Assembly (NCBI RefSeq): GCF_036321535.1
Contig: NC_087436.1
Span: 106,392,001-106,456,000 of the forward strand
Length of the DNA: 64,000 nt
From: Camelus dromedarius
Lineage: Eukaryota
Reading direction: 5' to 3'
The position numbers were made by a program, and so were the translations under genes. Within the stretch, counting starts at the first letter, position 1, and each line of letters begins with the position of its first letter. Of this stretch, positions 1 to 64,000 are shown piece after piece. The notes below the pieces were generated by a model that did no database searches, had not been told where the DNA came from, and worked only from the letters and a program-made list of their open reading frames with translations.

Positions 1-2159
1 TCCTTAAAATATCCTCTAAGGTATGTCGAATCATTGAATGCTAGGTTGATTTGGAAACTTAGAGATTTTCTACTGCCCCCTCTCTATTTTGGAGATGGAA
101 AAACTGAGGTCCAAAATAGTTACAGGAATTTGTACAAAGTCATGTATGTGGGAGGTAGAGAACTAGTAATGGGAAGCCAGGTTTTCGGGCTCTGAGACTG
201 ACCCTCCCCCATGCACTCATGCGAACAAAAGGTTTGTTGAGTACTTTTGATATAGCTAGCAGGGTTTTTAGTGCTGTAGGGGCCAAAAAGAATGAAGATA
301 AAAGGTTACTGCCCTCAGGGAGCTTTGTGATTTTATTTCCTAAAAATTAGATATATTCAAATGAAGAAAATTGGAGAAGGGTGAAGCTTAGATATAGTCA
401 AATGCTACATGATTCACTGTGGATGTTGGCAACACTCGTTATTAACCAGCTTGGGTCGTGGATTATGAAGTAGATAAGCTCTCAAATAACTCACAAAGAA
501 CCAGTAGAATAAGGTTATCCAGAGAGAACAGTGCAGAACAGAAAAGCAGGGTCAGCATGAAATATATGGAAGAGGGATGGCAAATACTTGACACACAGGC
601 CACTTGCCACATTCTTTATTCATGACAGACATCACTTATCGATTGCAGAACTTTCCCCAGTGTTTAGACATGGTTGAATTTTTTTAAACAATGAATTTCT
701 GGTAGCCATTATGAGATAGTTGGAATAGGCTGGAGACAATGAAATCTATTTGTTAACTTCCATGTTAGGATAGGAATATCTTCCTGGTTAGAGTGATGAT
801 TTCCTATTTTAATATTAGGAGATAAAAATATATAAGCCCTATCTTTGAAAGTCACGAACAATACGTCATGATGACCCATTATTAAGAGACCTGGGATGCT
901 TATGTATATTCGAATTTAAATAATTTTTTGTCATCAGACCTCCCCACATCTAGTGCTTACTGCTGTGCCTAGAGGATAATGGGTGTGCAGTAAATATTTG
1001 TTGAATGAATGCAACTCAAAGAGAAGTTAATGGTAGCCTTGAAGAGGTGAAAGGCCAGAGTTTTATAAGCTGACTCCATCCAGCTCATGCTGGGACCCGA
1101 GTTAGGAAGTAGTATATCTACAGTATATCTCAATGCACAGCCACCTTCTTCTGTAAAATTGGTATCAGCAGGGCCCTCTGTTTCCTGCCATGCACATTTG
1201 CTTTAAGTCACAACATTAATTAAGGGAGAAAATTTATTGTTAAAAAAAAAAGGGTAGCAATTCTCAGTGACTTGTTTTCATGCATTTGGATGCTCCATCT
1301 AACTCCATTCTACCAGAAATAATTTGGCAGGGTTTATTTTCAGAAAATACGCTGGCACTTTCATTATAATTTCAGTTATTAATCAATGAGGTTGTAAAAT
1401 ACATGAGATCAAGGACTTCAAACATTATTTCAACTGCTCATCCACAAGTGAGCAACATTTATTAAGCACCTACTCTTACGAGGCATTGTTAGACAAAGGT
1501 GAGTCTGCATAGGAGGTCAGGATGTGGTTCCTAATCTCAAGAAACTCAGAATATAGGAGGGGCAATGATGTAAATAATATAGCTGCAAAATCTGCCACTT
1601 CCAGCATGTGTACCTTACGTGGTAGCTACTCAGTAAGTGCTTGTGGATATCACCTCTTCATTCTTTCTATCCTGAACTTGGGATGAGCAAATACATTTCA
1701 TCTCTCTAGCCTCTTCCAGTTGTTTGACAATGGTTACTTGGAATTCATTGTCAAAGAAGATTCTGAAACCATGGTCAGATTCTGAAAAGGGTGGCAATCA
1801 GTGAGAGAGGTCAGTGTATGAGCAGAGGCGAGTGAGTGAGGCAGCACGTGCCCAAAAAGGACAGAGTCTTTGTACTGAGAAATGGGCTCTTAGGAATAGT
1901 CCTTAATGCCTTCCCCTAGTTCTGATTTAGTAGTTGATAGTTGTTTTCCTGTTCAGAAGTAGGATCCTCAAAATGCCATGCTTTTTGAATGATGGTATAA
2001 ATACAATTAGATCAAAGCATCATTTCCAGGGGTTTGAAGAAATAGTGAAAGAAGACCTTTCAAAAATTTAATGGTGATGTTTAGATATTTATTTTAAAAA
2101 TAATGGTGATGATCGCTAATATTTGCATATTACTTTGTAGTTTACCAAACAGTTTCACA

Positions 2160-2520
2160 AATTGGAAACTCCATAACTGTCTGTGAATGGAGTATTGGCT
2201 AAATAAATCAAGGCACTTTCATACAGTGGAATACTAGGCAGCTATTACAGAGAATGATGCAGATCTCTATTTGCTGATGTGAGATAACACCCCTAATAAG
2301 TTTTTAAAAAGCAGGTTTCAGAGCAGTATATTGTATGTGTCTAATGCTATTTAAAAATTATATTTTCACAAACACATCTGTATCTGTATATAGATATGGC
2401 ATTGAAAGCAATCTGGAAACTTATACAAGAAAATGCTAACAGTGGTTGTTACTCTTTAGTGGAATGTAGAAGACTTTTACTGTCTCCTTTCCATCTTTTC
2501 TGAAAAACTTAATGATGAAC
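2160..2520 (+). mobile_element. Ancient L1M(E) 3'-end fragment
   Basis: TAAATAAATCAAGGCACTTTCATACAGTGGAATACTAGGCAGCTATT... is a typical old L1 3' motif; boundaries approximate. Confidence 0.6.
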
Positions 2521-2675
2521 ATGTGCTACACTCATGAAGATAAAAACTAAGTCATCCACTCAAAACCTTAAGCACATTAACATATATTAAGTTCATTTGA
2601 CTCTTATGACCACTCCAAGGGTAGTTATTATCCATGCTTTACAAATAAGGGGCACAAGTTCAAATTAATTTCCAG

Positions 2676-2905
2676 TACTTAGTTTTACTATGTGCTAGGC
2701 AATGTTCTGATTGATTTACACATATAAGCTCATTTAATTATCACAGTAATCCTTTGAGGTGAGTCCTATTATTATCTGTATTTTATAGATGAAAAAACTG
2801 AGGCACAGAGAGGTTGAGTAAATTGCCAAAGGTCACACAGCTTATAAGTTTCTGGAGCCAGGATTTAAAACTAGTTTGCTTGACTCTAGAGTCCACATGC
2901 TTCAC
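2676..2905 (-). mobile_element. MIR SINE
   Basis: Core TTTTATAGATGAAAAAACTGAGGCACAGAGAGGTTGAGTAAATTGCCAAAGGTCACACAGC. Confidence 0.9.
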
Positions 2906-3169
2906 AAGGATGCCATGCTGCCTGGTAGAAGGCACAGAGTGGGAGGAGGTGGCCTTGGTAGCCAAACTTAGTTCCTCTGGCTCCAAATTCCCTTCCCTTG
3001 TCACTACACAGTTGCATGTGCCTCTTATTTGATGCTTGTCATGGATTGTCAGCCTGCTATTTCCCCACCCCAACATGACCTCATAGTCTATGGGTATAAT
3101 TTATTTAGGGGACCCCATGATACATTTCTTCTGGAATTTAGTATTGCCAATAAAATCACTCTTGACTAC

Positions 3170-3430
3170 ATGACAACATTTATATACCTATAATCTACCA
3201 GGTGCTAGGCATTATTCTAGGAACTAAGATAAAATAGTGAACAAAGAACAAGACTCTTGTCCTCATGAACCTTACATTCTAGTGGAAGGGGACAGAAAAT
3301 ATGCAAAAGATACAAAATTTAGAATATTGATAAACACTGAAGAAAAAAGTAGAAGGAATAGAGATAGTCATGACTGGGAGTAGGGATGGGGTGATCATTG
3401 TTTTAGAGAGGTCAGGGAAGTCCCGTCTCC
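3170..3430 (-). mobile_element. L2 LINE 3' fragment
   Basis: CCAGGTGCTAGGCATTATTCTAGGAACTAAG...GTGAACAAAGAACAAGACTCTTGTCCTCATGAACCTTACATTCTAGTGG. Similar L2 3' ends occur near 212-330 and 1430-1560. Confidence 0.75.
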
Positions 3431-4974
3431 TTTTGTTGAATACTGAATATTTATTTAACCCAACACATTTTGATTTTTGTCCAAATAGCCAGGAAACTCA
3501 GAACTCAGCTACAAAAAATGCAGTGCATTCCAAGTACATACCTAGTGATTATTTCCTTGCTCCTTTTAACCTGATTTGATCTGGTTTTCATTTTTATTGT
3601 CTTGTATGTGTCTAACTTGGAAATAGATAAGATATACATCTTAAATATTCTTTGAAAAAATGAATGGGTTCAGTGAAAAGTACAAGAGAAATTAAATAGC
3701 CCATTTTCCTTTTGTTCAAAGGAACCTCCCCTTCTTTTTACCCATATTGACTGTTGAATAATCTCATCTCTGATTTGGCTGGGGACTCTTCCTTTTCTTG
3801 TACTGCTGTCTCCCCAGTGCTCACTATTCTCTCTCTCTCTCTTTCTTTTTCTTCCTTTCTGGCTCCGTCTCTATCTCTGTCTCCCCCTCTCTTTCCAAGA
3901 AAGTTTAGACTTCTGTTTCCTGGAAATTGGTGTTTTTCTTTTAAGATACAAAAACTTTAACTCTTTCCTTGCTGTAACCTTTTAAGTGACTGTGAATCTT
4001 TCTGGGACCATGGCGATACCTAGCAGGAGTCATGAATGTTGATGGATGTTGTAGTTTCCCCGTGTAATTAAAACTACAGTTATTTATAAGGCATTTAGAA
4101 ACTGTTGCAATACATAGTTGATGCTAATTGATGACAAATTCAAGCTACTTATCAATAATGCAAGATATTCATATCAACACCTTCTGTTTTGATGTTCAAA
4201 CATTTAACTTTGAGATCTCGAGAAATAGTATTTTATGTTAGTGTTAGTGTCTGGAAGGTAAGTGCAAACACTGGTGTTGACTGACATCCCAAGCCACTGT
4301 GTTAGGTCTGGGCCATGTTAACATGCAGTTAACATACAGTCTAGTCCTTAGTCACAGAAAGGAGAGGGCTTTGTTCTTAAATATTGTTTGGAAGGTCTAT
4401 CCATAATGCATGTTGTTAACAATATTTCTCTGTTTATTCTTCTTGCATGGAGTAGGACAAAACACTCTCAATGCATTTCTGTTGGTTATGTTCATAATCA
4501 TATTCTCCAGTTTGGGGGAAGTTTTGGAGATGGCATCCCTATGCTTATGATAAGGCCTTTGCAAGGCTGTTGGCATCATATATCCAATATTGTAGTCATT
4601 TGTGTATATGTTAGTTTCTTCCACTAAATTTAAGGGCAGAGATTGTGTGTTAATCAAGTTGGTGCCTAACAGTGTGCCTTCTAAGTAGTTGGCGGTCAAC
4701 AACTCTTTGAAGAGTAAACATGAGAATTTGTGCCAATATGATTGTCTTATAGGAAACAGTATGGAAAACACATGCCTGATTCCCTAGTGATATGAAGAGA
4801 ATCTGTAAGTAAAGTAAAAGCCTTAGAACATGTCTGAAACATAGTAAGCACTCTAATTTAATATTTAACTATTATTAACAATTTAACTATTATTTATTGT
4901 GCTATTTGAGTACTCCTAGGGCATAGAAGAATATTTGACACAGAGTTTACCTTAAAGATTCACTTAAGAAATGA

Positions 4975-5789
4975 ATGCATGTAATTATCAAAGAAATGCA
5001 AATCAAAACTACAATGAGGTACCATCTCATGCTGCTAAGAATGGCCCTCATTAAAAAGTCTACAAAAAATAAATGCTGGAGAGGGTGTGAAGAAATGGGA
5101 ACTCTCTTACACATTTGTTGGGAGTGTAATTTGCGTCAGCCACTATGGAAAATGGTATTGAGATTTCTTGAAAAGCTAAAAATAGAATTACCAAATGATC
5201 TAGCAGTCCCACTCTGGGTATATATTTGGAGAAAACTCTAATTTGAAAANNNNNNNNNNNNNNNNNNNNNNNNNNNNNNNNNNNNNNNNNNNNNNNNNNN
5301 NNNNNNNNNNNNNNNNNNNNNNNNNNNNNNNNNNNNNNNNNNNNNNNNNNNNNNNNNNNNNNNNNNNNNNNNNNNNNNNNNNNNNNNNNNNNNNNNNNNN
5401 NNNNNNNNNNCAACATAGATGGACCTAGAGATTATTATACTAAGTAAGTTAGACAAAGACAAATATTATATGATATCACTTATATGTAGAATCTAAAAAA
5501 ATGACACACATGAACTTATTTATGAAACAGAAATGGACTCAGAGATAGAAAAACTTATGGTTACCAAAGGGGAAGGAGGGGGAGGGATACATTAGGAATT
5601 TGGGATTAGTATATACAAACTACTATATATAAAATAGATAAACAACAAGGTCCTACTGTATAACACAGGGAACTATATTCAATAGCTTGTAATAATCTAT
5701 AATGAAAAAGAATATATATGTATAACTTAATCACAATGCTATTCACCAGAAACTAACACATTGTAAATCAACTATATATCAGTAAAAAC
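4975..5789 (+). mobile_element. 5'-truncated LINE-1 (ORF2 C-terminus plus 3'UTR), cetartiodactyl-type
   Basis: ORF 4975-5241 ([12 protein letters not shown]...[27 protein letters not shown]) matches the L1 ORF2 Cys-rich C-terminus. It is followed by a typical L1 3'UTR (GGTTACCAAAGGGGAAGG..., AACAACAAGGTCCTACTGTATAACACAGGGAAC) and interrupted by an N-run at 5250-5410. Confidence 0.92.
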
Positions 5790-6449
5790 AGAGAAATGGG
5801 TGGATGAATGAACGAATCCCTTCCAGAGGAAGTTAGGTGTCCACTCTCTGAGCTTGCCCAGCACCTCCTGCATTGCTTTACTCCAACATAACCTATTAAT
5901 GCAATTATACTTGGTTACTCGTCTGCTCGCTCAGCAGCCTGTGGGGCTCCAAAGGGAAGACTTGCCTTCTTCATCTTCATAGTCTGAAGGCTAGCACAGC
6001 CCATAGAAAGTGCCAGGTTCTCAGTGCCATGTTCTGTGAATGGATGGATGTAAAGAGAGATGAATCAATACGTGCCTCCTCCATGATGCTCTGTTAGCTC
6101 AGAAGTCAGATGGTTTGGGCTGATACCAAGTAATAGGAAAAAATTTCCTATCTGCTCTATGGCGCTATAGAATTCTAGCATCCATTCATTTTCCACAAGT
6201 TTATTAACTTGTTCAGTTACCATTTTAGACCTATGGACATAACTGTGAACAAGGCAATGTCTTTGTTTTCATGGAGATTATGTCCTAAATAGCTTTAAAT
6301 ATTAAATTTCTTTTTCTTTCTTTTCTTTTTTTTTTTTTTTTTTTGCATTTCCTCTCTTCTGAGAATCCTAATTTACTTTTGAAATTACATTAAAATTATA
6401 TTCCTGGGCTTTTAGACATTTCACTAGTTGATCTACTGCTGATAAAGTG

Positions 6450-6538
6450 CCTGCGTTCTATATGGTTATTTATTACATGGTGGGGAGAGAGAGAAAGAGG
6501 GAGATGGGGGAAGGGAAGGGGAGAGGGAAAAGGAGGCG

Positions 6539-6577
<39 letters not shown>

Positions 6578-6908
6578 TTGAAAAAATTGCTTCACATGAT
6601 TGGGAAGGCTGGCAAGCCTAAAATCTATCGATCTATTGGACAGGCTAGCAGGCTGGAAACTCAGGCAGGATTTCTAGGTTACAGCCTTGATGTACAATTC
6701 CCTCTTCTTAGGGCAACCTCAATTTTTGGTCTTACAGCTTTAAATTGATTGGATGAGGTCCACCCACATTATGGAAGGTCATCTGCTTAACTTAAGGTCA
6801 ACTGATTGTAGATGTCAGTTACACCTACAAAAGACCTTCACGGCAACACCTAGATCAGTGTTTGAACAACTGGGCACCATAGCCTAGCCGAACTGACCCA
6901 TAAATAAT
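6450..6908 (-). mobile_element. ERVL solo LTR, MLT2-like
   Basis: The reverse complement contains GGCTAGGCTATGGTGCCCAGTTG, ACAATCAGTTGACC, CATAATGTGGGTGGACCTCATCCAATCA and CCTGCCTGAGTTTCCAGCCTGC, all characteristic of MLT2 LTRs, plus the terminal (CT)n tract. Confidence 0.8.
6541..6574. repeat. (GA)17 microsatellite within a polypurine tract
   Basis: Read directly from the sequence. Confidence 0.95.
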
Positions 6909-8184
6909 CAGGTTATTATCTTTTATGATTCTTATAGAGTCCTCCTGAGACCCTAAGTGGTAGACACAGCGAGCCCTATTTTACAGGTAGGGAAATAAGG
7001 CACAGGGAGCCTTCTACCTTTCCTCAGGTCATGTGGCTCTGAGCCAAGCTCACCATCAGAGTCACGGGCGCGAGGCTCTGTCTGTGTGTGCCATGTTGCC
7101 GCTCAGCTCAGCCTGGCCTAGCAACTGAGAACCTGCTTTTGAAAAAGCCATCTCTTCACCTGGAATTCTCTCTTTCTTTTTTTAAACCTTTCCTAAGACA
7201 TTTTTTCTACTTAAAAAGTAGTTTCGCATGCTGTATATCTTTTTAAAATAATCCTGATGGTTTCTTTGTGGTTTGGTCTTTCCATTCTGTGATGAATCAG
7301 TTTGTGATTGTTAATATTTGGGGGCATTCAGATCCTGAACAGCCTTGAGAATGGCATTTGTTTAAGAATGGGTGCTTTCCAGAACCTCCTGATGTGCGTT
7401 TTAGTTTGTATTTCCTGATGAGATAATTCATATTCATATATCATAGTTTCTCTAGTCCATTGGTTGGCACTGTCAATCTTTTGTTGAATTGGAAAGGCAT
7501 CAACTAATTATAGTTTAACATGTGTTTCTTGGTTAATTCATGGTCATTTACCCCGGTTTATCAGTAGTGAACAACAGATACTGTCAGACCGATGGCCCAT
7601 TAAGAAGCTCGTCAGGTAACTATCAGAACTTGTTGGTGTCATTAGATCAGGACTCTAATTGCATATCACGTCTGTCACCTCAACATCTCAGGTCATCACC
7701 CCAAACCATGTAAACTCATAGTAGAATTATTTAAGTTCATATGTCTGTCCCCACAAAATCGTCAACTCCTTGAGAAAGGAGAGATTGTATTTTATTCCTA
7801 TTTGTGTGTTAAATTGGTAGAAAATACTATTATCAAGAAATATCTTGATAATGAAAAGGTGGCAAAGGCAATTATTTCCATGGGGTGAGCCCCACACTGT
7901 GCTGGGCACACAGAGGATGGTTTCAAAGGAGGGACGAGGGGAGAAGGGCACTGTTCAGCCGACGCCTGTTCTCCTTCCCTGTGCTCTTCCAGGCAGCCTG
8001 GATTTCTCTGCTCTTTGTCCAGCAGATTCCTCTTGCACAGCTGCTCCAGACTCACAGGTCCTGTTATCCCTGTTACACTGTGGGCTCTGCCAGGCCAGGA
8101 GCCTGATCCGATTTGACTGTGCAGCATCACACATCACACAGATTTAGTTAGAAAAGATTAAACACTTTGTCAGGCAGCAGGGGG

Positions 8185-8395
8185 AGACAGTTTAGGGCAA
8201 AGGTTATAAGGGCATGCACTCTGGAACCAGGCTGCCCAGGTTCAAGTTCAAACCTTACCACTTATGAGATGTGTAGCCTCAGGAACATGAATTTCTCTCT
8301 GTGTTTCTTTCTCCATCTGAAAATGAAAGATAATAATAGTTCCCGTTCTGTAGGATGATATGTACAAACACTTAGAAGAGTCGTGGATGCATGAT
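8185..8395 (+). mobile_element. MIR SINE
   Basis: CTCTGGAACCAGGCTGCCCAGGTTCAAG...TTTCTCCATCTGAAAATGAAAGATAATAATAG. Confidence 0.8.
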
Positions 8396-11300
8396 GGATA
8401 TCATACATTGGATTGTGTTTTTTAAAAACCGCCTATTTCCATTTTGAACTACTATTGATGTTTTATCTCTGGTCTTCCAGTGACGCCCTGGAATTCTGTG
8501 GGTTAAAGACTGATTTTCAGTGATACCACATTAGCAGCTGCATCCCACAGCCTGGTCGAGGGCCAGATCTTGGCTCTCACTACTTTTTCATGTTTCTTTG
8601 TATTTCCCTTCGCAGCTAACACTGGGCCTTGTATGATTCATCATTTATCACCAGGACTTTTTATTTTCTAGTCCCCTTAGTATTGAGGAAAGCTAACATT
8701 TAACCAAATACCTGCAGGTGCCAAGCTGGGAACCTGATCCTGATATTCTCCACCAGGACAGTGGTGTCGTCCCGATTTCGTAGAGGCCCAGGGAGATAAG
8801 TATCTTCATTCATTTCAAAGAGTCAGGAAGTTTCAGAGCCTCATTCTGCCTTCAAGTAGGTGTTATTTTAAAGGAAATGCTGTCTCCTCTTCAATTCCTC
8901 TTTCTGTCCCTTATCCTTCTGGGGTCCCAGCAGGCTTCCCCCAAAGCTAGAGGAATCCACATGCTCTTTTCCAGCCACATATGTCTCTTACAATCATTTC
9001 TTCTGGATCCCAGAACTTTGACCAGAGGGCCCATGAATGGATGGACGATGTCCTGGCAAACGACGTCTCTGTTTTCCTATATTTGCATGTTGGCATCCAC
9101 ACGGAATTACCCAACACTACCCTAAACTAGTGAGGAGGGCACTCAGCAAAGCAGGGCACCCATGCAGGGGCACCAGAGTTTTTCCTTTGAAAGACTGTTA
9201 CATTTGTTTAAATCAATCATTGGAAACAGCCACTGTGATGAAGGACTGAACTCTTCTGGGCTTCTCCTTATGCACATAATTTAATAATGAGTCAGTCTGG
9301 CTTTTCGTTTGAATGACATGTGGAGCAGGGCCGCTAACGTCTTCACAGGGTCTGGCTGGCATTCTTATTCTAGGCTGTTTATAAGGTAAATGAGATCTAT
9401 TTTCAGGCCCTTGACTGAGCCCCATCTCTTCTGCTTCAACACACCTGCTGTCGTTCTGTCCACGTGTGAGTGTGTTGATCGGCGGTGAGTCCAACCTATT
9501 CACTCTTAGACTGTAAGCACTTTCTGGGCAGAAAGTTACACAGCCTTACAGAGGTTAAGCACCTGGCATGTTGCTAGACCGTCTTTTGGAGCATAGTGGA
9601 TTCTTATTGATTTCTCAGCTCGCACCAGTTGGCTGTTTTCCATTTTATCTACACATTGGCAGATACGTATTTTCCCAGCCAGATGGCTAGGTGTGGACAG
9701 ATAAGTGATGTGTAGTTCTGCAGTGGTTCTTTGGCCCAAGTCTTTTAGCAAGGACTTTCATTGTCGACTGTAATCTTTGGGGGCGACTTTATCTACCTTT
9801 ACAAAGTGGGAAGATCGTGAACAGTTAGCATTTAGGAGGCAGAGCCCATGCAGAGGAGAAGGAAGTCCACTTCGCACCCTTTGACAAGTCTCGAGTTACC
9901 GTCTGAGGCTATAAATAACGACTGTAGACATGAATTGCAGAGACGGATTCTTTGTGGATAATTTTCCAAGCAGTAAGGTGTTTTCTTTCCTCTTCCCTGT
10001 TCCCCTTTCAAGTGGTGGTGGCTCTTCATAATAATTAGAAAAACAAGAAATGGATTCTGCGAATACATCTTTTTCTCTCCCCGGTCACCAGTTTAATTTC
10101 TTTTACTTATTTTGAACTCTGGGTGTTTCTACAGTAGTTTTATGATGCAGCGATTCAAAGAGAGCTTTGGCGCGTATGAGTAAACCAACTTTCAGGTTTT
10201 CCTTGTTTATTTATTTGTTTGTTTTTTGTTTTTTCCTGAGTGGGAAATTACTGCATCTCACCTATTTCTGCATTTCCCAAATTTTGTCTTATTTTGTATT
10301 TAGTCCTTAATAATTTTGCCTGTAAATACCTAAAGAGATGCTTACATTTGGAAAATGTAGACATTGTCTGTCACTCATTCTTTTGAAGCAAGTGACATTT
10401 GCTGGCAGTTTATACTATCTCTTTCCTCATACATTTGCCCAAACTTGCAATGACTAAAGCATGGGCAATAAACCCAAATATCAGTATTTTTTTTCCACTT
10501 AAAAGTTTTCCAGGTTTTTCTTTCACACTAGTCTCCGATCTTTAAAAATGCCTCTCTTACACACTGAGCTAAGACTCACTTTATGCTCCAAGCAGAGCTG
10601 TCACTTCTTCTCTCCCCTCTGTAAGTGGGCAGGGCACCCCCGGAGAGGGAAGCGTGAGCCCTCTCCTCATGTGCGTGTATGTATTCATAAATCTCCGTGT
10701 CTACTCCACGGGGTAAACGGCACAGAAACTTTATTGCATATGTTTCATTTAAAAACACCTTAGAAAAGGAGGGAGAAGAAAGACTGGGAGGGACAGAGAA
10801 ATAGTTGGATCTGAGAAACTTGAAAAAGGAAAGGAAAAGGAAGGAAGCGAGCATTTGTGTAGCTCCCACTGCAGGTGAAGCGTTAATTCTGCACACCCCT
10901 TACCTTCATCCCCTCAGCTTATCCTGTGGAACCCCCACAACAAGACTGCGAGGTGGATATTATGTTTTTTTAGAAACATCTAGAAAAATGGAGACACAGA
11001 AAGTAAGCAGTTCAGCTGGTGGGACTGAGATGGAGTGCACTGAAGTGGCTTCGTCCTCATGTTTGCATCCGGTTCTCCTTGCTGAGGGCACAGCCTTCAC
11101 GACCAGTGTATTCCGCGTCCATCTGAACTAGATTCTGCTTCGAAGTGTTTGTTCCTAGCAGCATAATTTGCATACCTAGAAAGGGACCATGAATGTGAAC
11201 TTGGCTTCATGCTCTTTTAGAAAGTCAGTTTCTCTTTTTTAAATCATTACCTTCAGAGCAGATCTCAAAATATTACAAAACCGAAGTATCCAACTTTAAT

Positions 11301-11741
11301 TTCTTTTCAGTTTCAATCAGTGTGGCTTTGATTTTTTTTTTTAAAGGCGTGGTAGTGATAGTGGCCATGAGGAATTCAGAATTAATAACACGTGCCTATC
11401 TCCCCACATGGCCATAGGCCATCCAGTTTGCCTTTGTTCTTCTAGGCTCCAGGAGGTGTGAGGGTATCAGAGGACACAGCCTATTCTGGCTTTGAATTCT
11501 TGGCCATTGACTTTGGAACCTGCCCCATTGAATGATGGCCCTGTAGTCCGCCAGGTGACCCAGGTACTTCAGATCTCAGTTGTAACTGTTTCAAGACCAG
11601 AGCCACAAAGTTCTCCAAGCCTACATTTCTTGGGGAGGAAATACATTCAGTGGAGTTTGCTTTCTTTATTTCATAAATCAGAGATTAGAAAACCACATAT
11701 TTTAGCCTCCTTTTCTGAAGACTTGTACCACAATGAGTTTT

Positions 11742-11905
11742 TTTTTATAATATGGTTTTTAAATTAATTTATTTTATTTCATTTTGCGGGGAGGGGGAGG
11801 TAGGTAATTAGATTTATTTATTCATTTATTTTAGAGGAGGTACTGAGGATTGAACCCGGGATCTTGTGCTTGCTAAGCATGTGCTTTACTGCTTGAGGTC
11901 TCCCT
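11742..11905 (-). mobile_element. tRNA-derived SINE, camelid Vic-1-like
   Basis: The minus strand reads ...CACATGCTTAGCAAGCACAAGATCCCGGGTTCAATCCTCAGTACCTCC...AATAAATAAATCTAATTACCT..., with an intact B-box (11847-11856) and A-rich tail. A 12-bp target-site duplication ACAATGAGTTTT flanks it (11730-11741, 11906-11917). Confidence 0.85.
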
Positions 11906-12594
11906 ACAATGAGTTTTAAATGGCCCCCTTTTCATATTTGACCACATTTCCAAGCAAAGGCTATAAAATATATATTGTAAGTTTGTTCAGTTATTGATAT
12001 TAAGAGTCAAGCGTAAGGTCTACCTGCTGAGTTCTGTTCTGGAGTGAGATACACACATTGTGCTTTGTAGTGTAGACTTGCATGGAAGCAGAATTGGAAC
12101 ATGGAAGAGTATTGTAATATCATTTGCCGTGTGGTATCAAAACATGTTCTAATCAGGCCTTTATTTGCAACTGTCATCTTCAAAAGGAGTCATAATTTCA
12201 TTTAGGGAGAAGAGTGGCATTATAATAAGGGCTTCTTTTTCTCTGGGGGTGTTCTCAGTGATCTGAGTCAGACGCCCCAAGTCGGCTTTAAAGGTTGACC
12301 CACAGAGAAAGGGCCTTCTTTTAAATGATTGACAAGATCACATTCAAAGAGATTCGTGGTATGACTTCTTTTGACCGGAGCAGGGTGCCACATGTTGGCT
12401 GAGTTCCTGTGTGAGTTCTGCCTTTTCTTAAATATCCCTGACAGTTGTAGCTAGATGTGTGCGGTGTTTTTACTTTCCTTCTGGATGTGAAGCTGCGGTT
12501 CCCTTCTGACTCATGGAGAGACTCCCAGGTGTCTCAGTTATGGGACTTGGGGGCACAAGCCAAAATGCCATTTTTCCACACAGTCGGCAAAATG

Positions 12595-12830
12595 TCTGGA
12601 ATCAGACAACACTGACTTCAGGTCCTGGGTCTCCCACGTACCTAAGCTTTTAGTCTTTAGTAAAGTTCCTTAACCTCCCTAAGATTCAGCAAACATTCCT
12701 AGAATGGCCATAATGATAGTACTTGCTCCCAGCATTAGCGCGAGAAGCAAGTGGGATCATCCACCCAAGTACTCAGCACGGCGCTTGGCACGTAGCAAAT
12801 ATTCACTGCATGTTGGATCTCATTTTGTCA
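12595..12830 (+). mobile_element. MIR SINE
   Basis: GGAATCAGACAACACTGACTTCAGGTCCTGG...AAAGTTCCTTAACCTCCCTAAG...GGCGCTTGGCACGTAGCAAATATTCAC. Confidence 0.75.
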
Positions 12831-14019
12831 TTGCTATTATTTTTATTCTAGCTCATAAAACTCTGAACTCTGAACATTAGGGAAGTAGAGAAAACCCTGT
12901 TCTTTGAAAGTTGAAGGGGAGGGGGGACCAGGAGTACCAGGCTCTTTCCTTTTCTCCAGACTTGTTTATTACTGCGGTAGGTTACCATGGAAACTTCCGG
13001 GATTAGGACGGTATTATTGGGTTAAGCATTCAATAAACACCTCAGGAGAGAAAAGCTATGACATGTATGCATACCGTAAGTAGTTTTCAAATGAGAGGGT
13101 TATTTGGGGGCAAGGAGGGGGTGGCAGTCACTGACTTTCTCATCTCGAGGAGTTTCCTGAGAGAATTATGATCGGGAGTTGAAACTGTGATCATCACCCT
13201 GCTCTGGCCCCTTGGAGGGCCATTCCCTAAAGTTGTCAGGAGTTACAGCCTGAATTTCGAACTGGGAGGCTGCTCTTTACGTCCCAGGGAGTGTGGCTTC
13301 CAAAATAGATTCCGAAGTGGAGAAGAACTCGGAGTGTTTTTTGAGAAGGGTTGACCTCCTTTCATGCCACTTACTGTGAATTAAAGCTGCGAGGGGAAGC
13401 TCGTTTGGGCTTGTGGTACAGCANNNNNNNNNNNNNNNNNNNNNNNNNNNNNNNNNNNNNNNNNNNNNNNNNNNNNNNNNNNNNNNNNNNNNNNNNNNNN
13501 NNNNNNNNNNNNNNNNNNNNNNNNNNNNNNNNNNNNNNNNNNNNNNNNNNNNNNNNNNNNNNNTTTTGTACCCAAGTTACAGGGTGCTCTTCTGCTAACA
13601 GTTCTTAAATGCAAAAGCAAATAGTTGTGGCCACAAAGGGCTTAATACATCTCAGCTGATTTTAGTTCTCAGACTCGAACTGGATGTGACTGGTATTGAC
13701 CTGCTCTGTGCATGTGATTTTCAGGTGGTCTGACTCTCCTCTGTCATTTTGTTGAGTTGTATTAGTCCCCGGGACAAAGGGTGACATATCCCAGCAGAGG
13801 TTAGGGCAGACACTTGACAACGAGAGGAGAAATACTGGTTCTACTAACAGGAGCAGCAGAACAGAGTCCTCGACCCGTGTCTTGAATGCCGGTTTCAGCC
13901 AGTTTGCAAATGTTTAATCAGTTATCAGCATGGAAGGATGCCCTGCATGAGTTCCTTGGATAAAGTATCATCACACGACAGAAATCACAGGGAGCGTGCA
14001 CCAAGGAAAAATTACAGTA

Positions 14020-14345
14020 CAGCTATATTTACTTAGTGCTGCTGCAGTGGGGTTTTATTTTCCACAGTTGGAAGGGGAACCACCTGTCTCACCCGCTGAT
14101 GTCAGAGAGCTCCCTCGAGACACAGGGCTGTTGGAAAGCACATGATACTGTATATATTTGCTCTTATGTCCATATCTGGCTAAGATTGGGTTTCAGATTT
14201 GTGCCCTATTGTGGAGTTCATTGAGCAGTGACTCCCAGGTGCCCTCCCACGTCATCATGCCCTTGTGAATTAAAAAGTAGCCCGTGTGAGCCCCTGTCCT
14301 GAGTGTTCCCTCAACCTGCCACGCACCTATTTTCACTGCAGTGAA
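14020..14345 (+). promoter_or_regulatory. PPARGC1A: PPARGC1A distal (alternative, exercise/cold-inducible) promoter
   Basis: Lies immediately upstream of exon 1b. Variant CRE CCACGTCA (14247-14254); E-boxes CAGGTG (14236-14241), CACCTG (14081-14086) and CAGTTG (14065-14070); TATA-like TTAAAAA (14270-14276); near-consensus MEF2 CTATATTTAC (14023-14032). CRE plus E-box control is established for this promoter in mouse and human. Confidence 0.7.
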
Positions 14346-14377
14346 ATGAATGGCACGCGTCTTGGGGGTTATCATTT

Positions 14378-14395
14378 ATGGATTCAGCTTTGCAA
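14378..14395 (+). CDS. PPARGC1A: Alternative exon 1b coding remnant MDSALQ (ortholog of ...MDSILK of PGC-1alpha-b/alpha4)
   Basis: ATG GAT TCA GCT TTG CAA followed by a strong GTGAGT donor (14396-14401); phase 0, in frame with exon 2. Upstream TTGGGGGTTATCATTT resembles the L-G-L-S-S codons of human/mouse exon 1b. Confidence 0.75.
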
Positions 14396-14411
14396 GTGAG
14401 TATGAAGAGGC

Positions 14412-14438
14412 ATGTTCTGTGCACCCAGTATCCTGCTG
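14412..14438 (+). CDS. PPARGC1A: Candidate exon 1c (1b') coding segment MFCAPSILL (ortholog of MLL of PGC-1alpha-c)
   Basis: ATG TTC TGT GCA CCC AGT ATC CTG CTG followed by GT (14439-14440), in frame with exon 2. ATC CTG CTG sits where ATG CTG CTG is expected. The donor (gtgttt) is weak. Confidence 0.45.
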
Positions 14439-16197
14439 GTGTTTTGGCTTTTAGTTTTCTTTCTAATTATCAAGATTTAAGGGAAAAAACTTTATCTACC
14501 GGATTTAGAGGTTTTATTTGCAGATTGTTAAAAGAGGCAAAAAAGGAATAGGATGTGCCTCTCCTTTTATTTTTATTTATTTATTAAACTTTATTTTTTG
14601 CTTGGTAGCATGTCAGTGTGGGAAAGTTGTTATAGAATGGATGAATGCCTAATGCCTAATTTGGAAAGGCTGAATAGGATGACCTTGCAATTTCAAGGGA
14701 CCTATTGCATGAGTATTATTATTTTTTAAGATGTTCAAAGAACTGTATAAACACTGTCTTTTGTACCTAGGAGAGAATTAGGCCTTTTAAAGGTAGTTCC
14801 TTAAGGCAATCTGAGGGCCGCTGCATTGCACAACGCCAGGGGGCACTGCTTTGGTCGTACTGAAGGATTCACACTTGTACTGTCTTGCTGACTATAGGCC
14901 CAATCCCAGGAAATATGGTGCTATTAGCATTGCTCAAACATTACATAAAAATAGAATTGTTACCGACAATTGCAGAAGGCATGCTATTAGTGAAGTTGTT
15001 CATTACTTTAATAGTGCCATGTATCTGAATTTGAATATCTTTACCAACTTGCAAATTATATGGTTGTTACACAAAATAGGTAGGAAACAGAGTTTCTAAG
15101 AGTGCAAATTACATTCTTGGGCCACATCAAATCAATGTCCTATTAGAGATCAGAACCAGGGTTCTTAATTCCCAGACTTCCCATGCTGCACACCTCCCAT
15201 TAAACTGATATTTTAAAGCATGCTTGGTATCTTTCTCTCAAATCCCAAAAATAGAGTAAATAGGATGGGTTAAGACCCCCTGGTTCATCTAATCTTTCCC
15301 CTCGTGTAAGATTTTCCTCTGAACCATTAAAAGCGTTATAATATATGATTGATATTAATTAGTTTTCTGGAAAGTATTGCACTCCTTAACATGAACTGAA
15401 CTAGAAATAAATATATTACCATGAATTAAAAATTTTATTAGTTGTGAAAAATTGGGTGAAGGCACCTATGTGAAATCCTAAGAGCAGGCGTCAAATTGAA
15501 TTAATGCCAGCACTGCCTTGAGATTAATCTGAGTACTGAATAAGAAATAGTATACCATAACATAACTGTGTTTACTGAATCATTTTTGGCATCAGAAACT
15601 AAAGCTACATTATAGATGCAACAACAGACTTTTCTCCCTTGGAAGAGAGAGGCGGGTGCATTTTGTAATTAAAGTGAATGTTACCCTCTGAAAAATGCTT
15701 CTGGTCTCCAGGAGGAAAACAGTCTTCTTGAGAACATTGCTTCCCTCGGACTTTGCATACTTTGTGCGGCCCTGGCCTTCTCCCACAGCCTAGTAGAGTT
15801 TTATATGATCAGCGCTATTTTCTACCCTCCCAATCTGGAGTCCTGGTTTGGGGGACTCACTTTCTAAATTTCCATCTCATTATTATGTATATGTTTTGAA
15901 AAGTTGTGGAAAGGTGTTGAAAAGATATATGGGATTGCCTCAGGGATGTTCTGTAAGGGATTCCTGATTCTACACGGTGGATGGTTTTACAGCATTTAAC
16001 ACAGGGCTGTGCGGGAAGAGGGTTAAAAATCCAAGGACCACTCTTGACTGGCTGGGATGGGAGTGATGCTCCCCAGAGCTGTGTGCTGCGGGGGCCCTGC
16101 TCTAATACCCCCTTTTATTCTGAAATTTCCTCATCTTGTCATTCATTCATTTTATTGGCATCTATGATATTACTTACTTGAGTGCAAAACTTCAGGC

Positions 16198-16492
16198 CAC
16201 CATTGTCAAACAGGAAGATTATACACATTGTATATGTAATTTTGAATTTTCTAGTCACTGCATTTGGACAAGGTAAATTTAATTCTAATAAAATATTTTT
16301 TCTAGTATGTCCAAAATATTATATCCATATGTCATCACTGTAAATTATTGATGAGGTATCTTCCATTCAATTGTTCATGCTTAAGACTTTGAGATCCTCT
16401 GTATATTTTGCATGGACAGCACACCACAGTTTTGACCGGACACATTTCAGATGCTCATACGTGAGTAGTGGCTGCTGCGTTGGACGCCACGG
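16198..16492 (+). mobile_element. MER33-like hAT-Charlie DNA transposon relic
   Basis: TATGTAATTTTGAATTTTCTAGT, GTCCAAAATATTAT and a CACATTTCAGATGCTCA...AGTGGCTGCTGCGTTGGAC terminus match the MER33 pattern. Confidence 0.75.
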
Positions 16493-17229
16493 TTGTCAAC
16501 TTATATGCCAACTTGGCAGGACATCCTTACACAGAAAAATTACTTGAAAGAAAAAAAACCCTTAAATATCTTAGACAAAATATCACATATCCTTTATATC
16601 ATGCTATCAATTTAAAAAGTGATTGTCTGATTGATCACAAATTCGAGAAGAGCGTAAATGCTGAGACGATTTAGTTGATGGGCCAGTGGTGGCAAAATTG
16701 ACTTGATGTTGGATTGTTTTGCTCCTGTGGCTTTCTTTTCCATTCTTGCCTCACAGATCTCATCATTTTAAAACACTATCTGCTACTTTGCAAATCTTCT
16801 CGAATTTGCGAACTCATGGGATCTTGTCAGTTTTCAGGCACCATATGGATGTCTTGTTTCTTAACAGAGAGACTCTTGAAAGACTTTTGGCTCAAATCAA
16901 TTCTGTGGCCAGCATCATGGAAACAAAAACTGTTTTCTGCACTTGCTGCTTCTGGTCTCTGTAGAGGCAGAGCCAGGTCAGGACTGGTATGAGGCTGGTT
17001 TTACTTTCCTTCAGGTACAGACACTTGGCAGACCGACAGCCTTGGTGATGATTCTGCGTGCACCCTCACAGAAAGTCAGCTTAATGTAAGACTTCAAAAG
17101 AAAGTCAGTTCTGCTATGTTTCTAGAACTTTTTTAGATGAGGAAGCCAGGTAAAGAGCAAACTTATTCATCTACTTTAATGGTGCTTGATGTTAAATGCC
17201 TTTTAAGTATCCATATGTGAATAACAGGT

Positions 17230-17430
17230 ATCCTTATGGAGTACTTCTTATACACCAAGCACCAGGCTCATATATATCTCATTTAACCCTAACACAAATC
17301 CTGCAAAAAAGGTGTTTTTATTGTCGTTTTCACAGATGAGAATGAAAGGTCAGATAGTTTAGGTAACTCACTCAGGATCACACAGATACCAAGTGGCAGA
17401 TCTGATCCCAAAGTTTATGTTCTCAGAGAA
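17230..17430 (-). mobile_element. MIR SINE
   Basis: TTTTCACAGATGAGAATGAAAGGTCAGATAGTTTAGGTAACTCACTCAGGATCACACAG. Confidence 0.75.
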
Positions 17431-17809
17431 TGAGACAATGTTTTCAAACCAAGTCAAAGACTCCCTTTCATAACGAATTTTAAACCCAGGGCAAAATACC
17501 ATGTTTTAGAGTTGGAAGTCTCCTTCGCTTCATTCACTGAAGAAATACATTCAGAGATGCCTAATCCTATCGCATCTTTTGATAGAAAGTAGGTCTAGAA
17601 AGTTGAAATGGCTTTGTCCAAGGTCAACAAACAAATCTACGCATCAGGTCCCTTGATTCCTACTCCTCTTCTGACTGTCTGTGTGGTTTAACTGGCTTCT
17701 TTCAGATGAATTGAACGTTCTGAATTTTTTTTTTTTAACTGAAAGGAAGCAAAATTTAAAACTTGGTAATGTAGGCACACTCTTTTCTCTTTGTCCTTTG
17801 TGCTCTTTA

Positions 17810-18230
17810 AACTTTCTATTGACATATACTGTGAACGCTGAGAAGTGCATGTATCATAAGGGTTTAGCTCCATGAACTTTCACTCACTAAACATGCCCAG
17901 GTAACCAGCACTGACAGCAGGAAATAAACCGTAACTAGCTTTCTGGAGCCCCTCCCCCACACCACGCTTCCAGCCTCCAACCACCACCAAAGGCAACCTC
18001 TATCCTGAGTTCCAGGCGCATAAATTAGGCATAGCTGTGTCTGTCATTGTTTATATAAAGACTAGAATAATCAGGTGTGCACTTTTTTGGTGTCTGGCTT
18101 CTTTTGCTTCACATTATGTTTGTGGGGTTTATCCAAATTTTGAGCTAATAGAAGTGTATTCATTCCCATTGGCGCCTTTGGCTATACTTTTGAAGTGTAT
18201 GAGAGCCTCAATGACTATCGTATTATGAGT
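17810..18230 (-). mobile_element. Ancient L1M 3'UTR fragment
   Basis: AAAGGCAACCTCTATCCTGAG...ATATAAAGACTAGAATAATCAGGTGTGCACTTTTTTGGTGTCTGGCTTCTTTTGCTTCACATTATG is antisense L1M 3' sequence. Confidence 0.65.
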
Positions 18231-21200
18231 GGAATTAATAAGTTTATCGAACATTAATTTGATTTAAGTTGCTCTTTTTAGAACGTTATAATCATAGTTT
18301 CCTTTGATTCAGTGTACAGCAAATAACAAAGCTCAAACATGGAGCTTAGCGGTTGCAATGCAAGGTACCTCCCAGCCAACCCCTCTTATCCTGTGTTTTT
18401 ACGCAATATTCAACATAGGGTAATATAATAGGGAAGACAAAGAGGGCACAGTCTGAAAATACCCGCGGGAGAGCGCCGAGCTGGAGTTCCCACTAAGTAG
18501 CTTTGTATGGCTGTGCAAAAGGTTAGGTGTGGCCTATTTTTAGGTACCCTACATGGAAATGGACGTCCTGAGATGGATGGTAGAAAGTTACAGCGCAGGA
18601 GTTGTCAGAGATTTTTGTTTTGAAAAGAGAGAGGAAAAGAATCCTTTCTGACCATCCGCTTGGGGCAAAGTACAATCTGGACTCTTTAGAGAAAAATAAA
18701 GTTTTTGGACTGTTGAAAAGGGAGACTCTTGTAAACTGCCTTTTGGAGATTGTTTCACAGGCCCAGAAATCAAGATTTCTTATGTTCGTTTCCTTATTGT
18801 TGCTTCTCTCTGGGAGCAGGACAATGGGAAGTTACATTTGTCATGGTAGAGGATACTGCATGAATGGCCAGCGTTGTCTGAGGATGGCTGGAGGTTTACA
18901 CAGGCTTTGTCCTGCCCGAGTCTATCATTTACCTGGTCTTACTTTGCTTACTCCGTGGTCACCAGGGATCCTTCTTCAAAATTTCTATTAGGGAAGTTAA
19001 TGTGCCTATGGCTATTAATTCAGCCCTAAAGGAAAATCTCTCCACGTTGACTTGGTTCATAGATTACTTGGTTCTGAAGCACAGATCTACCTCCTTCTAA
19101 ATCAGGTTGTATGTACAAAGGAAACAGCCAAATAGGAAAACGCGCTAACTCCCAATAATACATCAACTATACATCTTGTGATTCAGCGTTGGTTTCATAC
19201 AGTTGCTGATAATTCCAGGATGAAATATTTTAGGCATCTGACTTTCTTTTCTCTCTCCACACCCTACAGTAATATCTCAGATGATTCTTCTCAAATTAAA
19301 AAGAGGTAAGGTCTCCTTTTACCAAGTACAATGAACTTTTTATTTAAGGGAGGTGGGGAGATGCTCTGGTATTAGGGGGCAAAAGTGTTCCTTTAAGCTC
19401 TTATTTCCCTAGATACTCTAAGCCTTATTTCTTTTTACAGAACCTTAATTTTAGGATCCATCCTCTTTCCTAAATCTTCTCTCTCTGGGTTAACATCGTT
19501 TCATACCTGCTGTAAAACCAAATCACATATTAGTATGTTCAGTTGCTTCTATATGCAGGCATGAGTGAATAGTCACTATCAGACCAGCTTTGTGTTTTTC
19601 ATCCTTACTATGCAAGCAAGGACTTGATCTTCTACATGACTTGTACTACTTAATAGAATAAACGATAAACAAGATGAAAGCTTGCTATTTCTCTGGGGCA
19701 ATGAGCTGAGCTTTGTAAGAACCCTAGGTCTATAGAAGCCAGTCTTCTTACAGCCAACGTGCATCAAATGATTACATTTCCCAAGTTCTCTTGTGTTCTT
19801 TTTCTGAAATCGTTAGGAAGTTAAATATCCATCTTGCAAGGAAAGTGATGAAGCTATGGTCTTTCAGCAAAGCTGAGCACCGAACACCTTTCTTGCATGT
19901 CCTCCCTGGCTTCTAGTGGCTTTGTACAATGAAACATTTGGATTCACCCTGTGCAAAGAAGTCTTCTCAGGTTGCCTGTCTCTGTCAAGGAAGACACTTC
20001 ATTTCATTTGAGAGGTGGCAGGGATCTTAGATCTAATTGAATCCAGCCATCTCCGTTGACAGATAAGGAAACTGAGGCTTAAAATCATTAAGTGAATTGC
20101 CCAAAGTTGAACTGCAGGCCAATGACACAGCTGAGTGAGGACCCATGTCTTTCTTCCCATCCTTCCTCTTCCATTTTGGACTAAATCAAGATCCATAAAG
20201 TCACTCTACTTATTGGGAAGACTTGAGCCTCATGCAATCCCTTTAAAGCTCACAGACTTGGCCTTGCTTCCAGCCCCATGAACCCTCTTCTTACGAAAAT
20301 TCTTGATGGTCAAAATAATGTTCACTCAAGTGTATGAAGAGTGATTTGCAGGAAAGACTCATGAAACTGCGAGAAATTTTAACTCCAAGAGGCCAATAGC
20401 ACAGCTTTCATTCCTGTGGAGATAGTCAGCCTTCCTGGGGAGAGGGGGTGGTCCAGGCTCTGATGTGACATTTGGACAACCCAGAATGAGCTTCCTGCCT
20501 AAGAACAGGGCTGCAATGTGACAGCATTCACCCGGGTGGCTCCACATTTAGGAACAGACTGTATTCCAGAAGTTACCTTGCAAGTCACTGGTTTGCAACT
20601 TGGACTGCATTTTCCTCTTCCAGTCAGTTTCATTGTCTCCAGTCAAAGACACACCTCCAACAGCCCTTCCCTTCTTCCTTCCAGAACTGCCCCTTCCGAT
20701 TCCCCAGTCAGTAAAAATCCCTTCTTGAGAAACTTTCTTAATAGTTTCATCATACCATTCTGAAAGCATTTACTCATTTTTAAGTTTCTTGGTGTATGCT
20801 TCTGAACTCTGTTAGATGCTGGAAGGGTAAGAAAAAAAATATGATGAACAAGTAGATGCTTTTGGTATAAATAAACGAAGCCCCCTTAACCCTACCAAGG
20901 ATAACTGCATCTTTGAATAGAACGTTGGTTTAACTTAATTGGTGAAATTTCCAGTTGAGAAACAAAGTGAAGACAGTAGTGGCATCTGGGGGGGTCCATG
21001 GTTTGGGCCCACCTCTGAGGCAAGCTCGTAGTTGATAGCTTTCCTCTCCCTATAATTCAGGGCTGAGAGGATTCCTCAGTGCCAGGGAGTAACTTCTCCC
21101 AGCCTTGTATCCTGAGTGGAGTGGCTGTTAGACTCGATGTGATAGACAGAAATGGCTTCCTTTTAAATATATGATGAATATTGAGACTTATATGGGATGT

Positions 21201-21289
21201 CAGGGGCTATTTCTATTTGCTACGTTCCTTGTATGTTAAGAAGGCTCAGTCACAAGTCTGAATCTCTGTATTTCTGTAAAAAGTGAATA

Positions 21290-21930
21290 GTTTTTCTTCT
21301 TCTTCTGAATACAAAAGTTATACATGTTTATCACAGAAAATTTTAAAAAATTACAGACAGACACATATACTCACATACGTACCCAAATTAAAAGGAACAC
21401 AATGTCACTGGCCACTATTAACACCTGGTTATACTTTCTCCTTGTTCTTCTTCCTCGTCTTTCCTTCTGAGTGTATATATATATTTATAAGAAAATTTGT
21501 TGTGATTATAGTTTTTTCAACATAATTTTAAACCTTAATATATTTTGAACATTTTCTCATTATGCCATTAAATGTGTCTTACAACAGGTTTTTAATGATA
21601 GCATTGAATATACATACATAATGAATATATGTGTATGAATATATATGAGGTTTTATATATATAGTGCTCTATAATTTATTTAACTAGGCCATTATAGTTG
21701 AGCATTTACAACAGCTTTAAGTTTTTAATAAAGTAAATTATGTAGTATCGACTATCCTTATACCAAAAATCTTTGCACACACACCCCTGTTATTTCCTTA
21801 AGATGAACTTCTGGAAGTAGAATTTCTGGATCTACAGGGATGCCCAGTTTTAATTTTTGATACATACTGCCTGCTTGTCCTCTAGAAAAATTTTTACTCA
21901 CTTGTAATCCTACCAGTAGTATTTGACATC
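21290..21930 (-). mobile_element. Ancient L1ME fragment
   Basis: TTCCTTAAGATGAACTTCTGGAAGTAGAATTTCTGGATC...TTTTGATACATACTGCCTGCTTGTCCTCTAGAAA is an antisense L1ME motif; boundaries approximate. Confidence 0.6.
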
Positions 21931-24900
21931 TATTTTGGAGCTGCTAAATGTGGAGGTCAATCTTAGAAGTGGTCTTCTTGATTAAAAATATTTCCTCAAA
22001 AAGCCTGTGTCTAGTTGGGCTAGCAAATATAAAGTTAACTTTTATATAAGACATCACAAAATTTAGCTTAGACGTTAAGCTAATTTCTTCCTAAGATGAG
22101 AACTTACTTTCTTTCTACATCCCCTCATTTTTAGATATATATTAACTTTTCTAGAGTAAAATTCAAATACCTAAGCACTGGAAAAATCTGTTACAGAAAC
22201 AAAAGCAAAATAACCAAAATGCTTCCAAGTCTTATCTGGTGGGATTAAAAAAAAAAAAAAAAAGAAAGAAAGAAGGAGAAAAAGAAAAAAAATCACTTAT
22301 TTAACTCTTCCATTTTGAGAATTCTTGAAAATACAAGTTTGTTCTCTAAAATCAAAAAAACTTAAGCTTATTAGGACCCAAGTTCTAGAAGTACCAGGGA
22401 GAACTATTTTATCAACAATTTTTTTTTTAATTTAATAATTTGTGTACCCAGTTTTCTCTGACCCTCACCAACTTCATTAGGTGATAAAAATATCTTTCTT
22501 CTAAGTGAATTATTATGTTATTGAAGTTCAATAGCAGATTAAATTTGTATATACTACCAAATTTAATAAAATATGATGTGCTTTATTTTCAGTTTCAGTA
22601 AAAAAAAAATTGCTAAATAATCCTATTGTACATTTCTTGTTTAAATAATCAGTAACTCACTGCATTATAGATGAATTAACCTGAAATAATAAAGGAAATG
22701 AAAATGTCTGTAGATATACAACTACAGCAGAGTTAAGCACCAGACAAAATCAGGTTTTAACCATCCTTTTATTATCTTTTATCTGTGGGCCTAATAAGCA
22801 TTCTTCTTGTTTTATGTTTAGATGGGTCCAATTGACTGCAATTAGGATTAATTTTCATATTATTTTTTCTGTTTTAATGTGAAAAATGCCAACAGCAGCT
22901 TTTGAGGTCCGTGGTAAAATAAAGGCTGACTCAGTTGCATAGAGCTGGTCTACAGAAGGTTTTATGGGAGATGAGAGATGTGTTGCTTAAGACATCACTG
23001 CTTGCTTATTTTTAAAAAGTAAAAATAAAATAAATAAATGAATGTTAGGAGGCACTAAAGCTGTCTACTAATTTTCTTCAATTTTTTTCCCAAAGGTGCT
23101 TTGTGCACAATGACATGACCATGGCTGTTTTGTAAAATAAGACTTCATTTTAGAGTGTTTATAAGCCAGAGGCCTTTGTTATACCCTGCCCTGCTACCAA
23201 CTTTTGTGCCCTGCACAGTCACAGCTTCAAACATGTCCTGGAGGCTCAGAGCATGTGCTCAGACCCTGACATGGGGTATCAGGATCAATTAGCCCCTCTA
23301 GGAATTAAAAGCAAGCAATTGAATGCCTGTTAGCAATGATTAACTTTAAAAATATTAGCCATTCTGGGCAGATCCTTTTCCTTTCTAGGCAGGCAGCATT
23401 CCCAGGAATGTTGGTTTCCAGTTTAGTAGACAAGTCTCTTGGTTATAAAGTTGCCTGGGGGTACTTTGCTGTGCTTTTGATTTGGAAATGAATATTATTC
23501 TTATGTATGAAACTTCAGTTCTCCCTAGAAGGGTTTGCAGACATCTCTTCCCTGTATGCTCTTTTCAGCTGCTATCTAAATCCTTGCTCTGCCTTATTTT
23601 TCTCTGTTATAAAGTAGGGACACAGGTAATCTTTACTGGGTAGTTTTTAGGACTAAATTATTTAAAATGTAGTATGTAAAATGCTAATCTCAGTGTCTGG
23701 CCCGTGTAAGTCTGCTGTCTGTTTTCTTCTCCATTTTTCTCTCTTGAGAAGTTTCAGCCTTAAATATATTCGCATGTAGCTTATTGAAAGCTTATGAAAA
23801 CAAATGAGCAAAGATATTTATACTAGTCGCTCTTTACTTCTGAGTTCTCACCTATATACAAGAATGAGGCCAAAACCAATTCTCTCTGCTGTTGTCTACT
23901 TGGGTATTTGAGTTTGATTGTGTTTATTTTTTAGAAGTGGCCATTGTCTGAAATATGGATAGTGGGAAAAGCCTGTGATCTGGGGCAGGAGTAGGGAAGG
24001 AAACCCAGAAGTTAGGGACTTTGTCAATTTTTTTTTAATAGAATTGAATTATTCTCTTGAAGGTTTATTTTCTCCCCTGTTATCAGCTTTAAGGATAGAC
24101 TCTCTTGTCTCCACCAATGCTGGAGTCTTGGGAAACGTTAACAGAACTACTGAGGGAAGAAATTCCACTGGGGTGGAATCTAGGCCCTGTGTAGATATGG
24201 AACATTATGGACACTCCACAGATGTTAATAAATACCTTCTTCTATTGTTAGGACAAAATGGGGTTGACTTGGGTGTGAATTTAATGGTTAGTGAAAGGAC
24301 CTTTTACCTAGAAAGGGTGTGTTTTAAAGAGCACAGGAATCTGGATATTGAGCAAATTAGCCTTGTTTATTTTATATCAAATTTTTCTCCGTTTTTAAGG
24401 TCTGTCATCTCCCCAAATTGTAAGCCTCCTTGTGTCCATGACATATGCCTCCTTGGCAGTCCTTGCAGTACGTTACTGGGGACACAGTAAGGTTTCAATA
24501 GATCCTTGTCAATTGAAACAAAACATTTGGAACTCCTGGAAGCAGAGTTGACGAAGGGGTCAAAAGAGGGCTGCAGGGAGGAAGGAAGAGGAACAGTCAA
24601 GGCAGAGTGGGTATTAAGTGTGGAAACCTCCTGGGAAGCCGGAGAAGACCGAGGTTGGTGAGCAACAAACAATTTAAGTTCTCCTGAGAGAAGAAAACTG
24701 GACAGAAGAGAAATTTTAATCTGAAGAGCTAACTAACCAAGTTATAAGACCTCTAAAATATCCCTCTCTTTAGAGTTGTAATTTTGAGATTAAAAAAAAA
24801 AAAGTGGAATCTACTCTAATTTGTCCCAATAATCTATTTATATTTTTATTTGAACAGTAATAGAAACTTGAGGGGAAATTTGCAGTATGCTGTAGTTTAT

Positions 24901-24965
24901 AAATCATTTCAATGTTTTGACCCCTAACTAACCCTCTTTGTAATGGTAAGGAAAAAAAAGCAAGC

Positions 24966-24988
24966 ATATATATATATATATATATATA
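24966..24988. repeat. (AT)n microsatellite
   Basis: Read directly from the sequence. Confidence 0.95.
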
Positions 24989-25164
24989 AGAAAAACACCT
25001 CTGGTTTCAATGGATGTACTGATTTGATCAAGAAAAAGTGAAATGAGGTGGTAAAAAGACAAACAGGAAAACCCCAACAACATAAGATGAGTGGGTTAAG
25101 GTATCAAAAACAATAATGCAAAATGTTCCAGTGTAAAGAACATCTCTAAAAGATGTGAATAGGA

Positions 25165-25186
25165 TGTGTGTGTGTGTGTGTGTGTG
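25165..25186. repeat. (TG)11 microsatellite
   Basis: Read directly from the sequence. Confidence 0.95.
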
Positions 25187-26239
25187 TATATGTATATAAT
25201 GAATACCTAGCATTCAATGAACACAAAAGTATCAGAGAATAACACGACCCAGGGATCACCTGATAATAAACATCAAGTCTCCTTGGTCAAGTGACCAATA
25301 TTATTTCACAGTTGACTGTGTGGAGGGTTGAGCCAATGACCTTTGCCCTGAATTTAATAATTTACTGTAGTTTTACATTAAATCAGAATATAATTGGGAA
25401 GAAAATTAGTGTTTCTTTGTGGGGAGTGCAGAGTAATGCCGCTAATTGCATGTATAAAAGCCTTCCCGAGGTTGTATTTTCCTGTTCTTTCTTGATTTAG
25501 AAAATTAAACTACGGTAATTTTCCGCTATTTGTAAGAGGGAAAATGTACCAGTGAAATGTATTCAGCTAACTTAAAATGTCAAAGCTTTTGGCCACCTTT
25601 TTATGTCCAGTAATGACAAACTGTCAATTTCATCACATTATTCAGGAATATACTAGCAACTTGTTGCAGATATCAGAGTAGACAAATCTAAGATATGTGT
25701 GGTCTGAAAGAGGAAACAGTCTGGTGTTTTTTGGTTTTTCTGTTTGTTTTTCTTTCTTTCACTTTAATATTTGAGCAACTTTATAGTTAGAGCAAATCAC
25801 TATTTTTTTCCTTTTAAAGAGATGGACAATAGAGAATTCATTAACTTAACTTTAGTGGAAGAGGAGATTAAATTAATAGTGCTTTAGAATTACTTTTTGA
25901 TACCTGGGGAATTTTTTTTTCAGATAATTTATAATCAGGTAAAAGAATAGAGCTGATATCCAAAGTGTAGTGGGTAAAAATTTTATAAAAACATGTATAT
26001 TCACAAATATACATACATGCGTACATCACTCTGGATCTTGGAAGGGTTAAATCAGACCACGGTGGTGTAATGGGAAGTGTCTTTCGGCGTTGTCTAGTAC
26101 CTTGAGTTTGTTATGTATTCAATACGTAGTGTCATCATAAAACAGTTGTGCCTGCATTAGCCCTCATTGTCTCAGGCTACAAGCTGAAAAATTTTAAAAA
26201 TGAAAAAGCTCAAGAAATGAATATTTCTGCTAATGGCAT

Positions 26240-27136
26240 GTCGGTATTTTTCCCTTACTCCACGGACATTCTTGGTCTCAAACGCAAACTGTACAACCCA
26301 GGGCACTAGGGTTGGAATCCAGTGTTTATTCAAAAAGGCACCCTAAGGCAGTTAGAGGAAATGCTACATGTATGGGGGGGCGGAAAAAAAGGCAGCCGGG
26401 AAACTACGCTGATCTAGGCAGAGCAGCACTGACTGTATTTGCTAACACTTGTTCTCTGAGAGCCTATGAGAGAAATGGAAATAATCAGAAGGAACCTTAA
26501 AGGATGGGATTTTCTTGCTTGTTCTCCTTATATGGAGCACAGCAAACTGCAGTAAGACTTCGGGAGCTGGTATTCCCTACTGCCACGGGCACAGCCGATT
26601 TCTGGGTGGAGGAGTTTGTTTAGACCGTAACAAATATGGGCTGTTTTGTTGATTAAATAAGCAAAGCAAAAAGAAAAGAAAGAAAAAAGTATGCCCCCTT
26701 CTCTGCTTTCAAACACTTCCCCCAATTAGAAAATATCTCATAAAAATGCATCATGTGATAAGATCCTGCTTTAGTCCCAAACCGAGTCCATTTGGATGTC
26801 TTAGAATTTGAGTCCTTAGGGAGTACACATTTTAGCTGNNNNNNNNNNNNNNNNNNNNNNNNNNNNNNNNNNNNNNNNNNNNNNNNNNNNNNNNNNNNNN
26901 NNNNNNNNNNNNNNNNNNNNNNNNNNNNNNNNNNNNNNNNNNNNNNNNNNNNNNNNNNNNNNNNNNNNNNTCAAAGCTGGCTTTAGTCACAGCATGATGC
27001 TCGAAGCCTCCAAAAGTCCAAGTGTTTCCTTTCTTTCTTTCCTCTTTCTGTTTTTTTTTTTCTTTTTTTTTTTAAGCGTTACTTCACTGAGGCAGAGGTC
27101 TGCCTTTGAGTGACGTCACGAGCTTCAGCAGCAGGC
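26240..27136 (+). promoter_or_regulatory. PPARGC1A: PPARGC1A proximal promoter
   Basis: Contains TGCCTTTGAGTGACGTCA. Insulin-response (FOXO1)-type heptamers TATTTTT (26245-26251) and TGTTTTG (26642-26648) lie at spacings similar to the human promoter. A long pyrimidine/T tract spans 27025-27073. Confidence 0.85.
27111..27118. promoter_or_regulatory. Palindromic CRE (TGACGTCA), CREB/ATF2 site
   Basis: Perfect TGACGTCA in the conserved TGCCTTTGAG-TGACGTCA context known from the PPARGC1A promoter. Confidence 0.92.
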
Positions 27137-27406
27137 NNNNNNNNNNNNNNNNNNNNNNNNNNNNNNNNNNNNNNNNNNNNNNNNNNNNNNNNNNNNNNNN
27201 NNNNNNNNNNNNNNNNNNNNNNNNNNNNNNNNNNNNNNNNNNNNNNNNNNNNNNNNNNNNNNNNNNNNNNNNNNNNNNNNNNNNNNNNNNNNNNNNNNNN
27301 NNNNNNNNNNNNNNNNNNNNNNNNNNNNNNNNNNNNNNNNNNNNNNNNNNNNNNNNNNNNNNNNNNNNNNNNNNNNNNNNNNNNNNNNNNNNNNNNNNNN
27401 NNNNNN
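27137..27406 (+). other. PPARGC1A: Inferred position of canonical exon 1a (5'UTR plus first coding segment), hidden by a 270-nt N-run
   Basis: The run starts 18 nt after the promoter CRE, and its length fits the CRE-to-first-donor distance in mammalian PPARGC1A. It leaves a ~5-kb intron 1. The sequence itself is not visible, so this is inference. Confidence 0.8.
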
Positions 27407-28009
27407 CAGCCAGGACCGAAGCTTCCCTCGCGATGCAATTATTCCTGTAAGGGGGGAAGGGCTTGGGCTTGGGCGAGGAGAGGAGAGGAGGCAGAAAAGT
27501 AGCCCGGGCAGCAGCTTTTGGAAGGGAATCTCTATCTTATCTCAACTCCAATAAGTTTGCTATTTTAAGGTGGCTCTGAGATACCTTGAGCAAATCAAAG
27601 CTTAGCTGCTGTCATCAGTATCTGTTGCAGTTAGAAACTCTTTCCATGTGCCTTTGGCTCTGTTTCTACCCATATGCAATATTTATGCTCCAAGATATTG
27701 ATATGAATCAGAGGCTAAAGTCTTTCCAGTGGTGTTTAGTGGCCTGGTTGGAAAAATGCCATTTCTATTTATAATAAGATAAAGATAAAAATATTAAAAT
27801 GGATGTGCTCAGATANNNNNNNNNNNNNNNNNNNNNNNNNNNNNNNNNNNNNNNNNNNNNNNNNNNNNNNNNNNNNNNNNNNNNNNNNNNNNNNNNNNNN
27901 NNNNNNNNNNNNNNNNNNNNNNNNNNNNNNNNNNNNNNNNNNNNNNNNNNNNCTGATTCCTTTAAAACTCCTGTATGTGGTTGAAAGCTTTGGCCGGCAG
28001 ATAAAAAAA

Positions 28010-28029
28010 ATATATATATATATATATAT
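28010..28029. repeat. (AT)10 microsatellite in intron 1
   Basis: Read directly from the sequence; preceded by A8. Confidence 0.95.
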
Positions 28030-31000
28030 GTATGCCTTACAGTGCAAGGTTTTCCATTCGCCTCGGTGGCAGGGAAGCCAATGGTTAAATCTCTCTGTAC
28101 CACGGAGAGCTGCCTGAAGCCGGAGAGAGAATAGAGTTTATGCAGGACGGTGTGTGGAGCTGCTCGCTGCTTGTGTAAAAATAGACGGCAATACATCAAT
28201 TCCAGCCTCTGCTGGCTACAATTCATACAGGGGGAAAAAAAGCGAGCTGGTTTCCTCGTAATCTCTGGAGTCTAGAGTGACTAGCGGGGGGGACGGAGGA
28301 CCGTGGCGTGTTTGCATTCAACACAATGGAATGTTCTCGGAAAGTTTGGCCAACTTGGGAAACAAGCGAAACTTTCTGTGGACTCTGGTGAGATGGACCC
28401 GAATTGAATTGCAGGGAGGATCTGGGCGGCTAACAATGAATCTGGCACAGGGCTGGGAGTGCGTCCTCTGGGAAGCTGGGGGCACGTAGGGTAAGGGGAG
28501 GATCAAGGGCTACACGTGATTTGATTAAATAAGATGTTCATGTGGTGTGGCGATACACATCTAAAGTGAAAATAATTTGGCCGAGGCCGTCGGCGAGTGC
28601 ATTTTTCCTATCTAGCGAGGCATGCCCTGGATTCTTAACTCTTCGCTGGGTCTGCAAACGCTGGCTCCGTTTACCCTCTCTCGCCTTGGCAGATGCCTCT
28701 TTGCGGATTGTAATTGTTCTTATCTTCTTGTGACTTCTCGGTAAGGGGGACTAGATATGGATAATTCATATGGCCTGCAGCTATTATGAGTCAGGGTTCC
28801 AAGTGGCTTCAAAGTCCTCATTGTCTTCGAGGAGCTGGAGTGTCCTGTGGGTCGCTTGCCTGGCTGGGGCTGTGGGGCTCAGCTGCTGTAGTTTCATTTT
28901 TCCATCATGTATTATTCCTGATGCCGCTAGGAGTTGATTGAGGAACTAGGTCCTATGGAAATATGGCAGATTTATTTTAATCATCGGAGTTCCTGCAGTC
29001 ATTTTCAAATACGCGTCAGAAGCATTGAGAACAGTGACCCTTTAATTTTGCTCTTCAAGAGGTGAGGTCTCGGGCTAATTGTCCAGCCGTGGATTGAGTT
29101 GTCCGGCTGGCTGAGACCGGCCAGTCGCTTTTCTGTTGCACCGGAGGCAGCAAACTGCTAGCAGCCCTGCCTTCCCGGCAGCAGCCCTGGGAATCNNNNN
29201 NNNNNNNNNNNNNNNNNNNNNNNNNNNNNNNNNNNNNNNNNNNNNNNNNNNNNNNNNNNNNNNNNNNNNNNNNNNNNNNNNNNNNNNNNNNNNNNNNNNN
29301 NNNNNNNNNNNNNNNNNNNNNNNNNNNAATAAAGGCCTGTATCCCTATGGCTACTCAGGGTCTCCAGTGCTTCAGTTTAATGAAGGTGGTGTCCAGTAAG
29401 GTTACTAAGATTGATAGGCAGTTCACATGACACAAACTCCACTAAGACTGTCACTCTTTACTGACCCCCGCCCTACCCCCTAACCCTGTCTTGACTAATT
29501 TTTTTTTAAGAAGTAAGATTCTTTTCTTCATTAATGTAATGAATGTGGCCAAGTCCACTCTTTCTTCTCTCTCTCTTTAAAATTTACCATCAATGGCACA
29601 AAAACCTCCAAAAGGTTAATGGAGAATTATACTTAATTATAATGATTCATTATCATCCGTGCAGTGAAGCTAATTTATTGTCGGCTCCTTAACTAAGAGA
29701 AAAATCTGTTGGGGTGAAATAACGTATAATAATTAGCCTTTTGTGTTTAGTGACTGCTTTATCCTCTTAAATCTTATTATAAAATTAAGGCTATGGTGGC
29801 GAAAAAGCTGTCATAGTTGCAAAGAAGCAGTAGAATGTGTCTCTGTAATTGCAATAAAGCACACCTGTTACAGATGTATAGGGAAGCAGTAAATATCAAG
29901 ATGTCAGCTGAGGACAGTTACAGGGCTTGGACGGTTAAGTCTGGCATCATCCAAAGGCCAAATATAAATTAATAACAGGAACACTTGCTACCACTAATGT
30001 GTTTTAGATTATCAGGATAATGCCACATTCAGAAGCCCTGATTTTATTAGCACGTCAACATTGGCAGGAGCAAAGGCACATTTTTCAACTATAACATAAA
30101 AGCAAAAATGAGAGAGACAGAGAGTGAGAGCAAAGGAAAGGAAAGAAATCTGTGAATTACAGCAGAGTGGAATACACAAAATGGATCTGATCTTTTCAGT
30201 AGTTTTCAAAAGTTACTGAAAAATACATCTTTCTGAAAGGTTGAAGGGTTTTGAAGAAGCCATGCCCCGAGAGGGTTGTTACAGAGACAGAAGTCGCTCA
30301 CCAATCGGTAGGGCGCTCTCAGCATTCCAGGACATGGGCTCTAAACGAGGTTCTCCACCCGAGGAATTTAAGCCAGACATAGAGATCCTACGTTTTCTAA
30401 CTTATTTTTAATTTTTGTTGCTGTTCCTGTTGCTTGTGCTTTGTATTTTAAGGACTGTCCCTCCAATCCTAGTGGTTTTGGCACCACTGAAAAAGTTAGC
30501 GCCTGGTCTCTGAGTCACCTCGTCTTTTGCAGTGGAGGAGTTAACGCTGCGCGTTTGTGATTGGAGGACAAGCAGTGGGCAAGTGCGGAGGCTGGGAAGT
30601 GTTACACCCACAACAAAACACGAACATTGTACCAGACGAAGTCCCTTCAGCCCAGCCTCCACTTCCTTAGAAACCTTGTCAAGTATACCAATCTGTAACT
30701 TTAGGCTAACTCCGATAATTGAAAAGGAAAGTCCAATACAATGATAAGGAAGGAGATGGCCCTGTCTTTGCAGTACCTCTGTGCCTGCAACCTGGGATCC
30801 CACTGGGGCCCCGTAGTCTTAGGGAGGAACTGCAGGAATTTTCAGGCTCCTCCCATCCTCCCCTTACGAACTGCTGACTCCATTACCCAGTACCTACTTC
30901 TCAGCGTGGCGCTGACGATCACACTGCTGCATATGACCCGTGTAATGTAGCCTGCCAGGGATGACAGGGGTGCCTGGAAAAAAAAATCCGCATAAAACTT

Positions 31001-32339
31001 ATTTTATTCAAAATCTAAATGTCAAGCAGCGTCTTCAGCTTCAGGCCCCACTGCTGCCTGGATGTGAACAAGTTCCCAGCAGCAATCCCGACCTTGGAAG
31101 GGAGGGCCGAGAGGGCATCACCTCAGAGTGTGCACCTGCTGATTTAGACCCCTCAGCTCGCAGGTGGACGAAGTCCCTGGGGCTCTGGCATCATCAGACC
31201 CCTGCAATCGGAAGTTTCCGCAGGGTTCTTCACAGTTTGCAGTGATGAATCAGCAGTCAGATAGCTGGTCTGAGGTTAGAAATCTACCTCATTGGGAAGG
31301 GGGTCCACTTTCCTTAAAAAAGCCACAGTATGAAACACTTAAAAGACCACCTACTCTAGGCAAGAAGGTGACAAGCAGTCCAGTCACCATCAAGGATATT
31401 TTAAGCCTCTCAAATATATTGAAATCATTTTTAAAACTCCAAAGGGGAAAAAAAATAGTTTTTGTGAATTCACTTAGAGCACAGTTGAGGCATATATAAA
31501 TGATGAACAAAAAACGTAGTTGTGGTGTGCCCTACTGGTTTTTCTTTTCAGACGTCAGATGATGCCAATCATTTACATACATACATACACACACCCACAC
31601 ACCAACACACAAGACTTGCAAGTTACACATAGTGAAAAATACAAAGGGCATAAAAAAAAGATTTTTGTTCTTCCTCTCAAGGATCTTGCTTTTGACCTGT
31701 TTGAAATGAAGTTCAGAGGCTCATGAAAAAAGATTTAAATAACAATTCAACAGAACCATAGACAAGTTAAAGGACTTTGCATCATTAGTTGCTAAATGAA
31801 TTACACGGATTATAATGGTTAAAGGGAGAATGAATGGAGAAAGTTTTCCTGGTATAGTTCTTATATCCTATTTTTCATTTAGTAATCATTTATTTTGTCT
31901 TTATTATGTGTGATGACAATTCCAAGGTGAAATCAAATTTGTATCCGTCTCTCAAAGGAGTTATACTCTGAGGATAGAGTGAAATTTTGCATTTGTTAAT
32001 CAAAAAATAATTTGAAACTTGGTAAAGTGTTAACTATCAAAGAGGTGCAAGCAAATCTAGTTGATTTCTAACCGGGTGAATCCGAGAAGGCTTCATGGAA
32101 CCGTAACATTGACCAGGGATTTAGAGGTAGAATTTTGGATGGAGTGGTTCGGGCAAAGTACCCTTTGGGAGCAAAGTGAGTTAAAGAATTTAGGGTGTTT
32201 TTCTGGTGACTAAAACCCTGGAAACCAGCTTTGGTGGTGTCGTTGAATTAACCAGGCTTAATTCCTATCACATGCTATTGCAGTTTAATAAATTCCTGCA
32301 GTTAACGAAAGCCTTTTTCCCCCCTCCTACCTCCTGCAG

Positions 32340-32519
32340 TGTGCTGCTCTGGTTGGTGAAGACCAGCCTCTTTGCCCAGATCTTCCTGAACTTGACCTTT
32401 CTGAACTAGACGTGAACGACTTGGATACAGACAGCTTTCTGGGTGGACTCAAGTGGTGCAGTGACCAATCAGAAATCATATCCAATCAGTACAACAATGA
32501 GCCTTCGAACATATTTGAG
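32340..32519 (+). CDS. PPARGC1A: PGC-1alpha coding exon 2 (180 nt, phase 0/0)
   Basis: Polypyrimidine tract and ...ctcctgcag|TGT acceptor; TTTGAG|gtaagg donor. The 60 codons read CAALVGEDQPLCPDLPELDLSELDVNDLDTDSFLGGLKWCSDQSEIISNQYNNEPSNIFE, matching PGC-1alpha exon 2. Candidate branch point TTAAC at 32302-32306. Confidence 0.98.
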
Positions 32520-33413
32520 GTAAGGATAGCCCTTGGTGAAAATTCAGTTCTCGTTGAACTTGACTTGGGCCACACTAACATCCTTGGCCTGGAAGCGTAA
32601 CGAGTTCTTACTTTGCTGTCACCAAAACACTTTTTCCCAGACTTAGGCACTTCCTGTTTTGTGGAAAAATAATATTTGGAAAACAAATGGACCTTTTATT
32701 TATTTATTTTTGAGAACCAAGGCCCTAAGGACCCACAGTAGAGTACACCAAACTCTGTTGAAAGACAAAGGGACTATGGAAGAATGAGTTACAAAGAAGA
32801 ACACGTGTCTAAACCTCTTTATTCCTGTCTGTTTCTCACAGAAAATGACACCTCATGTAAATTCATACAAAATATAAAAGAATGCATTCTGTTTAACCAA
32901 GGTCTATCTTGTGAAGTAGGTGAGCAACTCGTATTATTACGGTCGCATTTTTGATTATAACTCCGATTTCTCTATGCTATGGAACCTTCGAAACCCAGCT
33001 ACTCTAATATTTACTTACAAGTGAGTCAAAATTAATTTACCTTTTGGCAGTGAGAATTCCCTCCCAGACTCTAGACTCTTCATCATAAGCCTACCCTATA
33101 AGAAAGAATGCTAATCTGCACCTGCTAAAGGGTTACTTTGAGAAAAGAAGTTCTTTCTCACAAGATCAGTTCTCATTTACTTGGAGATAAATAGTTTCCT
33201 GTGGGACAGACATTAAGTGGGTCCTCTGGCAAGTGAACTGAATAACGATTGTCCAGTCAACTTGTTTTCAATACGACAACCACCAGCCCCTCCATCACCA
33301 TCTAACATTTTCTACCTACCATGTGCCAGAGTCCATACAAAGCACTTTAAATGTGTTTTTTATCCACCAGCAGAGACATTTCTTATACTTCAGTGTTATT
33401 TGGTTGAAATCTC

Positions 33414-33547
33414 GAGTCATTAAGAAAGCCAATTTTACAATATTTATTGAGTTTTTCCAGCACCCGGCACATAAAAGGCACTGAATAAATGTTTATTGAG
33501 TCATTAAGAAAACCAATTTTACAGTATTTACTGAGTTTTTCCAGCAC
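33414..33547. repeat. Local tandem duplication, period 84 bp
   Basis: 50-bp cores at 33414-33463 and 33498-33547 differ at 3 positions. Confidence 0.9.
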
Positions 33548-33574
33548 ACAGAAGGTGTGGAATAAGTGTTTCTT

Positions 33575-33830
33575 GAATAATGAGTGAATGATGGATATAG
33601 TGTGTTCGTAACAGTAATAATAATAAGAGATTGGCCAACATTTTGGGACACTCTTGGCTTTACGGATGCCGCTGCACTCATCCCTCAAAGCAACCTGTAG
33701 TTTAAGTACTATTCTTATTATTCCCATTTTACATATGCAGACAACGAGTCTCAGAGAGGCTAAGTGATTTTCCCAAAATCACACAGTTGATAAAGATGAG
33801 GGCTTTGAACCCCAAAGTTATCTGACTTCA
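33575..33830 (-). mobile_element. MIR SINE
   Basis: CCCATTTTACATATGCAGACAACGAGTCTCAGAGAGGCTAAGTGATTTTCCCAAAATCACACAG. Confidence 0.8.
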
Positions 33831-34698
33831 CAGTCTATTATCATTGATAAAAATAGAATAATGCTGAATTTGGGTGACAGCCATCCTTTACAAAGACATA
33901 TCAAGCTGCTTCTTTGCTCAATATATTTAAAAATAGAACAGAATCTTTTCTTTCAGTGTTGCTTGACATGGGAGCAGGTATATAGCTGGTGAGCCGAGGT
34001 GGCTCTAGGTTCTGTCGACGGCCAAGATTTATAATACGTCTGGAGCATTAAGTGGGTCTTAGAAGAGTGCTTAAGGCAATGGAGTTAAGGCTGGGGAGGA
34101 GGAATCAGATGCAGGAAACACTGAGGGTTTGTGGTTAGTTATACTTTCCCAGGCTTCTCAGCCGGGTCCTGGAAAGTTCATGCGAGGACTTGGCTGGTTC
34201 GAACTGGTAAATTGAACATTCCTCATTCAGTACACTTGTCAGGTTACAGGCCCATTTTAAGTCATGCTGCATTAAATAAACAGTACTTGAAAAAAATGTC
34301 CATCTCTATAGACCTCTTATCTAAAAATCTCAAAATCGGCTATTTCGTATTGGGTGAGTGCCATGTATTTTGTAGAAGATGGTTAGGGAATAACTAAAAG
34401 GTGGGGGAAGGGGTGGCATGGCAGTCAGTGCCTCCCTGGTGGGCTGGTTGCAAAAAATACAACTTTTTCCGTGTCTTTATGTCCCCATATTTCGTATTGT
34501 GGCACCTGCCTGAGGTACTTCTCATTTACACCTTTGGGAGACTTAGTCCAGCAACTAGTTAGGTATCTCTAGGTGCCCAGGCTACAGAAAGACACCCCCT
34601 TTTGTTTTCTAATGTAACTTTCGACCCCTGACAGAATTGTTTGCAACACTCTAAAACGCAAGGTTTATGTCATTCAATCTCTCACTAGGTCTTTAAAC

Positions 34699-34918
34699 CA
34701 GAGATTCTCAACCAAAGGCAGTTTTGCCTGCCCGGGGATGCTCAGCACCGTCTGGAGGTATATTTGATTGTTAGGACTCGGGGCCGGGAGATGCTCCTGG
34801 CATTTAGTGGGTAGAGACCAGAGATGCTGCTAAAAATCCTACATTGCACAGGATAACTCCCCACAACAACGAATTATTTGGCCCCAAATGATAACAGGGC
34901 TGAAGTGAAGAAACCCTG
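34699..34918 (+). mobile_element. MER20 hAT-Charlie DNA transposon, near full length
   Basis: CAGAGATTCTCAACC...GGCATTTAGTGGGTAGAGACCAGAGATGCTGCTAAAAATCCTACATTGCACAGG...CCCACAACAACGAATTAT...GAAACCCTG is collinear with MER20. Confidence 0.88.
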
Positions 34919-35463
34919 TTTTTTTTTTAAAAAAAAAAAAAAGTCACTGAAATTCCTTTTTAGAAAACACTAAAGATGCATTGGTCAGATTCCCGAGAGA
35001 GAGCATAGAGTTAGGATACAGGATATGAAGAATTAGAAGCTGTGTAAAATTATCGAGATGGCCAGGGTCTCGGGACTGATACGTCCGGAATTCTCTCAGT
35101 GGCGGAGAGCAAAAGTGACTGTGTAGATAAATCCCCGTGACAGTTTTCTCTGATGTCACCAAACCTATTCCTCTTTGTCTATGCAAAGGGTGAGGCCGTA
35201 TGTGGCAATTCTCGTCGTACACACGGCAGCAGAGAGCTTTCTCAGCATTTGCATACAGCAGGGCTGCCGCTGCCCTGTGGCCTCCAGCGTTAAACTCAGA
35301 CATCTTTTCTCTAACAGGGGTAAAAAAAAGTGTGTTTTGAGCATAGGTAGAATTCTAAAATTGTATCTTCCCCTCTTCCCCTGTGAAAGCTCCGTATGCA
35401 CCAGCATAACCCTTGAATGGCGACGGCTTTTTGCTCCTACCAAAGCTGCCTTTCCCGGAGGGC

Positions 35464-35495
<32 letters not shown>

Positions 35496-38400
35496 TTTCC
35501 CAGTGCCTGTGACTTTAAACCTCTCACAGTGGACTTTCACCTGTGCTCCCTCACTTTCTTCCTGCCTCATCGCATTTGCGAAGGCCTTGTACTTGAGCAA
35601 GCCCAACAGTCACGGTCTCTGCCACCTCTGATCTGCCAATAACAAGCATTATCTCCCTCCGGTTCCCAGAATAAAATAAGGCACCGAGGAGTTAAACCCT
35701 TTTCCCTGAGTTAAGGAGCACATTGATGACACCGCTGGAAACTGGCCACAGGATTTCTGAATTCTAATCAAAGCAGGAAGAAAGGGGTACTTAGAGTTAC
35801 AGATAGGATTGCAGAATGTTGAGATGCTGGGAATAAGTAGGAATTTCTTCCTGTGGCCTCTTCCACACATTGGAATCTAAGTTTAATTTTTATTAAACTT
35901 AAGAAGAAGAAAGGATGAGATTGAATGTCACAATTTGGGAACCGGTGTCTCCCTGAGTGGGAGCAGTTGTACATGCTGGTTGTGTAACTGGGCACGCAAA
36001 CAGCGATCTCTGCTTGCACAACCTGTGTTTGGATGTGTAAATGCAGGTGACCAGGTATGATTCAGAAGCCACTTAGCAAAACAGGACATGAGGCCTATAG
36101 GTACAGCTTCCAGTGAATCTGAGCCATGTGTCAGGAAAACAGGATGCTGTCCCTGGACCGGCTGGTAGCAAGATTTATGTTTCAGAATATTGCAACACAA
36201 CTTCCTTCTCTCTGTTGCTTTGTGCATTGTTTGAAAGAGGAGAATAAAGAGCTACTTTTACAGCACGGCAGCATGTAAAGCTGGGTGGCAGGGGGCTCGG
36301 TTAAATAGCACATTGGCTCTGCTGGGACCCTGTGGGCCACCTTGTCTCTGCTTTATTTTAACCTCTGCTTTAGTGCCTCCTTGATTCCACTGAATGGGCA
36401 TCTTTCATTCATTGGTCTGTTACTTCTGCATGCAGCTACTTGGGGTTCTTTAGAACACGGTGAGTGAGAATGTAGCTGTCTCTAGGTCATTATTCATAAT
36501 ACGTCCTGAAGCGTGCCTTTGCTAATGGCGAGAGAAGGGCTCTCAACTGTGGCCAGCTTTCACGTCGGGTAATTGCTGGAACTCTCAGGAAGGTCTGATA
36601 TTGCAAACTTTTGCAAAAGAAGAAGGGTGGTTTCCTGTTACCTGTCTGTAAGGTGTCCTGTTCTATACCACCAAAGGAATGATGGGTGGAAGCTCTCAAG
36701 AGTATTTGATCATTCTGGTGGGAATATAGATGATTTTACATTTTTCCCTTTGACTTTCAGTTATATTCTATTTTTTTTTCCTAAAATGGGCATATAGTAT
36801 ATACTTATGAAAAAGTTAAAAAACCAAATCTTGGCTATTCAAAAGACTGTGAGCATTTTGGGATTAGGGAACCAGCTTGTCTTGTTCACTGAAATTTTTC
36901 TAGATGTTTCCTTAGAAAACAGGGGAAAATACCTACTCGATAAATAATTGCAACCTAACGGGTGAGTTGACCACCACATATTTATTGATGGTGCAAACTG
37001 CGTTAGGTCATGTGAAGATTACATATAAAGTGCAGAAGACCTATTTCCTAAAGAACTTTTAATCTCGTTTAGGAGAGCAAATGGTGAAATGAAAAACAAT
37101 TAGCAAATAATGGAAGACTGCGTATACAAATATACATATATATGTATATGTTCATATATTTCGGCGACTGGAGAACAATGGAAGACTATATATTCATGTA
37201 TATGTGCACAGGTATATTTATAAACATAGGGTTTTATATATATATATATAAGCAATTGGCAAATATTGCAGGACTGTGTGTATGCACATATACATGTAAA
37301 TGTCGCCAAGGCTGATAAGAGAATAAGAGTGAAGTGCTTTCACAGAGGGAGAATGAAGCGGAGGAACTTGGCTTACTCAAAGTACAATATATATTAATGG
37401 CGATGTAGGAGTAAGGGAAGTATGTTTGGATTTAGGGTGGGTCCAAAATTACAGCAAACCGCGAGAACCCGGTTGGAAGTGTTCAGAGTTCCCACAACAG
37501 CAATTAGGGTAGCACTGGGGATTTTTAGCAGGAGGGCAATCTGATGGAGCTGGTATTTAAGAGAGATCCTTCTGATAGTCGTACGAGCTCAGGACAAGCA
37601 GGAAGTAGAGGAAATCTGACAGCGGGCTCTGCTGTCTTCCAAACCCCATGCGATGCAGGTGCAGGGAAGGGACAAGGTGACAGCAGAGGGGATGGCATCC
37701 AGGGAACAAAACTCGAAGCGCCTTGGAGGAAAATTCCATGAGCCCTGATAAATATGAGTTAGGTTAGAGAGGGAGGTGGCAAAGCATGCAAAGTCAAAAA
37801 TACTCCAAAGAGAATCAGAGCCGCATGGTGCTCTCTCTCCCCCCGCTGACGTTTCTGCCCACCTTAAGGAGGACTTTCTTGGACTTGTGAGTCATTTTAC
37901 GGAGGGGCTCTCCATCTCCCTGCTGCCTCAGGGGCAGAACATATTTAACCCCATCCACAGATTTACATGGTGTCTGCTTTTGCTCACTTGTCTCCTTGGA
38001 GGAAATTCTGTAGCCTTCCATGGTCATGAATTCCTGCTTCGGACTGTGCCCGTGGTCAGGCAGACTTTTCTATGAATGGCAAACCTCTTGGAATTTTCAC
38101 AAAACAAACAGAGAAAAAAATGCGTGTCAAAACAACCTCACCTTAATTTAATCATCAGGAGAATAAATTCTCCTTTGTTAGGCGGGGAGACCAAATTAAT
38201 TTACAATAATCACTGCTTGAAGATTTCTGGAATTTCCGATTTGCAATCAATAAATGTTTGTCATTTAAATTAAATTTACGGCCCACCACCAGATTTTTTG
38301 CCACACTCGGTAATGACACTTAAGGAGAACATAGACTTCAAGTAAGAAAATAATAGCCATTTAAGTGGGGAGATAATTGGCTGTAACGTGAGAACATTGA

Positions 38401-41400
38401 AGAATGTTGAAACTCATGGAGACTTATGGTGTATTTTAAAAATTTATGTTGTACTTATCTTTGCATTTGTAGTCTACCACAAAATTCCAAAGTCTGGGTA
38501 TAAATCAGTTCGATGTTCATCTTGGAGAGTCACAAATCAGGAAGCAACAATCTGACCCAGCCTGTGCTGCTGTACTTCTGCTGGCTTATCTGGCAGGGAG
38601 ACTCAATAGTGTTCTTGCGTGTGTTTTCTGTTTGGGTGTGTGTTCATCCACACACCTCACTGAAAGACCGTTTTAGGCTCCGATAACATCTGCCTTATCT
38701 TGGGAACATCTGGTTTATCACCCTGTTTCTGCCCTGCCATCATGCTGACCACTGGAAAAATACGGCTCAGGAGTTCTGACCCCACCAGGCCATGTTTCTG
38801 GGCATTAACCCCTCCTAATAAAGAGTAAGTCGCAGTGTGCCGGTTACCTGATACTTACCATTACTAACTTTCCTGATGATTGGCTTTTATTAGCATAAGC
38901 TGTGGTTACAAAAGATGAGGTCGGCTGCTGGGTTTCGTGGAAGTCAGTCTAGTTCTCAGCCATGTGCAGTTTGGAAAGTGAGAATCCAGGCAGTTCGTGA
39001 GGCGCTGTCATTGCAGGACGCGCTAGTTTGTGTTTTTGTGGCGTGGGGACCAGCTCTTTCACGTCTGATACTCCGGCCACTCCAAGAAGGAGGTGCGTCA
39101 TTTTGTGAGCCTATCACAGGCTTGCCTCACCTCCTGGACCCACAGGTGGGTCATTTAACTAGAAAATGCTCTGCCTGGATATCTTTGGAGCCAAAAAGTG
39201 GAGACCCACATTGACAAGGAGGAAAAATTGGAGAGGAATCACGAAAACAGTGGCTCATTGCCCCTTAGGTTGACTTCAGAGGTATTAGTCATGGTTAAAG
39301 TGATCAAGATTCAGGATGCTGCATGGGACAAACTGTCTATTTGTATAACAACTGTGTGTGCTTGCGTAGGAACCTCATACCTACGCCGTGTCTGTTTGTC
39401 CACGTCCCCATCTGCATTGCAATGTCGTGGAAACACAGCCCAGCAGATGGCTCACCTCTGAGTGAGATCAACACACAGAGCAGATAAAAAGACGAACATT
39501 AGAGACCCGAAGCCAAACTGTTCTTCTCCTGTTCTCCAGCCCAGACTTCACATTTTTAACAAGATTAATCTGTTCCTATAATTATGTGCCTGTTCTTTTA
39601 GCAATGAAAACTTTTATCATGGGTTTTATAAAAGGAATCACCTGTGATGTAAAACAATTCTGTAAGGGCCATTTTTTTCCCTTCTCTAACCTCTCAGGTT
39701 ACTTTCAGGACTGCGTACCCTGAGGTAGAGTTTGAAGGCAAAGCAGGATTCTGGGTTTTACTGTAGCCTGTTGAAGATGCTGAAGTGCTCAAGTGAGAGC
39801 AAGAGAAAAGGGGAGAGAGAGACACAAGGAAATACACACTCTTACTCTTGGCTCAGGCAAAATTTTACGAAGATAAATGACTTCTTATCCATTATGCCAT
39901 TTGTCCTAAAGTGATGATAGGAGGTACTTTTGTGCCTTTTCTGTTCCAAAAGGATAGAATCATTTGCATAGTTTCAGATTCTAAACGCTGATACTTTGTA
40001 GACCTGCCCATCTCCATTACTAGGGCAGGTTATTCATTCATGGTTTGCAGCCAGATAGATTAATGAATTACCAGATCTTGCGTAAAATGACTTGGCCTGA
40101 CTTTTAAACAACTACCCCCCCCCTTTTTTTTCTCTCTCTCTCTCTCTCTTCTTTTTGGCCAGTCTTGTGATTGGTGTCAATGGGCTCTAGACATCAAGCC
40201 CCCTCTAGAGTTCATATTTGTTTTTTCTTTCTCAGAAGTAGCTTTGTTAAACTATTTCCCCCCCTTTTTCATTCTCTTCCAAACTTCTGCTCAGAAGCAG
40301 TCAGTTCAAGGAGGTAACTGCAGGCTGATTAGGGAGGAGCAAGGCAACGCCGATACCAAACCCTTGGTGGCCGATGGCGCTCCCTGTGCTGCACCAGCGC
40401 GGGTTCTCGGAGCCTGGTCCGCAGCACGTCCAAGTTCCGAGTGAATTCCTTGGCGTTTCTCGCACAGTGTGCAGAATTGGAGCTCTGAACTTTGAAGGAA
40501 AGCCTCAGAGCTATTTGCGAAGTGCGAGTGCTTAGTGAATACTAAATTACACGTAGGAAATCGTCTGCTGCTACCAGGGTTACTTCATTTTTATTCCTGA
40601 CACAGACACCTAAATCAGAGAACAGTAACATTTCAAAGATTATGGAAGCAGTTTGGGTCNNNNNNNNNNNNNNNNNNNNNNNNNNNNNNNNNNNNNNNNN
40701 NNNNNNNNNNNNNNNNNNNNNNNNNNNNNNNNNNNNNNNNNNNNNNNNNNNNNNNNNNNNNNNNNNNNNNNNNNNNNNNNNNNNNNNNNNNNNNNNNNNN
40801 NNNNNNNNNNNNNNNNNNNNNNNNNNNNNNNNNNNNNNNNNNNNNNNNNNNNNNNNNNNNNNNNNNNNNNNTATTAAGGATTTAATAAAGTAACTTAATA
40901 AAAATGGGTAGCTTAGAACACTTAATAGGAAACGATTGTGATTTAACGCGGAACTCGAGCCTGGTGTTTAATGTTCTGGGTGATATTGTGCTAAAGTGAA
41001 GTTGAGCGAAGCACCTGGAAGAAACCAGGACGGTGAGAGGCGCAGAGCTGCTTGTCTGAGACACTGACGGCCACAAACTAAATAGCTTCCGGCGACAATG
41101 TACAGTGGGCCGCACATCAGTCAATCTAAGCAAAGCACACACACCACTTTCTATTAATAAAAAGCTCATTGAAATGATAATCGCCTTCCATTGCATGTTT
41201 GATACGTGCCATACGCACGGAGAGCACTTAACATTATTCCAAAATGGAGCTCAGCGCGAATTTTGCTGTGGCAAATGGGATTGAGCTGCAGAATATTGCC
41301 ATGTGATAAAAGAGGAGAAGGCTAAGTTCAGACGAAGATGGCTGTACACACAGGCTGCAAATTGCTATTCCTGGCTGTTCATGAGAGATCATAAAAGCAA

Positions 41401-44400
41401 GGAGATAAGAACCGCCAAGGTCTCTGAGAAATGAATGTATGTGATTATATTATCTTGTGGGTTGGATTTACTAGACAGACCGTCACTTCAGTCCAACAGG
41501 AAGAGTAGAAAGAGATGTCGACGTTGAAGAGCAAACTTCACTGGCGTGGGGAAGTTCTAAAACACTCTGATTAAAATCTTTCAAAAGGGATCCAGGATTC
41601 TGGTCAGTGAATCCTTTGCTAGATCTCCAAACAAGAGCTGAGGGCATTACCTAATCTTAAGCAAACAAACAAACGGAAAGGAAACAAGAATTACTAGAAA
41701 ATCCTGGAGCAGCGTAATTCATATTTCAAATATTTTTAATTTATTTCTCTTAGTCAAATACAGATTTCTATGTAAACAATAACCCTTTTAGGTCTACCCA
41801 GAAACAAATAATTAAATGAAATAATAAATAAACTATTATCCTTTTAGCTCTACCTACAGAGGGCAACCAGATCGGGCTTCTCAGCGGGACTGTCTGTGTG
41901 TCCTCAAACATAGGAGCTGGGAAGCAACCACAAACTTGGTCAAGGTTTGTGCCCTGCATACAATACAAGCAATTTATTTTGTTCCAAATAGCACCTCTGT
42001 CGTTGGGAAACTACTTATGCAAATTTTTGATATCTAGCCTTAGCAAGGCGCCCGGTTCCCTCATTTTCTTCCACATTTGGATAAATTGTGTTGTTCTTCA
42101 CTCTTCCAAATTTGTCCTTGCGGAAGCGAACACTTGCAAATTGGTTGAAACTTGCTCAGAGAAAGAAAGAAGGGGAGGAGAGAAAGGAGGAAACACCTTG
42201 ACCAAAAACAGCGGCTGGAACAGCTTAGGATTTGATGGTCTGTGGCCTTGTCCTGTCCCCAAGCACCTGATCGAAAAAGTGGTACAATCCTGTTATGTGC
42301 ACGTTCCGGATCCCTTGCCAACATTCACCTGACATGACCAAGGTTTAAAGCACTGTGTGTAACTTTACACAGCACAGTGGAAATGTGCTCCTGTGTGTGT
42401 GCATGCACGTTCACATTCTTTTTTTCTTTTAAAAGGAGAAAAAAAAAAAAGTGCTACTTGCCATCTCAGGGTGGTAAAATAATTAGTCCGGGAGACAAAT
42501 GGCTTGGCCCGTGTTTAAACAGCGCTTTAAGGACACAGTGTTCTCACCAGTCACATATCTAAATACAAACCAGTGTCAGCTGCCCTGCAGACCAGAATGG
42601 AATAGCCTGCCTCACTCAGGTCATCATCAGGCCCTTCTGGTCGTTGTCACACTTCACATCTGTTTCTGGACGCCGCGGCCCCTTAAGGCGGCATTGGACT
42701 TCGTAAGAGCACAAACCACCCAGCTATAAATTGCCACTGCTGGAGTTATTTTGAATAAGTGTATACTGTTTCATATTTATAATGGTGAGGCTTCAAAATA
42801 TTCACAGTGAATATATAACACCGATCAGTTCAACAAGCATGAAATTGTATGTTGTCAACTTGTCACATAAATAGAGTCATATTCCGGCTTGCGATAACGT
42901 TGAACTAACATTCTTTTCCCCCAGAATTGTCGAGAGGGTCACAAGAAAGTGGGGTGGTAGCACTTCCTTTGGGCAGATAAACAGTCAGGGCTATTGTAAA
43001 GTTGGTATTACTGTTGATGGATTCCTTTCTCCCCTCGCTCCAAAGTGCTTGCTTTTCCTGGGTGAATGCTAATTGGCTAATCTGGTGTGTTTGTTCTGTC
43101 ATCCAATGGTATCATTTTCAGCCAGTGCTTGCAGGCTTTTTTGGGGTTGCGTATGTGTGAGTAGCTTTTTTTGTTCTCCTTTAAAGCAATTTTTTTTTTC
43201 TATTCTTGTAGTGCGCGCATCAGTGCTAATTGTCATGAAATTCTCTAACTATCCTCTGGCAAGCTCTCTCTTCCCTCCAGTTGACTCTTAATTCATTATC
43301 AGAGTCCAGCGAAGGCTGGACGTTTTGATCAAATTTTCCCACGACAGAGAATTTAGAGAGGGGCAGCAAAGAAATGACTGTACTAAATGTGCAATTTACT
43401 GAAAGGAGAAAAAAGGGACAAAGGAAACATACTCATCAGTCGCCGGGGAGGAACCACAGAGACCGATTTCCACAGCGACTGATATTTTGGCCCTGAGGAC
43501 AAACTGATGCCAAGTCCTTTTTCACTTTGGAGAAATTCTTAGATGTGTTCAGTCCTCCCCATCTTCCTTCAAATGGCCCGGAGACAGAAGACGGAGCTGG
43601 CTGTCTCTGCAATCATATGGATTTCCCCGGTTAAGTTGCTAACTTTCAAACCTCAGGGCAGTGCTTTCAAATGCATATTGTACCGAGGAGTACGACTAAC
43701 ACCGGCCTTTGGTCCCACATCACTTGTGGTGTGGGTGATCACCGTATCTCATAGAAGAAACCACTTACTGGCCAAAGCTTCCAGTCTCCACCGTTTGCGT
43801 ATTTTCACAAGTCTCCCTGCTTCTGGATTTTTTTAAGTGGCTCTATTCTCTGACTGATTTATTTACCTACTCATAAAAAATAACTACTGTCAATCCTTAG
43901 CATGCCTGTCTCCTTGCTACTTCCCAGGGATACAGTGGTCAAGTGTGGACGAAGTCCATGGTGCCGTGAAGTTCAGGGTTAGTGATGAGGACAGGGCTTT
44001 GATATCAAGCGAGATAAGCCCTCTGATAAAGAAAGCAAAGCGAGGACTTTCTCCACCTGTCTGTGTATCCTGGTCATTGTGAACCGATCAGCTCTGCGCC
44101 CCTCTGGGTTGCTGCACTTACCATCTGCAGAAATGCCTTCCCCTTGGAGTGGAATTTGGCTAGATTGCATTTCTCCTAGCTAGTGGGAACTTCTGTTCCA
44201 AACCAAGAGCCCAGGCGTAGGGTCCAATAAGTGCAGGGCAGTAGGACAGACTATTTGAAAAGGGCAGGGGGGACCCTAGGATTTATGGAGTCCTATGCAC
44301 TGTGTATTGAGAAGCACAGCAGTTTGCTCATCAGAATTGCTGAGGGGAGATGAGAGGTAGCCCACCCCAGGGAAGAGAGCAAGCCTGTCGGCAGAAAGTT

Positions 44401-47400
44401 CTCCAGCCAGCATGCCAGGTTGACGTGAGTGGCACGCTGAGCCCTGGCAGCGTTCTGTGGGGCTCTTTTGGATGAAAACCATTTTGTACCAATTTAGGCC
44501 TCTTTACCTTTCTCTGTGAGAGTGATATTTCAGTCCAGCTAGAAGGGCTGACACACTTTTTGCCTCGAGGTGACATCCTGAACAGGCAGCTTTTCCATCC
44601 CTTCAAACTGTCTTTACGTCGTCTCATGGATGGTCCGACCCAGGGACTGTCCTGCTCCCTGCGTCCGTGGATGAGGCGGGCACAGGAAGATCGCTACCTG
44701 CCCGTCCCTCCTCCTCTCCTCTCTGGAGGTGCCAGGCATTACATCTCTCCTGCACCTGATTCGGGTAGCTCTCTCACTTTCTGGTAAAGCTCAGGCTTCA
44801 ATCTCTTCTCCCCAGTCCTTTTCTGAGAAGTTTATTTTTGCTTTTGAATGCTGCTTTTAGGGAAACAAGTGCCTCTATTATCAGAATGCCCTTGGTTATT
44901 CCACAGATCTTTGGCCTCAGGACACTAGCCATCTCCTTCGTTCGATGTGGAGTTGGAGCTTCTGTATTCCAGACGTAGTTCTCCCAGTGTCCAGGGATCC
45001 CCGCCAACTCAGATCCTGTCCAGAAATGTTCTCATGTCAGAATCCTCTTGTGTCTTGCCAGCTCATGCTTACTGGGGACACCCTGCTCTCCTCTAAGCTG
45101 CATCTATCAGCCTGCCTTTTTCTTGTAGGCAGTGCTGCCCAATGGGCAGGCTCGTCTCCAGTTCCCACCAGAGAAGAGTCTGAGCAAATACCTGAGCGTT
45201 CGCATGCCGCTGCCATGCTGTCTGGGATAAGTGACTTCTCCCCGCCCCACGTCCCCACTTCCAGGACTCTGCGTGCAGTAGATTTGAGAGTTACATTAGG
45301 TCACGATGCCGCTTTCTAGCTCCTTTAGTCCTATCACCCGGCAATCCCAGCAATGTGGCTAAGGTGGCTGCCCCCGTCCTGAAGGAATTTGTGTCAGTTT
45401 CTCCTGGGACAGATCTCATCTGGACTGCTTTGCAATATTTGTTCCAACTGAAAATTCTGACAAAGATGTTCTGTCCACACAGAGCCAAAGAATTCTGCGT
45501 TTAGATGCATTTGGAGGTAACTGACTGTTGTCTGGTCTCCGCAGATAACTGCATCTGACGATCCACCTAGCGTGACCCATGCCCTGTTTAATTTGTCTTT
45601 GAATGGCAAATGTGTTTCTTCCCTGAGTCAGCAAAAGGCATGATACCCTCCCACAGTACTGTGTGACCTCCCTGCCACTTTTGTGACACTGAAAAACAAA
45701 ACGTGGGCCCACATTTTCCCGTTAGTTGCTGGTTCATTTTTATTTCCAGTGGCACGCTTCATAGCTGAAAGAGAAGATGTATGTTCCATAGAGGGGATGC
45801 ATTTCTCCTTGATCACGGTGGTTATTTTTATAATTCATATTATGAGACCTCATTTCTCTGGCCATTATTAACTTCGTATTATTAATTGTCTGAAGCACAG
45901 CTGAGAAATACACCATTTGTAAAAATGTCTCTGAGAAGCCAAACTAGATGCGGAAAAAAAAAATCAGACCCTCCAACTCAATGCATTTTCTCCCCAGATA
46001 AGCTTCTCCAGCTCTCACTTACCACTTGCTTCCTTTGGTTTTACCTGCAATTTAAACCAATCTAGTTATCTGTGTTCTGAGCACATGAGAGATTAGAAGA
46101 AATGATTTAGAAAGTGAATGAGCTTGTAGTGGCTAGGAGTGGGAAGCAGGACCTAACCAAAAGAGATGAGACTGAAAACTACACAAAGTAGACAGTCACT
46201 CAAAATATAACTGTCTGGGGCCGTTTCAGTTATGGGCCAAATGTCCTATATTTCTTAGGGCTGTATTTCTAAATTCCTTCCTATCGTCATTTTACAATAT
46301 TCCACAATGCTACAAAAATCAACTCTCATCATTTTTTAAGATGAGGGAAATATGTAAATGACTTCAAAATCTTCCCATTAAATGCTTTAATAAAAAATGT
46401 TGTGCTTAAGTGATGTAACTTCTTGATCCATCTGCACAAGTGCCAGTGTGGATCAATTCCTGATCAGAGAAAAATGAGGCATATATACAAACACACATAC
46501 ATATTTTTACAGCTAAAAGATTTTCACAGGGTCTGGGTATCATCCTGTCTTTCCCATGTAGTGGTACCTGATAGGAGAACACTCCAAGAAATGTTAAACT
46601 TCGTCATATAATCCATCAGATCACGTCCTCCCTTAAAAATTACAACTGTTAAATTTTCCTCCGATAAAATAAGACCACTGATTTTTTTTCCCCTTGTCAA
46701 TTGTAAAGCTCTTTAGCTATAGAGTCATTGGACAAGACAAATACAGCTCAGCAGAGTTATCCTTAAGTAAGTATTTCCCACATTAACTTAGAATGAAATT
46801 ACCTATACTTTTCCCCTTCATTGCTTCCCTGCTCAGTCCCCAAATAAACCGCCACCCCAGCAATGCATAATTCATGTGTATATATTTGTTGAGAACACAC
46901 TCAATTGTATGACCAGCACCATGAGTAATTTCCCTCCTTTTTTTTCCCATTTTGTTTGGAGATCCTTATAAATAAATCACCAACCGCAAGGCTTGCAAGA
47001 CAATCGCTAAAATGTGCTGCTTGGTTTTGGAAAAAGGATTTTGGATCGTGTGCAGGACTGAGTTCCCTAAATCTAATTTCTGCTTCAAAACCCAAGGGAA
47101 GCTGTAATGGTGTCTTCTTTATCCAAACTCTCTCACCCAGCTCTGTCACATTTCACCGGAGGGGAGAGAATGGAGAGCTTGGGTTTCTCTGTGTGGAACC
47201 CTGCGCCTTGGTTAGGCCGTGACCCCTCATTTCATATTCAAACTTTGGCAATTTCAAAGAATGCTGTCCATCCTGACAGCCGTAAGCAGCCTGGCTCCCC
47301 AGGTACCTTCCCACACTTCTCCTTTGTATGAAGGCATTTGCGCCTCTCTTCATGTCCCTTTCAGGAGTAATTCTTCCCTTGTTCAATTTTTCCCTTTCTC

Positions 47401-50400
47401 TTTATGGCTGTCATAATAACCCCCGATACAGTCAGGCAGCGGTGACCCTGTCCATCACTCACCTGCACACTATTCTTGAACCAGTGGATGGTCCCTGAGT
47501 GACCAGATTAATTGTGCCTGTGTTGGGCCTTTCCACACGACCTTTCATCCAGTAGCATAAAAGCCGATTCCAGGCTGTGTGCAAGCTGGCTGCCCGGCCG
47601 TCTCCATGTCCTCCATGGGGCCAGGCAGGGGACAGGAGAGTATCAATGCAAATAAAGTGCGAAGCACTGAGAGGAAAAGGTGTGCAGTTGGGGGTGGTTC
47701 TCAGAAATTAAATCTATCCTCCTTTGAGGGCTAGTGGAAGTAAGTCTTAAGAAGTGAGTCAGAAGGAAATTTTCCATAGACACAATTTCCATAAACTGTG
47801 TTATAACAATGTGCTAGACTAAAGGCTGATGGCTGTTTGGGTCTGTGTTCACTTGGAGCCTTTACTGGGCAAAGGATAAACTATTAAATCCCTAAATTTA
47901 AGAAGGTATCAGTGGCCCCTCTTAGGCACAGAAATGAGTATTTTTTTCAGGTATACAAAAGAGCATCTTTTCCTCCTTGTGGAGGTCTTTGCAGGGTGGC
48001 CATAGTGTCTCTCAAGCTAGATTACAAACTGCACAAGGGAATGGATGTGTACACCTTAAGTCGTTGTCTCATCACCTTCTCAGTGCCCAGCGCAAAGCCA
48101 TGCATATTAGGAATTCCATCTCTGATGTCTGTTAATAGATTTACAGTGGTTCTGTCATATCCTGGGAGAGGGGAAGAGGGAGAGAGAATAAAATGACCTT
48201 CCCAGCCATTCAGACCAATCATGCTAAAAATAAGACTTCTCAAAGATCTGAGAGCAAGAGATGGTTTGTAAACAGAGCCAACCGTGACAGCAGTATGTGT
48301 GCACCTGCCAGAATGGCTGTGAACTCACCTTCTACTTCACCGGGATTTGCTCCACAGACTAAGATATGTGGGGGTTATAGTGGCAGTCGGGAGCCACGTG
48401 GCTGTGTTAAGCCAGTGAGTGTTGCCACATAAAGAACCCATTGTACATCTGCCATGGGTGTCTTCCTCCATCCGGCTGAAGAGGGAATATTTCTCACACT
48501 TGATGAAGAGCTAAAGAATTGGTACCTCTATGGAGGTTCCAGAGCATCAGTGTAACTCTGCCTCTGTCCGAGGGACCTGGGAGCGCACAGAAACGCATGG
48601 CCACAGGTCCCCAGCCTTCAAACTCCTGCAGATATTTTGTTTTTGTTGTAGTATTTTTATCAAAAATTGCAATGAAAGAATTCACCTGATGTGGAAAAGT
48701 GATTGCCCTGTTGCACAGGTTTACGGTACCATAGTTCTATGGCAGTTACCTGACTTCTTGGAAGAATCAAGCCCAGGGGCTAGAAGGAAGTGGTGGGGTG
48801 GTGAAGGAAGCCTGACTGCCTAATTTCCCAAGGCAGTCAGGCTTTCCGGAAGTTGTGAATGTTTGGGCCTTGCTTTTGTTTAGAGGCTGGGATCACGGAA
48901 ACCTGGGTACAAAAATAGCAAAGAAAAAAGGACCCCCTCAACCTGAATTTCTTACTAGTTTCTGTACAGCTATTGAATTCATGGTCATCTTTGCTATTTT
49001 AGCAAAGACCTCAGTGAGCTGTCTTGGTTTAAAAGGGTTTAAAAGGCAACGGTTTACCCAGCCCATGTAGGTAACCGTTTAGGCTGGCACGTGTGTTAAA
49101 ATTCAGTCTGCCCTTATGCAAAATGCCCTAATACAGGAATTTATTGTATTCTTTCTTAAGTTGACCCATTTCTTGACCATTTAAAGTGCATCAACTATGT
49201 GCAAGGCACTAAGCTGGGTGCTCAGAGTACAAGGGTGCATTATGTACATAATAAGACACAAGACTTGGTTGTCTTGTGAAAAGACACTTAAACAACAAAT
49301 TATAAGGTAATGGGGTGGATTTTGTGGCAAAGTGGGAAATGAAGTGCCATGAAGACACAAACAGAAGAGTAAAAATGTCTGCTGAAAGGATGAAAAGGGA
49401 GGAAAGTTTACGAGTGCTGGTAGGTTACTTACTTGCAAGACTTCAGACGGTAAACATGCCCTTATCTATTTATAAAATGTATCAAAGTGCATCGCTCATC
49501 TCTTAGGAGGAAAGCAGAATGATCAAGAAAAAGGATGCACACAGTAGGCTCTTGATAACATTTAAAAAATGAATCTGCCTTCTAACCAGGCCTTGCTACG
49601 TCACGCGTGGCAGTCCGCTAGCTCGTGAGATTTTAACAAAAGCAGCAGAATTAAGGAAGAATTCCTCAGTCAAGCACCCTCAGCGGTATCTCTGAGAGCA
49701 AATGTGACAAATAGAATCAGAAATGACTTAAATAGCGACCACAAGCCAAACTTAAAAAAAAAAAAACCTTGAAAAGACCAAAAATGGAAACATATTACAG
49801 TTATCTGCATTCCCAGTACAGAGCAAGTTTGTTCGTCTTTAAGATAATTCTCTAGTGCCTGCTATTTTTAGACCAAGGGTAAGCTCCTTTAAGAGTCTTT
49901 TGGCATTGCATCCCTTTAACCTGGCCTAACAAACTAAGCCAATAAGCTGTCTGATTTTCCTCGTCCGTCCGGGAGGAAGAAAGATAGCTAAAACAAACCA
50001 TTTTCGGGGAAAATGTTCAGCCTATCTTGTATTAAGAGCTTTTTTCATATAGAGTTTTAAAATATCCCAATATTAAGTGTTGCTGGTCAGAGACCAAAAT
50101 GTCAAACTTTGCTGTTTTGAAATTGTAGGCTCATGGTTATAAAAAGAGGATTTTATAGGCCAGTCTAATGGAAATAAACATTACTCCATTACCTTCAGTA
50201 AAACCAAATCTTAACAGTTCAAGCTATCGTTATTAATGTCTATGAGAAGCAAGAAACGTTTCCAGGGGGGTTTATTTATTTATTTTATTTATTTTTTTTT
50301 AGGCAAAGAAAGACCAGCGAGCTGTACCATAGCAAATGAAAGTTTTCTTAAAGCTTTCTCCTCAGTGACTTTGCAGTGTGTAATTTAAAAGCAGAAAGCA

Positions 50401-50559
50401 AAGAAAATGCAGTTTTAAAACACGAGGCTGGCTGTTTCTGGTATCTTTGTTTCTTAGATATTAACAACTCTTTGTGAGACTGTTGCTCTGGCGATTCTTG
50501 TCTGTCTGTCTCTATAAAGTACGTACAGCTTTATCAGCTTTCTATTGTTCACAATCGTA

Positions 50560-50560
50560 T

Positions 50561-50605
<45 letters not shown>

Positions 50606-50608
50606 TGT
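50560..50608. repeat. Interrupted (TG)n microsatellite
   Basis: Read directly from the sequence; pure core ~50568-50598. Confidence 0.95.
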
Positions 50609-50999
50609 CTGGAGGCATGGGTGTAAGATATCTGTTTAAATCATATAACCACAGGACCACAGGTGTGGATTCCAACCCTTAACAATGGATTATCTTTTAC
50701 CCAGTTCATCCAAAAGAATGCTGCTAACCATCAAAGTTCAAGCTTGTACCCAGATGGACCAGTTTACTGAAAATTCAGAAGACTGATTTTGCCAATTCAG
50801 TATGTGGTTGATTTTAGCCACAGATGTTACCGTCAGACAATGGATAGCTGGATACTTATGGAGTTCATAGTGTACGAAGGTGTTATGCCAAGTGTGGTGG
50901 CAGGTAGAAAGGTGTTTAAGGCAGGACCTCAGTTCTCAAGGCGACTTGTCACTGAGTTGCAGAAATAGATAACCACGCCCACGCAGTGGCAGTTGGAAA

Positions 51000-53170
51000 T
51001 GTTAAGGACATTTATAGAGATCCTTCTATGTCCCAGATACCATGTCTAGGTTTCCTCTCTTCCAGAGTGATTCTACCTCAATTACCAGTCTTCTCATAAA
51101 CATTTCATCAGGCCCCTGATAAGTGCCCCGCCGCTCTTCTTGGTTATGCATGGTTTGTGTCTTCCTTCAGATTATGGATTTAGGAGTTAGTATTTAACCA
51201 GAACTCAAACTCCCTGGTTCCCATCGCTTCTCCTCAGTGTCAGTAGGATGGAATTGCCATTTTCAAGCAGGAAGAGTCAGAAACACTGGCCAGTTGCGTG
51301 ACCATCTCCAGGATATACTTGCTTTCTTGAGATGCTCTATTGACTGTTAAATGACCACACTGTGCCTGTTTCTGCAGAGCACTGGTGGGATCTGGGTATT
51401 CTTTGCCCTGCAATTGCGGTCTGCTGCCAACGAGGTCTGCTGTTTTGTGCTTGGCAAGCTTGCCCCTGATCTTTAGTCCCCTTTAAGACCGGCTGTTAAT
51501 CTTTAGCACAGGCTGACTCTGCAACACGGCGCACACCAGGTTGCCTAACTTCTTGTTTGTGTGCTCCCAGGGATCAGAAACCAGTTTGCTGTTTTTCCCC
51601 CAAACCACGAGCCTTGGGGTCACTGCCTCTGTCTCCCTGTCCTCTGCTGTCCATGTTCAGTCTGTGGCTAAAAACTGTTCTTAGGCGAATGTTCATGTCT
51701 TCCTCCATCATTTCTTTTTAACTCTCATCAACTTGTCCTTAGTGGTCAGAGCCTCCTTTACTACCTCCCTCTCCCCTCTGGCAGGGTCATTCCCAGCTAC
51801 TTCTGAAGGCATCGTATGCTGCATATGCCCTATTTGATTATGAAACCCACAATTGTGTTTTAGACTCTTCTGCACGCCTAGAACTTTCCCAGAAACTACG
51901 ATGCATATAAAAGAAGTATATGGACTTTAGGGATTATCTTGCTTTGGGAATACAGAGATTTATGAGGAAACAAGACCTATGCGTGGGACACAATTGACAA
52001 TGGGTGCAAAGTGGACGGTCATTCAACAAAGCCCTATTCCAGGCACCATGTAAAAAATACGAATCAGTGATCTAGCCCCTGTGTTCAGTTTCCGTCAGAA
52101 ACTAATTGTCCCACGAGGGAACATGTGACCATTGACATGAGGTTAGCAAGCTCCTAACAGTTCTAGGATTGGGAAGACATCCATAGGACCTGTGGGGGTA
52201 GAGAGATGCCAGGCTCATGGAGGCAGCCTTCTGAAATAGATCTTCAAGATGGTGAGAGATTTCCTTTGGCAGAGAGGAAAGGGAAGTATTTCAGACATCA
52301 GTTTTCATCTCATTGTTTACTTACCCCATGTTTCTTTACCACCTACTATGTGCCAGGATTTATGCTAACTGTTGGCATAACAAACTGGATAGAACAGAGA
52401 CCCAAAGTAAGAGGAAAGTCATATGCGAGGAGGGCCCAAGGAACGACTGGGAAATAAGAACTAATCTAATTGGGTAGATGAGAAAGCAGGTACAAGTGAA
52501 TAGAATCTTAGAATTGTACTAAATTAATATGAGGAGACCTTAGTCTAGCAGTAGGGAAACTGAGGCCCCAGCACAGTAGTGGATGTAGTTAACGGACGTG
52601 TGTAATGCGTAAGAGCCGTGGGTCAGGACAAGCAGCGGGCAGACGAATGACAGGGCTTGTTAGCGTGGAAGAAGTGTTATCTTGCACAGAGCTTGCAGGC
52701 AGGGCCCCGGGGGGGAGGCTGCTGTGGTTTTTCAGGCTTGAGGTAAGAGGGCTTGAATTAGGAAATGATGGTGACAATGAAAGGAAAGGGTGGATGTGGG
52801 AGACTTTGTGAAGAAAGAATCGATGAAGATCTTTATCACAACAGGTGATAGGTTCGATGCTGTGGTGAGAGAAAAAGGAGTAAAAATGGCTGTGGTTTCA
52901 AGCCTGGGTGATTTGGGGGACTTTGGAAAATAAGAGACTTAGGGGAGGGTGTGGTTCGGGAAGGGAGCCAAGAGGAAGGATCTAGAAGGTAATGTGTGTA
53001 GACGGCAAAGCACGTGGGGCGGCTGCTCTTGGAAGTCTGCAAAAAAGCTCTCCTAATAGCTGAGCTTGGAAGCAGTCGTGGAAGTTTTCATGAGGATGGG
53101 TGTCTTCAAGGAGAGATTTGTTCAGCAGACACGGTGAGGGAGGGGTATCAAGATTCCCCTTCGACTTACT
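51000..53170. mobile_element. Cluster of degenerate L2 (and MIR) fragments in both orientations
   Basis: L2-like pyrimidine-rich segments (51000-51900), antisense L2 motifs such as ACCTACTATGTGCCAGG (52340-52360), and purine-rich internal L2 sequence (52740-53170); boundaries approximate. Confidence 0.5.
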
Positions 53171-55884
53171 GAAGACTTTTCGTTTTTGCTTAGAGGTCAT
53201 TAATTTGCCAGGCTTTCTCTTGCCAATAGCGATAGTAATGATGGGTATTTTTATGTGCTAGACATTGGCGCTAAACATGTTTTAATGTAAAAAAAAGAGT
53301 TTAATTCTATATATTTAACTTACTATATATAAATAAATGGGCTCGTCTAATTCCCCTAATCTCCCTGATGGGTTGGAAGTATTACTTCATTTTACTTCTC
53401 AGCAAGTGAGGTTGAGATGAGTAACTTGTCGAGGACCAAGTTACAAAAAGTGGCCCAAAGAACTAAGATTGCCTAACTCCAAAACTTGCATTTTTCACTG
53501 CTCCCTTCTACTGCCTCTTGCTTAATACCTCTACTGCTAGGCTCTAAGCTCCTCATCCCCTCCTACTCCCAGCCTTTTTCAAATTTTCCAAATGCCTGGG
53601 ATTATTTCTGTCCCCTTGTTTGCAATGCTCCTGAATTTTAAAATCGCAAGAACCTCTCAACTTCAGGAAGTGTTCCCTGATTAATTCCACCTCTACCTCA
53701 ACAGCTTCCAGAGCCCAGATCGAGTCTTGTTCGAGTAGATTTCATGTTAGTTATGGAGAGATCAACAGGAATCCATCCTGCCACAGCCTGGTCAGCAGAC
53801 TGGAGTTTCTGTCCTACTGCCCGTGGATCCGAAGATGTTTTCATTCGCAGAGGACTGTACTCGAAAGCGTATATTAAAATTGTGAGGCCAGGGACTATCT
53901 GTGATAGTCCTTGTCCCCACTGTGTATATTCCTGATACTTGTTGACTGATGGACCAATATTTTTGTTGGCATTTGGCTGAGAGGAAGGCAATTACCAAGT
54001 ATTGATAATGCATCCTAAACTTGACTTTAAAGTTCTTTATTGAACTCTTGGGCATGTCTTCGTAAACTAGATTTGGTAGAATATGCCTATAAGTCTCCTG
54101 AAAGACAAGTTTAGTGGGGAATATAACTCTTTTAAAATGCAATTGAAAACTGGCGCGTTCCCCCAAATAAACTATTTCTTACAATTGCAGTGAGCTCTGA
54201 TCATTCTCCTTCCCTTCGTGGGCATCAAATCATTTTGCATTTGTGGCTGTGCGCTTTTTTCCTTAATAGTTTGGCTTTTTGTGCTCCTGGGTTAAGGAGT
54301 AAAACTGTACCTTATTCGTCTTTTTTCTTATATATAATGCCTCACACATGATAGGAGCTCAGTAAATACATGTCATAAGACTGTTATTCCCTCAGCTTAA
54401 TTTTTAAGTAGAGATGATGATTTTTATTTCTTTTGGTTCCTGTGTTCTCTTAGAAGTTCTTCAGCTCTTAGTTCAAAATTCTGTACACAAGAGGTACTCG
54501 GGACTGTCTAGTGAACGAATTAATGACATTTTGCTTGTGCTCTTCTGAACCATCTTGGGAATATTTTTAGGGGACTGGTAGAATTACCTGGGGAACAGGA
54601 TCTCTTGAGGAGCCGCCAAGCTGGGTCTAGAGACAGGATCAAAATCTTTGGTTAGGCCAGTGATTCCCTCTCAGCTAGTTTATTCTTTGTTTCGAATAAT
54701 ACAGGTTTTTGTGCACTGATGTTTAGGATAAAGTGGTGCCCATTTTGCATTTCTGGTTACGTTTACAAAACAGTGTTTTATTGCTGCCTAAACACGAGAG
54801 TGCTCACAGCCACTCCGACTGCAGCTCACCGAGGAAGGACTGTCATGTGGACTTGCCCTTCATTTGAAATATGTTGTATTTAAAGGTCATGGTGTTCTGG
54901 TTTGGGTAGCAAATTATTGATCAGGGTATTATGGTAACAGTTATACTGCTGATTGGATGGAGATAAATACCCAAGAACGCAACTGGTATTACTACCAGGC
55001 GCCACTGTTATTCCTGGGAGCCTGCTCATCCCAGGAAGGCTGAGTGGTCAGTCAGTGAACATCATCAGGCAGAGTGCAAGCCAGTGGTGCGCAGCGCCCT
55101 CCCAGCACCACTATGTGGATGCTGGCCCTCATTTTGTCCTGCATGCACCTTTGTTATTCTTCATTTAGAATTCTTTGACTTTTTAGAATTCTTCTGTTGC
55201 TCCCCACAACTTCTTTTTTTCTTCTCGTATTAACACTCGTATTTTCATCCGTTCTGGAAGGCTTATGAGGAGCCAATATCATTGCATCTAATTCCTCCCT
55301 CTTGAATTTAATGGTGCTTCCTCTGATATCATCAGGGAATTCTTAATTATCTAACATGGACGTCCTTCATCAGATCCCCACTCTTCTGGAATTTTCTGTG
55401 GCGTTTGAATATTCTCCATTGGCCGGGATGCAGTAAAACTCTTTGCTCCCTTGGTATTTTACTTTAAATGGCTTAGTTGCTGTTATTGTTCCTATTTGTA
55501 GTCTCCTGATTATCTTCCTGTTTCTCCAAACACATCTTTTCTCTTTCCTTTGCTTAGAAAATCCTGAAGTCACCTGTCTCTTACACTTTTGACATGCAGG
55601 CAGACCAGAGCTAATTGTTCAAGCCAAAGATCGCATCTGAACTGGCTCACAGGTGGCTCTGTTGATCGTGTTGGCATCACCTCTGAGCTGAGCCTTGCCT
55701 GCTCTGACATTGGGACCGGCATTTCAAGCACTGTCACTCTTCCCTAATTAACAGAGGCAACCGGAGGAAGAGTGGTTTATGAAATGATGCTTGAGCAGCC
55801 TCCTAGTATGACTTTGTTTCCGGGGAAGACCATAGAGGGGATAATTTGTTTGAAGAGTGTACTGGAGTGTGCTGGTATTAAAAG

Positions 55885-56062
55885 TTATAGTAATACCTTA
55901 ATTTATATTTATAACTACATTAATTTATATTATATAAATTTATATTTCTATGTTAATTTATATTTATGTTATGTTAAAAAATATAAATATGTACCTTAAA
56001 TTTATATAACTTATACTTCTATAATTACATATTTATATACCTTAATTTATATTTATATTACA
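55885..56062. repeat. AT-rich degenerate minisatellite
   Basis: Exact 21-mer ATACCTTAATTTATATTTATA at 55893-55913 and 56037-56057, with several AATTTATAT variants between. Confidence 0.85.
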
Positions 56063-58899
56063 ACTCACAGAGTCAGTCCATCCATCCAACTTTCACTAAT
56101 TCTTCCTGCCTTCCTGAAAGGACTAGAAGGCAAGTGTTGTGTCGTGTGGGACTCAGTCTCAGGATGAAGAGGCTGCCAGTCCACAAGCTAGCAATAGTAG
56201 CGGTGACATCGGACTCTCAATCTTCTCTCTCGATTTTAACATATTATCTCTAAAATGGTATTTTTTCATATGTACAAAGGGACTATGGAAAACGTACAAA
56301 AAAACGAATGAGGGTCCTGTCTCTTCTTCACAAGAGGAAATCAGGAATGAGAAGGCCTCACCTACGTTCCTTGATATCGGCAACCTCCTTCTTCTCTGTA
56401 TCCCAAGACCCTGCGGGCGTAACAGAACGATCGGGGGCTTTAGGGGCTGGAGTCAGACAGGCCTGGGTTGAAATCCCAGTTAACCACTTACGTGCAGTGA
56501 GACCATGGATACGTGTGCATAACGTCTCAATTTCTCCTTTTCTGTAATCCTGCCTGCCTCGTATGTATGGCAAAAATTACTGATAACTTCTTACATGTGA
56601 AGAATCTGCCGGGTGCTAGGGAGTCAGTAGTGAACGAGGGCATAAAAAGTCCTGCCCTCCTGGAGCTTGTGTTCTAGTGGGCTGTGGTTAGGATTAAATG
56701 GGATAATGCAACGGAAGTGCTTTGCACAGTTTCTAGAACATAGAGGGTATGCCAGAAATGATTTTTAACATATAAAAAGTTTATACATGGCTGGAGGTGA
56801 TAATATTTGTCTCACCCGTAAAGGCAACTGTGAAGATAATAAATATAATATGAATAGAACCTTTACTTTTCCAAGAAATCAATCTATTCCATGGAAACCA
56901 TTCAGAATTTAGCTGTAAAGTTGGGATTTATAATTTGGGTTCTTTGGTTGTAAACAACAGAAAAAATAAAAACCAGAAAGAGTCAACTGCCAAGCAGAAG
57001 ACCTTAAGGATGTCAGTGGCTGATGGAATTGATGACAGGGTGTTGAACTGAGCTTACAAGTCTTGGAACAGAGCGACAGGAGGATTCTGATCACAATTCA
57101 CATTTTAATAGTTTTCCCCTGGGTTCTGGTGCCAGCCCCTGGGTGGTGAGCAGAAAGTGGGGCTTTTGCCTTCTGGCTCTCAGGGGGTAGCTGGTGGAGA
57201 AGGGATCATTTTGGTAAAGGAAATTGTGACGCTGCTACAAACGTACTGGGAAGTCAAGAAACAACACATGATTAGCTGTGGCTCCCAAAGGTGGTTGGAG
57301 GATCTTGTCAGCATGAAGTGCTTGATGTTAAGGAAAGGAACGGGGTGCTGGCTCCCAAAAAACACAGCAAGACTCCCCCCACCCAATGGCTCTCCTCTGC
57401 AATCCAATGAATTAAAAATAATACCAATATTTTAACTATTTGTGCCTTCAAAATATAAATCTATATTCATATATACGTATATACACGCACTATGTGTATG
57501 TGTATTTTATGAAACCTTGCTCTGACATTATTTGCCAAAGGTGAGCTCTCCGTCTAGTGGTCTGTACATCTTATTGACATTTGGCAGTTTGTGCTCTTTG
57601 CCTTTTATAGTGGTTCCAACTATAAACACATAAAGAACATCAGTGATGAGCATCTTCTGTGAACCCAGTGGTGCTGGCTCTGGGCACACGGAGGGATGTT
57701 ATATTCCATTCCATACTCACACATGTTTGCTATCCCTGAGAATCATGTATGTGTCTCTGCCAAGAAACATTACTCTTCTCATTAAAAAAAAAAAAAATTC
57801 AAATAATACATGTAGAAATAATGTCAGGGAAGTGCATATTTCCATGCTTGTACATAATTCGTAGTCAATCAGTGGCCATTTGTAGGAACACTCAATACCC
57901 CAGACCTCCTGGGTAGCGCTGTAAAGCCCAGAGTGTCCTTGGGAACAAAACTGCAAGAGAATTCTGGGCAAGATTCAAATTTTGGGGGGGAGTGTCCAAC
58001 AGCCTGCCCCTGGGCTCTGTGCCAGCCGCTGAGAGATGAGGGGCAAAGTGAGATTTCTGCCTACTGACTTCCTCGTGTGCATCCAGTGGGCATCTTTAAT
58101 CCCAGGTAAATTCCACGAGGGAGGGGCCATCGCTCTTTTATTCACCGCTGACCCTGTGCTTAGCACCAATCATAGTACACGGTAGGCACCTATGAAATAT
58201 TTGTTGAAAAAAATGACCAAATTGGGAGGCTCTACACAGAGGCCAAAGGGAAATGACTAAGCTCCTTGCTTGAGTGGCCATCATTAGTGTATAATTTCCC
58301 AAAGCAGTCCTAGAACGGGCAAGACGTTTAATCTCAGTTATGAAATGTAACCTTTGGAGGGAAGACAGGCAACCACAGTGTGACTTCTCAGCTTTGAGCA
58401 CGGCCTGGGCTGCTCTCTGATGTGGCTGAGGAGAGCCAACAAGCAAAGGCGTTTTGTATGTTAAAGTGAACCACGTTTAGTCAATGATGTTGGCGATGAT
58501 TAATGAGTCCAGGGTGAGAGAAAACCAAAAAGCAGTGGCCTCTGCTGCCACCCAAATTTCGACACAGAGAATCTTCTCTCAGAATACCGGTTGCAGAAGT
58601 TCAATATTTGGCATTTTCAACAACAGCTGTTCGATTTTCTTTAGGTCTCTCGTGGCACATTCCGGAAGGGCAGAAAGCTCCAATATATGTTGTCTGAGCA
58701 ATTTGGGGAGGGTTGGCGGATAGAGATGTTTTTTATTTTATATTCTAACTATGTAAGACACTTATATTATACTTACCTAACAAATTTCCAGATACCACTT
58801 TATTTTGGTTCAGGGTGGGAGAACCCGTTCATAGTTAGATGTTGAACGAGGCTCATGACATAACATAACTTGCTCAGTGGTTATTTATTGTGGTTACAC

Positions 58900-59280
58900 T
58901 AGGTGCCAGGTCTGGTGACCCTTTGGGTTTCTCTGTGTGTAAGTTGTACTGTTTTGTTTAGATTAGCAAATCTCTCTGTCCATCTCTTTGCTTGCCCAAT
59001 TTTTTATTATCCTCCAGACTTTCCCTTCTACATCACCTTCCGTAGAGCATCTCCCTCTGGTACCCAGGGCATCCAGGCACCTCTGCTGTGTGCCTTAGAG
59101 CAGCTGCACTTTCCCCCATGATTTCTCAATCTGTCTGCTGCTAATCTATTCTGCCTCTCCCACTAGATGGGAAGCTATTCCAGGGTCTGAGCTGTGATTT
59201 TAACTAACACAGCGCCATTATCTAACTCAGTGTCTGAAATGCAGTGAGATCTTATTACGCATAGGTTGAATGAGGAAGGC
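58900..59280 (+). mobile_element. L2 LINE 3' fragment
   Basis: CTCCCACTAGATGGGAAGCT...CAGTGTCTGAAATGCAGTGAG...GTTGAATGA resembles an L2 3' end. Confidence 0.55.
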
Positions 59281-60719
59281 ATTAAAAAATCCGAAATTAT
59301 TTTTGGAGTACATTCTGCAAAGGTAAAATGCTAGGTTTTTGGAGAACCATCGAGCATGAGTAGGTAGTTGCGTGTCCTAAAGGAGCTTACAGTTAACTCA
59401 TCCATTCTTGTTTTTTGACAAGTGCTTTCTAAATGCCTACTGTGTTCCAGGTCACTATTTGGAGGTAAAGATGGGTATTAAATAGTAGGTTCAAATAAGA
59501 CAAAGAGAACTGAAGACCGGCATCATGGGGGAATCACTTACAGAGACCGGTGAGATATTCAAACCTATGTTATCTTGACATCAGGCCCTTCTTTTTCTCC
59601 TCCTTTCCCTTTTTCGCACTTTCACTCATTCATCCATCTGGGATTGATTCAATGTCTGCTGTATCAGACACTCCGAATACAAAAATAAATGGCACACCCC
59701 TGCCCGGAAGATACACACGTTTAAACATTTTCTAAGACGAGCCCTGCTTTTGAGCTAAACATTTTAGTACAATGAATATTATCGGTATTAAAACACAACT
59801 TTATGACTGACGTTCAGATAATGAACTAAAGGGTGTAAATGACAGCAAAAATGTGTATGGTTATTTTTTATTGTTGATGGAAAATGCCAATATGTGAAGT
59901 CTTTTATTTATTTTTTTTTTAACTTTTTTTATTGATTGCAAAACCTTTTATATGGAGTTGATAGGCTTCTGTTACATAACTAACATCAAAGGACGCATAC
60001 TTCCCCCCCCCCCATTGTGGGTCTCCGTGTTAATGCTAGATCATTCTAACTTGTATACATGCTCTTCTGGCTTTACTGGATTTATAATGGCAAAATACGT
60101 AAATAAAATAAAACTATATTTCTACATTTGAGTGAAAGGTAAATAGATTTTTAAAAAGTAAATGAAAATAAAGCTCAACTTTGTGGAGCAAAAGTACCTT
60201 CATTCATAGAGTTTTTCCTTTTTTTTTTTCCTCAAACTATGCTTCTTTGCTAAGCCTGGGGAGTTATTTTTCTGTCTGTCCTGTCTGTCAGGCCAGACAA
60301 GTTGTGAGGCCATTGGAAATGTGTTCGTGTTTCTGGTAATTGGATAGGTTCATAATCAATTTGACTGTGAAGCCTTCATTCACAGGTCAGAGGGAAAACC
60401 TAGCTGTCTTAATACACCCAGACATTAGGAGGGGTCTGTTTTATAATAGTTGTCAAAGGCTTTTCCATGACCAAAAGAATGTAACTATGCTAAAAATGCT
60501 ATGACTCTGATAAGCAATCCCTTGCCCGGATTCCTGGCAACATTATGTAAAACTAAAACTGATTCTCTCTTCTCAAAACGAACCCTCCTCAGTATCCGAA
60601 TGACTTATCTGATACTTGTCCTGCATACATGGCCTTGTGGAGTTAGTTGTATTTTCATTGTTCCCATCCGAGTTCCTTGACTAGATTATAAACTCACTCA
60701 CTGAGGACAACAAAGATAA

Positions 60720-60970
60720 CATTTAATTACTGAAAGCCTCTCGGCGGTAGGCGGTATTATTCTAAGCACTTTACATGTGTTGATGCATTTCAGCTTTACA
60801 ACAACCTTGAGGCAGATTGTTTTGTAATTGTCTCCACCGTAGATGGGGAACTGAGTTGCAGAGGAGTTCAGCAGCTCGCCCCAGGTCCCCGACCCTGGTA
60901 CGTGTCAGAGCTAGGGTCCATGCCTGCGCTGTCTGACACCAGCTCCTGCGTCCTTAGCCACTCCATTGTA
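60720..60970 (-). mobile_element. MIR SINE
   Basis: CTAAGCACTTTACATGTGTT...ACAACAACCTTGAGGCAG...GTAGATGGGGAACTGAGTTGCAGAGGAGTTCAGCAGCTCGCCCCAGGTC. Confidence 0.8.
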
Positions 60971-61899
60971 TGACATCTCTAGCTGTCTCATGCTTTACTG
61001 CATGATGGCTCATACATAGAAGGGGGGCCAGAAAACAAAATGATTGATTCATCAAATAGTTTTCCAAATGTTTTCATAATTTTATCAAGTTTGATATATC
61101 CTTCTGGATAAAGGATATAAGGCAGGTCTTACCTTAATATCCTGGGGAGTTTGAATAAGGAGCAGGGATCATTTCAGGTACAGCGCAATAATTTTCTGCA
61201 GAAACCCCTCCTCAGGATCACCATGGAAAATGCATGGTGGCTGCGTGTTCATCAGGTTCAGCTGGGGACACGTGGCTGACTCCCAGATTTGAGATTCATC
61301 TCGTTACTTTTCCTCCTCAAAATGTTATCTCATTTTTTTCTGAGGTGGCATCGTAGATCTAACGGGAGCTCTTTCTTTTCATCTGTTTAATAAATAGTAA
61401 TTCTTTGGCCCATTGCAATAGAGCCTGTAAGGCATCACCACCCTAATGTAAATATTGCTTTTATGCTGAATTTTCTGTGCCACTCATCTTTCTTACACAC
61501 CTCTCATGTTCCCCGTCCTGAGAGATGTTTTAGGGCATGTCTTCCACCAAAGATGACTGATCCCCTCTTTCTGTACTTACCTTTAATCAAGCGATGACAT
61601 TGTAAGTAGTTAAAAGTTTTGACTTTGTCTTTGCTTTCTATAACGAAAATCCTCTTTTAATATAGAAAACTGATACTCTAAGTTATAAATACTTCGATGA
61701 AAAAAATAATCTTTATGAATCCCTTATACAAAAAGGAAAACCTGTACATGGAGATCTATCATAGATCCAGAATAAAATTAACAAATAATTTTGCTTGTGA
61801 TTACTTCCTGTGGATCATCCTGTTAATCTGCCAACACCACAGCACACTGTTAATTCCTTGAGGACAGTTCCAGTCTAGTTAAAAGTTAAAAGTGTGCCA

Positions 61900-61901
<2 letters not shown>

Positions 61902-61931
<30 letters not shown>
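61902..61931. repeat. (AC)15 microsatellite
   Basis: Read directly from the sequence. Confidence 0.95.
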
Positions 61932-61933
<2 letters not shown>

Positions 61934-62725
61934 ATATGCTTATCTGAGTCATGTATCTTCCATCCATCTGTTTCACTACATAGATAAAGGTTGATAAAAA
62001 TGTGCTTATGAAAAGATAAAAACTGGGCTTTCCACGATACACTTGAAGTGTAGTAGGGTGTGCTAAAACACTTTAAAAGAGTTATGTTGGTGTGCTTAAG
62101 TAATACTCAATGGGACAGAAAAAATCAAACAGAATCTTAAGCCATACTTAGGATTTCAATGAGGGAAAAAAAATGGGGAAAGCATTTTATATCAGAGATG
62201 CCATAATGAGGATGTGGGAAAACGGAAAAAAAAAAAAAAAAGGAAGCTCAGAGGAGAGAGTGACTTTAACGCCGATGGGAAATACAATCAGAAAGGCCAG
62301 GGAAATGCCATGTCAGAGCTAGAAGCGGGAGAGGAGAGAGCGGAGAACTGGAGAGGACATCCCTCGTGTTAAGTGGTCTTCCTCCTCAAATCTTCTGATT
62401 CCTTCAGAAAAACAAAAATTTCAGATGAAATCCCAAGTTTAGTAAATATCGTTACCTAATCTAATAACATTTAACACCCTTTGTAGGTAAACACTATGTT
62501 ATCCAAATAAAACCTATGTCTGGACTAGTTTTGGCCTGAAGACCTCCAGTTTGGAACCTGAGCTAGAGTGAGTGAAGTGACATAAAAATCTAAGTCTTTA
62601 CTCAAGGTGTTCTGGCATGCCTTTCTAGGGGGGATTTAGTTTTAATAAATACAACTTTTCTGCCCTGCATGATGGAGGCAAGTACTAAAAACAGTTCGCT
62701 AAGTTGATGAAGAAAACTTAGGTTT

Positions 62726-62889
62726 TGCTACTCAAGCTGTGGTCCATAAGCCAGCAGCATCAACAGCATCCAGGAAGTTATTAGAGATTCAGAATCTCAG
62801 GCTGAACTCCAGACTGCCTGAAGCAGAGTCTGCATCTTACCCACATCATCAAGTGATGCGTGTGGACGTTGCTGTTTGGGAAGCACCTG
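62726..62889 (+). mobile_element. MER5A-like hAT DNA transposon relic
   Basis: GTGGTCC...CCAGCAGCATCAACAGCATCCAGGAAGTTATTAGAGATTCAGAATCTCAGG...CCAGAC...TGAAGCAGA matches the MER5A core. Confidence 0.75.
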
Positions 62890-63924
62890 ATTTAGTATAC
62901 CTAATGTTCTCATTTTCAAATCGCCCCTGTAAGGCAAATCCCACAGCCAGAGTTTGAGCAGACAGCAAAATTTCCAAGAACCTTTAATATTACTAGTGGA
63001 ACATGGAACCAAAAAAGTTCACTCTTACTGAAGCCTGAACAAAGCAGTTAATATGGTAACGTTGACATATTTAGTAATGCGTTCACAGTGCTAAGTTCTT
63101 TACAAGAACTTGGGGAGCCAAATACAAGGCGCCACACAGGTAATACATTTATTCATTAATCAGTAAATTACCTTACATAGTCAGTAAATGTTGAATTCTG
63201 GACAACTGATAAGATCATTGGCTTTCACGTGTTTTTTCAATATTGTGCTCAGCCTCAGGTAGAAGTTGAATTGGGTGATCTTTTGATACTGTATGAAATT
63301 GACTGCATTTCCTAAGATTTTGTGGTTTCAATTACCATACATTTTTTTTTCATATTGGGTCCATAGCCATGGCGTTGACCCCGGCATAACAGTATCTTAT
63401 CATCAGTTCTGATAATGTAGTTGACAGTGGTGCAGCGTGTTGTCACTGATATGTGACAACGTGCGTGTGTGTGTTCCCAATTAGAACTTCACGTCAAGTA
63501 CGGGAACAATACGCAATGTACCCAAATCAAATCTACTCGCTCAGTGGATTGCGAGATGTGAGTGATTTTTGGTCCAGTGATGGAAACTGTGTGCTAGGGT
63601 GCTAGCTGGACCCTGAATTTGTGAGATAGATAAGTCAATTAGTGGTTCCTCAGTTTATTGGCAACTTAATTGTCAGAATGTAATGGAAACTTCTGAGCTG
63701 CAGCAACTCGTTAGAAGCAAAGAAACATGTGACTTTTTTTTTTCTAGAAGAATATTCAGTGAGCTGTGTATTTTTTTTCCCCCAAAGAGATCTTGAAAAT
63801 AAAATTAACAATTAAGTTTAAATTCTTACCTATGAAGGTAGGAGAGTTGTGAATTCTGCCACTGGAAAAATGCTCTGGAGAAGTTAGGGACATTGAAGGG
63901 AGAGGGAACAGGGGTTCAAATTTC

Positions 63925-64000
63925 CACTTGGTCACATGTTTGCAATGTATCAGGCAAGTTTCTTAACTTCCTCAAGCCTCAGTCTCCTTATCTGTAAAAT
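63925..64000 (+). mobile_element. MIR SINE (truncated by the window edge)
   Basis: CAGGCAAGTTTCTTAACTTCCTCAAGCCTCAGTCTCCTTATCTGTAAAAT core. Confidence 0.8.

What the first reader, a model, noticed from the sequence alone, without database searches (positions are those of the whole stretch)
14346..14401. Exon 1b start-codon turnover, with a single extra G knocking the replacement ATG out of frame
Established: human/mouse exon 1b encodes MLGLSSMDSILK (PGC-1alpha-b, alpha4). Seen here: ...AATGGCACGCGTCTTGGGGGTTATCATTTATGGATTCAGCTTTGCAA|gtgagt. The position of the canonical ATG reads GTC (14359-14361), and another ATG sits at 14350-14352. With four Gs in the run at 14364-14368, this ATG would read MARVLGLSFMDSALQ, in frame with exon 2 and collinear with MLGLSSMDSILK. 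The sequence has five Gs, so the ATG is shifted and, after splicing, ends as a short uORF (MARVLGVIIYGFSFAMCCSGW*). Only the internal ATG at 14378 (weak -3 T) gives an in-frame product, MDSALQ-CAALVG. Inference: either a homopolymer error hides a lineage-specific extended N-terminus, or the +1 G is a real allele or fixed change that shortens and dampens the exercise/cold-inducible PGC-1alpha isoforms. Either would matter for muscle and thermogenic metabolism in this lineage.
Basis: partly seen in the sequence, partly recalled or inferred. Interest (0 to 1): 0.82.

Follow-up and report, generated by a model that had tools for sequence, protein, structure and literature searches.

The report
PGC-1alpha exon 1b lacks first ATG
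In this probable camelid, the exercise- and cold-inducible first exon of the PGC-1alpha gene really does lack the start codon used in mouse, so the protein most likely begins six residues later at a conserved internal methionine; this is a small and probably old difference, not a recent frameshift or a sequencing error.

Summary
Window 14300-14395 is the ortholog of PPARGC1A alternative exon 1b. It lies 12.7 kb upstream of the proximal promoter and 18 kb upstream of exon 2 (32340-32519). It reads GTC where mouse has the MLGLSS start, has a run of five Gs at 14364-14368, and its only ATG in frame with exon 2 is at 14378 (MDSALQ|CAALVGED).

- **Assembly error is very unlikely.** Two contigs assembled from separate sequencing runs match the window 100% and both show five Gs.
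- **The "replacement ATG disabled by an extra G" story is not supported.**
Out-of-frame upstream ATGs are therefore an older feature of this exon.
  - A polar bear transcript fragment reads IASAGLTYYEQQ before exon 2. It aligns with the window's in-frame HASWGLSFMDSALQ (p about 0.01). This hints that the same phase and the missing first ATG predate camelids.

The most likely outcome is initiation at the internal Met by leaky scanning, giving a 6-residue rather than 12-residue leader.

No DNA from other species could be retrieved, so how many lineages share this state remains open. Interest is low.

The parts
14249..14277 (+). Candidate core of the alternative (distal) promoter: CRE-like ACGTCA at 14249-14254 and TATA-like TTAAAAAG at 14270-14277
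   Evidence: Read directly from the sequence. The motifs sit 25-50 nt before the start site inferred from the human model. CREB dependence of this promoter is described in PMC5727290. This is a motif match only; function was not tested.
14300..14395 (+). Alternative exon 1b. The 5' end is approximate; the splice donor is CAA|GTGAGT at 14395|14396
   Evidence: The human exon 1b primer starts at nt 77 of XM_005248132.1 (PMC7560925), which puts the 5' end of that model 96 nt before the donor. Primer alignments are; peptide match to mouse P0134 is.
14346..14348 (+). First upstream ATG (context G at -3). Opens a 39-codon frame that overlaps the main start and ends at TAG 32407-32409 in exon 2
   Evidence: It aligns with the first ATG of the mouse exon 1b primer CCACCAGAATGAGTGACATGGA.
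14350..14352 (+). Second upstream ATG (T at -3, G at +4). Opens a 21-codon frame that ends at TGA 32357-32359.
   Evidence: Mouse has GTG at the aligned position.
14359..14361 (+). GTC at the position of the mouse MLGLSS start codon
   Evidence: Alignment of V-L-G(+1)-L-S-F-M-D-S-A-L-Q with mouse MLGLSSMDSILK. The last base (A) of the mouse primer falls on 14359.
14364..14368 (+). G5 run, one base longer than a mouse-like frame requires
   Evidence: The same G5 is present in Logan contigs L001 and L007.
14378..14395 (+). Conserved internal ATG and the six codons MDSALQ, in phase 0 with exon 2. This is the predicted start of the exon 1b isoforms in this species
   Evidence: Human CTATGGATTCAATTTTGAAA|TG and mouse CATGGATTCAATTTTGAAA|TG align at 15-16 of 18-19 bases.
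14396..14438 (+). Exon 1b' extension, ending at the second donor CTG|GTGTTT. The mouse MLL start (ATG) reads ATC at 14430-14432
   Evidence: The mouse primer CTATGCTGCTG|TGTGCTG aligns to TATCCTGCTG. Human and mouse 1b' primers align across 14391-14413.
32340..32519 (+). Exon 2 (60 codons, CAALVGED...NIFE), with acceptor ...CTCCTGCAG|TGT
   Evidence: It is 100% identical to many mammalian PGC-1alpha proteins.

Best explanation
This is a real sequence state of the PPARGC1A alternative exon 1b, apparently homozygous in the two sequencing runs examined. The ATG that starts MLGLSSMDSILK in mouse is absent. The exon 1b isoforms (the counterparts of PGC-1alpha-b and PGC-1alpha4) are predicted to start at the conserved internal methionine, ATG 14378, the equivalent of Met7. 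This gives the leader MDSALQ in front of exon 2.

Ribosomes would reach that ATG by leaky scanning past two out-of-frame upstream ATGs at 14346 and 14350. Both of their frames run over the main start and end in exon 2. An ATG-laden leader is not new to this lineage, because mouse exon 1b transcripts also carry upstream ATGs, one at the same position as 14346.

The extra base and the missing first ATG are probably older than camelids. ATG 14350 is best read as one more upstream ATG, not as a disabled replacement start.

**Shown:** the sequence, the reading frames, the orthology, and G5 in read-derived contigs.
**Inferred:** the transcription start near 14300, splicing of 14395 to 32340, use of ATG 14378, and the age of the change.
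For: - **Sequence and frames:**
- **Orthology:** mouse isoform 2 (P0134, AFZ74947.1) starts MLGLSSMDSILK|CAALVGE. Its peptide matches the window's in-frame peptide with p about 0.0006. Human and mouse primers from PMC7560925, PMC4632948 and PMC4106048, and the Miura-type primers found in 5 papers, align across the exon, its donor and the 1b' extension.
- **Position:** the exon lies 12.7 kb upstream of the CRE-bearing proximal promoter at about 27.1 kb. The literature gives about 13.7 kb (PMC4106048).
- **G5 is real:** L001 and L007, from two different runs, match 100% over 3.0 kb and 2.1 kb.
- **Upstream ATG is shared:** the ATG of the mouse primer aligns on 14346.
- **No other in-frame start:** TGA at 14342-14344 closes the frame, and no near-cognate codon lies before 14378.
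- **Older origin:** polar bear P0138 reads IASAGLTYYEQQ|exon 2, against HASWGLSFMDSALQ in the window, p about 0.01.
Against: - No transcript, ribosome or protein data for this species could be reached, so start-site use and splicing are inferred.
- ATG 14378 has a weak context (T at -3) and lies behind two upstream ATGs whose frames overlap it, so output could be very low.
- The polar bear evidence is a single 12-residue stretch from an automatic Ensembl model. It needs a two-codon gap and is only moderately significant.
- The two Logan runs have neighbouring accession numbers and may come from the same animal as the assembly, so they say little about the population.
- The middle of the mouse exon, between the primer and the MLGLSS codons, was not seen as DNA.
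Confidence: 0.6

Rival explanations
1. One reading: the fifth G is a homopolymer error in the assembly. The true sequence has four Gs, giving a lineage-specific extended N-terminus MARVLGLSFMDSALQ that starts at ATG 14350.
For: With one G removed, the frame from 14350 is open into exon 2 and collinear with MLGLSSMDSILK.
Against: Two contigs assembled independently from raw reads of two runs carry G5, match the window 100%, and run through the site without a break. ATG 14346 would still precede 14350 and stay out of frame.
Confidence: 0.03
2. One reading: after the canonical ATG was lost, ATG 14350 took over as the start in this lineage. A later, real +1 G insertion then knocked it out of frame, shortening and dampening the inducible isoforms.
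For: The sequence is compatible with this order of events. Mouse has GTG, not ATG, at the aligned position of 14350, so that ATG is at least not shared with mouse.
Against: - No sequence with ATG 14350 and four Gs was found anywhere.
- The polar bear fragment reads A-S-x-G-L in the same phase as the G5 state, which suggests the extra base is old.
- Upstream out-of-frame ATGs are already normal in the mouse leader.
- This story needs three ordered events where one old difference would do.
Confidence: 0.12
3. Coding decay: in this lineage the alternative promoter's transcripts no longer make a defined N-terminal variant. Both mouse-type starts are gone (1b ATG to GTC, 1b' ATG to ATC), and the mRNAs are poorly translated, non-productive or mainly regulatory.
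For: Both canonical starts are absent. Two overlapping upstream frames precede a weak-context ATG. The polar bear fragment also lacks the internal Met, which suggests relaxed constraint on this peptide among laurasiatherians.
Against: - Both splice donors are intact and close to human and mouse.
- The internal ATG and its frame into exon 2 are kept.
- The promoter-like CRE and TATA motifs are present.
- An in-frame ATG also exists for 1b' at 14412.
Confidence: 0.2

Closest known systems
Mouse and human PPARGC1A alternative exon 1b (PGC-1alpha-b, PGC-1alpha2, PGC-1alpha4 / NT-PGC-1alpha-b)
   Same: Same place in the gene, same GTGAGT donor, same phase-0 junction to exon 2, and the same internal Met-Asp-Ser...Leu. 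It also has the same second donor for 1b', and an upstream ATG at the position of the first ATG in the mouse primer.
   Different: The first ATG (MLGLSS) is GTC. There is one extra base in the G run. Three of the last six residues differ (MDSALQ against MDSILK). The predicted leader is 6 residues rather than 12.
Exon 1b' (PGC-1alpha-c / PGC-1alpha3, N-terminus MLL)
   Same: It is the same exon extended to a second donor 43 nt downstream, with sequence alignable to the human and mouse 1b' primers.
   Different: The MLL ATG reads ATC here. An in-frame ATG at 14412 would give MFCAPSILL. This is the subject of a separate first-stage note, s1-179972.
Polar bear PPARGC1A transcript fragment A0A452T8P3 (P0138)
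   Same: Its N-terminal stretch before exon 2 aligns with the window's in-frame exon 1b peptide (A-S-x-G-L), in the same phase and with no first Met.
   Different: The internal Met is Tyr and the stretch is two residues shorter. It is an automatic model with an incomplete 5' end, and its DNA was not seen.
Conserved uORF in the canonical (exon 1a) PGC-1alpha 5' leader (Dumesic et al. 2019, Cell Metabolism; cited from my own knowledge, not checked here)
   Same: Upstream ATGs in a PGC-1alpha leader are expected to limit translation of the main frame.
   Different: That uORF lies in a different exon and a different leader. Here the upstream frames overlap the main start and end in exon 2, so reinitiation is excluded and only leaky scanning can work. 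No functional data exist for this leader.

Membership tests
PPARGC1A alternative exon 1b | Lies about 13-14 kb upstream of exon 1a and the proximal promoter, on the same strand and upstream of exon 2 | tested here: met
   The donor is at 14395. The proximal promoter CRE (tgacgtcac) is near 27110, followed by a masked run at 27137-27406 that probably holds exon 1a. Exon 2 is at 32340. The literature distance is about 13.7 kb.
PPARGC1A alternative exon 1b | Sequence similarity to human and mouse exon 1b, including the donor | tested here: met
   Primer alignments give 15-16 of 18-19 bases (exon 1b) and 19 of 22 bases (human 1b' primer across the donor). The peptide match has p about 0.0006.
PPARGC1A alternative exon 1b | Phase-0 donor joining in frame to exon 2 (…K/Q|CAALVGED) | tested here: met
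   MDSALQ|CAALVGED... stays open through all 60 codons of exon 2. The donor is CAA|GTGAGT and the acceptor follows a polypyrimidine tract and CAG. Splicing itself was not observed.
PPARGC1A alternative exon 1b | Start codon at the MLGLSS position | tested here: not met
   14359-14361 reads GTC, and in the actual frame the codons are GCG TCT.
PPARGC1A alternative exon 1b | Internal Met (Met7 of MLGLSSMDSILK) | tested here: met
   ATG 14378, followed by GAT TCA as in human and mouse.
PPARGC1A alternative exon 1b | Second downstream donor giving exon 1b' | tested here: met
   CTG|GTGTTT at 14438|14439, aligned with the mouse CTATGCTGCTG|TG junction primer.
PPARGC1A alternative exon 1b | CREB-responsive promoter, inducible by exercise, cold or beta-adrenergic signalling | not testable with these tools
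   Only motif-level hints are available: ACGTCA at 14249-14254 and TTAAAAAG at 14270-14277. No expression data could be reached.
Upstream-ORF control of translation | Upstream ATGs lie inside the transcribed leader | tested here: inconclusive
   ATGs 14346 and 14350 lie 46-50 nt downstream of the start site inferred from the human model offset and the TATA-like box. The start site in this species is unknown.
Upstream-ORF control of translation | Upstream frames end before or overlap the main start; conserved in relatives | tested here: met
   Both upstream frames overlap ATG 14378 and end in exon 2, at 32357-32359 and 32407-32409. The first ATG is shared with mouse.

The most novel reading that the evidence does not exclude
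The MLGLSS start may be a feature of rodents and primates only. Across Laurasiatheria (carnivores and even-toed ungulates, at least) exon 1b would then carry the one-base-longer phase without a first ATG, and the internal Met has had different fates: kept in this camelid, Tyr in polar bear. In large groups of mammals the exercise- and cold-inducible promoter would make PGC-1alpha with a different, shortened or absent 1b-specific N-terminus. That would imply the promoter's value lies in when the gene is transcribed, not in the alternative peptide.
Probability: 0.35. Interest if true: 0.4.

Novelty: new variant of a known kind. Interest (0 to 1): 0.2.

Why it matters
PGC-1alpha-b and PGC-1alpha4 account for most of the exercise-induced rise in PGC-1alpha mRNA in human and mouse muscle (PMC5727290). 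Their 12-residue leader is usually treated as a fixed feature. This species shows that the leader is not conserved: the first ATG is missing and only the internal Met remains. If that holds more widely, isoform-specific reagents, primers and annotations built on the mouse sequence will not transfer to livestock or wild mammals, and functional claims tied to the 1b peptide deserve caution. For camelid physiology, the predicted effect is small: six fewer N-terminal residues on a leader that already had upstream ATGs in mouse. Nothing here shows a metabolic consequence.

Tried and rejected
- **Orthologous exon 1b DNA from other species.** The pattern GGATTCANNTTTGNAAGTGAGTA matches human, mouse and this window. 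It found nothing in metagenome contigs and only two chance hits in prokaryote genomes and viral contigs, with no similarity to the window.
- **Protein searches.** The exon 2 search and the all-library search returned many first-exon variants, but none of 1b type among the short hits.
  - A muntjac "GLSSFHSLK" N-terminus looked like exon 1b, but it lies within 900 bp of exon 2, so it is not exon 1b (my guess is that it is SINE-derived).
  - A search with the 60-residue minus-strand ORF across exon 1b found no homologues.
  - A search with mouse isoform 3 followed by a cluster listing gave mouse isoform 2 and the polar bear fragments. No camelid isoform turned up.
- **Locus look-ups.** The dolphin and muntjac loci stop short of exon 1b, at 10 kb or less upstream. 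Mouse P0133 and bear P0138 are not on record with DNA. Three further window ORFs gave no extra contigs.
- **Literature.** No held paper prints the peptide MLGLSSMDSILK or DNA beyond the primers. Ruas 2012 and Chinsomboon 2009 are not held. No paper on exon 1b in livestock or camels was found.
- **Non-AUG initiation upstream in frame.** Rejected, because no near-cognate codon lies between the TGA at 14342 and ATG 14378.
- **Bear P0117 N-terminus LSLSCRDFL.** It does not match exon 1b.

Full report
**What is there**

The window holds the 5' end of a mammalian PPARGC1A gene. Other first-stage notes on this genome call it a camelid; I did not test that.

- Exon 2 is at 32340-32519. Its 60 codons, CAALVGED...NIFE, are 100% identical to many mammalian PGC-1alpha proteins.
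- The proximal promoter, with its CRE tgacgtcac, sits near 27110. A masked N run at 27137-27406 follows and probably covers exon 1a. I left all N runs untouched.
- The finding lies 12.7 kb upstream of that promoter. The literature gives about 13.7 kb for the alternative promoter and exon 1b (PMC4106048).

**Checking the observation**

The quoted letters are correct.
- GTC is at 14359-14361 and GGGGG at 14364-14368.
- ATG 14350 reads MARVLGVIIYGFSFA. After the 14395|32340 junction it continues MCCSGW and stops at 32357-32359.
- ATG 14378 reads MDSALQ and then runs through exon 2 in frame.

It is the first ATG in the exon and has the best context (G at -3). It opens a third frame of 39 codons that ends at TAG 32407-32409.

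Upstream of 14378 the productive frame is closed by TGA at 14342-14344, and no near-cognate start codon lies in between.

**Is it exon 1b?** Yes.

- Mouse isoform 2 (P0134, AFZ74947.1) begins MLGLSSMDSILK|CAALVGE. Against the window's in-frame peptide NEWHASWGLSFMDSALQ, it scores better than against all but 0.06% of 3496 GT-preceding peptides in the window.
- Published primers give DNA anchors, aligned:
  - human exon 1b, CTATGGATTCAATTTTGAAA|TGTGC (PMC7560925, PMC4632948);
  - mouse, CATGGATTCAATTTTGAAA|TG (PMC4106048);
  - human 1b', TGAAAGTGAGTATCAGGAGGCA, 19 of 22 bases across the donor;
  - mouse 1b', AAGTGAGTAACCGGAGGCATTC;
  - the mouse 1b' junction, CTATGCTGCTG|TGTGCTG, which meets TATCCTGCTG|GT at 14429-14438.
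- Both donors (CAA|GTGAGT and CTG|GTGTTT) and the exon 2 acceptor look sound.
- The human primer starts at nt 77 of the XM model. That puts the model's 5' end 96 nt before the donor, at about 14300 here.
- This fits a TATA-like TTAAAAAG at 14270-14277 and a CRE-like ACGTCA at 14249-14254. All three ATGs would therefore lie inside the transcript, but that is an inference.

**Is the fifth G real?**

Two Logan contigs assembled from raw reads match the window 100%: SRR36380802 over 3.0 kb (L001) and SRR36380800 over 2.1 kb (L007). Both run straight through the site with five Gs. A polishing or homopolymer error in the assembly is therefore very unlikely.

The two runs have neighbouring accession numbers. 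They may come from the same animal as the assembly, so they say little about polymorphism.

**Is 14350 a disabled replacement start?** I found no support for this, and two observations count against it.

1. The widely used mouse exon 1b primer CCACCAGAATGAGTGACATGGA (5 papers) aligns at 14334-14355. Its first ATG falls on ATG 14346, and extending the alignment without gaps puts its last base, A, on 14359, the first base of the expected canonical ATG.
   - Mouse exon 1b mRNAs therefore carry at least two ATGs ahead of the annotated MLGLSS start. Those ATGs must be out of frame, or closed by a stop, for the annotated 12-residue leader to hold.
   - So a leader with out-of-frame upstream ATGs is the older condition, not a product of the extra G.
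   - At the position of 14350, mouse reads GTG.
2. A polar bear Ensembl fragment (P0138, A0A452T8P3) has IASAGLTYYEQQ directly before exon 2.
   - It aligns with the window's in-frame HASWGLSFMDSALQ. The A-S-x-G-L match is upstream of, and in the same phase as, the G run. The score is reached by only 1% of control peptides.
   - If this is the bear exon 1b, then a carnivore shares both the longer phase and the lack of a first ATG, and it has also lost the internal Met.
   - This is one short stretch from an automatic model, so I treat it as suggestive only.

**Most likely mechanism**

Transcripts from the alternative promoter splice 14395 to 32340. Ribosomes that scan past ATG 14346 and ATG 14350 start at ATG 14378. 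The resulting PGC-1alpha-b and PGC-1alpha4 counterparts have a 6-residue leader rather than 12.

Both upstream frames overlap the main start, so reinitiation cannot help and only leaky scanning can. Translation may be inefficient, but by the primer evidence the mouse leader has the same handicap. A lineage-specific "dampening" is therefore not shown.

The mouse literature reports that PGC-1alpha-b and PGC-1alpha-c coactivate about as well as PGC-1alpha-a despite their different N-termini (PMC4106048). Losing six residues is therefore unlikely to change coactivator function much; that is an inference.

**Rivals**

- Assembly error: about 3%.
- A real recent frameshift of a once-used replacement start: about 12%.
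- Coding decay of the alternative first exon: about 20%. It is notable that the 1b' MLL start is also gone here (ATG to ATC) and that bear lacks the internal Met.

**Limits**

I could not obtain exon 1b DNA from any other species.
- Pattern scans of the three contig collections gave nothing usable.
- Locus look-ups stop 10 kb from an annotated gene, or fail above 100 kb.
- The protein searches are capped.

No expression or translation data were available.

**Verdict**

The more dramatic reading, a replacement start knocked out by one G with metabolic consequences, is not supported. The plain reading is an old, tolerated difference in a poorly constrained leader, with initiation at the conserved internal Met. 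Interest is low.

Noticed in passing
window 14396-14438: In the exon 1b' extension, the mouse MLL start (CTATGCTGCTG|) reads TATCCTGCTG| here, so that ATG is also lost. ATG 14412 is in frame with the 14438 donor and would give MFCAPSILL. ATGs 14378 and 14402 are out of frame for that donor. A separate first-stage note (s1-179972) covers this.
   Followed up: partly
window 28963-29061: Matches the N-terminal exon of felid PGC-1alpha isoform X5/X6 (MEDFFSSLEFLESFSS...; P0171) at 52% identity (E 1e-5), but with three stop codons in this species. It lies between exon 1a and exon 2.
   Followed up: no
window 30792-31114: Two database N-termini map here, 1.2-1.5 kb upstream of exon 2. P0056 matches 30792-30971 (E 8e-14, one stop). 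The dolphin 'PGC-1alpha-like' protein P0007 matches 31019-31114 (62% identity, open, and starts with Met here). This may relate to the 'exon 1c' promoter downstream of exon 1a described in PMC9338484.
   Followed up: no
window 13424-13563, 26839-26970, 27137-27406, 27816-27952, 29196-29327, 40660-40871, 5250-5410: There are seven N runs of 132-270 bases. The run at 27137-27406 directly follows the proximal promoter CRE and probably hides exon 1a (no MAWDMC-type peptide is readable anywhere in the window).
   Followed up: no
L002/L003 (Muntiacus, gene at 3001-3894): A muntjac 'hypothetical protein' (P0004) joins a first exon within 900 bp of exon 2 (...VAKSQTGLSSFHSLK; my guess is that it is SINE-derived) to exon 2. 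Its GLSS..SLK ending mimics exon 1b by chance.
   Followed up: partly

What the first reader, a model, noticed from the sequence alone, without database searches (positions are those of the whole stretch)
14402..14444. Exon 1c (1b'): MLL start appears lost (ATG>ATC) and replaced by an in-frame upstream ATG giving MFCAPSILL
Established: a second donor in the alternative first exon yields PGC-1alpha-c/alpha3, which starts MLL. Seen here: 43 nt past the 1b donor is ATC CTG CTG|gt (14430-14440), so Ile stands where Met is expected. Exactly six codons upstream, GGC-ATG (14412, -3 G) opens an uninterrupted frame MFCAPSILL that joins exon 2 in phase. From memory the rodent sequence there is GGCATTC, with no ATG. 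Inference: a second compensatory start-codon shift in the same exon, which suggests selection to keep the isoform translatable with a new N-terminal extension.
Basis: partly seen in the sequence, partly recalled or inferred. Interest (0 to 1): 0.7.

Follow-up and report, generated by a model that had tools for sequence, protein, structure and literature searches.

The report
Camel PGC-1α exon 1b′ start shift
In this camel genome the minor "PGC-1α-c" first exon of the energy-metabolism gene PPARGC1A has ATC where mouse has its start codon and an in-frame ATG six codons upstream, but nothing found here shows that this splice form is made or that the new ATG is more than a coincidence.

Summary
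The 1b donor is CAA|GTGAGT at 14395/14396. Forty-three bases on lies ATC CTG CTG|GTGTTT (14430-14438, GT at 14439). ATG 14412 opens MFCAPSILL, which would join exon 2 (starts 32340) in phase. Published mouse primers and mouse proteins confirm that mouse has ATG at the ATC position and GGCATTC, with no ATG, at the camel ATG position.

The claim of a compensatory, selected start shift is not supported:
- Only mouse and human could be compared. Both have a 50-nt extension and camel has 43 nt. Both are Euarchontoglires, so ancestral and derived states cannot be told apart.
- An open in-frame ATG upstream of 14430 arises in 25-41% of dinucleotide shuffles.
- ATG 14412 is the fifth AUG of the leader. 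Three upstream AUGs open ORFs that overlap it.
- The second donor is weak, at the 86th percentile of GTs in the window against 99.5th for the 1b donor.
- Four RNA runs hold exon 1b words but none crossing the 1b donor. Four others run on past the second donor. None shows the pattern expected of 1b′ splicing.

Verdict: an orthologue of a known minor exon, with a start codon probably of little consequence.

The parts
14378..14395 (+). Coding end of alternative first exon 1b: ATG GAT TCA GCT TTG CAA, giving MDSALQ, in phase with exon 2
   Evidence: Matches the human and mouse 1b primers ..ATGGATTCAATTTTGAAA|.
14396..14401 (+). 1b donor GTGAGT (CAA|GTGAGT), strong
   Evidence: approximate PWM +5.2 bits, 99.5th percentile of all GT in the window. 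Four RNA runs hold exon 1b words but none that cross this point.
14396..14438 (+). 43-nt exon 1b′ extension, orthologue of the mouse and human 50-nt extension
   Evidence: First 17 nt match the human primer at 15/17 and the mouse primer at 13/17. Last 13 nt match the mouse junction primer at 11/13.
14412..14414 (+). In-frame ATG (G at -3, T at +4) that opens MFCAPSILL. Mouse has GGCATTC here; camel has two extra bases, GGCAT[GT]TC.
14430..14432 (+). ATC at the position of the mouse ATG of MLL
   Evidence: One search compared with mouse primers and mouse proteins P0058 and P0186
14439..14444 (+). Candidate 1b′ donor GTGTTT (CTG|GTGTTT), weak
   Evidence: approximate PWM -0.5 bits, 86th percentile of GTs in the window. 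Use in camel RNA was not observed.
14346..14404 (+). Four upstream AUGs at 14346, 14350, 14378 and 14402. The uORF from 14346 ends at 14399. In a 1b′ transcript the other three run out of frame across ATG 14412 into exon 2.
32340..32519 (+). Exon 2 (CAALVGEDQ...NIFE), acceptor cag|, donor GAG|GTAAGG
   Evidence: 100% identity to mammalian PGC-1α

Best explanation
This is the camelid orthologue of the known alternative first exon 1b/1b′ of PPARGC1A, the exercise- and cAMP-inducible distal promoter. Exon 1b and its strong donor are intact and give an MDSALQ-initiated PGC-1α-b. The second donor, 43 nt downstream, is positionally conserved, but the AUG that opens the 3-residue MLL N-terminus in mouse is AUC in camel. 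The in-frame AUG six codons upstream is most likely a by-product of neutral sequence turnover in what is 5′ leader or intron for nearly all transcripts. That turnover comprises two extra bases and a net 9-nt shortening relative to mouse. If the weak second donor is used at all, the transcript would yield little or no protein from AUG 14412, which sits behind four upstream AUGs, three of them opening ORFs that overlap it. Shown: the sequence states, the orthology to the mouse site, the frames, the uAUGs and the chance expectation. Inferred: low use of the donor, poor translation and absence of selection.
For: Orthology to the mouse and human 1b′ exon rests. Extension length is 50 nt in mouse (GTGAGTAA plus the 14 codons of P0186) and 50 nt in human (amplicons of 188 and 153 bp with a shared reverse primer), against 43 nt in camel. 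In one search, 25-41% of dinucleotide shuffles give an open in-frame ATG. In one search, ATG 14412 is the fifth AUG, ATG 14402 has A at -3, and the 1b′ donor scores -0.5 bits against +5.2 for the 1b donor. RNA runs X2, X4, X7 and X8 hold 28-61% of the words of 14230-14445 but none of the 8 sampled words of 14366-14500. The chance that none of those 8 words lies within the extension is about 1.5%. Runs X3, X5 and X6 hold all 8 words and X1 holds 6 of 8, so they run past the second donor and look unspliced. No run shows the roughly 0.4 share expected of 1b′-spliced RNA. PMC5727290 reports that RNA-seq junctions in human muscle show only the b forms from this promoter and that the others are negligible.
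Against: The last 13-15 nt before the second donor are well conserved between camel and mouse, which could reflect constraint on the donor. The frame from ATG 14412 to the donor is open, and the 9-nt length difference is a multiple of three. G at -3 is an acceptable initiation context. Mouse PGC-1α-c also sits behind upstream AUGs yet is treated in the literature as a real isoform. Logan contigs drop rare variants, and the tissues sampled were not exercised muscle or cold-exposed fat, so absence of a 1b′ signal is weak evidence.
Confidence: 0.6

Rival explanations
1. Camelids lost the MLL AUG and an upstream in-frame AUG was fixed by selection. A PGC-1α-c-type protein is therefore still made, with a new 9-residue N-terminus, MFCAPSILL.
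For: ATG 14412 is in frame and open to the donor, with G at -3. Mouse has no ATG there. The donor-proximal bases are conserved. The state is identical in DNA runs under two organism labels.
Against: The chance expectation is 25-41%. Four upstream AUGs precede it, including one with A at -3 only 10 nt upstream. The donor is weak. No RNA run has a 1b′-only pattern. The direction of change is unresolved. The isoform is negligible in human muscle RNA-seq.
Confidence: 0.12
2. Nothing was lost in camel. ATC, or another non-ATG codon, is the older state, and the MLL start is a gain in the rodent or rodent-primate lineage. On this view the 1b′ form was never a coding isoform in camelids.
For: Only Euarchontoglires comparators show or imply the ATG. 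I could confirm the ATG itself only for mouse. The human codon at this position was not recovered. The 50-nt versus 43-nt difference cannot be polarised.
Against: Human muscle does make 1b′-derived transcripts from a 50-nt extension like that of mouse, which suggests the arrangement is at least as old as the primate-rodent ancestor. Strong similarity around the donor in camel suggests a shared ancestral element.
Confidence: 0.18
3. The second donor is used, but translation starts elsewhere. It would start either at the near-cognate CUG codons 14433 or 14436, giving an almost MLL-like end, or at the first in-frame Met of exon 3, giving an N-truncated protein like liver L-PGC-1α.
For: CTG CTG is retained directly before the donor, with A at -3 of the first CUG. 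Exon 2 contains no Met. Isoforms that start inside exon 3 are described in mouse heart (PMC9338484).
Against: There is no experimental hint for either start. The overlapping uORFs would suppress these starts as well. Exon 3 is not in the window, so it could not be examined.
Confidence: 0.07

Closest known systems
Mouse PGC-1α-c / PGC-1α3 / NT-PGC-1α-c (exon 1b′, N-terminus MLL)
   Same: It uses a second 5′ splice site inside alternative exon 1b, a few tens of bases past the 1b donor, joined in phase to exon 2. The last 13 nt match at 11/13 and the first 17 nt at 13/17.
   Different: Camel has ATC instead of the ATG. Its extension is 43 nt rather than 50 nt. It has an ATG created at GGCAT[GT]TC, and an extra upstream ATG at 14402 where mouse reads AAC. 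Use of the donor in camel is not shown.
Human PGC-1α exon 1b′-derived transcripts (Silvennoinen 2015, PMC4632948)
   Same: The extension starts the same way (GTGAGTATCAGGAGGCA against camel GTGAGTATGAAGAGGCA, 15/17). The transcript is low in abundance relative to exon 1b forms.
   Different: The human extension is 50 nt by amplicon arithmetic. I could not recover the human letters at the two codons in question.
PGC-1α-b / PGC-1α4 (exon 1b, mouse N-terminus MLGLSSMDSILK)
   Same: It uses the same promoter and exon, the strong donor is kept, and the MDS..L. tail is conserved.
   Different: In camel only the second ATG is available, giving MDSALQ. That is the subject of the separate note s1-179964, not of this finding.
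'Exon 1c' of Oehler et al. 2022 (PGC-1α-d, PMC9338484)
   Different: It is a different exon, downstream of exon 1a. Its camel counterpart is at about 28331-28387. The finding concerns exon 1b′, so the label '1c' is ambiguous.

Membership tests
PPARGC1A exon 1b′ (first exon of PGC-1α-c/α3) | Lies within the distal alternative first exon 1b, upstream of exon 1a and exon 2 | tested here: met
   The exon 1b coding end at 14378-14395 matches the mouse and human 1b primers. Exon 2 is at 32340. Exon 1a is not readable because it is masked N, but the exon that follows it in mouse is at about 28.3 kb. That places 1b about 13-14 kb upstream of 1a, as in mouse.
PPARGC1A exon 1b′ (first exon of PGC-1α-c/α3) | A second GT donor a few tens of nt past the 1b donor, homologous in sequence to the mouse junction | tested here: met
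   Camel CAGTATCCTGCTG|GT against mouse CACTATGCTGCTG|. The extension is 43 nt against 50 nt.
PPARGC1A exon 1b′ (first exon of PGC-1α-c/α3) | Donor in phase 0 with exon 2 | tested here: met
   the frame of CTG CTG| continues into TGT GCT GCT.
PPARGC1A exon 1b′ (first exon of PGC-1α-c/α3) | An AUG three codons before the donor, giving MLL | tested here: not met
   ATC at 14430-14432. DNA runs under two organism labels hold the same words.
PPARGC1A exon 1b′ (first exon of PGC-1α-c/α3) | The 1b′-exon 2 junction present in RNA | tested here: inconclusive
Word shares show 1b-type ends in 4 RNA runs and read-through past the second donor in 4, with no 1b′-type pattern. This is indirect and of low power.
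Compensatory start-codon turnover (loss of one AUG offset by gain of an in-frame AUG under selection) | Loss and gain fall on the same lineage, and the gain exceeds the chance expectation | tested here: inconclusive
   The direction of change cannot be inferred from mouse and human alone. Chance expectation for an open in-frame ATG is 25-41%. No Laurasiatherian or outgroup sequence could be fetched.
Compensatory start-codon turnover (loss of one AUG offset by gain of an in-frame AUG under selection) | The new AUG is used for initiation | not testable with these tools
   This needs ribosome profiling, N-terminal proteomics or reporters. In silico, four AUGs precede it.

The most novel reading that the evidence does not exclude
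Camelids still make a PGC-1α-c-type coactivator from the inducible distal promoter, but with a lineage-specific 9-residue N-terminus (MFCAPSILL). It would have arisen when a 2-nt insertion supplied a new in-frame AUG as the old one decayed. That would be an example of selection preserving a minor alternative N-terminal isoform of a master metabolic regulator in a desert-adapted mammal.
Probability: 0.1. Interest if true: 0.45.

Novelty: new member of a known kind. Interest (0 to 1): 0.22.

Why it matters
PGC-1α isoforms from the distal promoter carry most of the exercise and cold induction of this gene, and whether the minor c/α3 form has a function of its own is unsettled. A lineage in which its start codon is absent is a small natural test. 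If the isoform were kept translatable by a replacement AUG, that would argue for function. If not, as the present evidence leans, it adds to the RNA-seq evidence from human muscle that the 1b′ form is dispensable splicing noise beside the b forms. Either way this is a modest, gene-specific point and not a new mechanism.

Tried and rejected
Read-level tests
No junctions could therefore be seen.

Attempts to fetch orthologous DNA, all without success
- The exon 2 peptide search and the representative search returned only canonical, brain-type or intron-read-through N-termini, plus mouse isoforms.
- The 57-aa ORF over the site (14378-14548) has no relative in the protein collection.
- The muntjac and dolphin loci (L001-L003) reach only about 10-11 kb upstream of exon 2, short of exon 1b.
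- Mouse P0186 and rat P0188 are not on record as genes.
- A pattern conserved in human, mouse and camel exon 1b is absent from the metagenome and prokaryote genome collections.

Other searches that led nowhere
- Searching 165-527-aa relatives and listing cluster members gave no Laurasiatherian 1b or 1b′ N-terminus. The polar-bear partial N-termini (LSLSCRDFL, IASAGLTYYEQQ) do not resemble the camel or mouse extension, and I rejected them as orthologues.
- Paper searches for camel-like primer strings and for the 1b peptide found nothing useful. Two reviews or primary papers were not held. The chicken alternative-promoter paper concerns other exons.

Full report
**What is in the sequence**

The window carries the 5′ part of a mammalian PPARGC1A gene.
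- Exon 2 begins at 32340 after cag| with TGT GCT GCT CTG GTT GGT GAA GAC (CAALVGED...) and ends at GAG|GTAAGG. Its 60 residues are identical to PGC-1α of many mammals.
- At 14378 the sequence reads ATG GAT TCA GCT TTG CAA, followed by GTGAGT. This matches the published exon 1b/exon 2 junction primers of mouse (CATGGATTCAATTTTGAAA|TG) and human (CTATGGATTCAATTTTGAAA|TGTGC). This is therefore alternative first exon 1b.
- Notes by other agents on other windows of this genome call it a camelid, probably dromedary. I did not test that.
- The 43 bases after the 1b donor (14396-14438) read GTGAGTATGAAGAGGCATGTTCTGTGCACCCAGTATCCTGCTG and are followed by GTGTTT.
- ATG 14412 opens MFCAPSILL, which would run into exon 2 in phase. 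ATC is at 14430-14432.
- Frame B is closed just upstream by TGA at 14397-99 and at 14403-05.

**Is it the orthologue of the known 1b′ exon?**

Yes. Two independent mouse primers that span the 1b′/exon 2 junction read CTATGCTGCTG|TGTGCTG (PMC4106048) and CACTATGCTGCTG|TGTGCTG (PMC9338484 supplement). Camel has CAGTATCCTGCTG| there, 11 of 13 bases identical, with ATC in place of ATG.

Three mouse proteins agree with this:
- P0058 (PGC-1α3) starts MLL|CAALV.
- P0187 (PGC-1α2) starts MLGLSSMDSILK|CAALV.
- P0186 (EDL37648.1) is an open-frame translation reading PEAFSPHLRPTMLL|CAALV.

The mouse α3 forward primer AAGTGAGTAACCGGAGGCATTC occurs in five papers. Together with P0186 it fixes the mouse extension as GTGAGTAA plus 14 codons, which is 50 nt, with GGCATTC and no ATG.

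For human, the 1b′ primer is TGAAA|GTGAGTATCAGGAGGCA. The 1b and 1b′ amplicons are 153 and 188 bp with one shared reverse primer. That reverse primer ends 133 nt into exon 2 by the camel coordinates, which reproduces the 153 bp exactly. The human extension is therefore also 50 nt.

Relative to mouse, camel has two extra bases at GGCAT[GT]TC, which create the ATG. It has a net 9 nt fewer between TTC and CCC A.T AT. CTG CTG.

Camel also has ATG at 14402, where human reads ATC and mouse AAC.

**Is the ATG a compensation?**

Four lines of evidence weigh against reading it that way, and none is decisive.

1. The direction of change is unknown.
   - The only comparators I could reach, mouse and human, are both Euarchontoglires.
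   - With camel as the single Laurasiatherian, neither the ATC/ATG difference, the ATG 14412 insertion nor the 43/50-nt length can be assigned to a branch.
   - I did not recover the human letters at either codon.

2. Chance is high.
   - I made dinucleotide-preserving shuffles of the sequence upstream of 14430, using the 34-nt extension only, 90 nt, or 170 nt.
   - An in-frame ATG with no later stop appears in 25%, 41% and 34% of the shuffles respectively.
   - The region holds 5 ATGs where base composition predicts 2.8.

3. Translation from 14412 looks unfavourable.
   - In a 1b′-spliced transcript, 14412 is the fifth AUG.
   - The 14346 AUG opens a 17-codon uORF that ends at 14399.
   - The 14350 AUG opens a 52-codon uORF.
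   - The 14378 AUG opens a 26-codon uORF.
   - The 14402 AUG, with A at -3, opens an 18-codon uORF.
   - The last three run out of frame across 14412 into exon 2.
   - The mouse MLL AUG also follows two AUGs, so this handicap is a matter of degree.

4. The donor is weak.
That is the 99.5th percentile of all GTs in the window.
   - It gives CTG|GTGTTT -0.5 bits, the 86th percentile.

**RNA evidence**

I worked beside those places and sent none of their letters to any search tool.

As a substitute I used the two run searches as a coarse probe.
- For 14230-14445 (18 sampled words), eight RNA runs hold 28-78% of the words.
- For 14366-14500 (8 sampled words), every 31-mer necessarily crosses the 1b donor. 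Only X3, X5 and X6 (all 8 words) and X1 (6 of 8) are holders. X2, X4, X7 and X8 hold none.
- If words are sampled evenly, the chance that none of the 8 lies within the extension (starts 14366-14408) is about 1.5%. The chance that none crosses or follows the second donor is below 0.1%.
- Four runs therefore behave like RNA that leaves the genome at the 1b donor. Four hold sequence that continues past the second donor, which looks like unspliced RNA or DNA.
- None shows the intermediate share of about 0.4 expected of 1b′-spliced RNA alone.

This supports use of exon 1b and its donor in camel tissues and gives no support for 1b′. Its power is low, because Logan contigs drop rare variants and the tissues are not induced muscle or fat.

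DNA-like runs under two organism labels hold all sampled words across the site. The ATC and ATG letters are therefore not an assembly slip.

**Context from the literature**

The 1b′ form is a minor species even where it is best known.
- In human muscle at rest its Cq is about 2.5 cycles later than that of 1b, and it is often undetectable (PMC4632948).
- RNA-seq junction analysis found only the b and NT-b forms from the alternative promoter, with the others negligible (as summarised in PMC5727290).

Little selective pressure on its start codon is therefore plausible.

**Conclusion**

The site is a true orthologue of exon 1b′, and the MLL start is absent in camel.

I put the idea that ATG 14412 is a selected replacement at about 0.1. 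It is untested and has no positive support beyond the coincidence of frame.

The most likely picture, at about 0.6, is neutral turnover in a leader or intron segment that matters little, because the b forms carry the function of this promoter.

The label 'exon 1c' is ambiguous. Oehler et al. 2022 use it for a different exon downstream of 1a, and camel also has that exon.

**Limits of what was searched**

No eukaryote genome collection was reachable. The several attempts to fetch orthologous DNA or annotated 1b/1b′ N-termini from other Laurasiatheria failed.

Noticed in passing
window 28331-28387 (+), donor GT at 28388: This is the camel counterpart of the 'novel exon 1c' (PGC-1α-d) of Oehler et al. 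2022. TCTGTGGACTCTG|GTGAGA matches the mouse junction primer TTTGTGGACTCTG| at 12/13. An in-frame ATG at 28331 would give MFSESLANLGNKRNFLWTL before exon 2.
   Followed up: partly
window 14402-14404: Camel has ATG, with A at -3, directly after the 1b donor, where the human primer reads ATC and the mouse primer AAC. In any transcript that reads through the 1b donor this adds a well-placed upstream AUG, out of frame with exon 2.
   Followed up: partly
window 14346-14395: In exon 1b itself only the second Met of the mouse MLGLSSMDSILK is available, giving MDSALQ. Upstream ATGs at 14346 and 14350 are out of frame. This is the subject of the separate note s1-179964.
   Followed up: no
window 14236-14276: Upstream of exon 1b lie an E-box CAGGTG (14236), a CRE half-site CGTCA (14250) and an A-rich TTAAAAA (14270). 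They fit the cAMP/CREB- and MyoD-responsive distal promoter described in mouse and human. They were located by motif only.
   Followed up: no
window 27816-27952 and other N runs (5250-5410, 13424-13563, 26839-26970, 27137-27406, 29196-29327, 40660-40871): Canonical exon 1a (MAWDMC...) is not readable anywhere in the window and probably lies in a masked N run just upstream of 28.3 kb.
   Followed up: no
runs X1 and X2: The RNA runs with the most exon 1b words are labelled 'reproductive system metagenome'. This hints that the distal PPARGC1A promoter is active in a camel reproductive tissue. It could not be checked without laying reads.
   Followed up: no
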